A DNA stretch of 64,000 nt from Naegleria gruberi. Lineage: Eukaryota. The stretch is taken from assembly GCA_000004985.1 (NCBI GenBank), contig GG738881.1; one strand, written 5' to 3'. The position numbers were made by a program, and so were the translations under genes. Of this stretch, positions 1-64,000 are shown in pieces. The stretch's first letter is position 1; every line of letters starts with the position of its first letter. The notes below the pieces were generated by a model that searched no databases, had not been told where the DNA came from, and saw only the letters and a program-made list of their open reading frames with translations.

Positions 1-811
1 CAATTAGACAATTTAGCAACAAAATTAGCTGGTTTCACTTCACACTTGTATCTTTCAGCATAGTAAGGATAATCCTTTTCAGTGACAACTCCTCCTGCCT
101 TCATCAAGTATTGATAGGCCGACCATTGCAATCCTCCATTACATCCATCATCACATGATTGTTGATTTTCAAAAGTTACACAATTATTATCACAATCGAC
201 AAGTTGTTGCTCTGAGAAGGAAACGAGTTGCTTGTGTTTAATGGCATAGGAACCTTCAATGGATCCAATGGCAGAAAATGCCCAACAAGATCCGCATTGA
301 CCTTGGTCTTTGACACCAGTGATAGCTCCATGATTTCTCCAATCATAATGCTGTAAATTTCAAAATTTCAATTCATTACAAAACAATTTCACATTTTACA
401 AAAATTGTAAACTTTTCAACTTACATCAGGAGCAGGTTTGGCATAACTATTAGACACCATCTTATTAGAATCCATTCTCATCATCTTTTGAATCTCCTTT
501 GGTGTCTTCTTTTCCATCAAATAAAACTTTCTAAACTCGTCACTTGTCAAATCAGAAAACTTTGTAATGCCATAATTATTATTTCCTTCTCTGATATTCA
601 TTCTACGACTAGTTTCGATATTTTCTCTAAAAACCTTCAAACGATATTCATATTCTTCTGGTCCTTTGTAAAATCTTTGGAATTTACGAGTAAAATCAAG
701 GAAATGATCTCTGACAGCTGTTTCAGAAAGTGGTTGATAGGTTTCTTGATCAAAAGCAAGAATACCACATGCTAAAATCACGAGGAATGTCAAGGTGTAA
801 AGTAATTTCAT
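1..811 (-). CDS. cathepsin L-like papain-family (C1) cysteine protease, partial (3' end lies beyond window start)
   Basis: Exon 1 (~425..811, ATG at 811) encodes a signal peptide plus an I29-type propeptide (…YGITKFSDLTSDEF…). An intron of ~351..424 runs from a GTAAGT donor to a CAG acceptor. Exon 2 (1..~350) translates to HYDWRNHGAITGVKDQGQCGSCWAFS…, the canonical papain active-site Cys region. Confidence 0.85.
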
Positions 812-1291
812 TTTTTTTGTGATGTTTATTGGAAATTTGACTTTTGATTGATGAGAATTTGTGCGAAATGGTTTTCAAATTGGTGAACTGGAAGATAACA
901 AATATGTGCATTTTGTAATCTCACTACAATTTTCTTTTTGAAATTTGTATTTTTTTCAAAATACTTGAAGAGTTTCGAATAAAAAATTAGATTTCAATAT
1001 GAAATGTATGAAGAATCCTTTGAACAACTTTAGAATAGGCAAAATTCAATATTGTAATCAATTTATCTGAACTTTTAAGCCAACGAACTATTGCCCTCAT
1101 TTGGCGTTTTACGACTGTCAATTATCAAAGCGAGTTTGACAGCAAATTTCCTTAAAAAAAATACCGTTTCTGTGTGGCTGTGCTGTGTTCTTGCAAGACA
1201 AACAATTCCACCGTTAATTTCATCACAAAGTTCATCATCATTCGAAAAATTAAAAATTAATTATTGGAAAGATTTCGAATAACAATAAGAA

Positions 1292-3086
1292 ATGCTAAAC
1301 GACGAACATTCGACAGTTTCTACGCCCAGAGGAAGTTCATCCAAACAATCATCTTCCGATAGAATAGAAACTCTCTTATCCGAATACAAGTTTCGTATAG
1401 AAGCAATATTCGATTATTCTCCAGCAAGAGATACCTTTCGTAAATATTTAAAGAAAGTTTGTTTAAACGAAGAACCTTTCATGTTCTACGAAATGGTCGA
1501 AAACTATCAAAAAACAAGATTAGACAAGAATCGTTTAGAATTGGCAGCTGACATTATCAATCAATTTATTGTTGTCAACTCAAAACATGAATTAAACATG
1601 TCAATGGCTATCAGAAATGAAATTCTAAAACAACATGCTCAAATCTTGGAAAAGAATCAAAACCTGCCAAATTTGGAATTATTGACATGTCCTTCAGATT
1701 TATTTGCCAATGCTCAAGATGTAATTTTTACAGAATTGAAACAAGATAATTTTCCAAGATTTGTCAGATCGAAAGAATTTAAAAAATTTATCATGAAGGA
1801 ATTTAAAAAGAATGAAACAATTTTTGAAATGTTGGGAGATAAGAAAGATGATGATGGTGAGTTGAGTTTTTTTTGTAAATTTGGAAAATTAATAATGGAA
1901 AATATGTTTTGGAATAATGGAAATAATTGGAAAATTGGAAAATTGAAATTATTGTAAAATTTATTGTAAATTTTTTTGTAAAATTTGACAGTAGTGTCAA
2001 TTGATCCACATTCAATGTATTTGAAAGAACATAATGAAACAACTGCTGATTGTCCACTCATTGATACCACTTCATTCTATGTAACTCCAAAAGATTATGA
2101 ATTGGTGAAGGAAATTATTTCAACTCTTTCAGATCCAATGAAATGGAATGTCGTGAGTGAGAAATCAGGTTCCAAAACACTCGTCTCTACTAAGGCATTC
2201 TATTTCAATGAGAAGGAAGGTGCCTATCCACTAACATGCAGTACGGGAATGTACACTGGACAACATAAGCAATTTTTCCACGTCATTTTCTCACCTGCTT
2301 TTGAAAAGAACATGAAAAGAATATTTAAAACGAGATTTCAATTGGAACATTTGAAAATTGATGCTAGTAAGGGAATTGAATTTCCAAATACTGTATTTTG
2401 GGGAGAATTGAATGTAAGTTGAATTTGTTTCAAGAAAATTAACTCAATTTATTATTCGTATTTAAATATTACAAATCTATTACAATGGAAATAATGGCAA
2501 TCGCATGATTCGATAGGCACCAATTATAATGAAGAAGAGAGAGCTCGTAGTGGCCAGAACCATTATTCCAGATCAATACGATCCAGAAACTGGTCAATTC
2601 AACCGATATGTCATGCTTCAAAAGCCAACCAATCATCCAGAATGTCCAAAAAAGGATTCAACCATTCGATGCTCGCTCTACACTGCAATCATTGCTGAAA
2701 AGAAAACAGCAGACACGATGAGATATTACATTTTTGACACAGTTGACTTTAAGGGAAGTGTTCCCAAGTTTGTGATTAATAAGGCAAGCAAATTATTTGC
2801 TGCTGGAATTAACAAAATGTTGAGGAGTATGATTAAGCATAAAATAGACGAAACTCAATTACTTTCGTGTAATGGAACTTTGGAAATTATGAAAGAACAT
2901 GAAAATTATTTGAGGGAGAAATTAACAAAGGAAATGGAACATAATCAAGCAGATTCGAATGAGGAACCTAAAGGTGAATTATCGACTTCTTCATTGAAAC
3001 AGTCAGTGGAAGATTCGTCCACTCATGAAAGTCAAATTCCACCAAACGAAGAATCCAACATTCCAGAAAACAATTTTGAACAATAA
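1292..3086 (+). CDS. RGS-domain protein with C-terminal START/Bet v1-like lipid-binding domain (3 exons)
   Basis: Exons lie at ~1292..1856, ~1992..2413 and ~2517..3086, with GTGAGT and GTAAGT donors and CAG/TAG acceptors; phases are consistent. The RGS signature reads IEAIFDYSPARDTFRKYLKK…EEPFMFYEMVENYQK. The C-terminal part (…DTVDFKGSVPKFVINKASK…) resembles a START lipid-transfer fold. Confidence 0.6.
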
Positions 3087-3326
3087 TAATCTATCCAATT
3101 TTTAATTAACTTTTTACAAATTTCTTAAGAAGATTAGTCTGTTAAATATTAATAAGCATGATAACCAATAGCAACCATAATTCCAGAAGAAAACAAAAAC
3201 AGCAATTCCAAGGAATCTTCGTTTGTACTTGAAATATTGTTTAAATTTGTCAACTCTTGTGTCAAACTTCTCGAAAAAAAAGTACCAACACTGCCAAACA
3301 CAGAATTCTTAATTAAAACAACTTTT

Positions 3327-4541
3327 TTATTTGAAATTAAGTGGAATTTCACAGAGAGAACCATCAGAATATCCAACAATCAATAAAGGAATCGTACACT
3401 TGTTGAAATCAGATTCGAATTTCATACAAGAAACACCTTTCTCATCACCCATTGGAAGAAATGCAACTATTCTACCACTTTCATAATCAGTTACACGAAC
3501 TAAACCTTTAGAACAAGCCGACACAATCCATGGCTTTCTAAATTGGGAAGGAACGAATTCCATAGACGAAACTGAACCAGGATGCATGAAACCAAATTCA
3601 TTATCCGACAGAATTTCCCTCACCTCATCATCCATTTCTTCTTCATCATCCATTTCAGACATGGACATCTCAACCAATGGAACGCTTTTCAATACGACAA
3701 CGGAAGAATTAGACGAAATGGCACAAGTTTGAGAGCTACCGTAAAGCCACTTGATGATTGATGGTTTCTTTGGTAGAGACAATGGAACTATTTGCTGAGA
3801 TTCAGTATTCAGGATGATTGCCATGGATTCTAGCATACCACAAATGCAATATTTTCCATCTTCACTAAAGCTGGACATTTGGAAACTTCCTTTTATGGAA
3901 ATGTTTAGTTTGGCATAGAGGGAAGAGTCTGTGAGTAGGATGTTTCCATAGGAAGAGATGGCTAATGAGTTGGTTTTTTGATTGTAGGCCAGACAAGAGA
4001 CAGTTGACTTGAAAGTATTGTTTGTTCTCTTGAGGATTAGTTTGTTTTCTTTTGAGATGGAGAAAGTATGAACTTGATTGGAAGAAGCAACTGCAAGTTT
4101 CTTACTAGTTTGCATCCAGACCATTGATTCAATCCATTGACCACCATCGATTTCGTGCTGATCCAATTTAATCAATTCTAGGGATTGGAAAGTTTCGTCT
4201 CCCTTCTTCTGAACTTTCCACAATGAAAGAGAACCATCTTGACTCGCACAAATCACAAAGTTTCTCTCATTCTCCAACTCAACTATCAACATGCTTAATA
4301 ATCCATCTTGATGAGCATTGATTTCTCTGTGCAGAACTTTCCTATTGGTTGAATTGACCAAGACAACCTCACCATTAGCAAGTCCCAATACCAAAATTGA
4401 ATCTTGACCATGGACACATGTGTTTGGCAACCATTCCATGCATGTAATGTACTCACTCATTGGTGTGTCCAATTGCCAGGATGGCTGCAATTGTGGAAGT
4501 TTGGATTTGGCGCTCTTTTTTGCCTTCTGTGATGGTATCAT
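3327..4541 (-). CDS. WD40 / beta-propeller repeat protein (function unknown)
   Basis: A 404-aa ORF with repeated WD-like blades (…ASQDGSLSLWKV…, …GYSDGSLCEI…) and an acidic insert (EMDDEEEMDDE). Confidence 0.5.
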   Translation of the reverse strand: MIPSQKAKKSAKSKLPQLQPSWQLDTPMSEYITCMEWLPNTCVHGQDSILVLGLANGEVVLVNSTNRKVLHREINAHQDGLLSMLIVELENERNFVICASQDGSLSLWKVQKKGDETFQSLELIKLDQHEIDGGQWIESMVWMQTSKKLAVASSNQVHTFSISKENKLILKRTNNTFKSTVSCLAYNQKTNSLAISSYGNILLTDSSLYAKLNISIKGSFQMSSFSEDGKYCICGMLESMAIILNTESQQIVPLSLPKKPSIIKWLYGSSQTCAISSNSSVVVLKSVPLVEMSMSEMDDEEEMDDEVREILSDNEFGFMHPGSVSSMEFVPSQFRKPWIVSACSKGLVRVTDYESGRIVAFLPMGDEKGVSCMKFESDFNKCTIPLLIVGYSDGSLCEIPLNFK

Positions 4542-4868
4542 GACGAAAAACTAAAGTAACCGACAAATTACAAGCTAAATTGCTCAGAAAATAAAAATCT
4601 GTGAAAAAGTATGGAGAGGAATTTGACGTATTTTTTCACCAATTATTCGCCAATTCTGGTGGAGCGGTTGTGGAGGTAAAAAATTTTGCGTCATTTGTGT
4701 AAATTACAATGGCAAATGATGCAGGTTAAAGGTGAGTACATGAGGAGTCCATGATTTGTTGAAGGTGTAGTGTGGGAAATATTTAAAAACAAAAATTGGA
4801 ATATTACTGAGTCACTCAAGAACAAATAGAAAAAGAATAAGACACATTTTTCACACTAGTAAATTCAG

Positions 4869-5973
4869 ATGAAGAAGGTTCCAGTTTCAGTCATTACAGG
4901 TTTCTTAGGAAGTGGAAAGACTACTTTGATTAACTACATTCTCACTCAACCTCATGGATACAAGATTGCCATCATTGAGAATGAATTTGGGGAAGTTGGA
5001 ATTGATGACGCATTGGTTGTTCAAGCCAATGAAGAAATATTCGAAATGAATAATGGATGTATTTGTTGTACTGTTCGTGGTGATTTGATTGTAGGTTTTG
5101 CACACCTTTTTTCTCAATTTTTAATATTTCCAAATTTGTAACATTTAAACTGTGCATAATTATCAGAGAATTTTGGGAAGATTAGCAAAGAGAAAGGATA
5201 AATTCGATTACATTCTCGTTGAGACATCAGGTATGGCTGACCCAGCTCCTGTCGCTCAAACATTCTTTGTTGATGATGACATTTCTGAACAATATTATTT
5301 AGATGGAATCATTACCATAGTGGATGCCAAACATATTTTACAACATTTATTAGAAGAAAGGCCAAAAGATGAAGAAAATGAAAGTGTTGAACAAATTGCC
5401 TTTGCTGATCGAATCATTTTAAACAAGATTGACTTGTTGAAACAAGACGAAAGTTCAGTATCTTTAGAAGAGGTCAAGAAACACATTCAATCAGTCAACA
5501 AATTTGCTCCAATCATTGAAACCAATCATTCCATCATTCCAGATCTTTCCTCTCTCCTCAACATTCGTTCATTCGATGTACAAAAGATTTTACAAATGGA
5601 TCCAGACTTCCTCAAAGATATGGAACATACTCATGATACTTCTGTTGGTTCTGTAGCCATTGTCGAGAAGGGAATGATCAACCAACAATTATTCTCAAGA
5701 TGGTTAAGAGGATTATTGAGTGAAAAGGGTGCAGACATTTACAGATCTAAGGGAATTGTAAAATCTCAAGAGTTGGCTGATGAAGATTCTCAAATTACAA
5801 ATTCAAATGAAGAATTTGTTATGGTTTTCCAAGGAGTTCACATGATGATGGATATGAAAGTGATGCCAGTTGCCAAATCTAAAGTTGGCAATGTCAACAA
5901 GTTAGTTTTTATTGGAAAGAATTTGAATAGACAAGAATTGGAACAAGGTTTCAGAAATTGTTTACAAGAATAA
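4869..5973 (+). CDS. COBW-domain (CobW/CBWD/ZNG1-like) P-loop GTPase, 2 exons
   Basis: Exon 1 (4869..5090) carries the GFLGSGKTTL P-loop and the GCICCTVRGDLI metal-binding Cys motif. The intron is ~5091..5166 (GTAGGT…CAG). Exon 2 (5167..5973) carries the conserved ETSGMADPAPV segment and a C-terminal COBW domain. Confidence 0.85.
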
Positions 5974-5999
5974 ATTACACTACTTTTCCACTAATGAAT

Positions 6000-6743
6000 T
6001 TAATCCAACATCCTTCTCACTCCATTTCTATTCGTTGGAGAATAAGTTGCTGCAATTCTCTCAACTAGCTTCAAAACCTCAGTTGGACTTGCCTTCTCTG
6101 AAATTCCCAATTCTGAACGATCTCTCAGGACACATCCATTCTTTTGGATGCAGAGTCCAATTCCTACTTGAATGGTGGCAGCTGGTGCATTGGATCCCCA
6201 ACAAACATCCACCAAGTTACAACCATAATAATAGAAACGTTGGTCACAAGAAGAGAAAACTTGACCTTGGTGTGGAAAGTTGGACATGCAATCAAGGACA
6301 CAAGCTACACATTTTTGTGATTGAATTCCTTTGAATGGAACACGATCTCCAACTTGTTTGTTGAGTGGTCCAGTAATTTTGTAGTAATCTGGATTGGCAT
6401 CGACATTTGACTTGGCAGTTGTTGAGATGGCATTGTAGACAAGTAGAGTATCACCTGTAACTTCGTTTTCCTTTGGAGTCATTAACATGAGTGTAGTGGC
6501 TCCTCCTTTCTTCTTTCCATTATTCGAAAGTAGAGTATTACTCTTCAATGTTAAATGAACATGTTCTTCATTAGATGCATAGGAAAGAACAACCCCTCCA
6601 CGTCCACGATTAGCAGTGCTGTAACCTGGATTTTCAGGTCCTCTACATTGACTGGCAGTTGACTCAACATGTGCTGTCAAGAAATATACAGACAACAGCA
6701 TGATACAGATGGACACCACCATCCCAACACTATGTTTTAACAT
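6000..6743 (-). CDS. secreted cysteine-rich hypothetical protein
   Basis: A 247-aa ORF with an N-terminal hydrophobic signal peptide and about 12 Cys in the mature region. I could not assign a family. Confidence 0.45.
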   Translation of the reverse strand: MLKHSVGMVVSICIMLLSVYFLTAHVESTASQCRGPENPGYSTANRGRGGVVLSYASNEEHVHLTLKSNTLLSNNGKKKGGATTLMLMTPKENEVTGDTLLVYNAISTTAKSNVDANPDYYKITGPLNKQVGDRVPFKGIQSQKCVACVLDCMSNFPHQGQVFSSCDQRFYYYGCNLVDVCWGSNAPAATIQVGIGLCIQKNGCVLRDRSELGISEKASPTEVLKLVERIAATYSPTNRNGVRRMLD

Positions 6744-6955
6744 TTTTTCAAGTATGATGGTTACAGTGGTTGTTAATACCGAACTGTCGCTTAGTGACCT
6801 GATGATTATGCGGATAATGTTTTTTGTGCGAAATTATGGATGTTTGATTACAAATTGAAATAAATAGTTCTTTAAATGCAATTTCCGTATTTATTGCATT
6901 ATTTGTAATCATTTTTCACAATCAATATATTTTACAATAATTCCACTTCATTTGT

Positions 6956-8713
6956 TCATGGAGTTCCTTGATTATTGTACAATTGTTCCAAATCCTTTTC
7001 ACAATAATTAGAACAGTAATCGTAGAGTACTTTGGCCAACAAATTGCTATCCTTGTCTGGAGCTTTGAATCCATTTTGTTTGTACTCCTTGATTGAATTC
7101 AAGAGTCCACTATGAGTGGTTTGACTGAGTTTTTTCAGAGCAGATGAAGTGCTTGTGAGAATATTCTTGTTGAGCATTGCTCCAATGTTGAAAGAACGAG
7201 TTTGGACATAACGAACTCTATTCTTATCCTGTAATAATTAAGATAATAATTAAATATTAAATAAACATGATAAATAAACAGTTATTCAAATAATACTTAC
7301 AACCATTTTGTAAATGCGTGATGAAACGAGTGCACTCTTGGCACTATTCTTTTCAAAATCACTAGATTTGATGAGGAATGAATTTTCCACCATCTTTTCT
7401 CCAATAAATTCACTCTTGCTTGAAATGACAAGGCCAATTGTTCTGGAATCAAATTTGGAGTTCAATAAAACAGCGCCATACTTGCCAGTGGATGAGCTCT
7501 TATTGATCGGTATGTACTTGAGGTATTCAACTTTTGGCAGAAGGGTGTCAAAGTGATATTCTGAATAGGTTGCCTTGACAACATCATCCATGGAGGCGTT
7601 AACATAACCAATGGTCTTGTTATTAATCAAAGCAAGGTTTTCCTTTGAGAAATCTTCATTGGATGACAATTGAATAATACTTGGCATGTCAGTAAATGTG
7701 ACATTCCAATGGGTACTATGTTCCAAACACATCCATCTTGTAAATCTCCAATCATTTTCAATCACTGTTCCTGTATTCAAATCTTGACTACCAAACTTGT
7801 ACTCTTTTGCCTTCTCGTGAACTTCTTTCTTTTTCTTGTAAATTTCCAAAACATATTTTGGAAGAGTTTGATTACTAATGCTTGAATTTAACCATTTTTG
7901 AACAATCTTCTTTTTCTTTTGTTCAAAAAGTGAGAACCAATCGCTCAATTCCAATAGGAACATATCACAAATGATTTGAATCTCATCCAAGACACCCACT
8001 GTTTTAGTATCACCTGGTTCACGTCTGAGAACTTGTTCTACCTGATTATTACAAAATTCCATTTGTGAATGTAAGAATTCTCTCAAAGATTCATGTCTAA
8101 ACTCACGATAACTCAAATTCTTTGGAATGTTTTTCAAATAGAATAGAGTTTGATCTGGTGTTTCGCTTTTTTGCTTTTCAACTTCAAGAATATCAAATGC
8201 CATTCTATTTTGTAATATTTGTTGACAGAACTTGTCCAATCTCAATTGAACATCGAACAAGTTTTTAAAAATCTTGTTTGTGTAAACTTTCTCAGTAACT
8301 GGGTCAAGGAAATATTCAAGAAAGAGAAACTTGATTTCGAATTCGTTAGCCAAACTAAATCTTCTTTCTACAAATTCAAGAAAGTGATTTCGTAATTCGA
8401 ATACACTTTGTACTTCCAAATCTTCACCCGAAAGATTTTCCTCTGATGAATTTGTTGAAGTAGTTTCGTTTATCATAATGGAACCAAAACTTGTTGGTGA
8501 CGTTGGAAAGTTTGCCGAATCTCCACTGCTAGTTGATAATGTCTGACTATTCGACATTGATAATAATCCAGGTGAAGAAAGTGATGAACTAGACGAAACA
8601 GCAGGTAATTGCTTGGAAGATGGGACAAAGAAAGGATGAAGCAGAATGGTCACTGGCAATCTGACAGATGCAGCAGCTGACTTGTCATTTGATGAGCTCG
8701 ATGTGGTACTCAT
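6956..8713 (-). CDS. hypothetical protein, 2 exons
   Basis: Exon 1 (7301..8713) ends …RIYKMV at a GTAAGT donor. The intron is ~7229..7300 with a CAG acceptor. Exon 2 (6956..7228) reads DKNRVRYVQ… to a stop. There is Ser-rich low complexity at the N-terminus. Confidence 0.5.
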
Positions 8714-9486
8714 GGTATTCGTTAGGTTGTTTTTTTTCTATTCGAAAAGCAAGCAATTCTTGATAAAACCAACTTTCATGGCCCAACAAATCTTCTCATA
8801 GCCTTCTAAATTAGGTGTACTCTAACTATATGGAAATACCATGAATTTTGAAGGAATAATTTCATCAGTCGTGCTTGCCGAGCATGGCAAATAAAAGAGA
8901 AGAGTTGGTCATGTACTCGTGAAGGATTGGTCTAAAATTGCATCATCATCATGATGAATTATTTTTGTATTTAAATGTTTTAATATATTCGTGATGATGA
9001 GAAAAAGGTTTGTTTGGTTTAGGCTCGGTATTTGAATAATCAAACGTTGTTTGAATACTTATAATTTCGGAAGGGATAATTAAGAATTTTGTATTATGTT
9101 GCAAGTTTGAATTGTTGAGCAGCCATCATAGTTTCCAGTTGAATTGGTTTTGTTTATTTTCTTTGTGTTTAGTAAGGCTTGGAATTGAGCGCCAAAAGAT
9201 ATCGTAAATTTTGAAAACAATAAAAAAATAAAAAGACTGTAGATCCATGCCGTGATTTATTCAATAAATAATTAATATTTTAGTTCAATATAATGGTATA
9301 TAAGGAAACGCCATGGTTATTATCAAAAGGAGATGATGTTTTAGATGCTCGAAGAGGTAAACTTCCCGGATGAGCAACAAATGTTCAAAAAGTCAAGCTA
9401 CTTGTGTCAAATTGTTCTTCAGGTCATCAAATTTAGTTCAACCCTTGTTGATTGACAAAACAGTGAAAAAAATCAAAACTATTGGA

Positions 9487-9993
9487 ATGTGGAAGGGTTC
9501 TTTGTTGAATTGCACAAGACTTTTGTTTGTTGCATTGTTGATTCTTGTAGCATTATTAATCTCACCAACAAGGACACTCACTATTAGGACTGTAAATAAT
9601 TTAAATAATAATGATGGATTGAGCAAACACTCAATAGACAAAGACAACAACAATCAAGTGGGAATTGACCTAGTGTCGAATAGAGGGACACTACATCAAC
9701 GAATGGCATTGGAATCACCCAACCCCGTGAATGCTAGTACTAGTAGTAACAACACACTCTATGCCTCCAATAGTATGGAAAGGGCAACATCAACAACTCA
9801 ATCAGCAGGTGCTTTGGCAGCTCTAATAGTGGCTACAACTGTAATGATTGGTCTCACTCTTGTGATCATTATTTTCATTGCAATTTTTATGATTTATGCT
9901 AGAAGAAAGGAAGTTCTGAATAGGAAGGCTTCATTACACAATGATATTGTGAATACTAACAAAGTTGTTATTGAAATTAGTCAAGGTTTATAA
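9487..9993 (+). CDS. small single-pass membrane protein with Ser/Thr/Asn-rich ectodomain
   Basis: The ORF-track frame is 9370..9993, with a likely ATG at 9487 (MWKGSLLNCTRLLFVALLILVALL as a signal peptide). A C-terminal TM helix (ALAALIVATTVMIGLTLVIIIFIAIFMIY) is followed by a short basic tail. Confidence 0.4.
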   Translation: MWKGSLLNCTRLLFVALLILVALLISPTRTLTIRTVNNLNNNDGLSKHSIDKDNNNQVGIDLVSNRGTLHQRMALESPNPVNASTSSNNTLYASNSMERATSTTQSAGALAALIVATTVMIGLTLVIIIFIAIFMIYARRKEVLNRKASLHNDIVNTNKVVIEISQGL

Positions 9994-10460
9994 TGATTTG
10001 AATAAACCTTGTGTCTGCATTGATTTATTCTCTTCTCCTGTAGGTGCTAGGTGAACTGAAGAACTTCTAAAGTGAGCTCAACATTTCAGAAAATTCTGAA
10101 ACAATTTCCTCATATAGCATCACCTTCCAATGATATCCATTTTCGACATTTTAGAATTTGAAAACAATAATCAACATGAAATTCCAGAACTCATGAAGTG
10201 ATTGTTTTATGAGAATTGAGTTACTTGGTTCCTTGCCTTATTTATTGCAGAGTTCATAGGTCGAGTTATCATACTTTTCTTGTGTTTGCTTTCATTGCAA
10301 ATTCGAAGTTATCGTAGTAAATGACGTGGATTTTTCCGTTCAATATTGAGGATACTTCCAATACACCAACTCCTCTAGATTTTTCACACAACGTTTTAAA
10401 ATTGGAGTTTGTTAATAACTGTTCCATTTGTGTTAAATTGTTAAATTCCATTACAAAAAA

Positions 10461-12140
10461 ATGATTCAACATCTCGATCAAGACTTGTTCAGTTATTTGG
10501 TTTCCTTTCTTCCGAGAAGTGATCGTGCCATTCTGGTGGAGAATTTAAAACACCTGAATCGATACTTTTTCAAATTATTCGATCCATCTTCATCAAACAA
10601 GAACTCTGAATTAAATTCTTCAACTGTTTTGAGAGAAGAAGAATTTGATGATTGTTTGCATTCGGAGAGTTTGATGAAAATATTTGATAATTTGTACATT
10701 CCAACAATTCATGTGAAAGCGAATGTTGTTCAAGGTGGAGGAGAGTTAATGGAGGAAATGATTGGGATTTTGAAAAGATCGGAAGGAGTGGAATGTTTAT
10801 TAGGCTCCGATAAGGAATTTCTTGTGGAATTGGAATTTCCTGATGAGAAGATGATGCATGGGAATGGAAGATATTCAAATATTTGGGAATTATTGGAAAG
10901 ATCATGTAAATATTGGGTTGATGCAAGAGTTTCCTTGATTAAATTATTTACAGAGTGGAAATATTCGAAAAAGAGTTTAAATTCAGAAACTCTGAGCGAA
11001 TATTCGAATAGAAATGGTTTGATATTGAATGTTTGTCGATTAGTGAACAAGTTTCGAATTCATTTAATACTGGATAATGATACATATTCTAACCATGATA
11101 TATGGAAATATTCAGAAACGGTCGGCTTTCAAAAAGGATATTTTCGCGTTTCAGATAACTCAATTCCAGATATGGCCATCTCAATTCTTGCAAACATGAT
11201 GAGCCAGTTAATTTTACCCAAGATGGACACTTTTTGTAACTTGCCACTCGAGGGATTATATTCTGAAATGGAAATGAAATATATTCGAGCTACCATGAGA
11301 CTCAATCAATGGAATTTGCTCTACAAATTTCTAAATATTCAGCAGAATATCATTTGTAGACATATGAGCAAGGTGTTCCACTCAAACAGCTTGACCATTG
11401 TCAAACAAACTACTAAGAGTGAATTGTATCATAAGAATGCTGAGGATATCATTTATATTTTCTCACTCATTCCAATGGATTTATTGCAAACTGTTCATAG
11501 AATTCGACTCGTCAAGATCTTTCTAGAAAATTTCTACTCGAGTGAGTTGAATATTTCAGATGAATATAGAGAAAAGTACATTCAGAAATTCCCTGATGAT
11601 GCCATGCATTCAAATGGTATTCATATATTCGATTCCAGTTCATCCTCTCCACTAGTTTCCAATCAGAAAATTCAATTCACATTCGAAACTGTTCAATTCT
11701 TTAAAAAGTGTTTTGCTACCATTCGACAAAATTGTTTCTACATGCCCAAATATCCAAGCCTCTCCCTAAAAGCAATTTGTCACGAAATTAGTGATGATTT
11801 AATTTACACTGAAGATACCACAATTGGAAAAATTGACAGAATTTGTGTGGAAAATTGTATTAGAGGAGTGACAGCTCCAATATTCTTCATTCCATGTGTT
11901 ACTTATTGGAGTATGGTAGGATTGACTTGTTCATGTATTAATCCCTATCTCTATAAGGATGGAAAGAGTACAATCATGTCATGTTTGGATTATGACATTT
12001 TTAATTATGTATTTTGGTCAACTGGTTGTTACCCTTATTCAATCTGTACTTGTTGTCTTCCTTTGGAATATGCAGAAGTGGAACAGAGAAGAATTGACGA
12101 TAACAAGTTCAGACATCATACTACTTGCAATATTTTGTAA
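10461..12140 (+). CDS. hypothetical protein with N-terminal F-box-like motif and C-terminal Cys-rich region
   Basis: A 559-aa ORF. The N-terminus (DLFSYLVSFLPRSDRAILVENLKHL) resembles an F-box. The C-terminus has clustered Cys (CVENCIRG…CSCINPYLY…CTCCLP). Confidence 0.45.
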   Translation: MIQHLDQDLFSYLVSFLPRSDRAILVENLKHLNRYFFKLFDPSSSNKNSELNSSTVLREEEFDDCLHSESLMKIFDNLYIPTIHVKANVVQGGGELMEEMIGILKRSEGVECLLGSDKEFLVELEFPDEKMMHGNGRYSNIWELLERSCKYWVDARVSLIKLFTEWKYSKKSLNSETLSEYSNRNGLILNVCRLVNKFRIHLILDNDTYSNHDIWKYSETVGFQKGYFRVSDNSIPDMAISILANMMSQLILPKMDTFCNLPLEGLYSEMEMKYIRATMRLNQWNLLYKFLNIQQNIICRHMSKVFHSNSLTIVKQTTKSELYHKNAEDIIYIFSLIPMDLLQTVHRIRLVKIFLENFYSSELNISDEYREKYIQKFPDDAMHSNGIHIFDSSSSSPLVSNQKIQFTFETVQFFKKCFATIRQNCFYMPKYPSLSLKAICHEISDDLIYTEDTTIGKIDRICVENCIRGVTAPIFFIPCVTYWSMVGLTCSCINPYLYKDGKSTIMSCLDYDIFNYVFWSTGCYPYSICTCCLPLEYAEVEQRRIDDNKFRHHTTCNIL

Positions 12141-12196
12141 ACTCTTTACTCCTTATTAAATGAAGGGTTGTAAAAACTCTTTACTGGAATGGAGAA

Positions 12197-13741
12197 TTAC
12201 AGCTCATCAAGCAATTCAGCAAGTTTCTCCTTTGCAGCTTCATTTCCTTGAGCAGCCGACTTTTCAAACCACCAAATTGCCAATCCATCTGAAACTGCAT
12301 TCGAATCTTCCTTTGCAAAACCATAATAATAGAGACATCCCAAGTAGTACTGCGCATCAGAATTACCCTGACGTGCAGATTTCTCCAGCCATTCCTTTGC
12401 CTTATCATAATCTTGCTCTACACCCATTCCATTCAGATATAAACCTCCAAGATTCTTCTGACCTAGTGCATGACCTTGGTTGGCCGATTTTTCAAATAAT
12501 TCCCTTGCCTTCTTGTGGTTAATCTCACCGGCTAATCCATTGCTGTAGATACATCCGAGATCGTTGAGTGCATCTGGATTATTGGAGGCCTTTTCAAACC
12601 ATGATTTTGCCGTTAGAATATCAGATTTTACTCCCTTACCAGTTTGGTATAAACATCCGAGTTGATATTGAGCTATGGAGTTTCCCTGATTGGCAGATTG
12701 TTCTAGCCAATGAATGGCACGAGAAATTCTATTCGATTTGATATTTTTCAATCCCATTTGTAATTGATAGGTTTCGTCTTGTTCACACAAATTTCTAAAC
12801 TTGGATCGTGACAATTGATCCCAAAATTTCTGATCCATTTTCAATATTGAATGATGATCGTTGGAACTTTCCTTAAATCTATCTACTCGCACACTATCCA
12901 GAAACCAGTCAATTTCAGCATCCATGCCAATCACATCAAATTCATGAGCTTGTTTGACATTTGGCAAGTTCTTTAACACTTCTTGCAATTCAACAATCTT
13001 TTCAGTTACTATTTTCAAGCTCTGTACTGGCTCCTCTTCTTTCAACCAATCATTCCATTCTCTTTTTACACGTTTAAGCTTGGTCAATTCTGTCAACTTT
13101 TGCTCAGAATAAATATTTACAGATTTCTTCATTTCCAATTTACAATTTTCCAACTTTTTAAACATTTCATCAAATAACATGTCAATTCTCGATTCTATCA
13201 ATGGAACTTTCTGTCTGACAAGTTCACATGCTTGGTCAATTGATTCATCCTGACATTGATACTCATTCTCAACACGATTCATGAAATTTTGCCAATATTC
13301 AGTCCAATCCCTTGTTAAATTCATACTCTTTTCCATTTCTTCTCTATTTACATTATTGGAATTACTCAAACTTTCATTCAAACTAAAAATCTGAAACCAG
13401 CTCGAAGTTGAAGAATTTTTATTGGAAGAAACAGCAGAACCCTTCGAGCTAAGCAAACTCTTTGAACTATTTGTGGGCGAAACACTAGGAGGACGTCTAC
13501 CATTCGGTATTCCATTTGGTTGGGCCGGTAGAGGACATGTCGATGTTGAAATTTCATTACTAAGGCATTCATGATCAAGATGGCCTGGAGAGGCAGCTGA
13601 TGAATTCTTCCCCGAGGAGGAGGAGGATGAAGATGTTGTTGTCTTTATCAATGATGAATCGACAATCATTAAGGAAGAAGACAAGTGCTCCACAATCGAT
13701 TGTATCAACATTTTCTTTGATGATTTGCATAACTCACACAA
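12197..13741 (-). CDS. Sel1-like repeat (SLR) protein with N-terminal coiled-coil region
   Basis: The C-terminal half has about 5 tandem Sel1 repeats (…AQYQLGCLYQTGKGVKSD…, …LGGLYLNGMGVEQDYDKAKEWLEKSA…, …AQYYLGCLYYYGFAKEDS…). Confidence 0.75.
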   Translation of the reverse strand: MCELCKSSKKMLIQSIVEHLSSSLMIVDSSLIKTTTSSSSSSSGKNSSAASPGHLDHECLSNEISTSTCPLPAQPNGIPNGRRPPSVSPTNSSKSLLSSKGSAVSSNKNSSTSSWFQIFSLNESLSNSNNVNREEMEKSMNLTRDWTEYWQNFMNRVENEYQCQDESIDQACELVRQKVPLIESRIDMLFDEMFKKLENCKLEMKKSVNIYSEQKLTELTKLKRVKREWNDWLKEEEPVQSLKIVTEKIVELQEVLKNLPNVKQAHEFDVIGMDAEIDWFLDSVRVDRFKESSNDHHSILKMDQKFWDQLSRSKFRNLCEQDETYQLQMGLKNIKSNRISRAIHWLEQSANQGNSIAQYQLGCLYQTGKGVKSDILTAKSWFEKASNNPDALNDLGCIYSNGLAGEINHKKARELFEKSANQGHALGQKNLGGLYLNGMGVEQDYDKAKEWLEKSARQGNSDAQYYLGCLYYYGFAKEDSNAVSDGLAIWWFEKSAAQGNEAAKEKLAELLDEL

Positions 13742-14287
13742 TGAGAGTGTGAGCTTTTAACATCAACACTACAAACCCCCTCAGTTTGCACTCCTCGCTC
13801 ACAACAAACACAACAAACAATGAAGGAGGATAATGATCAGGGCGGGCACTTGTGTTAATAAGGACAAAAAAGGAACAGTTAAACGCTTAATGCATAAGCA
13901 AGGAAGAGTCGATATTCTTATCTTCCTGAATGGCTGTAAATGGGTTCCAAAAGTGGGCATGCTCATTGGAGTTTTAATACAATGGCAGTTATCCTGTAAA
14001 GTGTGGAAAATTTAAGGCAATGTTACACTAGAGCTGTGGTGTGTGTTGTATTGTATTGTGTGCACGTACTGTTATATTGAGAGAAATGGAGGTGAGCTCT
14101 TCATGATTGTTGTCAAAACAGAAAGGAATCCATTCATAGGTTGATACAATTCCTTCATATACAGTTGAGCCATTCTTTATTTCCTCATTTTGAAACGGCT
14201 GTAGAATTAAGGAGCAATAAGGATAACAAGGTGGAATATTCCTTAATCTTGATTAGTGTTGTGGAGAAACAGTAAATTGAGCATTTT

Positions 14288-15363
14288 TTACAAAATCAAG
14301 AAATTTATGAAAATTACAAAAATTATTGAGAAAGAATTCAATAATTGAATCTGCCAAGATGAAATTTGACTCACTGATCCACTACTCAATATCTTGTTCG
14401 TAATTAGTGATGAAAATGGTGTAATATCTCCATAAACTTTCAGATAACACGATGAGCATAATTTCAGAGCTTTCAACTCTTTCATTCTGGAATAAATTGC
14501 ATTCGAATTGTAGAGAAAGGTGTGGCTTGTTTGGTTGAGGATGGATTGCCAGCCACTTTCGAATGATGGGTAAGAAATGATGGTGGCCTTTTTCAGATTG
14601 GATTTGGCCCAAGTTTCGTATGTGGATTTGGTCACGACCGAAACTATGACTCCATTCTTGTCCATTTCCTTTTCGTTTGCAATGGAAATTGTGGAATTAT
14701 CCTTTTCTGATCGAATAAATCCAGCTCCACTGGCAGCATATGGACCTATCTCAGTTTGAATAGTTTATAATAGTAAAAAAACTTTCGAATACATTAAAAT
14801 GACTTACAGAGTAAGGTAACTTGAGTTTTTCTGTCTTCTGCCCAATTGACTGCTGCAATTGCAACATCACAAACTCCAGAATTTACTGCTTCTTTCATGA
14901 CTTCGAATACTCCATTCGAAACATCGAGTGGAATCATTGTTCCATTCAATTCAGAATGTGTGGAAGGATATTGATTTCGAATAGTTTGAATCAATAATCT
15001 GGCTGCCATATTATTAAAAACCATTCGAGTTGTATCGGCCGATTTTTCATAACATAAATTCAAGTTTAGTTTAGTATAGTTGAAAGTGGCTGGAAATTCC
15101 AAACCACTTCTACACGAATCGTCTCCTGGAAACATGAAACCAACTTCTGTCATGTATTGCATCCATTCCTTACTGTGGACGTATCTATTTCATTCGAATG
15201 TGTATGTTTTTATTAGAAAGTTTGGAATAATTGAAGGATCTTACCTTTGGGTAGCTATGGAAATGACATCCACAAAATTTTGAGAAACATAAACTTGACC
15301 ATAACTATTCGAAATGGTAAACATCACGATGATGAATGCTGCGCAGAGAATTAATTTCAGCAT
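14288..15363 (-). CDS. secreted bacterial-type solute-binding protein family 3 (PBPb) domain protein, 3 exons
   Basis: Exon 1 (~15245..15363) is a signal peptide (MLKLILCAAFIIVMF…). Exon 2 (~14808..15184) and exon 3 (14288..~14745) encode a type-2 periplasmic-binding fold (…GVCDVAIAAVNWAEDRKTQVTLL|CPYAASGAGFIRSEK…KSTYETWAKSNL…). Introns are ~60 nt with GTAAGA/GTAAGT donors. The hydrophobic C-terminal tail is a possible GPI signal. Confidence 0.65.
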
Positions 15364-15779
15364 TGTTCGAAACTTTTTTTTAAATTATGAAAAACCTAAT
15401 GCTTACTGGTTCGAAATTGACAGTTTTAATGTCATTTGCATGTGAGAGATTGAAATGTTGAAAGATGCAGTCCAATACAGATGCGCCATTTTCAATGCTC
15501 CTTTGATTTGGTAATCGCAATTATCATGATTAGTAATGAAATGAATTGATTGATAGAAATGGATGCTTTAACATTAGAGAGATAGTACATATTCTTACGA
15601 GATTGTAAATTGTTCATACCGTAAATAATTTCAAAATTGTCTCTTGTCAATGGATGATTTGGAATATTAACAGAGAGATTGTAAATTCTGACGCAATTGT
15701 AAATTGTTTATCTGTAAATAATTTCAATCTAAAATGGATATTATTGAAATATTACAGCTATCTTGTTAAATACTTTTTA

Positions 15780-16038
15780 TAAATCAATAAATTAATTTTA
15801 TTAAAGATTAATATTAAATCATATAGCAGATTGTATATCAGAATGGCGTTCTTTTGGTTACTCCAAGTTTAGAACAGTACTCGTCACGTCACAATCAATG
15901 AAATAATATAATCCTTAATGGTTCGTTAAGTTTAACGACCACACGATGAAACAATTTTTGAAAACTATCATTCCACTATAATAGTTCTTAATTACAATTT
16001 GGAATAATAGTAAATTGTTTCAATAATTCGTGTGGTCC
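15780..16038 (-). promoter_or_regulatory. 3'UTR of selenoprotein TrxR, expected to carry a SECIS element (exact structure not resolved by hand)
   Basis: A SECIS must sit downstream of the UGA-Gly-UAA terminus. AUGA cores occur ~68 nt and ~217 nt after the stop on the minus strand. A perfect 9-10 bp inverted repeat (plus 15946..15954 GACCACACG and 16029..16038 CGTGTGGTCC) brackets the first AUGA. Confidence 0.4.
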
Positions 16039-17760
<1,722 letters not shown>

Positions 17761-18701
17761 TTAATTAATTGATGAAGGAAATAATACGAGAAGAGAGAAA
17801 TGCTATAAATCGAAGAAGAATGCGGAAGGAAAATTTGTTGTTGGGGAGAAATGGTTATTAGGCCTACTTGAAAGCAATGTTGAGAAATTCAATTAATTGT
17901 TATTATGTGCGATTATCATGTTAGCTTAACTTCAGCTAAATTCAAAATTGAATTAATTGAAGCCTTCACCAAATAATTAAAATTAAATAGGTTCCTAATT
18001 CTCTTCATGTTATCTAATCATCATGGAGAGAAGAAGTAAAGAACAAAATCTGGTCCAGTACTATTCAGAAATTGATAACGAAGTTTGTAATACATATTGC
18101 GATTAATTAGGTGTACAAAGGTAAATAGTCATCATTGTTGAGAGTTGATTTTCCATTGAATCCTCCTCTAAAAAATTACTGTCATAAAATCGAACAAATA
18201 TTGGTTTGTATTATTTATTAGTTATTTTAATAATATGAATGCAACCAGTAAAGAATAATTATCATAGTTATTAAGAATTACTGGGAAAGAGTAAATCAGA
18301 GGAGCGTATTCGTTATCAAATCCCAATGATTAAGATCATCAACTGATGGAATTGCTACACACTTCTAATTCCTTTTCCAGCAACAGAGCGCCAATAACAT
18401 TCCCTAACGCAGTATCAATCAAGGGATAATAGTAGGAGGTGTTTCATTGATCAACCAATGTACATTGCCGCCAACCTTATTACAATGAAAAATCAGGTGG
18501 TGGGTTCAACTGGCCCTTAAGAAAAAGGTCATCACCTCTATTCCTTCTCTCTCTCCAACAGTAATGAATATTGTAAAAATCCGAGGATTTTAATAGGTCG
18601 AACACTATTTTGCGTGAACTTTTGTTGAGGGCAAGCCTTAAAATCAGCTGCGCCTTACAAGTCATTGAATACAACAACAAAAAAAAACACACAAAACAAA
18701 A

Positions 18702-18937
18702 ATGGGTCTCCTCGAAGATAGCACTCCAAGATGTGAAGGTATGGGATTGATTGTCCTCATCCTCAATATCCTTTTCCCAGGTTTGGTACCATCATTGCTG
18801 CTTTCCTCACTTCTGAAAAGGAAAAGATGACTTCTACTTTGATTGTCGGTATCCTCCAATTCATCTTGGCTTCCTTGTTGATTGGTTGGTTGTGGGCCAT
18901 CTGGTGGGGTTTCAAGATTATGCAAGCTTCTGCTTAA
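18702..18937 (+). CDS. small hydrophobic proteolipid (Pmp3/Rci2-like?), reading frame broken once as assembled
   Basis: An ATG at 18702 gives MGLLEDSTPRCEGMGLIVLILNILFP…. After a one-nt slip at a T4/C3 homopolymer (~18771..18780), the other frame continues …RFGTIIAAFLTSEKEK…LIVGILQFILASLLIGWLWAIWWGFKIMQASA* with the stop at 18935..18937. No intron solution restores the frame. Confidence 0.3.
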
Positions 18938-19300
18938 ATTTCAAGAAAATAATTTTCACATGAAAATAAAAATTGCTTAATAGCAAATGATTGAAACTTC
19001 TTGTATTCTGGTGTTTGGAAAGTTCAAGATGTCTTGAGTATGTGCAAGATCAATCCGAATAAAAGTTCAATTCATCGAACCAAGCAAGAATGATGCTATC
19101 ACCACATAACAAATATTGAATAAATAAACAGTGGTTACACAGGATGGTCTCTATGATCTTTGAAATGAAGAAATTGAACAATAGGAAGCTTGTTATGCTT
19201 CTCTAATAGATTGATAAAACTCTGTATTTTTATTCATAGAATTCTCCCACTGATGATTCCTCAATCAATTAAACCATTAAATTTATATAAATTAATAAAT

Positions 19301-20869
19301 TTATTGTTTAAGTTTCTTGGATGGTTGTGTGGATGGCTCGTCAACTTGTTCAATTTTACGACTCTTCTTTTCAGAACTTGAACTTGTTGTAACAATGTTA
19401 ATATCAACCCAAGCATCAAGTGAAGGATGAAGAACTCCACCAGAAAAGTGAGCACAAACTGTATTCAAATTAGAGTCGGAAGTGAAATAAATAAAAGTGT
19501 GCAATTCACCACATGCTGCATTAATCTTAAACTTGCTAGATTTCAAGTGCAAGTCAACGTAGTGTCTTTCAATTTTAGAGAAGGTTGACACTGATGGTTC
19601 AGCAAGTGGTGATTCTCTCATTTCATCCAAATAATAACCAAGTTGATTACAAATATTCGATCCAGTAACATAGACATGATTAATTGAAGATTGATCCTTT
19701 TCCAATGATGTGGTTGTACAAACAGTGTGATATCCACCAACACTGATATCAGAGAATGTTTTGGCAATATCTTCTGGGAGAGGTACATCATTCAAATTGG
19801 TACCATCAAGTCTATCTCTTTGTGAGGAAATCTTTTGTCCAAGTTGACCTTCCAAATATCTACCAAATCCAGCAAGACTAATCTCTTGTTCATTCTTACG
19901 GAAGAGGAAGAAGGCATGTTCACTTCCAGAAATAATTCTAGATACAGGTAATGTTGTCTTGACCAATGTTGGAGTAAAGACAGGTTCAACAAACAATTTG
20001 CTTTGTCCACAGAAATATACTTGACCATCATTTCTCAAAAACAATGACCATGCATTACCAGCTTGAACTTGAACTGTTTTGGAATCAATATCTTTACATT
20101 TCAAAAGAGAGAATTGTGGAACAATATCTTCATCTAGTAATTCTGAATTGGCATTATCACTTGGATCAAATCCTAATTTACCATTATCTGGTGAACCTGT
20201 AATATAAACTCTGTTATCATTGGTCAACATGAGAGTGTGATTAGTACCACAAGCAACTTGTAAAATACTTGTACTGGTTGGTTTGAGTTTTGACATGTCT
20301 ACAAGTTGTGGAGGATTTACAATTTTAGGTAATCCAGCAGAATCACTCAATGAACATTGACCAAAGGTATTATTTCCTGATGCATACATAACAAGTGGCC
20401 TTCTGCCAATGAAAAGATTGTAGAAATATCCACAACTCACATCAACAATATCTTCCTCAAGTAAATCACATAAAGTTGGTGTTTTTACATATTTTCTTGA
20501 TTTATAATCATCATCAACCATTGAATTTTTAAAAGAGACTGGTAAATTTTGTAAATCGTTCATACCACAACAATAAACTTTGTGAGAATCAGTGATAAAA
20601 AATGTTCTATTTGTTCCGCAAATAACCTTAACAATAGTTTGCTTGTTGAACACTTTTGTTGTATTCAATATGTGTACTTTACATTTTTCTTGTTCTTCCC
20701 TTGTCCAATACGAGTTGTGATCATGTTGAAGTAATTGACTTCCGGCTACCATATTTTGTGAAGGATGCATTGCAGAGAGAATAATATTTCTCCTCTCATA
20801 ATTTGTCGATGTTTGAACACCTAATTGATGATGACTATTATCACCAAAACACAAGATACGAAGACTCAT
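19301..20869 (-). CDS. RCC1 (regulator of chromosome condensation)-repeat protein
   Basis: A 522-aa ORF with repeated RCC1 blades (CFGDNSHHQLG, CGTNRTFFITD, SGNNTFGQCSL, ACGTNHTLMLT, AGNAWSLFL, …). Confidence 0.75.
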   Translation of the reverse strand: MSLRILCFGDNSHHQLGVQTSTNYERRNIILSAMHPSQNMVAGSQLLQHDHNSYWTREEQEKCKVHILNTTKVFNKQTIVKVICGTNRTFFITDSHKVYCCGMNDLQNLPVSFKNSMVDDDYKSRKYVKTPTLCDLLEEDIVDVSCGYFYNLFIGRRPLVMYASGNNTFGQCSLSDSAGLPKIVNPPQLVDMSKLKPTSTSILQVACGTNHTLMLTNDNRVYITGSPDNGKLGFDPSDNANSELLDEDIVPQFSLLKCKDIDSKTVQVQAGNAWSLFLRNDGQVYFCGQSKLFVEPVFTPTLVKTTLPVSRIISGSEHAFFLFRKNEQEISLAGFGRYLEGQLGQKISSQRDRLDGTNLNDVPLPEDIAKTFSDISVGGYHTVCTTTSLEKDQSSINHVYVTGSNICNQLGYYLDEMRESPLAEPSVSTFSKIERHYVDLHLKSSKFKINAACGELHTFIYFTSDSNLNTVCAHFSGGVLHPSLDAWVDINIVTTSSSSEKKSRKIEQVDEPSTQPSKKLKQ

Positions 20870-21065
20870 TTTTTTTATTATTATTTTTAATTAATATTAT
20901 TTGATGTTAACAGCAGTGTGGGTGATGGAATCTTAAAATTACGAAATTTATTGGAAGTTTTTTTTGATCAAAGAAGAAACACCTTTTTGATATGTCCATC
21001 TATTAAAGCAAATTTTATGATTGTTTGTGAGTAGAGAGAGAAAAGTGAGAGATTTACAAAATTGT

Positions 21066-22169
21066 TTATTTCTTTGGTTTAACTTGAGGTTCTTCACACA
21101 CATGAATGTAAATATAAGTATGCTTATTGTAATGTTCGTGACCCTTACTCCAATCGTAACCAACAGCATAGGCAAATAAGGAACCATCTCCATTGAAACC
21201 TGTTGAAAGCAGTGTCAAGTCGGCACCCAATTTTTTGAATTGGTGTAATCTTTGTTTTGAGGTGTGATCCCAAAAGTGGAAAGTACCATCAGCACCAGCA
21301 GTAGAAAATGATCCAAAACTTGGATGGAATGAGAGAGCATTGACTGCATATACATTGGCAGTATTTGGGCCATCTCTGTGACACTTGAAAGCAAAATTCT
21401 TCCTTGTAGTTGTTTCTTGGAAATAATTGATACCGACACGTCCTTCAATAGATCCAATTGCAAATCCTGACATGTCAGGGAAACAAGCAACACATCTGGT
21501 TTGTTCTCTGAGTGGTGATGGGTACTTTTTAAATGGTTCTTGTGGTTTTCTGACATCATAAATGTAAACTTCCTTATTAGCCAAAGCTACTACAGCCATA
21601 TTTCCTGCCACAGATACGTCATAAATCTTATCAGCTTGTGGTAGAGACATTACGGCTTGTCCATTATTATTTCTAATATCCCAGTATTTAATTGATTTAT
21701 CCCAACTTCCTGTCATTACTATAGTTTGCATTCCTTCCACTCCATCTAATGATTTAATTATTTTAATAGGTTGATCGTGTTGTCCAAAAGTTACATCCGC
21801 TTGTTGTCCTAATTGTTGATATTTAGCCTTGTTATCACAACCTGCAGAGAATATTTTACCATCCCTAGACATACAACAACAGAGAGCAGGAGCTTCATGT
21901 TTATATCTTGCCTTAGCTGATGCCATAACTTGTACCTTTCCCATATTTTGTGCTGCTTGAATTTCCCAGGCTGTGACTGATCCATCCCAAGAACTAGCAA
22001 CAATAAAATTCTGAGTAGGACACCATGAAATCATGGAAACTGTATCAGAAGGAAGATCAGGTAAACAATAACTTCCATTCGGATTAACATCTCCCATTTG
22101 TGGATTTCCTTGCATTTGTCCCATTTGAAACCCTGTAGAAGGTTGTCCCATACTTGGTTGTCCCCACAT
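21066..22169 (-). CDS. rae1: mRNA export factor Rae1/Gle2 (WD40)
   Basis: Strong similarity to Rae1 across the protein (…SWCPTQNFIVASSWDGSVTAWE…, …FKCHRDGPNTANVYAVNALSFHPSFGSFSTAGADGTFHFWD…, …YAVGYDWSKGHEHYN…). The N-terminus is Gln/Met/Gly-rich low complexity. Confidence 0.85.
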   Translation of the reverse strand: MWGQPSMGQPSTGFQMGQMQGNPQMGDVNPNGSYCLPDLPSDTVSMISWCPTQNFIVASSWDGSVTAWEIQAAQNMGKVQVMASAKARYKHEAPALCCCMSRDGKIFSAGCDNKAKYQQLGQQADVTFGQHDQPIKIIKSLDGVEGMQTIVMTGSWDKSIKYWDIRNNNGQAVMSLPQADKIYDVSVAGNMAVVALANKEVYIYDVRKPQEPFKKYPSPLREQTRCVACFPDMSGFAIGSIEGRVGINYFQETTTRKNFAFKCHRDGPNTANVYAVNALSFHPSFGSFSTAGADGTFHFWDHTSKQRLHQFKKLGADLTLLSTGFNGDGSLFAYAVGYDWSKGHEHYNKHTYIYIHVCEEPQVKPKK

Positions 22170-22576
22170 TTTCCTCTATTATTATTATTATTTATATAGT
22201 ATATATTAATTAGTATTAGTTTGATGATGAAATTCTCTCCAACAAGCTGTCGTGTGTTATTTCCAAAATTTCAAAATGAATGGAAAAATGTGTGATGAGA
22301 ATTTTTTTTGATGAATAATTTTTCTTGTGTTCTTCATCTGCATTTCAGCGTTATATTTTTAATAGAACAAAGAGAGAATTCTCTGTGAAGGAATTGAAAA
22401 GCTGTTTGTTTGTTTTAAAGGAATTCCATTGTATATATTGATCAAGATTTTACCTTCTCACTGTTCCGATATTTTCCTGTTCATGATATTAATCAATTTA
22501 CTTGGCAATCATCATCATCATGAAATAACAAATATTTAATTTATTAGATGATAAAGATCACACAATTAAAAGAAAA

Positions 22577-23116
22577 ATGAGCAAATCATCAAAGGCTATT
22601 GATTTTCCAACTTTTTATAATCTTCCACCATTCTATTCACTGCAGCCAGTGTTAGAAACGAGAGAAAAACAAAGTAAATTGTGGAGTGAAGTAATTTTGA
22701 AATATTGCGAGCATGAAAGGAAATTTGTAATTGTTATTGCTGAGGAAGAAGGAAAATTATTTTCCAATTCTACAATTAATAGAAAATTAAATAGAGAGGC
22801 TATTTATTACTTTTTGGATGATCTTGTTGCGAAGGAGAGAGGTGAATGGTTGGATAAAAAGTCCAAGGAATCAATATATATTTATTGGAAAACACCAATG
22901 GAATGGGCTGATAAGATTCAGAAATGGGTTGATGATTCGGGAGTTTCAAATACTGTTTGTACATTCTTTGAATTGTTGGAGGGAGAAACTGGAGAAGGAA
23001 CTGAATTTCATGGAATGAATAAGGACATTTTCAAGAAGGCACTTAAACTGCTAGAGAAGAGAGGAAAAGCCGAAATGTTCCAATCTGGTGACAATGAAGG
23101 TGTAAAATTCTTGTAA
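22577..23116 (+). CDS. vps25: ESCRT-II subunit Vps25 (EAP20)
   Basis: A 179-aa ORF, colinear with Vps25 (FPTFYNLPPFYSLQPVLETREKQSKLW…, …EWLDKKSKESIYIYWKTPMEWADKIQKWV…, …EGTEFHGMNKDIF…KAEMF…GVKFL). Confidence 0.9.
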   Translation: MSKSSKAIDFPTFYNLPPFYSLQPVLETREKQSKLWSEVILKYCEHERKFVIVIAEEEGKLFSNSTINRKLNREAIYYFLDDLVAKERGEWLDKKSKESIYIYWKTPMEWADKIQKWVDDSGVSNTVCTFFELLEGETGEGTEFHGMNKDIFKKALKLLEKRGKAEMFQSGDNEGVKFL

Positions 23117-23388
23117 TTTATTTTGTAAATATTTCAATACAATTATTTATTATAATTATTCATTAATATTTAATTAAATATTAATTTAAAAAACACTTCC
23201 TATATAAAAATAATAATAATGGAATAATTCAAATATATGATTTATCTAGACTTAAGATCTTTTTATTTAAAGAAATTGTGTGTGAACAAGCAACATTGAA
23301 ATGAACTGAAACATTTCCATCTCCGTACAGTACTCACAACATCCCACCATATCCACAACTGTTTTCCCATCACAAAAAAAAAGACAAT

Positions 23389-24160
23389 ATGCAGAGAAGA
23401 GGATGTTATCATCATAACCTCTTCATGGTTGGATTATTTGTCGTCACCATAATGATGGCAACACACATGTTGGTGGTGGATAATTTGGGAGGAAACTGTT
23501 ACCAAAACAATGGATTCAGCTGAGGATTATTTTGGAATGTTGTATCCAAAGGATGGTTCAACAGTTTTCAATGGATTGTTTAGTCATGGAGCTACTGCCA
23601 CGGATTTGATCTTTTCTCAATTCTTTGCTGGGGATGAATTCACAAAAACACGTTTTCACACACAATGTAGAAGTGTCAAATATTCAAGTCAGACCTGAAT
23701 TTCAACAAAATATCGACATTTTACCTAATGAAATGGACGAATCATTGTATAGATTAGTAATTGATTTATTTGGTGATTCAATTGCTACTAAAATCAAATA
23801 TGGAGGTGTTGTAGATATGACAGTTTCAGTTCGTTCATGTGAACTAAACTTTTTGAGTTTATTAATGACGCTAAGTATTAGTAGAAATTCTGATGGAAGT
23901 TTCTTTTATGAGTTTAATATACAAATGTGTGAAATCAAGGTCAATATTCCAACTGATCTCCAGATGCATCTTTGGCTCAGTACTATCCTAGGGTGTTTGT
24001 GAAATCTAAAACTGTTTCGAATAAGTGTGAGAGTAAGCTGGCTGGTACTGGTTATTTAACAACAATTGGAGATTTGATTGTTTGTTCTGGTTGTCAACCA
24101 TCTATTTCAGCAAACTTTAAGGAAGTTTCTTGTGAATGTCTTATGCTCAATAAATTGTAA
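23389..24160 (+). pseudogene. secreted-protein gene whose coding frame changes ≥3 times (pseudogene or indel errors)
   Basis: A signal-peptide ORF starting at 23389 is followed by three overlapping ORFs (23510..23698, 23625..24002, 23972..24160) that read as one protein if single-nucleotide shifts are allowed. The overlaps are too short to hold introns. Confidence 0.3.
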
Positions 24161-24267
24161 TTATATTTATTGACCCACGTTTAGTTTTCCGTATAGTTCA
24201 ATTATTGTAATCAAATGTCAAGGTTAAAGAACATCATAATCAAAAATAATAAAAACTATTTAAAAAA

Positions 24268-24615
24268 ATGAAACAATTCATCATTACACTTTGTCTCTGT
24301 CTCTTGTGTTCCCTCTTGATTATTGGCATGTCAACTGCCCAACAAAATGATGACAGGTCCGAGTATTCTCGTCCAATTCGTCAAGTAAGAAGAATTAGAA
24401 GAGAAAAACTCATCAATCAAGTTGAAACTTTATTGAAGGAATTAAAGAAACTTCACTTGGAAGAAGAACTCGCAGATTCAATGAATTTACCAAATGCTGA
24501 ATGTCTTCGTTGTTTGATGAAGAAGAATGATGATTTGAAGGACTCTGTTAAAAGTAGTGTTGGATTTGTTGGTGGTTCAATGAGATGTTTGGAAGTTTGT
24601 ACTGCTGCTAATTAA
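24268..24615 (+). CDS. small secreted hypothetical protein
   Basis: A 115-aa ORF with signal peptide MKQFIITLCLCLLCSLLIIGMSTA, a charged helical middle and C-terminal Cys residues. Confidence 0.4.
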   Translation: MKQFIITLCLCLLCSLLIIGMSTAQQNDDRSEYSRPIRQVRRIRREKLINQVETLLKELKKLHLEEELADSMNLPNAECLRCLMKKNDDLKDSVKSSVGFVGGSMRCLEVCTAAN

Positions 24616-24638
24616 AAACTTGATATTTCTGTGATTTT

Positions 24639-24646
24639 AAAAAGGT
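24639..24646 (-). terminator. Pol III oligo-T terminator after tRNA-Cys
   Basis: Minus strand reads ACCTTTTTAAAA immediately after the discriminator. Confidence 0.5.
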
Positions 24647-24735
24647 AGGGTGGTACGTGGATCGAACACGTGACCATCGGATATCTGCTGCAAATTACAT
24701 TGCAATCCGGTGCTCTACCGCTGAGCTAACCACCC
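24647..24735 (-). tRNA. tRNA-Cys (GCA) with 17-nt intron
   Basis: Minus strand reads GGGTGGTTAGCTCAGCGGTAGAGCACCGGATTGCAA[TGTAATTTGCAGCAGAT]ATCCGATGGTCACGTGTTCGATCCACGTACCACCCT. It has a 7-bp acceptor stem, a T-loop TTCGATC, anticodon loop TTGCAAA with a canonical 37/38 intron that pairs with the anticodon, and the Cys-typical U73 discriminator. A T5 run follows at plus 24639..24643. Confidence 0.7.
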
Positions 24736-24876
24736 CTTCGATCATTACTTTTAAATATTCATTTCTATAGGAACAATATCCTTAATCAACTTTTGTTTAT
24801 AATTGTAATATTTTATTTAATTGAATAGTTTAGTTAGAAACAATTTAATATGTGAGATTTTCAAGTAGTGGTGTTG

Positions 24877-27800
24877 TTACTTATCCCAATAAATTACTTC
24901 GCCTCCCTTACTGCCAGTCACAACACTTTCTCCATCATCACTCACTCCAATAGTTGTCATTGGACTTGCATGTGCAGTTAGAGAAGAGGCAAGAGATCCA
25001 TCAGCCACATTCCACTTGTACAATTTACCATCCTCTCCACCAGATAATAATTCAAAACCATCTGTGCTTAAACATCTCCAAGCTTGATTAACACTCGAGT
25101 GATTAAATTGGGCAATTTCAGATCCAGAAATGTCAAATAATTTGATGGAACCATCCTTTGAACATGAAATAAACCTTTGACTGTCTTCACCACAGAAACA
25201 CAAATCTGAAACAACATCACTGTGGGCACTGAATTCTGCAACGGCCTTCTTTTGTCTAACATCTATTACAATAATGACACCATCTTCACTTCCAGAAACA
25301 ATCATATTACCAGAAGTATCAATATTCAAGCTGTGAACAGGAGAATCATGTTCTTGGAAAGTTGCCAGGGGCGTCGTTGAGACAGAATCTGATGAACATT
25401 TCCAAACTTTCACTGTTGAATCCCAAGAGCTAGATATCAAACTATCTCCACTAATGCAAATCTTTGAAACAGCATCCTCGTGACCTTCCAAAATATCCAA
25501 AACCTTTCCATACTCAACAGAGTAGACATAAACTCTATTATCCCATGAACCAGCAATGAGAACCTTTTGTTCTGAATTTGGATCTTCAATCACAGCACAC
25601 GATGAGAGTGCCATATCACCCATATCTGCTATTCTTCTCAATTGGCGTTTCGATTCAATAGAATAAACCTTGCATGTACTGTCATCACTACTGGTATAAA
25701 TTCTTGACTTGTCCTTGCTTATTATTGCAGAAGTAATACGATCTCTATGCAAGTCAACTTTAAATGAAATGTCATCAGAAGTTGAGTATTTTGGCATGAA
25801 TTCACTAACTTGACTCATACTCTTTTGCTTTCTGAGTTTGGATCTCTTTTTTCTTGTTCTTGGACTGTTATCACCAAGACTATCTAACGAGATGGAAGAT
25901 GAGAGTGATTCATCTTCATTATTTGAGAAACTCTCTTCAGAAATCTTACTCAGCATAAAACTACTTGGTCTATTCAAATCTGTCTTTAACATGTCACTAA
26001 TATCAAAGTCATCATCTTTTGGAGTAATGATAGGGGAAAATGGTGAAGAAACACTTCTAACCACTGGAGATGATGATTTAGAACTAGTGTTACTAAAACT
26101 TTCCATTAAGAGTGAGGAAGAATAGCTTCTTGCTGGAGATTTTGGAACTACCTCCTTGGTAGCTGAAATAATATCCAAAGGAATGACATCTGAGGAGGTC
26201 ACCGAGAATTTAGTAATGTTAGAAAGATTGGTTCCAGTTTTTCTTTGTGGATGTGGATGATTGAAAACTTGTCTTGGAGTTTGACCAAACTCTCTGATTT
26301 GAATTTCAATACCTCTTCTTTGGACAGGATCTCGAATCTTTTCAATATCAATAGCACCTTCATAGGTCAAATAGTAGAAGAGATTGTCAGCTTTAACTGC
26401 CTCTTCACCAATTTGTTTGTATCCAAATATTAAATCAATCCAATGATGGAGATTCTGAGAGACATGGTCACTCTCGAGAGCTAGTCTGCATTTGTAAACA
26501 AATTCCTGTTCATCCTTTGCCCATGGTGGTAAGATAACATTATTCACACGTTGACCATTATTTCTCACACCCAAATCAAGATTTAAGGAATTGATCAAGA
26601 AACTACCTGTTGATTGATAAAATTCTGGAATGAGTTCTTTCAAATCGGCAGTGTTAGAAAGAACAGAATTATAAGTGCTTTGAATGGAGAAGAACTCTCT
26701 ATCAGGAGCATCAAATCTACCATTTTGTAATTTGAGCATGTACTCTGGAGCTTGTCTGAGAAGGAAATACAAGACATAACCTGGTGTCGAGTAGTGAGTA
26801 CCATATAAGAATTTTGGATCTGGCATGTCGTAGTATCTTTGTTTGAATCCTTCTAGTCTGTTTGGATTGAGTGCACCTATTGGCTTTCTCAAATCTCTGA
26901 AAGTATTAGGATTATTCAAATCGAGAGTCTTACTCGTGTAATCAGCAATTACCCAAGGGAAAACTGGATACTGAGTCAAATCATTGAATGATCTATCTGC
27001 AATAAAGTTCAAATAGAGCAAATAATCAAAATTGCTGATTAATCCACTTTGCCATTTGAGGGTCATATTCCCTTGATCATTTAGAGAAATGTTAGAAATG
27101 ATTGGTTGTTTTAGAATAATGTTATAAATATTGTCTCTCTCTGTTTGATTCTTGACTGCTAAAAAGATACTCTTATTGTTTTGCATAAAAACTTCAATAC
27201 CAATATGACGAAGGTTGTGTCTTCTTCTCACAATTCTGTTAATATCCCTCAAATTATACTTTTTAACAGGTTTTGTACTAATATTGTTGAAAGGTTGAAA
27301 GTAAATCCTCTCATTAGTCAATAGAATGCATCCATGTGTATCGACGAGTGGTGTCACTTTGGTACCATGAGTTTCATACAGAGTCTGTTCTCTGAAATCC
27401 TCAAGCCAAGTCACATCAAATGAAAATCCTTTAGCAATTTGATCCTCATAGATTTGATTAATTTGTTCCACTGATGGAAGTCCAGAATTACTTTGGAATA
27501 ATTGATAGATTGGGGTAACTTTTTCAACAAATTGTTGTGCAGTTAAGAATGTTAATCCAATAACAACTGTTTCAGTTTGCTATTATTATAATAATTTTAA
27601 ATTTTCCAATAAAGTTTCATGATCAGTAGTACCACCATCATCAACATCATCAAATTGAATCAATTAACAATCAATAAAGCAAGTAAAGGAATTGAAAATT
27701 TGTCCATTACCAACTGTAAATAATTCCCGAAATTATTCTTCTTCTTACCTTTTTAAATATGAATGGATGGTCCTTGTTTCCTTTTCTAATTTCTACAAAT

Positions 27801-28199
27801 TCTGAACAATTGAAACAGAATAGATTTTCATCGGCAAACGAGGCAAAATAGGGATGATTCATTGATGTGGCTTTAAACTTTTTAAATCCTCCTTCAATTT
27901 TATCAAAACAGTGTCTTGTGATTGAAAATCTGGTATCATCCGGTACAAATACTAGTGATTGTGAGCAAAAGTGAAGTCTTCCTTTGTATTTCTCTCTGAT
28001 TTTCCAATATTTCCAATCATCATCAAAATTAATATTTAAATATTAATATATATTAATTTTCATTCAAATATAAATTATAAACACAAATAGTTATAAATCA
28101 TGAAAATCACCATCAAAAAACACACCTTCCACTTGCTCCAAAGTAATACGTACAAGAAAAGTCTTGGAAATAAATTTCATCCTCCTTCAACAAGAGCAT
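24877..28199 (-). CDS. FAN/NSMAF-like protein: N-terminal GRAM/PH-like domain, BEACH domain, C-terminal WD40 repeats (≥3 exons)
   Basis: The ATG is at ~28199 (MLLLKEDEIYFQDFSCT). A PH-like exon (…RLHFCSQSLVFVPDDTRFSI…) ends at a GTAAGA donor ~27747. The main 864-aa exon (24877..27471) carries a BEACH domain (…DLTQYPVFPWVIADYTSKTLDLNNPNTFRDLRKPIGALNPNRLE…YGTHYSTPGYVLYFLLRQAPEYMLKLQNGRFD…) followed by WD40 repeats. The gene is colinear with human FAN. Confidence 0.85.
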
Positions 28200-28574
28200 G
28201 TTGAATCTCTTATTCTTCCTCTTCCGGAGCATCTTCAAAATCTTGTTGCAATTTCTCTAATAAACAAACACTCTCTATAGAGGATCCTCAATAATAATTT
28301 TAATAATAAACAGAAGTAGAATCAACGTCCTCCTCGGCAGAAAATTGTTTTTTTTAATGATGAAAATTTAGAAATCACGATGATGAGCAAGTCCCAGCAC
28401 AGATAAGAAAATTAATCGAGTAAAAAACTAGTTTTCAGTAACTTAGGATAGGATTATTTGGAACGTAATACAAGTTGATTTTATTGCAACGTATTTCATC
28501 ATGAATTTCAAATTTTAAAATTCAAGTTGAAAAGTTTGCAGAGATGGACAACATGTTAGTAATTTTGAAATGTT

Positions 28575-30413
28575 TCAAAACGTACCATCTTGACAGGATT
28601 GGTTGCTCCAACATTGTATATCAATAAATGTTGATTGAGTCATTTTACGTATGAATTCAACTCCTTCACCAGAAATACTATTTTCATAAATAGAAAGTCT
28701 GGTCAATTGGTTCATTTTACTGATTGCCTTGAATCCTTCATCACTAATATTATTATCGCAAACATCTAGATGGGTCAATTGTTTCAGTTCACTTATTGAC
28801 ATAGCTCCATCATTACCTAAATTATTTCCTTTAATCACAAGTTCAGTTAAATTTTTCAAGTCTGAAAGGTGTTTAGCTCCTTCACTACTAATAGAATTAT
28901 GGGAAATATCTAGAATAGTCAGTTTTTTCAGTTCACTTATATGCATAGCTCCATCATTACCTAAATTATTTCCTGTAATCACAAGTTTAGTTAAATTTTT
29001 CAAGTCAGTAAGGTAATTTGCTCCTTCACTGCTAATAGAATTATCGGAAATAGAAAGCTCCTTCAATTGTTTCAATTCACTAATGTATTTAGCTCCTTCA
29101 TCACTAATACGATTATAGGGGATATTGAGACAGGTCAATTGATTCAATTGACTGATGTATTTCACACCTACACCTCTCATTTCACTGTAAGGAAAATTAA
29201 GAATTGTTAAATTTTTCAATTCGCTAATGTATTCAAGTCCTTCACCATCAAAATGACTTTCAAGAATAGAAAGTTCTGTCAATTGTTTCAATTTACAAAT
29301 GTGAAAAACTCCTTTCTTATTAATATTGTTTACAGAAATGTCAAGTTTGGTTAATTGTGTCATTTCGCTTATATACTCAGCTCCTTGTTCACAAACGTAA
29401 TTCTCAGAAACAAGTAGAGTAGTTAATTTTTTCATATTTCTAATATATTTAGCACCTTCTTCACGAACATAGTTTTTAGTAACATCAAGATATGTTAATT
29501 GTTTCAATTCACTGATATATCTAGCTTGTTCAGATCTAATACCACTTTCAGAGATATAAAGACTTGTCAATTGGTTCAATTTGCTAATATATTTAGCTCC
29601 CTCAATACTAATTTCATTTTCACTAATGTGAAGAACTATCAATTTTTTCAATTGACTTATTGATTGAAGTACTTTATCGTCAATACTACATGTATTAATA
29701 TTAAGGCATGTCAACTGCTCAAATTTACCAATATATTGAGCTCCTCCACTACCTATCTTAATACGAGAAATATCAAGATTTGTTAAATGTTCCAATCCAC
29801 TCAAATATATTATTCCTGCATCACCAATACTATCATTGCAGGCAATTTCAAGACTTGTTAATTGTTTCAATTGACTGATATATTTAGCGCCTACATTGTC
29901 AATATAATTAGCAGAAATATTAAGCTTTGTTAATTTGTTAAATGATTCACTGATAATTTTAACTCCTTCGGAACCAATATAATTACCAGAAATGTAAAGA
30001 CTTGTTAATTGTTTCAATTCAGCCATGCTTTCAACATGTTCATCATCAATATCCATTCCTTGAATTTCAAGACTAGTCAATTGTTTCAATTGACCAATAT
30101 ATGTAACTGATTCGGAATCAATTTTAACTCCAACAACGTAAGGAATACAAAGATTAGTTACTGATTTCATCAATATTAATTTTTTGTAAATATTTGATAG
30201 TACTTTAATCTCAAGATTTGCAATATTTTGTAAAAATTGACCATTTACATCATTGGAATGACATTTAACAGTCATATTATGACATGTTGATAGAATGACA
30301 TTGTACCATTGTTTAGAAACTAATGCACAATTCATGACAAGAAATTTAAAATCGTCACCATAGAACGATAAAATTTCATAAATAACATCATCTTGAAAAA
30401 CTTCTCTTTCCAT
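28575..30413 (-). CDS. F-box / leucine-rich-repeat (RNI-type LRR) protein
   Basis: The N-terminus has an F-box-like motif (DDVIYEILSFYGDD…WYNVI). It is followed by ≥20 LRRs of the ~24-aa form L..LT.L.IS.N.I..EGAKYISELKQ. The 3' part contains a ~130-bp near-identical tandem DNA duplication. Confidence 0.7.
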   Translation of the reverse strand: MEREVFQDDVIYEILSFYGDDFKFLVMNCALVSKQWYNVILSTCHNMTVKCHSNDVNGQFLQNIANLEIKVLSNIYKKLILMKSVTNLCIPYVVGVKIDSESVTYIGQLKQLTSLEIQGMDIDDEHVESMAELKQLTSLYISGNYIGSEGVKIISESFNKLTKLNISANYIDNVGAKYISQLKQLTSLEIACNDSIGDAGIIYLSGLEHLTNLDISRIKIGSGGAQYIGKFEQLTCLNINTCSIDDKVLQSISQLKKLIVLHISENEISIEGAKYISKLNQLTSLYISESGIRSEQARYISELKQLTYLDVTKNYVREEGAKYIRNMKKLTTLLVSENYVCEQGAEYISEMTQLTKLDISVNNINKKGVFHICKLKQLTELSILESHFDGEGLEYISELKNLTILNFPYSEMRGVGVKYISQLNQLTCLNIPYNRISDEGAKYISELKQLKELSISDNSISSEGANYLTDLKNLTKLVITGNNLGNDGAMHISELKKLTILDISHNSISSEGAKHLSDLKNLTELVIKGNNLGNDGAMSISELKQLTHLDVCDNNISDEGFKAISKMNQLTRLSIYENSISGEGVEFIRKMTQSTFIDIQCWSNQSCQDGTF

Positions 30414-30597
30414 TTTTTTTGGTAAATCATAATTTATTCAATTTTTTGGTCAACCAAACATTTTACATCATGCTGATTCTAGGAATGATTTCACATCACT
30501 TGTTTGGAATTTAATTCATGTTGGTACATCATCAGAACAACCTGAACTAGCTTTGATGTTATTTAACATCATAGCTCAACGAAAGGGTAACTGATGA

Positions 30598-33468
30598 TTA
30601 TTGTCTTGTTTTGAAAGAATTGAAAAGTGAGAATACAACATCCAAGAGTGAGTTAACTATTTCCTTAAATTCAGGTCTACTCTTGAAATTGTATTCAACA
30701 CATTTACTTCCTAATGTGTGGATAAGCTTGGCTTGCTCTTCTGTAAGACATGGATAATGCTTACATAATTCTTCAACAGAAACGAAATTGATTTTGAGCA
30801 GCTGAGTATTGCTATCTTTTGTACGCACAATGCTTTGATTGGTCAAAAGCATATTCAGTGTAACTCCAAAACTGAAAGCATCCACTTTTGTGTTACCTAT
30901 TTCCGCACCTGTTACCATTTCAGCAATCTCTGGAGGCTTCCATAACTGGGTCATCATATTAATCAATTATCAACTTACCATATAGCCCGCAGTACCATAG
31001 ATTGAAGTTAGTGTTGTCAAATATTTTGCTGACTCCTTTGCTACGCTAAAATCTGTTAGTTTTACATCATTCACATATTCAATTCCATTAATAGTAATTG
31101 TTGAATAGAGAATATTGGAAGGTTTTAAATCGTGATGATAGATTTTTTCACTATGCAAAAATTCAAGTGTTTGAGCAATTTTCAAAGCAATGAACATAAT
31201 TTGAAATATTTGTCCATAACCTTGTCCTCCAAAATCATTAAAAGAATTTGTTTCATCTTTAAAACTTTTCATCAGTTCCAAAAATAATTGTACATTATTA
31301 TCATTTTCTTCATAATGAATTAACTTGACAATTCCTGGATGTTTGCTAACTTTTCTAATAATGTTTAGTTCTTCCAAATTATTTTCACATTTTATCGTTT
31401 TTCGTGCTACTGGAATATTATTCAATAATACTTTAACCACAATACCACATGCACCCTTTCCTAATTCTGTCATGCCACTTAGATCTATAATAGGATTTTG
31501 TAAAGTACAAGAAGTGATGGTATCAATGAATTTCTCAACATTATTAAGTGCAATAATCTTAGAAATGTTGTGTTAAAATTGAAAGGCATATCCTGAATAG
31601 AGGAAATATTAAGGAATGTGCTGAGTTGGGTTTTGTCGTTTGGATTCAAAAATTTGCTTAAAATTGACTTTTCTATTCCTACCACTCCTAATCGTTGTGC
31701 TGTTTTCAATACTGGAATGATTAAGTGTGTTGGAAGAGTGACATTAATTCTGTAGCAATATTTCACAATATATATCATTTCTTTTGGATAATTATCATCT
31801 GAAGATATCAAATTAAAATTAGTCATAGATGAATTTAGAATAGTTTTGTGACACTTTACAATCTCTCCATCAATTGTTAATACTAAATCGTGGTATAATT
31901 TAGTTTTGTACAAGTTTTGGAGAGTTTCTAACAAATCATTTCGATGAAAAATGTTCAACAGAGGTTCAACTGAATTCATATTAACGTTGATCTTTGGATA
32001 GGATCTTCGTTTAACCAGAGTTTTAAAATATGGAATAGCTCTATCATTATTCTCAAAGTATTGATCATATTCAGGTGTATTAGAATAAAATGCAACAAAA
32101 TCCAAACAGTATTCTTTGATTTGATTCAAATAGGAATTATTGTTATCAGAATCTCTATTCTGATAATTAGTAATTGTGTAGACAATATTTAACACACTTT
32201 TCATATCGATCATGGAAATAATTGATTCCAATAACTCATTTTGAAATTTAGACATTTCATTTGATACTTTATCCAATATAAATAATACAAATAACTTTTG
32301 TTTGATAGTTGTAAATGTGATTTCTGGATTGTAAATTAATTTATCTATCAGTAATTGTAATATTTCAGATTCACTATTGTTAAGTGATCGAATAAACTCC
32401 TCATTTAGCAATACATTTTCCAAGAATTTAGGTGCAATAATATTAATGATATCTTTAAAAACAATAATGTGACTATTTGGTAATTTGTCATATTCATATT
32501 TCTTGAAATGAATTATTTGTAAAATTTGTTCTGGTAAGATCAAGTCTTTGTCAACGATAATATTAGGTTGGCATAACAATAATTTAGCAATTTCAAAATG
32601 TTGTTTCTCTACAGTGATTCTTAATGGATTCTAATGGCATTAATTGACTAACTTATAGATATACCTACATCCTTATATTTTTAGAATCAATGATATTATT
32701 GACACTTACTTTCTAATATATTATTAAAAACAATATTTTAAACTAAAACTTACTTGCTAATATACTTTCAATATTAATATTCATATTCAATACTTACTTT
32801 CTAATTTGTTTTTAGAATTAGACGAAGCTATTACTTACATACTGATATTGTTAAATTTAATAAAATAATCATTACTTACAAGCTAAAAACAATTAATATT
32901 AAACTAATTTAATACTTACTTCCTAATAAACTTCAGACTACCAAAAATATTAATGTAATACATACGTACTAATTGTGTTAGCACAATTAAACATTTACTT
33001 ACAACCTATTTAAATTAATAATTGTATAATGATTGAATACGTACATACTATGTATTCAATAGTAAAAACACGATTGATTCGACACTTACTTTCTAGAAAA
33101 TTGTTAATATGCAAATAAATATATAATACTTGCTTCCTTATAATTTACTAGTAAATAATAGAATTGTAATTAATACTCACAGACTTAATTATTTAAATAA
33201 TTATTTAAATAATAATTTAAATACTTACTCCTAAATTGACATCAACATTCGGGACAGTCAACAATAATTTAACGATTTCCAAATGTCCCCTCTCGCAAGC
33301 TACATACAACAAGGTTTTTCCCAACGAAAATACCTTAAATTGGTAAGAATTGAAATAAAAATCATTAATGATCGGAGCCAAATCAAACTTTAACAATTCA
33401 GCAACATTTCCATCCTCCACCACTTGTAAAATTTTGTGTTTGTCAACAACTTCCACACCTCTTCTCAT
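30598..33468 (-). CDS. ankyrin-repeat – BTB/POZ – Ser/Thr-type protein kinase multidomain gene (frame break between BTB and kinase parts)
   Basis: Exon 1 (33229..33468) has ankyrin repeats (…LLYVACERGHLEIVKLLLTVPNVDVNLG). A ~598-nt repeat-filled intron (32631..33228) follows. Exon 2 (31485..32630) starts in an ankyrin repeat (NPLRITVEKQHFEIAKLLL…) and continues into a BTB-like domain (…LYHDLVLTIDGEIVKCHKTILNSSM…). The kinase ORF (30598..31473, with a small GTAAGT intron ~30924..30959) abuts in another frame: GKGACGIVVKV…VARK…HHDLKPSNIL…DFSVA…GTAGYM|LWKPPE. The 12-nt gap between the ORFs implies one gene with an indel or a non-canonical junction. Confidence 0.55.
32631..33228 (-). repeat. tandem array of 13 degenerate ~40-50-nt mini-intron-like units, each YAG + 3 nt + GTRAGT, filling one intron
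   Basis: On the plus strand the core ACTTAC(TTT)CTAAT recurs with ACTTAC at ~32704, 32748, 32792, 32833, 32874, 32914, 32964, 32997, 33039, 33084, 33128, 33175 and 33223. On the minus strand each copy reads ATTAG-AAA-GTAAGT or a close variant. The last copy is the real donor of the ankyrin exon, and the array ends at the acceptor CCATTAG|AAT of exon 2. Confidence 0.8.
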
Positions 33469-33871
33469 TTTTTTCTAGAACGTGATTGGATGAAACTCAT
33501 TAATTGTAAGTTGACACGATAGTTAACGTGTTTCATCAGGAGTATTTCCATTAATTGATATTTTGCATTTCATAGAGTGTAAATGGATGATGTGAATTAT
33601 CATTCTCCGAAATATTTTCTTGAATTGTCACTTGTCCAAAATTTACAAAATATTATATTTTAGCAAACAATTGTATGCACCGACAATTATTTCCAAAACA
33701 AATCCTTGCAAGTTGTTTGGAATATCTTCCTCATTCAATGCAACTCCGTCATCAATATCCAATAGTACCTTTCGAATTTGTTCTTTGGACCATAAACATG
33801 CGCATGTTAAGGCAGCAAAGGCTCTTATTGTTCTTTTGTATTTATTTTTACAATGAAATATCTGCAACAAG

Positions 33872-33880
33872 AAAAAAAGT
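33872..33880 (-). terminator. Pol III oligo-T terminator after tRNA-Met
   Basis: Minus strand reads ACTTTTTTT, from the plus-strand A7 run at 33872..33878. Confidence 0.6.
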
Positions 33881-33953
33881 TGGGGTCAGTGAGGATCGAA
33901 CTCACGACCTTAGGATTATGAGACCTACGCGCTACCGACTGCGCCATGACCCC
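33881..33953 (-). tRNA. tRNA-Met (CAT), elongator type
   Basis: Minus strand reads GGGGTCATGGCGCAGTCGGTAGCGCGTAGGTCTCATAATCCTAAGGTCGTGAGTTCGATCCTCACTGACCCCA. The anticodon loop is CTCATAA and pairing is G1-C72, not the initiator A1:U72. It closely matches eukaryotic elongator tRNA-Met. A T7 terminator lies directly downstream. Confidence 0.85.
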
Positions 33954-34298
33954 TACACAGTAATAATAAGAAATTACAAGTCCTTGATGAATAGGTTTCC
34001 TAAAGTGAAAGCGTAGGTTATTGAATAATTTTATGATTCTAAATTCCTCTGGATCAAAGATTGTAATGAGAAGTGGATGGAAAGGAATTTATCTCTTGCT
34101 GTGGTTAAGGAAACCCGCTCAAAACGACCATTCTCTCCGTGCATGTGTATGGCCATTTTTCTGAAATAACAAAATTAAATACTTAATCGAAATGAAATTC
34201 ATATGTTTTTAAGGATTTACATGTAGGAAATGAAATCCTTACAATGCATATGATTTTTTACACTGATAAATGCAATAATACTGTTGGTCAATTGATAG

Positions 34299-34619
34299 TT
34301 GATAAGGAAGTTTGCGTCGCGGACTTGGGAAGCCAAATTATTACATCCGCACGAAAGTGTTCAAAAACCAATAAAAAGCTTGTTGACCTTATTGGATGAG
34401 ATGGTTGCTGAGGAAAACAAAGTGGCTGCACGATTTACCATGACTGGCACACATGACGGTGTGTTTATGGGAATTCCAGCAAGTGGAAAGAATATTTGTG
34501 TGAAAGCCTCAAATTTTTACACGTTTAAGGATGGTCAGATTGTTGAAGAGTATGGCCAACCTGATTTATTGTCGTTGTTGCAACAAATTGGTGCCATCCC
34601 ACCAGCCAAATTGATTTAG
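34299..34619 (+). pseudogene. bacterial-type SnoaL-like polyketide/ester cyclase, N-terminally truncated ORF (possible HGT remnant)
   Basis: The ORF reads …LLDEMVAEENKVAARFTMTGTHDGVFMGIPASGKNICVKASNFYTFKDGQIVEEYGQPDLLSLLQQIGAIPPA and matches the C-terminal ~85 aa of ester cyclases. A TAG lies immediately upstream in frame and no upstream exon is evident. Codons are GC-richer than neighbouring genes (gcg tcg cgg, ccg cac, ggc aca cat gac ggt gtg). Confidence 0.5.
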
Positions 34620-35529
34620 AATGGCTCTTGTAACTAGTGATAATCTACAACCTGTATAAATAGTGGAAAATTCTCGACTTTCAAATGGGTTGAAGAAACG
34701 AACCAGCTCTACCACAAGCTTGTTTGCATAAAATATTTGAATAGAAAGGTGAGAAACCTCAAATGTGGCATTTGTTTTCTCTCAACTAGTGGAATTGTTG
34801 AAATGTCACTTATCTAAATAAAACTTGAAAAAAATTATCGACCTACTTTTTGACATGCCACTTTGCAACAATTACAAGTCATTTATTTCGGCGTTTGGCT
34901 CGGAAAATCAATTATTTTAATAATTAAAAACATGTGAATTTTTATAAAATTGAAACCTTGCTGAACCAAACACTGAAATAAGTGAGTAAATCATCACGTC
35001 CTATTTTGAATTATTTTTACTATTAAATATTTATTTTATAAAATCCCGAATTAAATCTTTCATCGAATGATTTTTCATACAATCCATCAATGGGTGTTTT
35101 ACTGCCTAATTTCAAAATATCACAATGTGAATACTTATACTTTTTGAATAAATAATTTTTTTATTAGGTCACCCATGTGACAATTTTACTTCGGCAAAAA
35201 TAATATTCTAAAAGATTCGGTGTAAAAATACATGTTCAAGCCAAATTTAATGTTTAAAAATAAAAAAGCAAAAAGAGAAAAAATTAACAAGATTTTTCTC
35301 CCTCTCAGAGGCTTTTTATAAAACTCGCATACAACAACACAAAAACAACAAGAAGAATATATAATATTATATTCAACCAACACACTTACACTTTGAACAA
35401 ATATTTGAGAGTGTTTGTTACGTACCCACAACAATAATAACAGCAAAAATAGTCTAGTGGTAATAGCTAAGAATTTAAACCGTTAGAAAACACAATTGTA
35501 TCATATACTCTGCAAAGAAGGACAACAAA

Positions 35530-36296
35530 ATGGATACCACTTGTTATCAGGTAAGGAATTATAATAGATAGATAGGAGACGAAGAGGATTGGATGATTGG
35601 AAATTTATTTTGGTTTTCTTCGTATTATGCAATTTGATGATGAAATAATAATAATTAATTTAATATGATGATAATTAACAAAACAAAAAACAATATTGAA
35701 AAACAATTTAAAAAAACAATAACATGGCAACTATGATCAGGAAGCACAAATTGCCAAGTCATTCATCTCAAACATTTACGATAGTTGGAAAGAAGGAAAA
35801 AAGGATGAATTACAACAATACTATAATGAAAACTCCAAGTTAAGCTGGAATGGACTGATATATAAAGGCATTGATATCATGAAGCTTTTCATGAACATCT
35901 ATCAAAGATTTACTATTACCTCGATAGATTGTCAACCAATTGGTATGTGGTTATAGAGAAATACTCATCAACTGACTCAACAATTAAGACAAGGAACATT
36001 TACTGATCAACGTGACTGGAATTGTAATTTATGATGGAGATAACAAGACAGCTAAGCTATATTCACATCAGATAGTTCTAGAAAGCAAGAATACGAATGG
36101 AACAATAGGAGTTTGTGTAGTTTTAGAAAACTTTAGATGGCTTGCTCCATGCAGTGTGAGAGCAGAACAAGAAATGGCTGACAAACCACAAAAACAACAT
36201 ACACCTAGGAGACAAAATACACCACAAAGAGGAGGTTTCCAAAAAAAGAACTTTTACACTCCTGGAAGAAATCCAAAGTTTCAAAATCAAGAATAA
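35530..36296 (+). CDS. NTF2-domain protein with basic Arg/Gln-rich C-terminal tail (3 exons; +1 frame break in exon 2 as assembled)
   Basis: Exon 1 (35530..35550) encodes MDTTCYQ and ends at a GTAAGG donor. Exon 2 (~35740..35942) encodes EAQIAKSFISNIYDSW…LSWNGLIYKGIDIM then, after an extra G at ~35880/35881, KLFMNIYQRFTITSIDCQPI. Exon 3 (~35989..36296) encodes …HLLINVTGIVIYDGDNKTAKLYSHQIVLES…FRW… and the tail. The protein is colinear with NTF2. Confidence 0.6.
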
Positions 36297-36468
36297 CATG
36301 TAAAAAATATAAACTAGAGAGCTAATTTATTTATTTAAATTGGAAACAAAGTATTTTATTTGTCTTGACTGAATTGAGAAAAATGTTTTATTTAGATAGA
36401 TTATTACCTGTGTGTCTTTACTGCATTTGCATTGAGAAAAAATTCTAATATTTGTTTATGAAGATTAA

Positions 36469-38085
36469 TTACAAAATAAATTGATTCTGGTTCACAGAGA
36501 GAATCATCAATACTCCATCTCCTTGATCTGAAGCTTGTTGTTGAGATTTTGCAATATTAATTTCACTGTGATAATAATCATCTAGAAATGTAGTTGCTTT
36601 GAATCCAAACTTGGTGTAGAGTCTCTGAGCTGGTAAATTGAAAGAGGAAACATGTAATTGAATCCACAAACACTTCTTCCAATATTGAACAAATCCGCTT
36701 TGCATAGTTGGATAGTTATTCCAATATTTACATTCCTCTTCCTCAGTGTCAGCTATTTGGTCAACATTGACAATAACATGTTCATTAGAATTTAAAGATG
36801 AAACATAGTATGTTGTTTCAGAGGTATCTAAATTGCAGGCATTCGTCGTTGGTGTGATTGAATATTGAGAGCTTTGTACTTCATCATTCATTGATCTCCA
36901 CATCCAAGAATAGGTCAGAACATGTTGAATGGTAAATCTTAACAATTCCTGCCCAATTCCATTCTTTCTCAAATCTGGATGAACTGCAAATGAGGTAATT
37001 TCACATCGTTGCTTCTCCTTATTAATATTATAGGTAATGTAACCTGCAACAATGAGAGATCCAAAAATGTTGGTGTTATTCCTAGTACAAGCAACCCAGG
37101 TGAAATTATCAACTGGTTTTTCATGATTATTACATAGAGATTGTTTAAATGCCTGATAGAGATACTTCTTATCTAGTGGTTTTGAAAAGCAAGAGCATTC
37201 AATATCGTACAATGCCTCAAATGTTTGATCTGAGAATGGATAAATGAGAATATCTGCTGTCTTTTCTGTTGGACGAATATCAATCGAGTTGGAAGGAGAA
37301 TTATTTACATGATTTACATCCAATTGATTGGTTTGATCTGGTAAAATATCATTAAAATTGTCAACATAGATACTTTCAGCAATTCTTCTTGGTCTTTTCA
37401 TAATTGGAAGAGCTGATTGTAAGAATACATGATCAGACGGATGTGAAAATGATGAATTATTCGTAGTACTGGAATCAGTTCCACTCGTTACAGACATTGT
37501 ACTGACATTTAGCATCGATCCAGTTGTCTTTCTAATATGATTCTTCATACAAGTTGAGCACAAATCGAAATCTCTACAATTCAAACAGTGAAATCTCGTT
37601 CCATGAATGCTACACTCACATCCATCACAAGTAACACCCTTGTGAACTATCTTCCCCTGAACTATCTGAACTTGTTCCAAATTAAATGAATCAATTGGTT
37701 TGGTAAATAATTCATAATCTTTACAGTATTGATCAGCAACAAGCACTCCATTCTTTGATATTTTCTTATCCAATAATCCAATTCTTTCCAAAAGCGGATA
37801 TTTAAATTTTCTATTCAATACCAAAGCAAAACAATGTCCCTTTTTCTGATGATGTTTACCTTGTTCCTTTTTACAATTTAAACAGAGAGTATAGGCTGTT
37901 TGTTGAGAGGAAAGCGAACAATTTAAACAAATGGACATGATTTGATTTTCATTGATTTTTGATTTACAATTTTGACATGTACATTGATCGCTCCGATGAT
38001 GAATATCATTATTGAGAGGATGACCGGTCGAGGAAGAAAAAATGTGATTTCGAGAAGTAGCAGCAGGTTGGCGCAAATTGTTCAT
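36469..38085 (-). CDS. ZZ-type zinc-finger + GNAT N-acetyltransferase domain protein
   Basis: The ZZ finger reads VTCDGCECSIHGTRFHCLNCRDFDLCSTC, with N-terminal Cys clusters. The C-terminal GNAT fold reads …IVAGYITYNI…EITSFAVHPDLRKNGIGQELLRF…AQRLYTKFGFK. Confidence 0.65.
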   Translation of the reverse strand: MNNLRQPAATSRNHIFSSSTGHPLNNDIHHRSDQCTCQNCKSKINENQIMSICLNCSLSSQQTAYTLCLNCKKEQGKHHQKKGHCFALVLNRKFKYPLLERIGLLDKKISKNGVLVADQYCKDYELFTKPIDSFNLEQVQIVQGKIVHKGVTCDGCECSIHGTRFHCLNCRDFDLCSTCMKNHIRKTTGSMLNVSTMSVTSGTDSSTTNNSSFSHPSDHVFLQSALPIMKRPRRIAESIYVDNFNDILPDQTNQLDVNHVNNSPSNSIDIRPTEKTADILIYPFSDQTFEALYDIECSCFSKPLDKKYLYQAFKQSLCNNHEKPVDNFTWVACTRNNTNIFGSLIVAGYITYNINKEKQRCEITSFAVHPDLRKNGIGQELLRFTIQHVLTYSWMWRSMNDEVQSSQYSITPTTNACNLDTSETTYYVSSLNSNEHVIVNVDQIADTEEEECKYWNNYPTMQSGFVQYWKKCLWIQLHVSSFNLPAQRLYTKFGFKATTFLDDYYHSEINIAKSQQQASDQGDGVLMILSVNQNQFIL

Positions 38086-38150
38086 TTTTTTCTTTGGTTG
38101 TTTACAATCTCTTCTATTTTTGAATCAGAGTTCATGTAAAATCATAAGAG

Positions 38151-38157
38151 GACAAAA
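38151..38157 (-). terminator. Pol III oligo-T terminator after tRNA-Ser
   Basis: Minus strand reads TTTTGTC directly after the discriminator. Confidence 0.5.
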
Positions 38158-38238
38158 CGTTGAGGATGGGATTCGAACCCACGCGGATTACTCCACCAAC
38201 TTAGCAGGCTGGCGCCTTAACCACTCGGCCACCTCAAC
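38158..38238 (-). tRNA. tRNA-Ser (GCT), class II with long variable arm
   Basis: Minus strand reads GTTGAGGTGGCCGAGTGGTTAAGGCGCCAGCCTGCTAAGTTGGTGGAGTAATCCGCGTGGGTTCGAATCCCATCCTCAACG. The D-arm is identical to animal tRNA-Ser, the anticodon loop is CTGCTAA, and the discriminator is G73. A TTTTGTC terminator follows. Confidence 0.9.
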
Positions 38239-38377
38239 TTACGATTTAATCTTTAAAATGGCAAACAGAACTGTAACACTTACAACCTTAGTAATCTCTG
38301 GAAATTCTATGCTTCAGAGGATAAAGATAGCAATTATTATGCAATATTATCCTCCAGAACTGGTAGACAGTTTATTC

Positions 38378-41300
38378 TTAAATATCTTCTCCTGCTGGAC
38401 TAATCATTATGGAAATCTTATCCAAATCATTGCCAATAGATATGGAAGACCTATTTGGACGCATCACAATTGGATTCACATGATGTTTCTCCTTTACAAG
38501 ATATGTTTTACATTCACCTTTTCCTTTTACCGAAACTTTTCTTTCTTCAAATTCGAATAAATCGTATGTTCTTTCGTAGGTACTTCGAGAAAGTTGGATT
38601 CGTCCTGGTACCCCAGTAGATTCCATTCTTGAGGAAGTATTGATGGTATCTCCCCATAAGTCTGTTTTTAATTATAAATATTCAATATTTTTGTAACAAA
38701 TTGTAATGCATAGTTAAAATATCGAAAAACATACCATAGGCAAATTTCTTTCTTCCAATCACACCAGCAATAACTCCTCCAGTATTCAATCCAATTCTAA
38801 CATTCAATTGTGAATCTAAATTTTCAGAATTATATGAACGGATTACTGACAAGGTGTCAATTGCAAATCTCAAAGTTCTTTCTGGATGATCGGATTGAGC
38901 ATTCACACCATGCAATCCTCCAACACAAAAATACGAATCCCCAATTGTTTTTATCTTTTCCAAATTGTATTTATCTGTCAAATCATCAAATCCGTTTACA
39001 ATTCTATTAAGCATTAGAACTAGCTCAGAAGGATTCATGTTAGAACTCAAATTTGTAAATCCAACCCTAAATAGATTATTTTCTAATAAATTCAAGGAAC
39101 TTACATATCACTGAAATAACAAGTAATGTCAGAAAATCTTTCGGCAATGAAAGTTTCTCCATTTTTAAGTTTCGTCGCAACTTCTTCTGGAAGAATGTTC
39201 CTTAATAAATTTTCAGAATTTTTCTTCTCCTCCGCAAGTAAACTATTCTGTTTCTTTTCCATTGTAATGTCCTTAATAAATAGAGAAACAAATGAGCTAT
39301 TGTTAATTTCAGTTCCAAAAATGCTCACTTTGGCGGGAAATTTACTCGAATTCTTTCGAATACAATCAATTTCCAATACTTCTCCCAATTCATTTTCTTC
39401 CCCTTTCGTATGGTATTTGAATTCGCCAGTTGCTTTCTTCATCAATTCGTGAAAAGACGGATCAAAGAGTGTTGTGAAGGATAAACCCAAAACGTCAACT
39501 GCTGATTTTCCAAACATTTTCTGAGCTGCAATATTGATAAATGTCACTTCTCCTCTTTCATTACATGTGACAGCTCCTTCTACCATTGAATTGAGAAGAT
39601 TCTTAATGGCATCGTCATATTCAGTCTTTCGTTTCACATGTGAACTATTAGAAAGTGTATTATTCACAATGAAATTCTTCAAAATATCATTCGAATCTAA
39701 ATAATCTATTGGAATGTAATTCAAAAACGTTCTCAATGTGGTAATATCATAATCAGTTGTGTGAAAGCTCATATAAATGTAATAATTAAAAGCAATCAAG
39801 AAGAAAAATCCAAACACAAAGAATACAATACTAATCACTTTCGATGATGAAGTAGAAGAAAGTGTTGTCAACAATTCCAATAATCTCTCAATCATTTCAT
39901 CTGTCATGTTAAATATACTGAGATAGTACAAAAAAGTGTCAGGTGCCTTTGCATAGAATGGATTCAAAATATCTTCATTGAATTTTGAACACAAATGAAG
40001 AACAGTTGCAACTAATTCTTGTAAATCATAACACGTTCCATTTAGACATGTAAGTGGAGCAGTAATTACCTCGTCAACTCCTGGATATTTGTTGAATATT
40101 GAGCTTGTCAAATTTCCACCGAATAAAAGTTCTGCAAATTGAGATTGTGCTTCAGAAATGTAGATGCGATTATCAGAGTGGTATGTATCTAGATTGGATT
40201 GATTGGCTAATGCAGGATCGTTAACAGAATGCCCTGACTTGATACCATAAAAGGCAAACAATTCACCCAATCGGACATTTAATCTTGTGCAAGCTCTTAT
40301 CACTGATGTGGCTGTGTCCACATTGACCATGGCCTGAGATGACATGGCCACATTCAGATTATTTTCCACATACATAAATGAAATACAAAGTGAAAATACT
40401 ATTAAGGAAAGAAAACCAATACTAAGGGACATGAATTTTGGACTAACTACCCTTCTCAAATGTTTCACTTCCTGAGTGGACCGTTTTTGAAGATCATGAT
40501 AGACGGATCCGACGAATTCTTTGGGAATCTTACTGAATAGGTTGATTATTCGAGAAGATTTAGACATTCCAATTCTGGAAATTATTAAAAATGTTCCATA
40601 AATGATAATTAATACAAATGTGGAAGTAAATAAGTAAATTCTCAAAATTCTATCAAGTAGCAAATTCTGAGCCCTCTTTCTAATCTGAAATTTTGAACAA
40701 AAAAGACCATTCGCCTCACTTGCAGCTCTTCTATTAAGGTAAGTATACATAAATTCATAAGATTTGATCGTTTCATTGTAATTCTTCCAATTGTAAATAA
40801 TTTTCGTGTTGGATATGAATTCTCTCGTCAACTCACTCATGGAAATGTTCTTCTTGTAGCTCGTCGTGTAAACTCTATCACTGGTGCTTACACTTGCTGT
40901 AGGAACAACAATCGGATTAATCACAGCTTTGTAATCTTCAACCATTTGTGTTGTAAACTGTGGTGATATTGAATTAGCAGCTAGATTTTGTAAATATTGC
41001 AAAATCCTTTTCAATCTACGTTGGTGATTATTCAGAAAATATTGAATAGTTTCATATTCAGAGGAATTCACAGCTGGTTGACTAATATTTAGATTATTGT
41101 AAAGCTCATTGTAAATTTGTCCCATTCTCACTTCACGCATCAAACTTGAAGGACTCGTTCCAGGTAAGCAAGAATCCAAAGATAATGGAATTTCCGTAAC
41201 TAAACTTCCCAAAACAATGCAAAGAATGAATGCAATTAAAAGTAAAACTATCTGAAACAAGGCTAAACCAATTAATGTGTAATTTCGTACTTTGGATTGA

Positions 41301-42970
41301 TAGGGAGTGTTAAGAGCGTTTCTAATAAAGAGATGTTTCTTTTCTGTGGATCCAGCCACTTCAATTCCTTCAAATTTTTCCTCCTCCAACTCAATCATGG
41401 TATTTCGTCTATTTTCTAATAAAGTATTTGGAGGTGTAATCATACTATTGGCAATACTAAAATGCTTTTCAGTTTTTGGTTTCGTCTTTTTCTCAAACTT
41501 TTTAACAATTGGCTGAGCTTTCGACTCTTCCTCTTCCAACTGAAAAGCTTGTTCGAATAAATCAGCAGCTGTTTCCTTGTCAAACTTGAAATTCTCTAAA
41601 TAACTTGCATAAAACCTCAACACTGTCTTATCGTGTTTAAAATTTGTCATTAAATGTTTAAATCTCTCATCACAATACAAGGTCAATGCAGTTGTACGAG
41701 AGATTAGTTGATTGATCTTAATTTCATTAGGTAGGTCAGAAATTATTTCCTTCCAAAACATGCGATGGATTGACCACAACTCATCCTGTTGTTTTTCCAG
41801 ATCGTGGAGCATGGTTTTGATTTCTACTTGATTAATTCCGTGAGTTTTAGTTGAGCTGTAAACTTCAATTTCTTTCATTCTTTCCATAATTAGAATTCTT
41901 GTCCAGCCATTGTTACAGAAGCGTTTTGCCTTTTTTAGAATGTAGGTAGCATAGGAAGAACTGTTTTCATCGTTCCAATANNNNNNNNNNNNNNNNNNNN
42001 NNNNNNNNNNNNNNNNNNNNNNNNNNNNNNNNNNNNNNNNNNNNNNNNNNNNNNNNNNNNNNNNNNNNNNNNNNNNNNNNNNNNNNNNNNNNNNNCCAAT
42101 TCGTTGTCTCCACACTCGTATCCTACTATGGACCTTTCCTTTCAAAGTTCTAAACTCGGTCACAAGTATGGCCATGAAGATAAAGTACATGGCCATGAGA
42201 ACACTAGTAATGGCAATTTTCGCCGTATATCCAATTGCATCCAATGAAAGTGTGATAGGATAATTGAGTACACGGAACACCCAACTAGCATACTGTCCAT
42301 ACGGATTTTCCTTAATATAATTGGTATTCGAAAGTGGATAATTACTTCTCTCTGAAGAAAGTGTTGGAAATATCAAATTAACCCAATACATGTACATGTA
42401 GAAACCAAAAATCAACACCCTCTCAAACATTCGAATCTCAGTTTCACTCGTTTTCACAGTCAAGTAAAAGTTTGCCAATTTTTCATTGAATAATTGAAAG
42501 ACTGAAGTTGGTGCACCACTCGAAGTTGTTAAAACATTATTGAAAGAGGACATGTTATCGGATGCTGTTGCTGGATTATTTCCTCCTCCAACTCCTGCTA
42601 TGGATAAATCGTACTGTGTATTTGTTGCTTGTGTTGGGCTGACAATTTGAATATTAGTTGAATTGTTATTGCTAATAGGAGTGGTTATTATGGTTGTGGT
42701 TGTGGAGTTTTTGTTGTTGTTGTTGTTATTCAGCTGATAAATTCCGCTACCACTCGAGGAATTAAGGAAATTAATATTGTTATTGTGATTAACATTGTTA
42801 TTGTTGTCGTTTGGTAATGTTGGAGAGGAAGTTAATGTAATTAGTGGAATGCTCATATCATCGCTTGCTTGTTGTTGAAGCATCGTCGTTGCTAAAGTAG
42901 AGACTTGTGGTGAAGATGAAGATGAAGAAGTGTTATCAACAATATTGCTCATCATCCTATGTTTTTTCAC
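38378..42970 (-). CDS. polytopic membrane class III nucleotidyl (adenylyl/guanylyl) cyclase with PAS domain; contains the assembly gap
   Basis: The long 5' exon (39105..42970) has an Asn/Ser-rich N-terminus, ≥8 predicted TM helices separated by two large loops, a PAS-like domain (…VTCNERGEVTFINIAAQKMFGKSAVDVLGLSF…) and the cyclase lead-in LLRNILPEEVATKLKNGETFIAERFSDITCYFSD. A 38-nt intron (~39067..39104, GTAAGT…TTTAG) follows. The middle exon (38735..39066) reads …VGFTNLSS…KIKTIGDSYFCVGGL…RIGLNTGGVIAGVIGRKKFAY. After an intron at ~38662..38734, the last exon (38378..38661) reads DLWGDTINTSSRMESTGVPGRIQLS…VKGKGECKTYLV. Confidence 0.8.
41980..42095. other. assembly gap (116 N)
   Basis: A run of n characters, giving about 39 X residues in the cyclase ORF. 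Confidence 1.
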
Positions 42971-43665
42971 TTGTCCTTACTTTGAAAATAGAAACCAATA
43001 GAGTTTTCGTACTGAAAAGGAAATACGGAGCAACACAAATCAGTCCCTTAATAATTTACAGAGTCATCATCACATCATCATTGTGCGAGTGTTGTTGGAG
43101 AGCTTGTATTGTTACATAGTGTTGGGTATACATCATTTCAAAGTAGTTCGTTTTTGTGCACTCAAATGGAGTCCAAATTTGGATAGCTTAATTTTTTAAA
43201 AAGTAAATTACATTCTGCTTATTGAGATGGTGTTGCAAGACCAATAATGTCAGGAATTTGAATAATATTGTTTGGTCAACTGTCCAAAAAATCAAATTTT
43301 CAATAGATCTAAGTATCTAAAGCCTTGAGGAGTAATGTAATTATTCAATATGGACAATGTTTTCAATTGTGTCATGGTGCTAATTAACATCCAGAACTTT
43401 GCTCCTTCATATTCAAGCTCATTTTCTCCAATGCAGAGTGTTTCAATACAGCAATTATCTGTAACACGGTTAGACTCAATTTGCTGGGGAATATTGCAGA
43501 AAGTTTAGTCAATCGATCCAGTTGACTAATTGGTCTAATTCCATCTTGTCTAAACTCGGCCCAAGACAAAGAAATACTTCATCTTTAATACGGGAACAAA
43601 TAATATTGTTTGGACACTTATTGGTATTAGTAGTTGATCAGTAATTACATGAATAAACAATTGGT

Positions 43666-46483
43666 TTATTCATCATCTTGATAGATTTTTTCCAAACCGA
43701 GTATGGTATTCTTTTCAACTTGAACTGTGAGATTGTGTTCTTTGAGTAAACCGTTTGAGCAAAAGATTCTTCTCACCGATTGCAAGACACGTTGATGATC
43801 TACTTGGTCATTATTGGCGACACGAACCTTAATGGTAGCAATTAATTCTTGCTTTCTCTTGTCAGCATCAATTTCAATGTCCTCCTCATCAGCTTCATCG
43901 AGTGAGGAACAATTGAGAGCCCAAAAATGTTCACTATGACATTCCAATACTCCTTCAACCATGGATGAAACTTCCTTTACACACGAGTTCAAATGATTAG
44001 ATAAATTTTCAGGAGTTGTCTGCAATAGAATTTTTCCATTGGCCTTCAACACAGGAAGAGAGAAGAATACGCATGTCATTGTACTCATACAACATAGAAC
44101 AAAATCAAATCCAATACCAGCACTTGAATAGTAAACAGCTTTCAAATAAATAAAGAGAGCAACGTGAATGTGAGCCTCTCTCATAATGATATAGATCCAA
44201 AACTTGGCAGATGGAATCTTTTCTCTGATATAATTGTGAATAGTATTGTAGTATCTTCCAATAGTTGTTGTTTGGGAGGTGTTAAAAACCGAGTTGAAGG
44301 AGGAAAATTGTTGGTACCACATTGGTGAGCTATTCATTCTATTCAAAGGAACACTTCCTCGAGAGGAATTAGAAGATGGATTCTTTCGCTTCTCGGCAGA
44401 AGAGAGCAATAAAAAGTCTTCTTCATTCTTCTTTGCCTGATAGGAGGAACTTCCTGAATAATTTCCAAACAAGTAAATTGATAATCCATTAATAAATAAT
44501 CCAAATAATACGAGAAGATATGTGAAAATACCAACTCTGTACTGATCCAATAGTGTGTCAATAGTTGTTGAATGATCATTAGAAGCCCTAGCTGATGAAG
44601 GAATGTGCAAACCAACGCCATTCTCTTCCTCATGAGCTTGGGAAGAGAATTTAGAGGTGAGTACATATTGAATCATTTCAGAAAAGATACTCAATGAGAG
44701 GAAGGAAGAAAATACAGCATTGGCAAAACGTAACAATACTCTCAAACGTTTCCACAAAGAATAAGTATAGGGTTGGAAGAGTAATCTCTTGATTGAACCC
44801 TCCTCTTCCAGTGTGGAATTATCCCCAAATGACGATGTATTATTTAGTGATGATGTTGTTGATCCGAGAGGAGAGTCAAAGGTGTTGCTATTATTATTAT
44901 TATTGGGAACAGAGTTTGTCTTGAATTGGCTCGACTTGTTAATGACACTACTGCTCGACCCCTGTAATGTATTCTCTTCGTGTGTAGTCTTGATGTAAAT
45001 TACAATTAAATCGATCAAAAACATAAATCCTCTGTGGAGGAGATAAAATCCAGAAAATAATATTAACAAGCTGACCATGAATCCGTGATTTCTAAAGCTT
45101 TGTACAATATTCTCTTGTTCTTCATTGTTAGATTTGGCAGATTCGTGATTATGTGTACTGCCATACTGAATCATACCAATGAAAATTTCCAAAATTGAAA
45201 ATGTTAAAATGATAATGCAAAATAGGAAATGTGTCTTCAATTGTTGATGTTGTTGGAAGGAGAGGGAGTAATTTCTTGATGAACTCAAGGAGAGGGGAGA
45301 AATGAAAAACGAAACAAATTGTTGAATATTTCCCAGCAACCAATGTGCTTCAGGATTAGTATTCTGTAAGGATTGAATCCAATTGGACAAACTGGTCAAA
45401 TTGTCGGAAATATTCTTCTTTGTAAATAATTGTTTGTATCCACCAGTGGTAATTAAATGTTTCAAATTCAAGATAAAACCAATCACAAACACAATCAATG
45501 TCTTGAACCAATTTAAAAACATGGTTGAAAATAAATGTATTCTGACAGACATATCTTGAGCAATAACAAGAATAGGCATGTCACCTTCATCTATTTCTTG
45601 TCCAGAACAGAAAATTCTTTTAAACGATCTAATTCCTCTCTGTAATCTTCTCCAAACATTGTTACCCAATTGCATACTTTTTGCTTTTCTTTGGTCATTT
45701 GGAATATGATTACATTGTTCATTACATTGATTGTTGTTGTTGTTGCTGGAATTGTTTTTGTCGTCTATTACTGGTACTGCTGCTACTACCAATTAATTGT
45801 GGAGAGAAGGAGAAGGAATCCCGTGATGAATCAGTCAATTGTTGTTGTTGATTGTTATTATGAGAAGGAGAGGAGGGAATAAAGAAACTAATAGCCAAAT
45901 CAGAGTTGCTATTAATTCCACTGTTTAAAGATGGTGATGATGAGGTTGCTATAACAACATTTGCTGATGTTTGTGTGGAATTGAAAAGATCATAGGGATT
46001 TGGTACACGGGCACTTGTTGTTGTAATATTCAAGTGAGAAGTGGCAGTACTACCCGAGGATGATGCAGAAGGTGAAGCAATCCTCGCACTACCTGCCAAT
46101 GACAGTGGTGGTACGGTTATCAATGAAGCACCACCTTGTTCTGGTGATTTTACTCCAAATCCACCAGTAGCAATAATGGTATCATTTGGTATTGTTGTAG
46201 TTATTGTTGGCGAAGAAGAAGAATTGGTATCAACAGCAGCAGCAACTACACTCACTATAGATCCTCCATCATCTTCATTGTTGTTATTATTTGTTGTACT
46301 TCTACCACCATCAACAATTACATCAGACACCTTCGGATGGATTATTGTTACTGTTGTTACTAACATCCACTTGCTGTGATGGAAGCGCGGAGGTGTTTTC
46401 CATTTTTTTCTCGGATGATGACGATATTTATTGTGATGATGATAATATGACATCACCAACATTGATATTCTTATTGGTGGCAA
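43666..46483 (-). CDS. cation diffusion facilitator (ZnT/SLC30-like) metal transporter with His-rich N-terminus; frame break near 45722..45792
   Basis: The upstream ORF (45722..46483) has a His-rich N-terminus (SYYHHHNKYRHHPRKK) and Ser/Thr/Asn low complexity. The downstream 708-aa ORF has multiple TM segments and a CDF C-terminal domain (…LLQTTPENLSNHLNSCVKEVSSMVEGVLECHSEHFWAL…ELIATIKVRV…). The two ORFs overlap by ~70 nt around an A5 run. Confidence 0.6.
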
Positions 46484-46762
46484 CAGAGGGATTATTGTTA
46501 CTTATTGGATAATATTAAGATGAAATGGTGTTGTGAAGAATGAATAAAATTTGAATAAAAAATTGTTGGTTGCATTGTTTTAATAATTAAATGGTTGTGT
46601 AAAAAGTTTTGATAATAAATAAGGTTTTCAGTGCGCCTTTTACTAAATAATTTAAATTTAAATAGTCCAACTTATATTAATATCTAATAAGTATTTAAAT
46701 AAATTTTAAAATAAAAAATAAATTTCCTTACCAGATTGAAATCCAAAATTAGAACAAAAAAA

Positions 46763-48593
46763 ATGTTGTTCAAACAATCAGAAGGCACTTCCAACTCTTT
46801 TTCTTCGTCGGAAGAGGCCTCTTCTTCCTCATCCATGAGTGATGATCAAAATACTAATAACAATAATAATACAAATCAGAATAATAGTGATCACGAAGAT
46901 CAACATGAGGATGATGAAGGAATTAATAGGAGAAAATCATCAACTAGTTTTAGAAAATTAGTGGAAAAGAGAAAGTATGGAGTGATGGTAAGTCTTTCAT
47001 TGAATGAGTTTAAATTAATGAATTAATAATATTAAGAATGGATCGGAATTTTCTGATCAAGTCTATTCTTCATCCTCTATCATTCAATCATTGAGTGCTA
47101 GTGGTAAATTAATTGGCCACAAGGTAAGCTTACTTTTAATCATTAATTGATCAAATATATTGAATCATTCAATATAATAGGGTTGTGTCAATTCTATCAA
47201 TTTTAATGTGTCTGGTGATTTGATTGTAACTGGAAGGTAAGTTTTGATTAACACATTCATATATGAAAATCAATATAGTGACGATACAACTGTAAAGGTG
47301 TGGGATACTTGGACTGGAAAGTGTTTGAAAACATTTGGTGGACATGTTTCGAATGTTTTTGCAGTTTCATTCCTTAATGGAAATGATAATATGGTGATTA
47401 GCGGAGGAAATGATTCAGATATTCGTCTATATGATGTGGAAAGGGGATCATGTACTGTTTTTCAACATCATAGAAAGAAGGTACTAAAAATTGCATGTCA
47501 CTCTGCACTTCCAAGTTGTTTTATGAGTTGTTCTGCTGATGGAACCATTCGTTTGTTTGACACACGTTGTAAATATGAAAATTGTAAAATAGAGCAGGAT
47601 TTAAGGTTAAACCCCAATATAATAGATGCCTACGATCATGATATGAATGTTGCTCCTCAATACAGTGGTGGAGGTAGAAAGAATACAGTCATTTCAAGAG
47701 AAGTTACTGAACCTTCATTGATTGTTGATTTTGAAGGTGAAACCTTGTACAGTGTAGATATTAATCCATCTTGTTCGAATGAGTTTATTGTCTCATCAGA
47801 ACTTTCAGATACTCGTTTATTTGATATGAGAAAAGTTGGTAATCATTCATACCAATCCTACTTGAATATTTTCAGAAATTTGGAAGTGGAGTCGGCTCCA
47901 GTTTCTGGTAGTAGTTTTTCAACGAATGGACGCCAAATTGTACATACTCATTTAGGAGAAAAGATTTATACCTTTGATACGTATCATAATTTTGAGAAGG
48001 ATGAAGGTCTTAATTATTCAGATCAAGAAAAAGCAGAATCAGATGTAAAATCATACCAGAGAAGATATCGGTAAGTTTACTAATTTATAATATTAATTTT
48101 TAATTATTTCATCTTAATTTGTAGTGGTCACGTATCTGAGGATACAATTAAGGGAGTTAGCTTTTTCGGTAGAAATTCTGAATATGTCATGTCAGGTTCT
48201 GACAATAATGATATTGTCATTTGGGATAATCAAACAGGAGAACTTGTGAGAATTTTGGAGGGTCATGGTGAAACAGTCAACACTGTTGTTGGCCATCCAA
48301 AATATCCAATCATTTGTTCTGGAGGTATTGAGGACTTTGTGTATATTTGGAAACCATCTGCAGATAAAATGACTTTATCTGAGGAGGAAGTAAAAAAAAG
48401 AAAGCTGGACATTGAAAGAGCTCTTTCCAATGAATCAACTGGAGAATATTCATCAAATGCATTCGAGTTCATGATGGCCTTTCATGAACTCTTAAATTCT
48501 GGAAATCCTAATTGGCAACGAATATTATTAAGACATATTGCCATGACAGAAGAGGATGATTCTGAAGAAGAGGAAGAGGATGATGAAAATTAA
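46763..48593 (+). CDS. DCAF8/WDR42-like WD40 protein (5 exons)
   Basis: Exons lie at ~46763..46987, ~47037..47123, ~47181..47236, ~47279..48070 and ~48125..48593, all with GTAAGT/GTAAGC donors and phases consistent. They encode …GKLIGHK|GCVNSINFNVSGDLIVTG|SDDTTVKVWD… and the C-terminal …SGSDNNDIVIWDNQTGELVRILEGH… plus an acidic tail. This is colinear with DCAF8. Confidence 0.8.
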
Positions 48594-48616
48594 ATGTTTT
48601 TTATCAATATAATAGA

Positions 48617-51419
48617 CTACTTTTCTGTAGCAATATATACACCATTCCAAGAATCTGGAGGTGGTTCAAGCAAATAAGCTCTGCATCTCTCTGCCATTTC
48701 AAGAGCTGCTGAATCTTGATTATACTTGTCAGCATACTCTCTGAATGCCTTCTCTGCAACACCAAACTTTTTCTTCAGGTACAAGTCTTCCAGAATGTTA
48801 TTGTACAATCTGCAATAATCAACCTTATCTTGTGGAATCATAACCGAATCTCCTTGGAATGGTGACCATTTTCTAGCAACAATTTCATAAACTCTAACAC
48901 CAGTTACTTTACCCTTGACAGCGACCACATCTAACATTCTGAAAAGGAACAAGTCTTTGACAATTTCATAACAAAACTCTGACACCATAATGTTAGTTCC
49001 ATACACCTTATTCAAACCTTCCAATCTAGAAGCAAGATTTACAGAGTCTCCCAAACAAGTATAAGATAAACGATATGTTGAACCAATATTACCGACAAGG
49101 ACATCACCACAACTAACACCCACTCTAGTGTAGAGACCTGGCTTGCCTTCCTTTTCTAATTGTCTATTATAAGGCTGGAGGGATTTTTGCATTTCGAATG
49201 CAGCATTGCAACCGAAAAAGACATAAAAATCAAATGTATCTGGAGCACCAAACAAGGCCATCTAATATTATTTCATTGAAAATGGTTAAGCATTGCACAA
49301 GTTATTAAAACCTACCAAAGAGTCGCCAATATACTTATCCAAAACACCTCTATTTCTATATACAACTTCAGAGGTAACTTCAAAGTATTTACCCAAGATG
49401 GCAATCAATGTGTTGGGCTCTGTTGCTTCACAAATAGTCGTAAAACTCTTAATATCTGAAAATAGAATGGCAATATGTTTGGAATCAACACCCAAATCAA
49501 ACGATGCTGAATCACTGCCAATAAATTTGGAGACAATTTCTTTTGGTACGTATTTCATGAAACCATCGACAGCCAAAGACATTTTAGTAAAGTGGTTTCT
49601 CAATTTCTTAACTTCGTGGAAGAGAATTAGACGCTTCTTCTTTGCTTGAACTTGACCTTTACCAAGAGCGTCCATATCATTTCCGAGCGAAACAAGAGGG
49701 GCTGTAATTAACATACTCACAACGACAGCAATAACTAAGGAAACAAACAAAATGATACAGTCAGCAATCAAGACGATATTTCTAAACCAAATAACAGAAC
49801 CCATAAAATCGTCGACTGACATGATTGTTAAGACCTTCCAATTAAGGTCATGTTCATCGTCTACGGATTCCATATTCAACAAGTAACTGTTACCATTCAC
49901 TGTGTATTGATTGTCATGGCCTGTGAAATCTTGCAGATTACCCCCATACTTGGTCATAAGTAATTTACCAATTTCCTGCACATCCGGCAGTGAGCTTTCA
50001 TGAAGTTTCTTTCGCACCAGTTTATGAGGAACAATTTGATCATAAACATATAAAATTTCTTCGTTTGGTTTGGAGCAAGCAATCATTTCACTGGTTAGAG
50101 AAGAAACCACATACACCATTGAGTTGGGACTCATTTTGACACTTGCCAAATAGGCATTAATATCTTTGACAAGCAGATCTGTCGTTACCACATATTGAAC
50201 ATCTCCTGTAGCATTCAGAATTGGATGGTATGCTGTAATCCAAACACTTTCTACATTACTTGTTGCATACAAACTTGTCCATCCTTTCTTTTTTCTTTCT
50301 AAGGGGAAAGTCCACCATTCGAAACCGTACACAATTTCAGCATCCAATGATTGAGGTTCTTTTCTGCTCAAATTATACCTAAAATCACTAAAAATTGGTT
50401 CTTCAGCATAAAGAACACCATTCTGATAGTACTCTATTGTACATGCTGTCGTATTACTCAATATACCAAAATAGTAGTCATCTTTGTGAGTGAATGAGGC
50501 ATAACGAAGTCCAAAACCCATGACCATAGAGTAGAGAACTTGAATTCTTAGATTCCAATCAACCATTTTGGGGCTCAACTTGTCAAGTGCAGTAAAACTG
50601 TTCGTTACACTATCAGTAATTTGGAACGGTAGTTGAATAAAGTTATTCACGAATTCAACTGTTCTCAGCTTTGTTTGTGATCCCAGATTGGTAGTGAATT
50701 CATTAATAGATGCACCTATAGTTTTCAATTCATTATAAGAATCAGAAATTTAAGAAATTGATTGACTAAAAAGACATACCTTGTAAAACAATAGTAGCAA
50801 CGAATATGGAAATAGTCGAAATAAGGATCAATAGAATGATAATCACAGAAAGACAAAACTTAATGGAGAATATTCTAGATACCAGAGAATTCAAATAATT
50901 TTTCTCCTTCTCCACTTTTTTCCCCTTCTCCAGTGTGAGATCTTCATCTTCGGCTAGTACTTCTTTAAGCTTTTTCTCATCTTCTGCACTTGCAACGGGC
51001 ACTATCAATTTACTATTGCTTGCCTTTCTTGTGGCATTGCTCTTTTGCTTTTTAACTTCCTTCTTATTTGTTGTCTTTGTATTCTTTCTAAGTGATTCCT
51101 TGGTCGTTAAGGACTTTTTCATAGGTGATGATGGTGTGTTCGTCGACACAACAGCAGCCTTTGATAAATTATTGCTGCTACTACCGTTGGTACCAGTAAT
51201 ATTATTACTACTACTATTATTATTATATGCAACAACATTATTATTTGATAAATCAGTGATGGGTGTGAGTGTTGTTATTGGGGTTACGGGCGATGTGGTC
51301 GATTCATCATTATTATAATCATTAAGGATTTGTAATTCCGAACTGGTTGATGTTACCAGAGCTGCTGCTGAGGAGGAATTATTGGTTGATTTATTCTTTT
51401 GGGCTACTCGTGTGACCAT
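48617..51419 (-). CDS. receptor-type class III adenylyl cyclase with extracellular sensor domain between two TM helices (ACG-like), 3 exons
   Basis: Exon 1 (~50780..51419) is an Asn/Ser-rich cytoplasmic N-terminus ending in TM1. After an intron at ~50716..50779 (GTATGT…TATAG), exon 2 (~49315..50715) carries the ~330-aa extracellular domain, TM2 (IVLIADCIILFVSLVIAVVVSML) and the start of the cyclase (…HIAILFSDIKSFTTICEATEP…VLDKYIGDSL). After an intron at ~49262..49314, exon 3 (48617..49261) reads MALFGAP…RVGVSCGDVLVGNIGS…LGDSVNLASRLEG…. Confidence 0.8.
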
Positions 51420-51845
51420 ATTGATGATAAGGCATTTATTTTTTCTACTGCTGTTTTTATTGTTGTTGGTTTTAAGGTTCGTTAAGGTTCGGTTTTGAGT
51501 TGTTTTTTTATTGTGGAATATTAAAAAATTACAGTAATTTCCATTTTGAAACCTGTTACTAACTTTTTTGGATACACCATAGTGTATATATATTGGATTA
51601 AGGCACTTTCAGTCCATTAATTTTCAACGGCTTGTTTTTACAACCGTCCCTCAGTGCCAATATATTAAGCACTTTAGAATCAATTCCTATAAGGAAGATA
51701 CTCCTTCCAGCCATTTCGAATTTTATTGAGAGTGAACATTTTTCTATCTCCAGATAATTATATAGAAATAAGAGTACAGTTAAACAACATTGTAATCAGC
51801 TTGTCATGTTGCTGGAAAAATAATGATTTTCTAACTTTAAAAAAA

Positions 51846-53166
51846 ATGTCATTACTTGATCTTCCCCTCGAAGTTGTTATTGATTTTGTATTTCCCTTCC
51901 TGACGGATGGAGAGTTGATTCGGAGAACAAATTTTACAATCAAAAATTCGTGTGCTTTTTTTGAATAATCGCTTGCTCCCTATTAGATGGATGGAAGGGA
52001 ATTATAGAGATTCACTCTTTAATGATCGTGGAGCATTGTTTAGATTGTTGGATAAATTGAAAAATGTTGAGTATTTGAAAGGAATTTCAAAGACTGGAAT
52101 CCACAAATACTGTCAAATATTCAGTCAGGATTCTGAATTTCTCTATGAAATTATTTCACATTTACCAAAATTAAGAAAGATTTTTGATAAAACTTATAGC
52201 ATGGATTTGATGAAAATTGTGACAATTTGTCCAATATTTGAACATGTGCATTATAGCCAAATGACAGACGAAGAAATCAAAGAATTGAACCCAAAAAGAT
52301 GCAAGATTGCAGATGTTTTCGATAATATCAATTCATGGGAAGAAATCAATCTTGTTTTTCATTATTTAGAGGAGATTAATTGGTATCCCAGAGAAATTAA
52401 TTGGAAACTATTACAGAAAGAAATTACATTTAGAATTGAGCATAATCGAAAAGTTTTGAAGGAAAAACAAAATGCTGATCTCTATCCTGAAACCCTTCGA
52501 ATTAACTTTCATGATTGGAGTGAAATTATAACATGCCCTCTTTCCACAAACATTCTTCTTTGCATTGAAACTGAACACGTCAAAGTAATTCAGCCATTAG
52601 CTCCATTTTGTGAAAGTATTAAATATTCTGGAAGCATTAGAGACCTTATCAAGTTACCAGAATATGATTGTCAAGCCAAAGAACTAGATTTATCAGGAAA
52701 GCGTTTGAGATTTGACTGGGTGGTGCCTAAAAACTCTACCTTGACAGCTGTTGTAAGAACTGACCAAAATTTTAAAGACCTTGAAATGGATCTATACAGA
52801 AAAGTAATCATTCAAATACTCCACCGAGTGAAATCTTTACAAGTGGTCAAATTATCCCTTCCATTCAATATTCTTGTCTTATTTGGCAATGACTTGAAAC
52901 CAAACCTATCTCATTACAATTTGGAAAAGCATGTTCAATTAGATTGGATTCCACTCAATTTTTATGCATCTGTGAGCACTTTTGAAAGTGTTCCTCTATT
53001 GATTCTAAAGAAGAGATTGAGTTGCCCATTATATAAGGAGCCGGAGCATTATGAATCGATTGACTTTTCTGCTTTGGATTCATTTTATTCAACTCAAACA
53101 ATGACAGTATTAGGAACAACAAGCAATACTCAATCAAGTGGAGGTTTTGGATTATTTGACTTTTAG
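51846..53166 (+). CDS. F-box protein (reading frame interrupted at a T7 run, 51956..51962)
   Basis: An ATG at 51846 gives MSLLDLPLEVVIDFVFPFLTDGELIRR, an F-box. After the 7-T run the 404-aa ORF (51952..53166) continues in the +1 frame. Removing one T gives a continuous …NSCAFLNNRLLPIRW… protein. Confidence 0.55.
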
Positions 53167-53320
53167 ATCAACTCAACATCCATCTCTTAATTCTTCAGAA
53201 GCTTACTACTTCCATCTAAATGTGACGCCTTCTCAATTCATTGAGAGCGTACAGTATGGTTTATTCGGCTTTATATCCATTATGAATGATAGTCTGAATA
53301 ATTATCAAAGCTGCTTAGTT

Positions 53321-54475
53321 TTAAATAGTTTCGAAATCCACTGTTTCAATTCTTGTTAATTTGTAAGCTTTTGATTCATTAATCTTTACAATGACAGTAC
53401 CATTAATATCCAATTTTTCAAATTCCTCTCGTAACTTATCAAGTGTCTCCTTATCCATGTTTGTATCTTTAGCATGTTGTTCCAATTCTTCAACAGAAAG
53501 AGCAACCAGTGGAAATATTGTGTATCTGGTTTCTAGAATGCTTTTGTAATGATCAACTGCTGAATCTATCAGTAAACTCATCAAGAACTTGGGAGCACAC
53601 TTGGCTTCTATTTTTCTTGCTTCGATCAGTGTTTGAAAATAGGCATCTCTATTCTTAAACATTGGAAATGGAAATGGACAACACCAGTCCAATATTCTCT
53701 TTGAAATTAATCTACACAGTCTTCCATTACCATCTGGGAAAGGATGAATGTCGACAAAATGGAATTGTGCAAAGGCAGCTAATGCAAATACATATAAAAG
53801 CTGTTTTTCACAGTTTTCAGGATAGCATTTGGTAATTGCTTGACTGAGTGAGTAAACATCATTGCACAATAGTCTTGTGGTTGATTTTACAATAGTGTGT
53901 TTAGGATAAGTATGAGTAATTCCATTATATGAAGAAGCTTCGCTACCATGATCTCTATACTCCATTTTGGCATTTGGTATGACAATGCCAAACCATTTCT
54001 TCAAGGATGATTCATCAAAAATTACAGAGGATATCATCTTGTTTTTGTAATTTTCCTTTCTGAAAGTTTCGTTTAATAATGACAATGTGATCATAACAGC
54101 CTCGATCTCTTGTTCGTTACTGGAATCCAATTGATTGTTCAGAATCTTTTCCGTGTCTTCAAGTGAGCTTGGTCCAACATTTTCAATCATATTAGTATAA
54201 TATATCCATTCACAAACCGAGTGAGGAATTGAGGACGAAATGAGGTTTTCATTACCTTCAACCTCTTCTAACAGGCGACAAAACTCTCCAATTTTATTCT
54301 CTTCAAACTCATCAGCAAATCCAAGCAATTCCTCTAAATAAAATCTTGCTTTTTCTTCAATATCTGCAGGTGGTGTGCCGAGCTTTTCGTGCACCTCCAT
54401 CAAACAACAACTTTGAGGACCATTATCAAGGCACGATAAATATTCAGTGGTGTGCATTTTTTTTGAGGTGTACAT
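53321..54475 (-). CDS. Fic/Fido-domain protein
   Basis: A 384-aa ORF with the core Fic motif FHFVDIHPFPDGNGRLCRL, which matches HPFx[D/E]GNGR. Confidence 0.8.
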   Translation of the reverse strand: MYTSKKMHTTEYLSCLDNGPQSCCLMEVHEKLGTPPADIEEKARFYLEELLGFADEFEENKIGEFCRLLEEVEGNENLISSSIPHSVCEWIYYTNMIENVGPSSLEDTEKILNNQLDSSNEQEIEAVMITLSLLNETFRKENYKNKMISSVIFDESSLKKWFGIVIPNAKMEYRDHGSEASSYNGITHTYPKHTIVKSTTRLLCNDVYSLSQAITKCYPENCEKQLLYVFALAAFAQFHFVDIHPFPDGNGRLCRLISKRILDWCCPFPFPMFKNRDAYFQTLIEARKIEAKCAPKFLMSLLIDSAVDHYKSILETRYTIFPLVALSVEELEQHAKDTNMDKETLDKLREEFEKLDINGTVIVKINESKAYKLTRIETVDFETI

Positions 54476-54585
54476 TTTGATAAGGAGAAAATAAGTAAAA
54501 GTTTGTTGCCTTAGTTGCGTGGATCTATTGTTGAATAAACAACTAAATATTATTGGAATATTTTTAATTGTAAAAACGAAACAAA

Positions 54586-56514
54586 ATGAAACAATTGAAT
54601 GCTAGAGGATTATTTGAAAATTCTAAAGTGTCGGAAAGTAATCATCAGTGTGTTTTAGATTTATCCCTCTCTTCAAAATTACTTTCCACTAAAATTCAAG
54701 ACATTCCACAGAAAGATAAATATGAAATAATTATAAAACCACTATTCGAATATTGTTTCGGAACGAGTGATGATTCTGTTTGGGAGAAACTAAATGATGA
54801 TGAAGAGGAATACGAAAGTGATGATAATGACCACGATGAAGAGGAAGATGAAAGAATTGATGAAAATAATGACCAAAATGACACTAGTCAAATAATATAT
54901 TTAAAGATTGATTGGAACAGAGATCGAACTTTTATTCATGGGCAAATATTCAATTTGGTTGTTGGTAAATTTCTCATTTTGGCCAATAAGCTTGGATTGT
55001 GGAAGAATAGATCATTTGTTTTGACTACGACCGAATATAGAGATATTAAAACACTCAAGTATGTGGACGATAATTTCAGGAATGATAGGGAAATTGTAAT
55101 GGCAGCTGTCAACGAAAATGGACGTACCCTTAAATATGCATCGAGTGAATTGAGAAATGATTTTGAAATTGTAAAAACAGCCGCTCGGAATAATCGTCGA
55201 GCACTGTGGTATGCATCGAAACAATTGAGTAGTAATAAGGAAATTGTAATGACAGCTGTTAAAAGTAATGGACTATCTCTTGAATATATGCCTACACAAA
55301 TTAGAAATGACAGAAAAATTGTTAAAATTGCTATACAAGAGAATGGTAATGCACTTGGATATGCTTCAAAAGAATTGAAGAGTGATAAGGAAATTGCCCT
55401 ACTTGCTATAGAATCAAGCCCAAAAGCATATGAATGTGCATCTAATCAATTGACGAATGACCAAGATCTAATTCTTAAAGTGTTGTCCAAATCGTGCGAC
55501 TATATTTTCGGTATTGACCAATCAATTAAGCTATTTAAAAACGATAGAAAATTTATACTTGCTATTGCAAAGTTGGATGGCCTTAAAGCCCTTCGTAATG
55601 CTTCACTGGAATTGAGAGATAATAGAGAGATAGTAATTGAAGCAGTTCAACAAAATCCAAATGCTTTGGTCTATGCATCTAGTGAATTGAGGAATGACAA
55701 GGAGATTGTGAAAATGGCAGTAATGGAAAATGGAAGCTGTTTGACTTTTGCATCAAATGAATTGAAAGATGATAAGGAAATTGCGGAATTGGCATTCAAA
55801 TCTTCTGAAATTGCTGTTCGATATTTTTCTGAAAGATTGAGAAATGATATTGAATTCCTGAGCGGATTTGGAAAGAGAGGTTATTTATTAAAGATTTTAC
55901 CAGATCATTTCATGAATGACAGAGAAATAGTATTGGAAGCAATCAAACTGGACCCACAAATTATTTTGACTCTTCCCAATGAATTGAAAAGAGACAGAGA
56001 ATTTATATTGCAAGCTGTAACAAGATGTGGTATGGCACTTCGTGGAGTGAGTTCAGAATTTCAAAAAGATAGAGAATTAGTTTTGGCTGCAGTAACACAA
56101 AATGGAAATTCAATCAATTTTGCCTCACAAGAAGTTTGGAATGATAAGGAAATTGTTCTGAAAGCTGCCGAAACATGCAATCAAGAACTATTACTTAAAT
56201 TACCAAGTTTCGACAAACAAATTTACCTGCAACTCATCAAAAAACGTGGAGGTGAATGCCTGAAATATTTTCCAAGAAAATTTCAAATAGATAGAGAAAT
56301 TCTAATGGAAGCCTTAAAAACCCATCCTAAAACTGCATTCCTCAATGCTTCTGGCACGTTAAAGGTAATGGATCGAGTATTTGCTATGCGAGTTGTGAAA
56401 AGAGATGGCATGCTTTTAGGTGAAATGTGTTCAAAACACAAAAGTGATAGAGAAATAATTTCCTGTGCAGTCAAACAAAATATCAAAGCACTGAAATATG
56501 CATCCATTGATTGA
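54586..56514 (+). CDS. DUF4116-repeat protein
   Basis: An acidic N-terminus is followed by ≥12 tandem ~36-aa repeats of the form …NDREIVMAAVNENGRTLKYASSELRNDFEIVKTAARNN…. Confidence 0.65.
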   Translation: MKQLNARGLFENSKVSESNHQCVLDLSLSSKLLSTKIQDIPQKDKYEIIIKPLFEYCFGTSDDSVWEKLNDDEEEYESDDNDHDEEEDERIDENNDQNDTSQIIYLKIDWNRDRTFIHGQIFNLVVGKFLILANKLGLWKNRSFVLTTTEYRDIKTLKYVDDNFRNDREIVMAAVNENGRTLKYASSELRNDFEIVKTAARNNRRALWYASKQLSSNKEIVMTAVKSNGLSLEYMPTQIRNDRKIVKIAIQENGNALGYASKELKSDKEIALLAIESSPKAYECASNQLTNDQDLILKVLSKSCDYIFGIDQSIKLFKNDRKFILAIAKLDGLKALRNASLELRDNREIVIEAVQQNPNALVYASSELRNDKEIVKMAVMENGSCLTFASNELKDDKEIAELAFKSSEIAVRYFSERLRNDIEFLSGFGKRGYLLKILPDHFMNDREIVLEAIKLDPQIILTLPNELKRDREFILQAVTRCGMALRGVSSEFQKDRELVLAAVTQNGNSINFASQEVWNDKEIVLKAAETCNQELLLKLPSFDKQIYLQLIKKRGGECLKYFPRKFQIDREILMEALKTHPKTAFLNASGTLKVMDRVFAMRVVKRDGMLLGEMCSKHKSDREIISCAVKQNIKALKYASID

Positions 56515-56847
56515 ATTTGAATTGAGGAACTATAAGAAACTATTCAAATTTTCAAAAAGCCACAAACATTTTTGTGGGTTATTAATAAAATTAAATTGAA
56601 AAAATAAAAATACAATTTTGCAACAGCTCGGAATTCGGAAGCACTTTAAAAAAAACACACAACACGTTTTGGTGGCTTGTTTGAGAGAGTTTCTTTTTTT
56701 CATCATCATCATCCACTCACGGAAAAGATATCACTGAGATTTCTCAACACACACAAATTTTATAGTAGTATTTATTAGTATTAATAATATTGTTATTATT
56801 ATTGCGAGAATATATCATCATACAACAAAATCAACAAACACAAAAAG

Positions 56848-58737
56848 ATGGTCAGAGAATTAAAATCCGATGCTGAATTTAATACCGAGTTAGTCAAGGC
56901 AGGTGGTAAACTTGTTGTTGTAGACTTTTTTGCTACATGGTGTGGTCCATGTAAAAAGATTGCACCATATTTTGAACAATTAGAAACACAATATAAGGAT
57001 GTTCTCTTTTTAAAGGTTGATGTGGATATTTGCCAGCAAACAGCTGCCAAGTGCAATATTTCAGCCATGCCAACATTCCAATTATTCAAGAATAGATCCA
57101 AAGTTGAAGAAGTTGTCGGAGGAGATGTTCAAAAACTTGTCCAATTAATTAATCAACACAAGGGTGTTTCATCCTCTTCATCTTCGTCATCATCATCACA
57201 AGTTGAAGATAATGAACCAATACCAAGTCATCTTTCCACTGCGGAACAATTCAAAGAGGAAGGAAACAATAGATACAAGAAGGGATCATACAAAAAAGCT
57301 GTGGAATGTTATACAAGAGCTATTGAATTGGATCCAAGCCAAGCACCAATTTATACTAACAGAGCTGCTTGCAACTTACAATTACTCAAGTATAAGAAGG
57401 TTGTTGAAGATGGTTTAAAGGCTGCTCAATTGGATCCAAAATTCTCAAAGGCGTATCTTCGCGCTGGTCAAGGTTATTTACAAATGGGTAAAACTAGAGA
57501 AGCTAGGGAACAATTCGATTTGGCTCTTAAATTGGAACCAAATAGTGACTTGTATAAGAGAGAAAGAGAAAATTCTCTCAAAATTGAAAAGTACTTGTCG
57601 AATGGTAAGAGCTTTTTAGAACAATCTCTCTATAAGGAAGCTAGTAATGAAATGGATTTGGCATTCCAAATTGCTCCTCACTCAGTGCCATTGAAACTTT
57701 GTAAAATTGAAGCATTGATTGGATTGAAGGAACTTGATACTGCTGCCAAGGAAGCTAGCGTTATTCTTCGTGATATTGACAATAACAATTCCGAAGCTCT
57801 CTTCTTGAGAGGTCAAGCATTGTACTATGCTGGTAGTACCGAAAGTGGATTGAGTCATGTCACTCAAGCTTTAATGATTGATCCAGACAATCAAAAATGT
57901 TTACAATTCAGAAAGCAAATCAAGAAGATTGAACAATTGAAAGAGGAAGGCAACAAACTTTTGCGAGCTGGTAAATTCCAAGAATCCTATGATGAATATT
58001 CTAAAGCCATTGAAATTGATCCAAAGAATGCCAATTTGAATGCAGTTCTTTATTGCAATAGAGCTGCTGCTGCCACTAAACTCGGAAAACATCAAGTAGC
58101 CATCAAGGATGCTACCAAAGCCATTGAATTGAATGAAAATTATACAAAGGCATACATTAGAAGAGGTTCCAGCTATGTTGAACTTGAACAATACGAAGAT
58201 GCCATGCGTGACTATAGTAAGGCCCATGAATTGGACAAGGACGATGAACAAGTTGCACAAAAATTGAAGGAAGTCAGAAAGCTCTACAAGCAAAGCAAGA
58301 AGAAGGACTTTTACAAGATTCTTGGTGTGGAAAGAAATGCCTCTACTGATGAAATCAAAAAGGCCTACAAGAAGTTAGCCATGCAATGGCACCCTGACAG
58401 ATATATGGACGAAGAGGAAAAGAAGAATGCTGAAAATAAGTTTAAGGACATTACAGAGGCATACAGTATTCTCTCTGATCCACAAAAGAGACAACAATTC
58501 GATTCTGGCGCAATGGATGCTGATTTTGATGGTTTTGGTGGAATGGGAGGAGGAATGGGTGGTATTGACCCTAATGACATCTTTAGAATGTTCTTTGGTG
58601 GAGGTGGTATGGGTGGAGGAATGGGAGGTGGATTTGGTGGTATGGGAGGTGGAATGGGAGGAATGGGAGGAATGGGAGGAGGAGGAAGAAGAGGAGGCCG
58701 AGGTGGAATGGGTGGCCAACAATCATTCTTCTTTTAA
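56848..58737 (+). CDS. thioredoxin-domain + TPR repeats + DnaJ J-domain protein (DNAJC7-like), Gly/Met-rich C-terminus
   Basis: The N-terminal thioredoxin fold has [10 protein letters not shown]. There are ~9 TPR motifs. The J domain ([32 protein letters not shown]) is followed by a (GGMGG)n tail. Confidence 0.85.
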
Positions 58738-58806
58738 ACTTTCAAAACTTTCTACCCCAATATAACTCCTCTAATTTATTCTTTTATTCTTTTTAAATTT
58801 ATTAAA

Positions 58807-60672
58807 TCACTTAAATTTATTCTTTTCAACGAAAAATTGTGGCATTAGTTCAATAGTGGCAAGACACTGATTGTAAAGATAGGCCATTTTTTCCTCTCCG
58901 AAAAAAGAATGAAAGTTTGTTTCTTCGGTGGAATATTTGTGACGAATGGTTTGGCAATATTGAGCGAATGGCATTCCATTGTATTGAATATGTTCAAGAG
59001 CATACTTGAAACCATCTAGCATGTGTGGATTCGTTAGGCCTGCATATCCAAGAGATCCAGTGGTATAGGGGTTGAAGAAATCTGCAATTTTTTCAATACA
59101 TTCCACACCTATGGATGGACTAAAGTTGTCAATCATGAGTTTAAATGATTCCCTAACATCATCAAAACCATAATAATCCACAAAGCAAGTAAGCATTTTG
59201 GAATTGATTTCTGATAAAAACTCCAAAGTTATTCCCTTGTAATTATTAAATAGAATATTCAAATCATACTTTGCAGGGTACATCTCAAAGAATGGTTTGA
59301 AAAATTGATTAGGTGAGCTTTTGCAATAGTTTCTAAAGTATGATAAAATAAAGTTAGTATTTCCCGTTTCTGGACTTATTTCATAAGGGTCAAAATTTTC
59401 AATTTTTGATAACAAGTGTGAAATCTTTGAACGGTAGTTGAATCTGTGAAAGATAATCTTTAAATCGATTGGAGTAATCATTCCACGCTCACTTAATAAA
59501 TCAATAATTTCTCTTTCATAACCATATAAAAAGAGACTATGTGATTTGACTCTGGAATAATCAATAGATTTTTCCTCAAAAACTTCCAAAAACTGACAAA
59601 GACTGTTGACAACTTCTTCTGGCGTTTCACATGAGTCAGGACTGAAGAATTCCATAAAATATTTGTCTTTTTGATATCTGAAATGCCACTCAAAACATGT
59701 TTGAAAGTTATCAAGCCATTGATTAGGATAAATAGCATTGAACATCTTTTTTAAATATCTCAATCTCACCATTCTTTTGGTACGTGTCAGCTGCATGAAA
59801 TCAATATATGGATCTTCACTTTTTTCATAATTTCCCTCCACAGAAATATAGTTCAGTAAAAAATCCAAAAAGCTTTCATTTCCATTTTCATCTTCATTCA
59901 CATTCCAATAGGAAATTAAAATCTTTTCCAAAATCTTGTCATTTAGAATTGGTTTGAAATTTTGAACAAAGCAAATTACTTGAGGAGAACAATCATCGTC
60001 TGTTTTCCCAATCTCACCACTCATCACATCAGCAATTGAAAAAGTAAATCGTTTCCAATACTCTTGAGCATAAAGAGAATTATTCACTCGTCCATTCAAT
60101 GTGAACTTTTTAGCTTGGTTAAGGAAATACTGAGCCATATATCCAGAATGTTCATAATTGACCACTCCCTTCGTGAAATCGTGACGAATCTCATCCACTC
60201 CCTTTGCCATCTTCATATTATAGTGCATAATCATGGCAGAGGAGGCCAACTTTTTAAATCTCATCCCAAATACTGTCGATTTCTCTCCCTTCTCTCCATA
60301 CCTATCTTCATCCATATACTTTTCAAAACTTGCCCTACTCACCGATTTTTCCTTCACAATCTGCGATTCATAAAACTTGTTCAATTGACTAATTATTGAC
60401 TTGTACAAATTCCCGCCTTTTTTTTTTCTTTCATGACCCATCACCATCATCAAATCATTTTCATCACCATCATCGGAATGATTTAATTTTCCATAATAAT
60501 CAATCTTTGTTTGTATAAAATTGGACAGCAGTGTTTTCCACACAATTTCAAACCGATCCAATTCGTACCAATTTTTGCAGGTGCAGAGGAGTGAGAGACC
60601 ATCTGCAATGGAGAGAAATTCGAGGATGGCAAAGAGTGTGTCAATGTGAATCTCTGTATTGTTGCTGGACAT
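58807..60672 (-). CDS. hypothetical protein with N-terminal F-box-like motif
   Basis: A 621-aa ORF. The N-terminus (IDTLFAILEFLSIADGLSLLCTCKNWYEL) resembles an F-box. The remainder is unassigned. Confidence 0.4.
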   Translation of the reverse strand: MSSNNTEIHIDTLFAILEFLSIADGLSLLCTCKNWYELDRFEIVWKTLLSNFIQTKIDYYGKLNHSDDGDENDLMMVMGHERKKKGGNLYKSIISQLNKFYESQIVKEKSVSRASFEKYMDEDRYGEKGEKSTVFGMRFKKLASSAMIMHYNMKMAKGVDEIRHDFTKGVVNYEHSGYMAQYFLNQAKKFTLNGRVNNSLYAQEYWKRFTFSIADVMSGEIGKTDDDCSPQVICFVQNFKPILNDKILEKILISYWNVNEDENGNESFLDFLLNYISVEGNYEKSEDPYIDFMQLTRTKRMVRLRYLKKMFNAIYPNQWLDNFQTCFEWHFRYQKDKYFMEFFSPDSCETPEEVVNSLCQFLEVFEEKSIDYSRVKSHSLFLYGYEREIIDLLSERGMITPIDLKIIFHRFNYRSKISHLLSKIENFDPYEISPETGNTNFILSYFRNYCKSSPNQFFKPFFEMYPAKYDLNILFNNYKGITLEFLSEINSKMLTCFVDYYGFDDVRESFKLMIDNFSPSIGVECIEKIADFFNPYTTGSLGYAGLTNPHMLDGFKYALEHIQYNGMPFAQYCQTIRHKYSTEETNFHSFFGEEKMAYLYNQCLATIELMPQFFVEKNKFK

Positions 60673-60792
60673 TTTTTTTTTTAATTGTTTTTTAAACTTT
60701 GAAAACTATTTGTAAATAAATTTATGAATTTTACAAAATAATTTCACATAAAAATTACATCAATAATGGGTACACAGATCCTTTTACAGTTC

Positions 60793-61130
60793 TGATTTTA
60801 ATCAAGTAGATATTCGTGAGGGTATCAATACTGGAGCTGCAATTGCTGGAGTGATTGGGTAAAAAACAATTAAAAAAAAAATGTCCAGCAACAATGCAGA
60901 GAAGTTGTTTCTAGAAATTTAAACATTAACAAATAATAGCACCAAGAAATTTGCATATGATTTGTGGGGTGTAAGTATTTCAATACTGTATTGTTGATAT
61001 GTAAACATGCAAGGAATTGTAAGCTCTCAACTATGTTGTATAAATATTCCTCGGTCTGTTGAGATTTCGTTTCAAATTCAAATGTCATCAACTTTACACA
61101 ACAACTTTTCAATCAGTTTCTTCTTCACTG
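60793..61130 (+). pseudogene. degenerate fragment of a class III cyclase catalytic domain (pseudo-exons)
   Basis: Plus-strand translation gives …VDIREGINTGAAIAGVIG|gtaaaa…aatag|TKKFAYDLWG|gtaagt…. This is the conserved RIGxNTGxVVAGVIG and KFxYDLWG motif pair with intron-like spacers. The downstream continuation (DFVSNSN…) is degenerate, and no upstream N-terminal or TM exons exist. Confidence 0.5.
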
Positions 61131-61233
61131 ATGAAAAATTTGGACCACTGGAAAGATTTTTTACTGACACCATGATCAAAAAAATGTCGTGAAGCGAACC
61201 GAATTCGACAGATTTCTAATAATGGTAAAGTAA

Positions 61234-63414
61234 CTATTTCCAATTGCTGGAACTGGTGAGTCTGGAGAGAGTGGAGAAGGTGGACCTGTTGTCAATGCTC
61301 AAATTTATTCTCCATACTCTCTTGATGTTAACTCTAAAGGTGAACTAATCTTTATCGATGAAAATTACAAAGTTAAAAAGATTTTCAAGAAAGGTACATT
61401 ACCGTATCGAATTCGTTAAATGGCAAATCGATTTCAAATAAATCTACTTATTTTTTATTGAATTTAGCATACATCTCTTGTAGTTTAGTTTTGGCAAGTT
61501 CCTTTTCTTTTTCGATTTCTTCTTTCATTTCTTGTTGAACACCTGCAATAATGGTATCATACATATCAATATTCTTGTTCATTAATTTCAAATCTTCGTT
61601 TTCTTCTGCTGCTGATTTGTCGGAAACTATCTTGTTGTATCTTTCTTGCCAATCTTTTAAGAACTGTTCTTTCTCTTCCAATAATTTGCGTTCAGCATCT
61701 AAAAACTTGAAATACTTGCTTTGAATCGCTTTCATTTGAACAACAACTTTGTGTGACTTTTCTAATTTCAAGTTGGATTCGAATTTGTCAAGTTCAATTG
61801 CTTTAAAGAATTGAATTTCCAAAGTACCAAATTTCTTCATATCCTTTTCATTGATATTTTTCAATTTGGTTGCAAAAATAGGCGAAACAGCTTCTGTTTT
61901 TCTTTTTTTGTAAGCTTGACTGATTTCTGCTTTGTTCTTCTCATACTCCTTTAAAAGGTTATCAACAAATTCATCTTCATCATCACTTGAACAATAATCA
62001 TCTTTAAAAGAAGCCTTCATAGTAGTATCCAACACTTTCTGTGCATTATCTTTTGTTTCTTTAGCACCATTTAATTCCTTTTCAATGTCGTCAATTATAC
62101 TCTGAAGGTTCTTTTTTACAAAACCATCGAATAGCTTATTGATATAGGAGTGATTTGGATAGCTTTTCGAAGATTTAGGAATGAAACCTTGTTTTCTAAG
62201 CTTACCACCAGTAGATGGAAACATAAATTGATCATTTTTGGATTCTTTTACCATTTTTTCATACCATAACTTTGACACCAAAACAATTTCCGAATCTTCG
62301 AGCATACTTTCTCCATAGGGCTTATGGCTGAGATTTGCGAGTAAGACTTCAACAAATCTATCAAATGTGTCAAAGTTGGCAGAGAGTTTGGTTGGAATTT
62401 TGAGTGATTTTTTTTGTGGAAATTCCAAAATAAAGAAAGGTGATGTTCTTTTTGTAAAATCACCCAAAAACATTGGCACAACGAAAATACAATTTGATTT
62501 TTATTTTAAATCGAAATTAGATATCGAATGTGAGGTGAATCCATTTACATTATTGGTGATGGACCTGCACTTGCTGTTACTTTGAATAATCCATTTCAGA
62601 TGGTTTTCAATTCAGATGGTGATTTATACTTTTCAGAAGAATTGAATAGAATTAAAAAGCTCAGTAATGGACAAGTAACAACTTTGGTTGGAAATGAAGC
62701 CAATGGTTATTCTGGAGATGGTACTTTAGCACAAAATGCACAGGTTAATTTACCATCTGGTTTAGCTATCAAACCAGGAACTAATTTCGAATGGAACTAT
62801 TATAACAATTACACTGTTGGGGTTGATATGGGAAGCTTTGATGGAGATTTGGCCATAAATGCAGGACTGAACTTTCCATTTGGATTAATTGTCACTCCCG
62901 CAGATGAAATTGTTTTTGTTGATGTAGTCAATCATAGAATTTGTATTGTTTTCTCAAATGGAACTATCAATACTATTGCAGGTAATGGGAAGAGTGGATT
63001 TAGTGCAGATGGTCAATTGGCAACTCTTCGTTGGATTTGAGAGGAGGAATTGCAATGAATTCACTTGGTGAAATAGTTTTCTCTGACAGTAATAGAATTC
63101 GTAAATGGGTAACGAATGGAACACTGACAACAATTGCTGGTAGGCAAAGCTCTGGATATAGTGGTGATGGTCAGTTGGCCCTTAATGCCCTTCTCAAAGC
63201 TCCACTATTATAAGTTGATTCGAGTGATAATATTTACATTACTGATACAGAAATTCGACAGATTTCAATGATTTGTTCATCTCCATATGTAATGAGAGGA
63301 AATGAATGCATTCCAACTTGTTTTGGTTTCAATTCAAGTAGTTTACATGTTTGTTCTGGACGTGGACAATGCAACGAAACAGATACATACACCTTATTAT
63401 GGAAGCAATTGTGA
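61234..63414 (+). pseudogene. NHL-repeat / EGF-like protein gene, disrupted (frame breaks and an in-frame TAA), with ~1.1-kb intron hosting an antisense gene
   Basis: The exon at ~61234..61393 reads IAGTGESGESGEGGPVVNAQIYSPYSLDVNSKGELIFID…. After a GTACAT donor, it resumes at ~62535 (ESIYIIGDGPALAVTLNNPFQMVFNSDGDLYF…, 62582..63040). It then switches frame near 63015..63030 (…GQLAT/LSLDLRGGIAMNSLGEIVFSD…) and hits TAA at 63211..63213 inside an NHL motif (…APLL*VDSSDNIYITD…). After that it encodes EGF-like Cys patterns with further frame changes to ~63500. Confidence 0.45.
61448..62479 (-). CDS. coiled-coil hypothetical protein, located inside the NHL-gene intron on the opposite strand
   Basis: An intact 343-aa ORF rich in Lys/Glu heptad-like sequence (…KLEKSHKVVVQMKAIQSKYFKFLDAERKLLEEKEQFLKDWQERYNKIV…). 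Confidence 0.5.
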   Translation of the reverse strand: MPMFLGDFTKRTSPFFILEFPQKKSLKIPTKLSANFDTFDRFVEVLLANLSHKPYGESMLEDSEIVLVSKLWYEKMVKESKNDQFMFPSTGGKLRKQGFIPKSSKSYPNHSYINKLFDGFVKKNLQSIIDDIEKELNGAKETKDNAQKVLDTTMKASFKDDYCSSDDEDEFVDNLLKEYEKNKAEISQAYKKRKTEAVSPIFATKLKNINEKDMKKFGTLEIQFFKAIELDKFESNLKLEKSHKVVVQMKAIQSKYFKFLDAERKLLEEKEQFLKDWQERYNKIVSDKSAAEENEDLKLMNKNIDMYDTIIAGVQQEMKEEIEKEKELAKTKLQEMYAKFNKK

Positions 63415-63614
63415 ATTGGTTGTTTGTAATGAAATTGCCAAGAATTCATCTCTTGTTTGTTCTTGAAGTGGAATTTGTCAATCTCATGTAAACCTGGATA
63501 TTATGGAACCGTACAAAAAAAATGAATTAACAAGGAAACACTTTATTTCACAAGATATTAAATATTAATAACACTAATATTATGATTGGATATGTGAGAT
63601 CTTTTTGAGTTTTC

Positions 63615-64000
63615 TTAACACCATCTAACACCTCCAACACAACCATATCCACCATAACCACCATAACCACCATATCCACCATAGAATGGAACACCATATC
63701 CACCATAACCACCATAGAATGGCATTGAATAAGCACTTCCATAATTGTTTCCATAACTAGTTGGTCCAGTATAATAAGATCCATAACTTGAATATGGATT
63801 TGAGTTGACTGCATTCACTTGATTCCAATAGGATTGAGTATTTTGTCCATATTGATTGTAATTTCCTCCAGTGACTCCATAGTTAGAACCAGAACCTCCT
63901 GATGTACCATAATTAGTACCATAATTGTTGCTATATTGGCAGTTGACCAAGCAAGAAGCGATGAGTACAGTGGCTACAAGAGCAATGATTAGTTTGTTCA
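63615..64000 (-). CDS. secreted Gly/Tyr/Asn-rich low-complexity protein (5' end beyond window)
   Basis: The minus strand at the window edge encodes …NKLIIALVATVLIASCLVNCQ (a signal peptide), then YSNNYGTNYGTSGGSGSNYG…GGYGGYGGYGCVGG. The start codon lies past position 64000. Confidence 0.5.
   Translation of the reverse strand, partial: NKLIIALVATVLIASCLVNCQYSNNYGTNYGTSGGSGSNYGVTGGNYNQYGQNTQSYWNQVNAVNSNPYSSYGSYYTGPTSYGNNYGSAYSMPFYGGYGGYGVPFYGGYGGYGGYGGYGCVGGVRWC

What the first reader, a model, noticed from the sequence alone, without database searches (positions are those of the whole stretch)
38378..51419. Two different membrane class III nucleotidyl cyclases within 13 kb
Gene 38378..42970 encodes a polytopic (≥8 TM) protein with two large loops, a PAS domain and a single C-terminal cyclase domain. 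Gene 48617..51419 encodes an ACG-like receptor cyclase with an extracellular sensor domain between two TM helices. A degenerate cyclase fragment lies at 60793..61130 (reported separately). The PAS + polytopic architecture does not match the textbook Dictyostelium enzymes (ACA 12-TM/2-domain, ACG, ACB, GCA, sGC). It may define a lineage-specific sensor-cyclase.
Basis: partly seen in the sequence, partly recalled or inferred. Interest (0 to 1): 0.5.

Follow-up and report, generated by a model that had tools for sequence, protein, structure and literature searches.

The report
Two unrelated Naegleria receptor adenylate cyclases
The window is Naegleria gruberi, not Dictyostelium, and holds two real but unrelated membrane adenylate cyclase genes that are most likely neighbours by chance in a genome with some 80-110 cyclases: one belongs to a family seen so far only in Heterolobosea, the other is a bacterial-type sensor cyclase that seems to be missing from the reference annotation.

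Summary
The window is Naegleria gruberi.

**Gene 1** (minus strand, 42955..38378, three exons)
- It is one gene, already in GenBank as "membrane bound adenylate/guanylate cyclase with PAS domain".
- Six TM helices are visible. Paralogues show the 115-N gap hides about 300 residues with six more, giving 12 TM.
- Layout: cytosolic TmcB-type TPR domain, two extracellular helical-bundle loops, PAS_9, and one class IIIa cyclase domain with all six catalytic residues (Lys/Asp, so ATP).
- The architecture recurs in at least nine N. gruberi paralogues and in N. fowleri, N. lovaniensis, Willaertia and Acrasis. Every named relative I looked up is heterolobosean.

**Gene 2** (minus strand, 51419..48617, three exons)
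- Layout: TM, dCache sensor, TM, HAMP-like linker, class IIIb cyclase (Lys/Thr).
- Closest relatives beyond Naegleria and Willaertia are dCache-cyclases from metagenomes; the one context checked is bacterial.
- No N. gruberi protein for it was found in 5.8 billion clusters.

The two cyclase domains share 28% identity and unrelated genes lie between them. With 81-108 cyclases, 2-4 pairs this close are expected by chance. Ligands are unknown. Interest is modest.

The parts
38378..42955 (-). Gene 1, whole: exons 42955..39105, 39066..38735 and 38661..38378 (stop included), with GT-AG introns at 39104..39067 and 38734..38662. The model is 1488 aa, including 38 X from the gap. It is the N. gruberi TmcB-TPR/PAS/class IIIa adenylate cyclase.
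41981..42095 (.). Assembly gap of 115 N inside exon 1 of gene 1. The frame is kept across it. In four paralogues and orthologues the equivalent stretch is 292-317 aa and holds six TM helices plus the start of the TPR-like domain.
42161..42418 (-). Gene 1 TM1 (about aa 180-199) and TM2 (aa 247-265), upstream of the gap.
41519..41857 (-). Gene 1 TPR_TmcB domain (aa 367-479). It is cytosolic by topology inference.
   Evidence: PF25474, 5.5e-12, 46.1 bits against a 27-bit cutoff
39788..41266 (-). Gene 1 four-TM module: TM9 (aa 564-582), loop 1 (583-774), TM10 (775-793), TM11 (841-859), loop 2 (860-1037) and TM12 (1038-1056). Both loops are modelled as helical bundles continuous with the TM helices. 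They carry 4 NxS/T sequons each and conserved Cys residues.
39263..39580 (-). Gene 1 PAS_9 domain (aa 1126-1231).
38492..39145 (-). Gene 1 class IIIa cyclase domain (aa 1271-1451, interrupted by two introns). Catalytic residues are D1283 and D1327 (metal), K1323 and D1395 (adenine), N1402 and R1406 (transition state).
48617..51419 (-). Gene 2, whole: exons 51419..50780, 50715..49316 and 49261..48617 (stop included), with GT-AG introns at 50779..50716 and 49315..49262. The product is 894 aa.
49778..50713 (-). Gene 2 extracellular dCache (double PDC) sensor, aa 215-526. It is flanked by TM1 (aa 192-210, 50846..50790) and TM2 (aa 527-545, 49777..49721).
   Evidence: pLDDT 85.3; Foldseek E=5e-11 to Mlp24, PctA, TlpQ and Tlp3 ligand-binding domains
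49526..49720 (-). Gene 2 HAMP-like linker (aa 546-610, pattern P-L..L....M.A.G.G ... EV..L...F..M). This is inferred from the sequence pattern and from HAMP hits in homologues; Pfam gives no hit on gene 2 itself.
48902..49480 (-). Gene 2 class IIIb cyclase domain (aa 626-800, one intron). Catalytic residues are D634 and D678 (metal), K674 and T748 (substrate), N755 and R759.
48620..48901 (-). Gene 2 C-terminal extension of about 94 aa, conserved with bacterial-type dCache/CHASE2 cyclases (consensus ...ERC......PP...W.GV.....K).
60783..60971 (+). Degenerate class IIIa-like cyclase relic (SDFNQVDIREGINTGAAIAGVIG ... TKKFAYDLWG). It has no flanking cyclase exons. Listed for completeness only.

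Best explanation
Two independent receptor-type adenylate cyclase genes of Naegleria gruberi lie 5.6 kb apart, most likely by chance.

**Gene 1** belongs to a multi-paralogue family whose named members are all heterolobosean.
- It has a 12-TM anchor. Eight N-terminal helices come first, six of them hidden in the assembly gap. A cytosolic TmcB-type TPR domain follows, then four more helices.
- Those last four helices carry two extracellular helical bundles.
- A cytosolic PAS domain and a coiled-coil transducer (LLRNILPEEVATKLK) lead to a single class IIIa catalytic domain.
- Inferred mechanism: the catalytic domain homodimerises to form two ATP sites. A signal taken up by the extracellular bundles and/or the PAS domain passes through TM12, PAS and the coiled coil to set cAMP output.

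**Gene 2** is a bacterial-type sensor cyclase.
- An extracellular dCache domain between two TM helices binds an unknown small ligand.
- The signal passes through a HAMP-like linker to a class IIIb catalytic domain, which also works as a homodimer.

**Shown:** gene structures, domain identities, catalytic residues, family distribution.
**Inferred:** topology, dimerisation, ATP specificity, signal path.
**Unknown:** ligands.
For: - Organism and prior annotation. P0001 is 98% identical by BLASTP there and 100% over the matched stretch.
- Single-gene status and gap content: collinear with P0002-P0005; the missing stretch is 292-317 aa with 6 TM helices.
- Gene 1 domains.
- Same Pfam architecture in Naegleria (P0002), Willaertia (P0154) and Acrasis (P0199).
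- Rarity of the membrane module: 89 representatives at E<=1e-3 among 1.84 billion proteins; 40 carry the cyclase and 49 the PAS domain.
- Named members are all Naegleria, Willaertia or Acrasis.
- Class IIIa assignment and six catalytic residues of gene 1: best solved relatives are AC9 at 3.7e-67 and mycobacterial Cya.
- Gene 2 sensor: AF2 pLDDT 85.3 and Foldseek E 5e-11 to dCache ligand-binding domains. 15 of 20 homologues hit Pfam dCache_1.
- Gene 2 class IIIb assignment with the Lys/Thr pair: best solved relative is P. aeruginosa CyaB at 2.7e-27.
- Gene 2 relatives: orthologues in N. lovaniensis, N. fowleri and Willaertia, then dCache-cyclases from metagenomes. One of these sits in a bacterial context.
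- Unrelatedness of the two genes: 28% identity between cyclase domains, no tblastn cross-hit, and a WD40 gene plus unassigned ORFs between them.
- Chance expectation of 2-4 pairs within 13 kb: using the cyclase count from PMC9928731.
Against: - There are no expression or cDNA data. Splice sites are inferred from GT-AG boundaries and motif restoration only.
- About 20% of gene 1 is missing from the assembly, so an inactivating lesion or an extra intron in the gap cannot be excluded.
- Gene 2 itself scores below the Pfam cutoff for a Cache model (24.7 against 27 bits).
- Its pocket motif DPRTRPWY is replaced by YGFEWWT.
- Substrate specificity is predicted from residues, not measured.
Confidence: 0.8

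Rival explanations
1. The two cyclases form a functional cluster or arose by local duplication, so their proximity is meaningful.
For: Both genes are on the minus strand within 13 kb, and a third cyclase-like relic lies 9 kb further on.
Against: - The cyclase domains are 28% identical and belong to different subclasses, IIIa (Lys/Asp) and IIIb (Lys/Thr).
- The sensor modules are entirely different.
- Unrelated genes lie between them.
- 2-4 such pairs are expected by chance.
Confidence: 0.05
2. Gene 1 is really two genes, a TmcB-like membrane protein and a separate PAS-cyclase, joined artificially across the gap or by read-through.
For: An assembly gap interrupts the gene. The N. fowleri relative P0005 (951 aa) ends after loop 1 and has no cyclase.
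Against: - The gap lies in the N-terminal TM region, not between the membrane module and PAS.
- From 41980 to the first cyclase intron the ORF is uninterrupted.
- More than 30 representatives of 1400-1800 aa carry all modules collinearly, including Willaertia and Acrasis proteins.
Confidence: 0.04
3. One or both enzymes are guanylate cyclases or catalytically dead regulators.
For: GenBank names gene 1 'adenylate/guanylate cyclase' without deciding. Specificity residues are only predictive.
Against: - Both have both metal Asp residues and the Asn/Arg transition-state pair.
- Gene 1 has Lys1323/Asp1395, as in mammalian C2 domains and in Rv1625c-type enzymes.
- Gene 2 has Lys674/Thr748, as in P. 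aeruginosa CyaB.
- Neither has the Glu/Cys pair of guanylate cyclases.
Confidence: 0.08
4. Gene 2 is bacterial contamination or a very recent transfer rather than a resident Naegleria gene.
For: - No N. gruberi protein matches it in the large database.
- Its relatives outside Heterolobosea are dCache-cyclases from metagenomes, and the one context checked is bacterial.
Against: - It has two spliceosomal GT-AG introns that split conserved motifs.
- It has an N/S/T-rich low-complexity N-terminus.
- Its GC content (0.34-0.36) matches the flanks, and it sits between eukaryotic genes.
- It has 47-61% identical orthologues in N. lovaniensis, N. fowleri and Willaertia.
- An ancient transfer into Heterolobosea remains plausible. 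A 35% identical full-length homologue sits on a contig whose neighbours hit PTR2, Iml2-TPR_39 and DUF952. I read that contig as possibly eukaryotic, so the family may reach beyond Heterolobosea.
Confidence: 0.03

Closest known systems
GenBank/RefSeq N. gruberi 'membrane bound adenylate/guanylate cyclase with PAS domain' (P0001, 1399 aa) and its N. gruberi paralogues (P0002, P0003, P0004, P0223, P0138, P0139, P0185, P0190)
   Same: P0001 is the same locus as gene 1, 100% identical over the matched stretch. The paralogues share TPR_TmcB + PAS_9 + Guanylate_cyc and the same TM and loop layout.
   Different: The deposited model jumps the gap (…TLKGK|AKRFCNNGW…). It also mis-splices the first cyclase intron, losing MVGFTNLSSNMNPSELVLMLNR. 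The paralogues are complete across the region that is missing here.
Mycobacterial Rv1625c/Cya-type and mammalian membrane adenylate cyclases (class IIIa)
   Same: The catalytic domain of gene 1 is closest to AC9, AC8, AC5 and mycobacterial Cya. It has the same six catalytic residues and a coiled-coil transducer before the domain. Like Rv1625c it has one catalytic domain per chain, so a homodimer is implied.
   Different: The anchor has 12 TM helices in an 8+4 layout, with a cytosolic TPR domain and two large extracellular bundles. A PAS domain sits between membrane and catalytic domain. Mammalian enzymes have two catalytic domains and 6+6 TM helices.
Dictyostelium TmcB/TmcC (tiny macrocysts proteins)
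   Same: They share the Pfam TPR_TmcB domain (46 bits). TmcB is reported to regulate the cAMP pathway during sexual development (PMC12750705 and PMC8516963).
   Different: Only the segment of about 115 aa was shown to be shared. Whether TmcB has the same TM and loop module was not tested. From memory, TmcB has no cyclase domain.
Bacterial dCache_1-(HAMP)-class IIIb adenylate cyclases, and P. aeruginosa CyaB for the catalytic domain
   Same: Gene 2 has the same order of TM, dCache, TM, linker, cyclase and conserved C-terminal tail. Identity is 26-35% over 80-100% of the length. The Lys/Thr pair is shared.
   Different: Gene 2 is a eukaryotic gene with two introns and a low-complexity N-terminal extension of about 190 aa. 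The DPRTRPWY pocket motif has degenerated to YGFEWWT in the heterolobosean orthologues.
Dictyostelium ACG
   Same: General topology: an extracellular sensor between TM helices, followed by one catalytic domain.
   Different: From memory, ACG carries a CHASE-type sensor, whereas this one is a dCache. ACG did not appear among the 120 listed relatives. The resemblance is one of design, not of family.

Membership tests
Class III nucleotidyl cyclase (PF00211) | Catalytic-domain profile match above the curated cutoff | tested here: met
   Gene 1 scores 180.9 bits and gene 2 scores 76.2 bits against a 21.9-bit cutoff.
Class III nucleotidyl cyclase (PF00211) | Two metal-binding Asp residues plus the Asn/Arg transition-state pair | tested here: met
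   Gene 1 has D1283, D1327, N1402 and R1406. Gene 2 has D634, D678, N755 and R759. Both sets were read from alignments to AC9 and CyaB.
Class III nucleotidyl cyclase (PF00211) | Dimeric active site and measured cyclase activity | not testable with these tools
   This needs protein expression and an assay.
Class IIIa adenylate cyclase | Lys/Asp substrate pair (KTIGD ... YDLWGDTVN) and closest similarity to metazoan or Rv1625c-type domains | tested here: met
   Gene 1 has K1323 and D1395. Its best solved relatives are AC9, AC8, AC5 and mycobacterial Cya.
Class IIIb adenylate cyclase | Lys/Thr substrate pair (DKYIGD ... YTxxGDxVNLASRLE) | tested here: met
   Gene 2 has K674 and T748. Its best solved relatives are CyaB 3r5g, bPAC/OaPAC and Spirulina CyaC. 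The subclass definition is from my memory of Linder and Schultz.
PAS domain | Profile match above the curated cutoff | tested here: met
   PAS_9 scores 50.7 bits against 27, and PAS scores 29.2 against 22.6.
Haem-binding PAS (FixL/DosP type) | Conserved proximal His on the F-alpha helix | tested here: not met
   The nearest solved PAS domains are FixL and DosP, at only E 5.6e-5. The FixL proximal His aligns to Leu, and the nearby His is not conserved in P0003 or P0004.
TmcB/TmcC family | TPR_TmcB domain (PF25474) | tested here: met
   46.1 bits against 27. The domain is also present in P0002, P0154, P0199 and P0140.
TmcB/TmcC family | Shared full-length membrane architecture with Dictyostelium TmcB | not tested
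   No Dictyostelium TmcB sequence could be fetched. No named Dictyostelium protein appeared among the 20 relatives of gene 1's membrane module that I looked up.
dCache_1 sensor domain | Pfam dCache_1 or PDC profile match above cutoff on the protein itself | tested here: not met
   Only MCP-like_PDC_1 hits, at 22.8-24.7 bits against a 27-bit cutoff.
dCache_1 sensor domain | Double-PDC fold with a long N-terminal stalk helix, and homologues that match dCache_1 | tested here: met
   The AF2 model has pLDDT 85.3. All 50 listed Foldseek hits are chemoreceptor or histidine-kinase sensor structures of the double-PDC (dCache) type, at E 5e-11 to 4.5e-8 and probability 1.00. 15 of 20 homologues hit dCache_1.
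Amino-acid-binding dCache_1 (dCache_1AA) | Y..DPRxRPWY pocket motif with conserved Arg, Trp and Tyr | tested here: not met
   Bacterial-type homologues have DPRTRPWY. Gene 2 has YGFEWWT and its orthologues have FEWWS, MIWWT or MAWWT. The motif definition is from memory.
HAMP linker | HAMP profile match | tested here: inconclusive
   Pfam gives no hit on gene 2. Many homologues carry PF00672, and the sequence pattern is HAMP-like.
Mammalian/ACA-type 12-TM adenylate cyclase | Two catalytic domains (C1 and C2) in one chain, each after six TM helices | tested here: not met
   There is a single catalytic domain, and the TM layout is 8 + TPR + 4.
Dictyostelium ACG | CHASE-type extracellular sensor and close sequence relationship | tested here: not met
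   The sensor is a dCache. ACG is not among the listed relatives. That ACG has a CHASE domain is from memory.

The most novel reading that the evidence does not exclude
The gene 1 family, known so far only from Heterolobosea, may be a eukaryotic chemoreceptor-cyclase. Two extracellular four-helix-bundle sensors, built like bacterial MCP, NIT or PilJ ligand-binding domains, would directly gate a PAS-coupled adenylate cyclase. Its physical fusion of a TmcB-type module to a cyclase would then be a 'Rosetta stone'. It would suggest that the orphan Dictyostelium TmcB/TmcC proteins, which affect cAMP signalling in sexual development, act by sensing a signal and controlling an adenylate cyclase.
Probability: 0.2. 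Interest if true: 0.55.

Novelty: new member of a known kind. Interest (0 to 1): 0.3.

Why it matters
**What is of practical use**
- The deposited N. gruberi model of gene 1 is wrong in two places. It skips about 300 residues at the gap and loses 22 residues of the catalytic domain.
- Gene 2 appears to be missing from the N. gruberi protein set altogether.

**Possible biological interest**
- The gene 1 family is a clear case of a class III cyclase whose membrane anchor looks like a receptor rather than a mere anchor.
- Its fusion of a TmcB-type domain to a cyclase gives a testable lead for the uncharacterised TmcB family.
- Gene 2 adds a eukaryotic example of the bacterial dCache-cyclase design.

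None of this overturns current views. Large and diverse cyclase repertoires in Naegleria, Acrasis, Physarum and Acanthamoeba are already documented.

Tried and rejected
- **First gene 2 search.** The full-length query was swamped by low-complexity words and returned only two hits. It was repeated without the N-terminus.
- **Genome paper.** The Naegleria genome paper (Cell 2010) is not held, so the figure of 108 cyclases stays a recollection. 'At least 81' comes from PMC9928731.
- **Free-text TmcB search.** It returned chemistry papers. Adding 'Dictyostelium' gave two useful statements.
- **Annotation around gene 1.** The look-up of encoding contigs for P0001 found no record. I could not list the genes called around gene 1 in the reference annotation.
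- **Internal duplication.** I tested whether loop 1 and loop 2 are duplicates. hhalign gave probability 27% and E 7e-4, which is inconclusive.
- **Haem-PAS idea.** Rejected because the proximal His is not conserved.
- **Amino-acid-sensing dCache idea.** Rejected because the pocket motif is lost.
- **Tandem duplication.** Rejected.

Full report
**1. What is in the sequence**

The window is AT-rich (GC 0.27-0.37). Reading the minus strand of 38200..43300 and 48400..51800 shows two genes with short GT-AG introns.

Gene 1:
- Exons are 42955..39105, 39066..38735 and 38661..38378.
- The two introns split FSD|MVGFT and FAY|DLWGDT. Removing them restores canonical class III cyclase motifs.
- The ATG is at 42955.
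- A run of 115 N (41981..42095) lies inside exon 1. With the two preceding bases it makes 39 codons, so the frame is nominally kept.

Gene 2:
- Exons are 51419..50780, 50715..49316 and 49261..48617. The product is 894 aa.
- The second intron splits GDSL|MALFGAP.

**2. Organism and prior annotation**

- The post-gap part of gene 1 finds 'membrane bound adenylate/guanylate cyclase with PAS domain [Naegleria gruberi]' (P0001). Identity is 98% by BLASTP and 100% over the matched stretch.
- Three N. gruberi paralogues follow at 63%, 45% and 41% identity.
- The window is therefore N. gruberi, not a dictyostelid.
- The deposited model jumps over the N run (…TLKGK|AKRFCNNGW…), which suggests the same assembly.
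- The model also mis-splices the first cyclase intron, losing MVGFTNLSSNMNPSELVLMLNR.
[quoted passage not shown] My recollection of the 2010 genome paper is 'at least 108'; that paper is not held.

**3. Gene 1 anatomy**

Pfam domains:

| Domain | Residues | E-value | Bits |
|---|---|---|---|
| Guanylate_cyc | 1271-1451 | 2.3e-53 | 180.9 |
| PAS_9 | 1126-1231 | 2.5e-13 | 50.7 (cutoff 27) |
| TPR_TmcB | 367-479 | 5.5e-12 | 46.1 (cutoff 27) |

Transmembrane helices and the gap:
- Hydropathy finds TM helices at about 180-199, 247-265, 564-582, 775-793, 841-859 and 1038-1056. That is six visible helices, not eight or more.
- Alignment with P0002-P0005 shows the N run replaces 292-317 residues. In every relative this stretch holds six further TM helices and the start of the TPR-like region.
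- The real protein is therefore about 1750 aa with 12 TM helices, laid out as eight, then the TPR domain, then four.

Topology, inferred with PAS and cyclase in the cytosol:
- The TPR domain and the 47-residue TM10-TM11 linker are cytosolic.
- The two large loops (192 and 178 aa) are outside.
- This fits their four NxS/T sequons each and their conserved cysteines.

Structure of the TM9-TM12 segment:
- An AlphaFold model built on 27 family members is confident (pLDDT 87.6, pTM 0.81). Each loop forms a helical bundle continuous with its TM helices.
- Foldseek finds nothing significant in the PDB.
- The loops therefore look like bacterial-style helical sensor domains, but this is a resemblance and not a proof.
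- Loop 1 and loop 2 are not demonstrably duplicates (hhalign probability 27%).

**4. Gene 1 catalysis and PAS**

- The catalytic domain is closest to class IIIa enzymes. AC9 scores 3.7e-67, and AC8, AC5 and mycobacterial Cya follow.
- One domain carries all six residues that mammalian enzymes split between C1 and C2:
  - metal binding: D1283 and D1327;
  - adenine specification: K1323 and D1395;
  - transition state: N1402 and R1406.
- This predicts a homodimeric adenylate cyclase, not a guanylate cyclase.
- The segment LLRNILPEEVATKLK before the domain aligns with the coiled-coil segment that precedes the AC9 catalytic domain.
- The PAS domain is nearest to FixL and DosP, at only E 5.6e-5. 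The proximal His is not conserved among paralogues. Its cofactor or ligand is unknown.

**5. Distribution of the gene 1 family**

- An exhaustive HMMER search with residues 326-1099 (TPR plus the four-TM module) found only 89 representatives at E<=1e-3 among 1.84 billion proteins.
- Of 92 sequences screened (the hits beyond P0001 and P0005, plus P0001-P0005), 40 also carry the cyclase and 49 the PAS domain. More than 30 are proteins of 1400-1800 aa with every module in order.
- I looked up names for 20 of them. Every named member was Naegleria gruberi, N. lovaniensis, N. fowleri, Willaertia magna or Acrasis kona.
- N. gruberi alone has at least nine paralogues.
- Pfam gives TPR_TmcB + PAS_9 + Guanylate_cyc for the N. 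gruberi paralogue P0002 and for the Willaertia and Acrasis proteins.
- Gene 1 is one gene. The ORF is continuous from the gap to the cyclase, and the architecture is conserved across genera.

**6. The TmcB connection**

- A TmcB-type domain fused to an adenylate cyclase in Heterolobosea is suggestive.
- Only the TPR segment of about 115 aa was shown to be shared. I could not fetch Dictyostelium TmcB to compare the membrane parts.

**7. Gene 2 anatomy**

- TM helices lie at 192-210 and 527-545, around a domain of about 312 residues.
- Pfam gives Guanylate_cyc at 3.1e-21. The only Cache-type match is sub-threshold: MCP-like_PDC_1 at 22.8-24.7 bits against a 27-bit cutoff.
- Homologues settle the question. 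15 of 20 match dCache_1.
- An AlphaFold model of the sensor (pLDDT 85.3) shows the long stalk helix and two PDC modules.
- All 50 listed Foldseek hits are chemoreceptor or histidine-kinase sensor structures of this double-PDC type. They include Mlp24, MkcA, PacA, TlpQ, Mlp37, PscC, Tlp3, PctA/B/C and TlpA, at E 5e-11 to 4.5e-8 and probability 1.00.
- The pocket motif DPRTRPWY of the bacterial-type homologues is YGFEWWT here, and similarly degenerate in the heterolobosean orthologues. An amino-acid ligand is not predicted.
- The linker after TM2 has a HAMP-like pattern, and many homologues carry HAMP, but gene 2 has no profile hit.
- The catalytic domain is class IIIb. Its best solved relatives are P. 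aeruginosa CyaB at 2.7e-27, a cyanobacterial cyclase (2w01), photoactivated cyclases and Spirulina CyaC.
- It has D634 and D678, K674 and T748, N755 and R759. This again predicts an active homodimeric adenylate cyclase.
- A C-terminal tail of about 94 residues is conserved with the bacterial-type proteins.

**8. Gene 2 relatives**

- The best hits are N. lovaniensis (57%), N. fowleri (61%) and two Willaertia proteins (47% and 37%). Unnamed metagenomic dCache-cyclases follow at 26-35% identity over most of the length.
- One of these (P0021) lies in a bacterial context. It sits next to an outer-membrane efflux protein, a cNMP-binding protein and a metallo-beta-lactamase-fold gene.
- The closest one (P0020, 35% identical, full coverage) lies on a 39% GC contig. 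Its neighbours hit PTR2, Iml2-TPR_39 and DUF952, and I read it as possibly eukaryotic.
- No N. gruberi protein matched gene 2 in either search. In one search all 7059 candidates were scored.
- Gene 2 is therefore apparently unannotated in the reference proteome.
- Its introns, its composition and its orthologues show it is a resident gene, not contamination.

**9. Is the proximity meaningful?**

- The two catalytic domains share 28% identity and do not find each other by tblastn.
- They belong to different subclasses and carry different sensors.
- Between them lie a WD40 gene and ORFs with no family assignment.
- With 81-108 cyclases in about 41 Mb, a given cyclase has a 5-7% chance of a neighbour within 13 kb. 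About 2-4 such pairs are expected genome-wide.
- The adjacency needs no special explanation.

**10. Verdict**

- The comparison frame (Dictyostelium) and the implied significance of the pairing are not supported.
- Gene 1 is an already-annotated, though mis-modelled and incomplete, member of a receptor-cyclase family known so far only from Heterolobosea.
- Gene 2 is a bacterial-type dCache cyclase that seems to have been missed in annotation.
- Both are new or poorly described members of a known kind. Interest is modest (0.3).
- The most novel reading not excluded is the chemoreceptor-cyclase and TmcB 'Rosetta stone' idea, with a probability of about 0.2.

Noticed in passing
window 38378..42955 (-), against P0001: The deposited N. 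gruberi protein for gene 1 (1399 aa) splices around the N gap. It also uses a wrong donor/acceptor at the first cyclase intron, deleting MVGFTNLSSNMNPSELVLMLNR from the catalytic domain.
   Followed up: yes
window 48617..51419 (-): No N. gruberi protein matching gene 2 exists in the 5.8-billion-cluster database, although N. lovaniensis, N. fowleri and Willaertia orthologues do. The gene appears to be unannotated in the reference genome.
   Followed up: partly
window 60651..60692 and 60861..60902: A 42-nt inverted repeat (88% complementary). The second arm copies the 5' UTR and start codon (ATGTCCAGCAACAAT) of the minus-strand gene 58807..60672. It sits inside the degenerate cyclase relic, between ...AIAGVIG and TKKFAYDLWG, which suggests a local rearrangement.
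   Followed up: partly
window 38158..38238 (-): A tRNA-Ser(GCT) gene lies about 140 bp downstream of the gene 1 stop codon. tRNA-Met (33881..33953) and tRNA-Ile (24644..24736) are also in the window.
   Followed up: no
P0004 (N. gruberi paralogue), residues about 1-350: This paralogue's model has an N-terminal extension of about 350 aa containing a SAM-methyltransferase-like motif (LDIGCGNGSV). This is probably a fusion of two neighbouring gene models.
   Followed up: no
L002 2265..5673: The bacterial dCache-cyclase homologue P0021 is followed directly by a cNMP-binding protein and a metallo-beta-lactamase-fold gene (Lactamase_B and Anti-Pycsar_Apyc1 hits). This looks like a compact module for making, reading and degrading a cyclic nucleotide.
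   Followed up: no
window 48620..48901 (-) and alignment A1: A C-terminal tail of about 90 aa after the class IIIb domain is conserved from bacterial-type dCache/CHASE2 cyclases to Naegleria (consensus ...ERC......PP...W.GV.....K). Its function is unknown to me.
   Followed up: no
window 36469..38085 (-): The ORF next to gene 1 encodes a ZZ zinc finger plus a GNAT acetyltransferase domain. It is unrelated to the cyclases.
   Followed up: no
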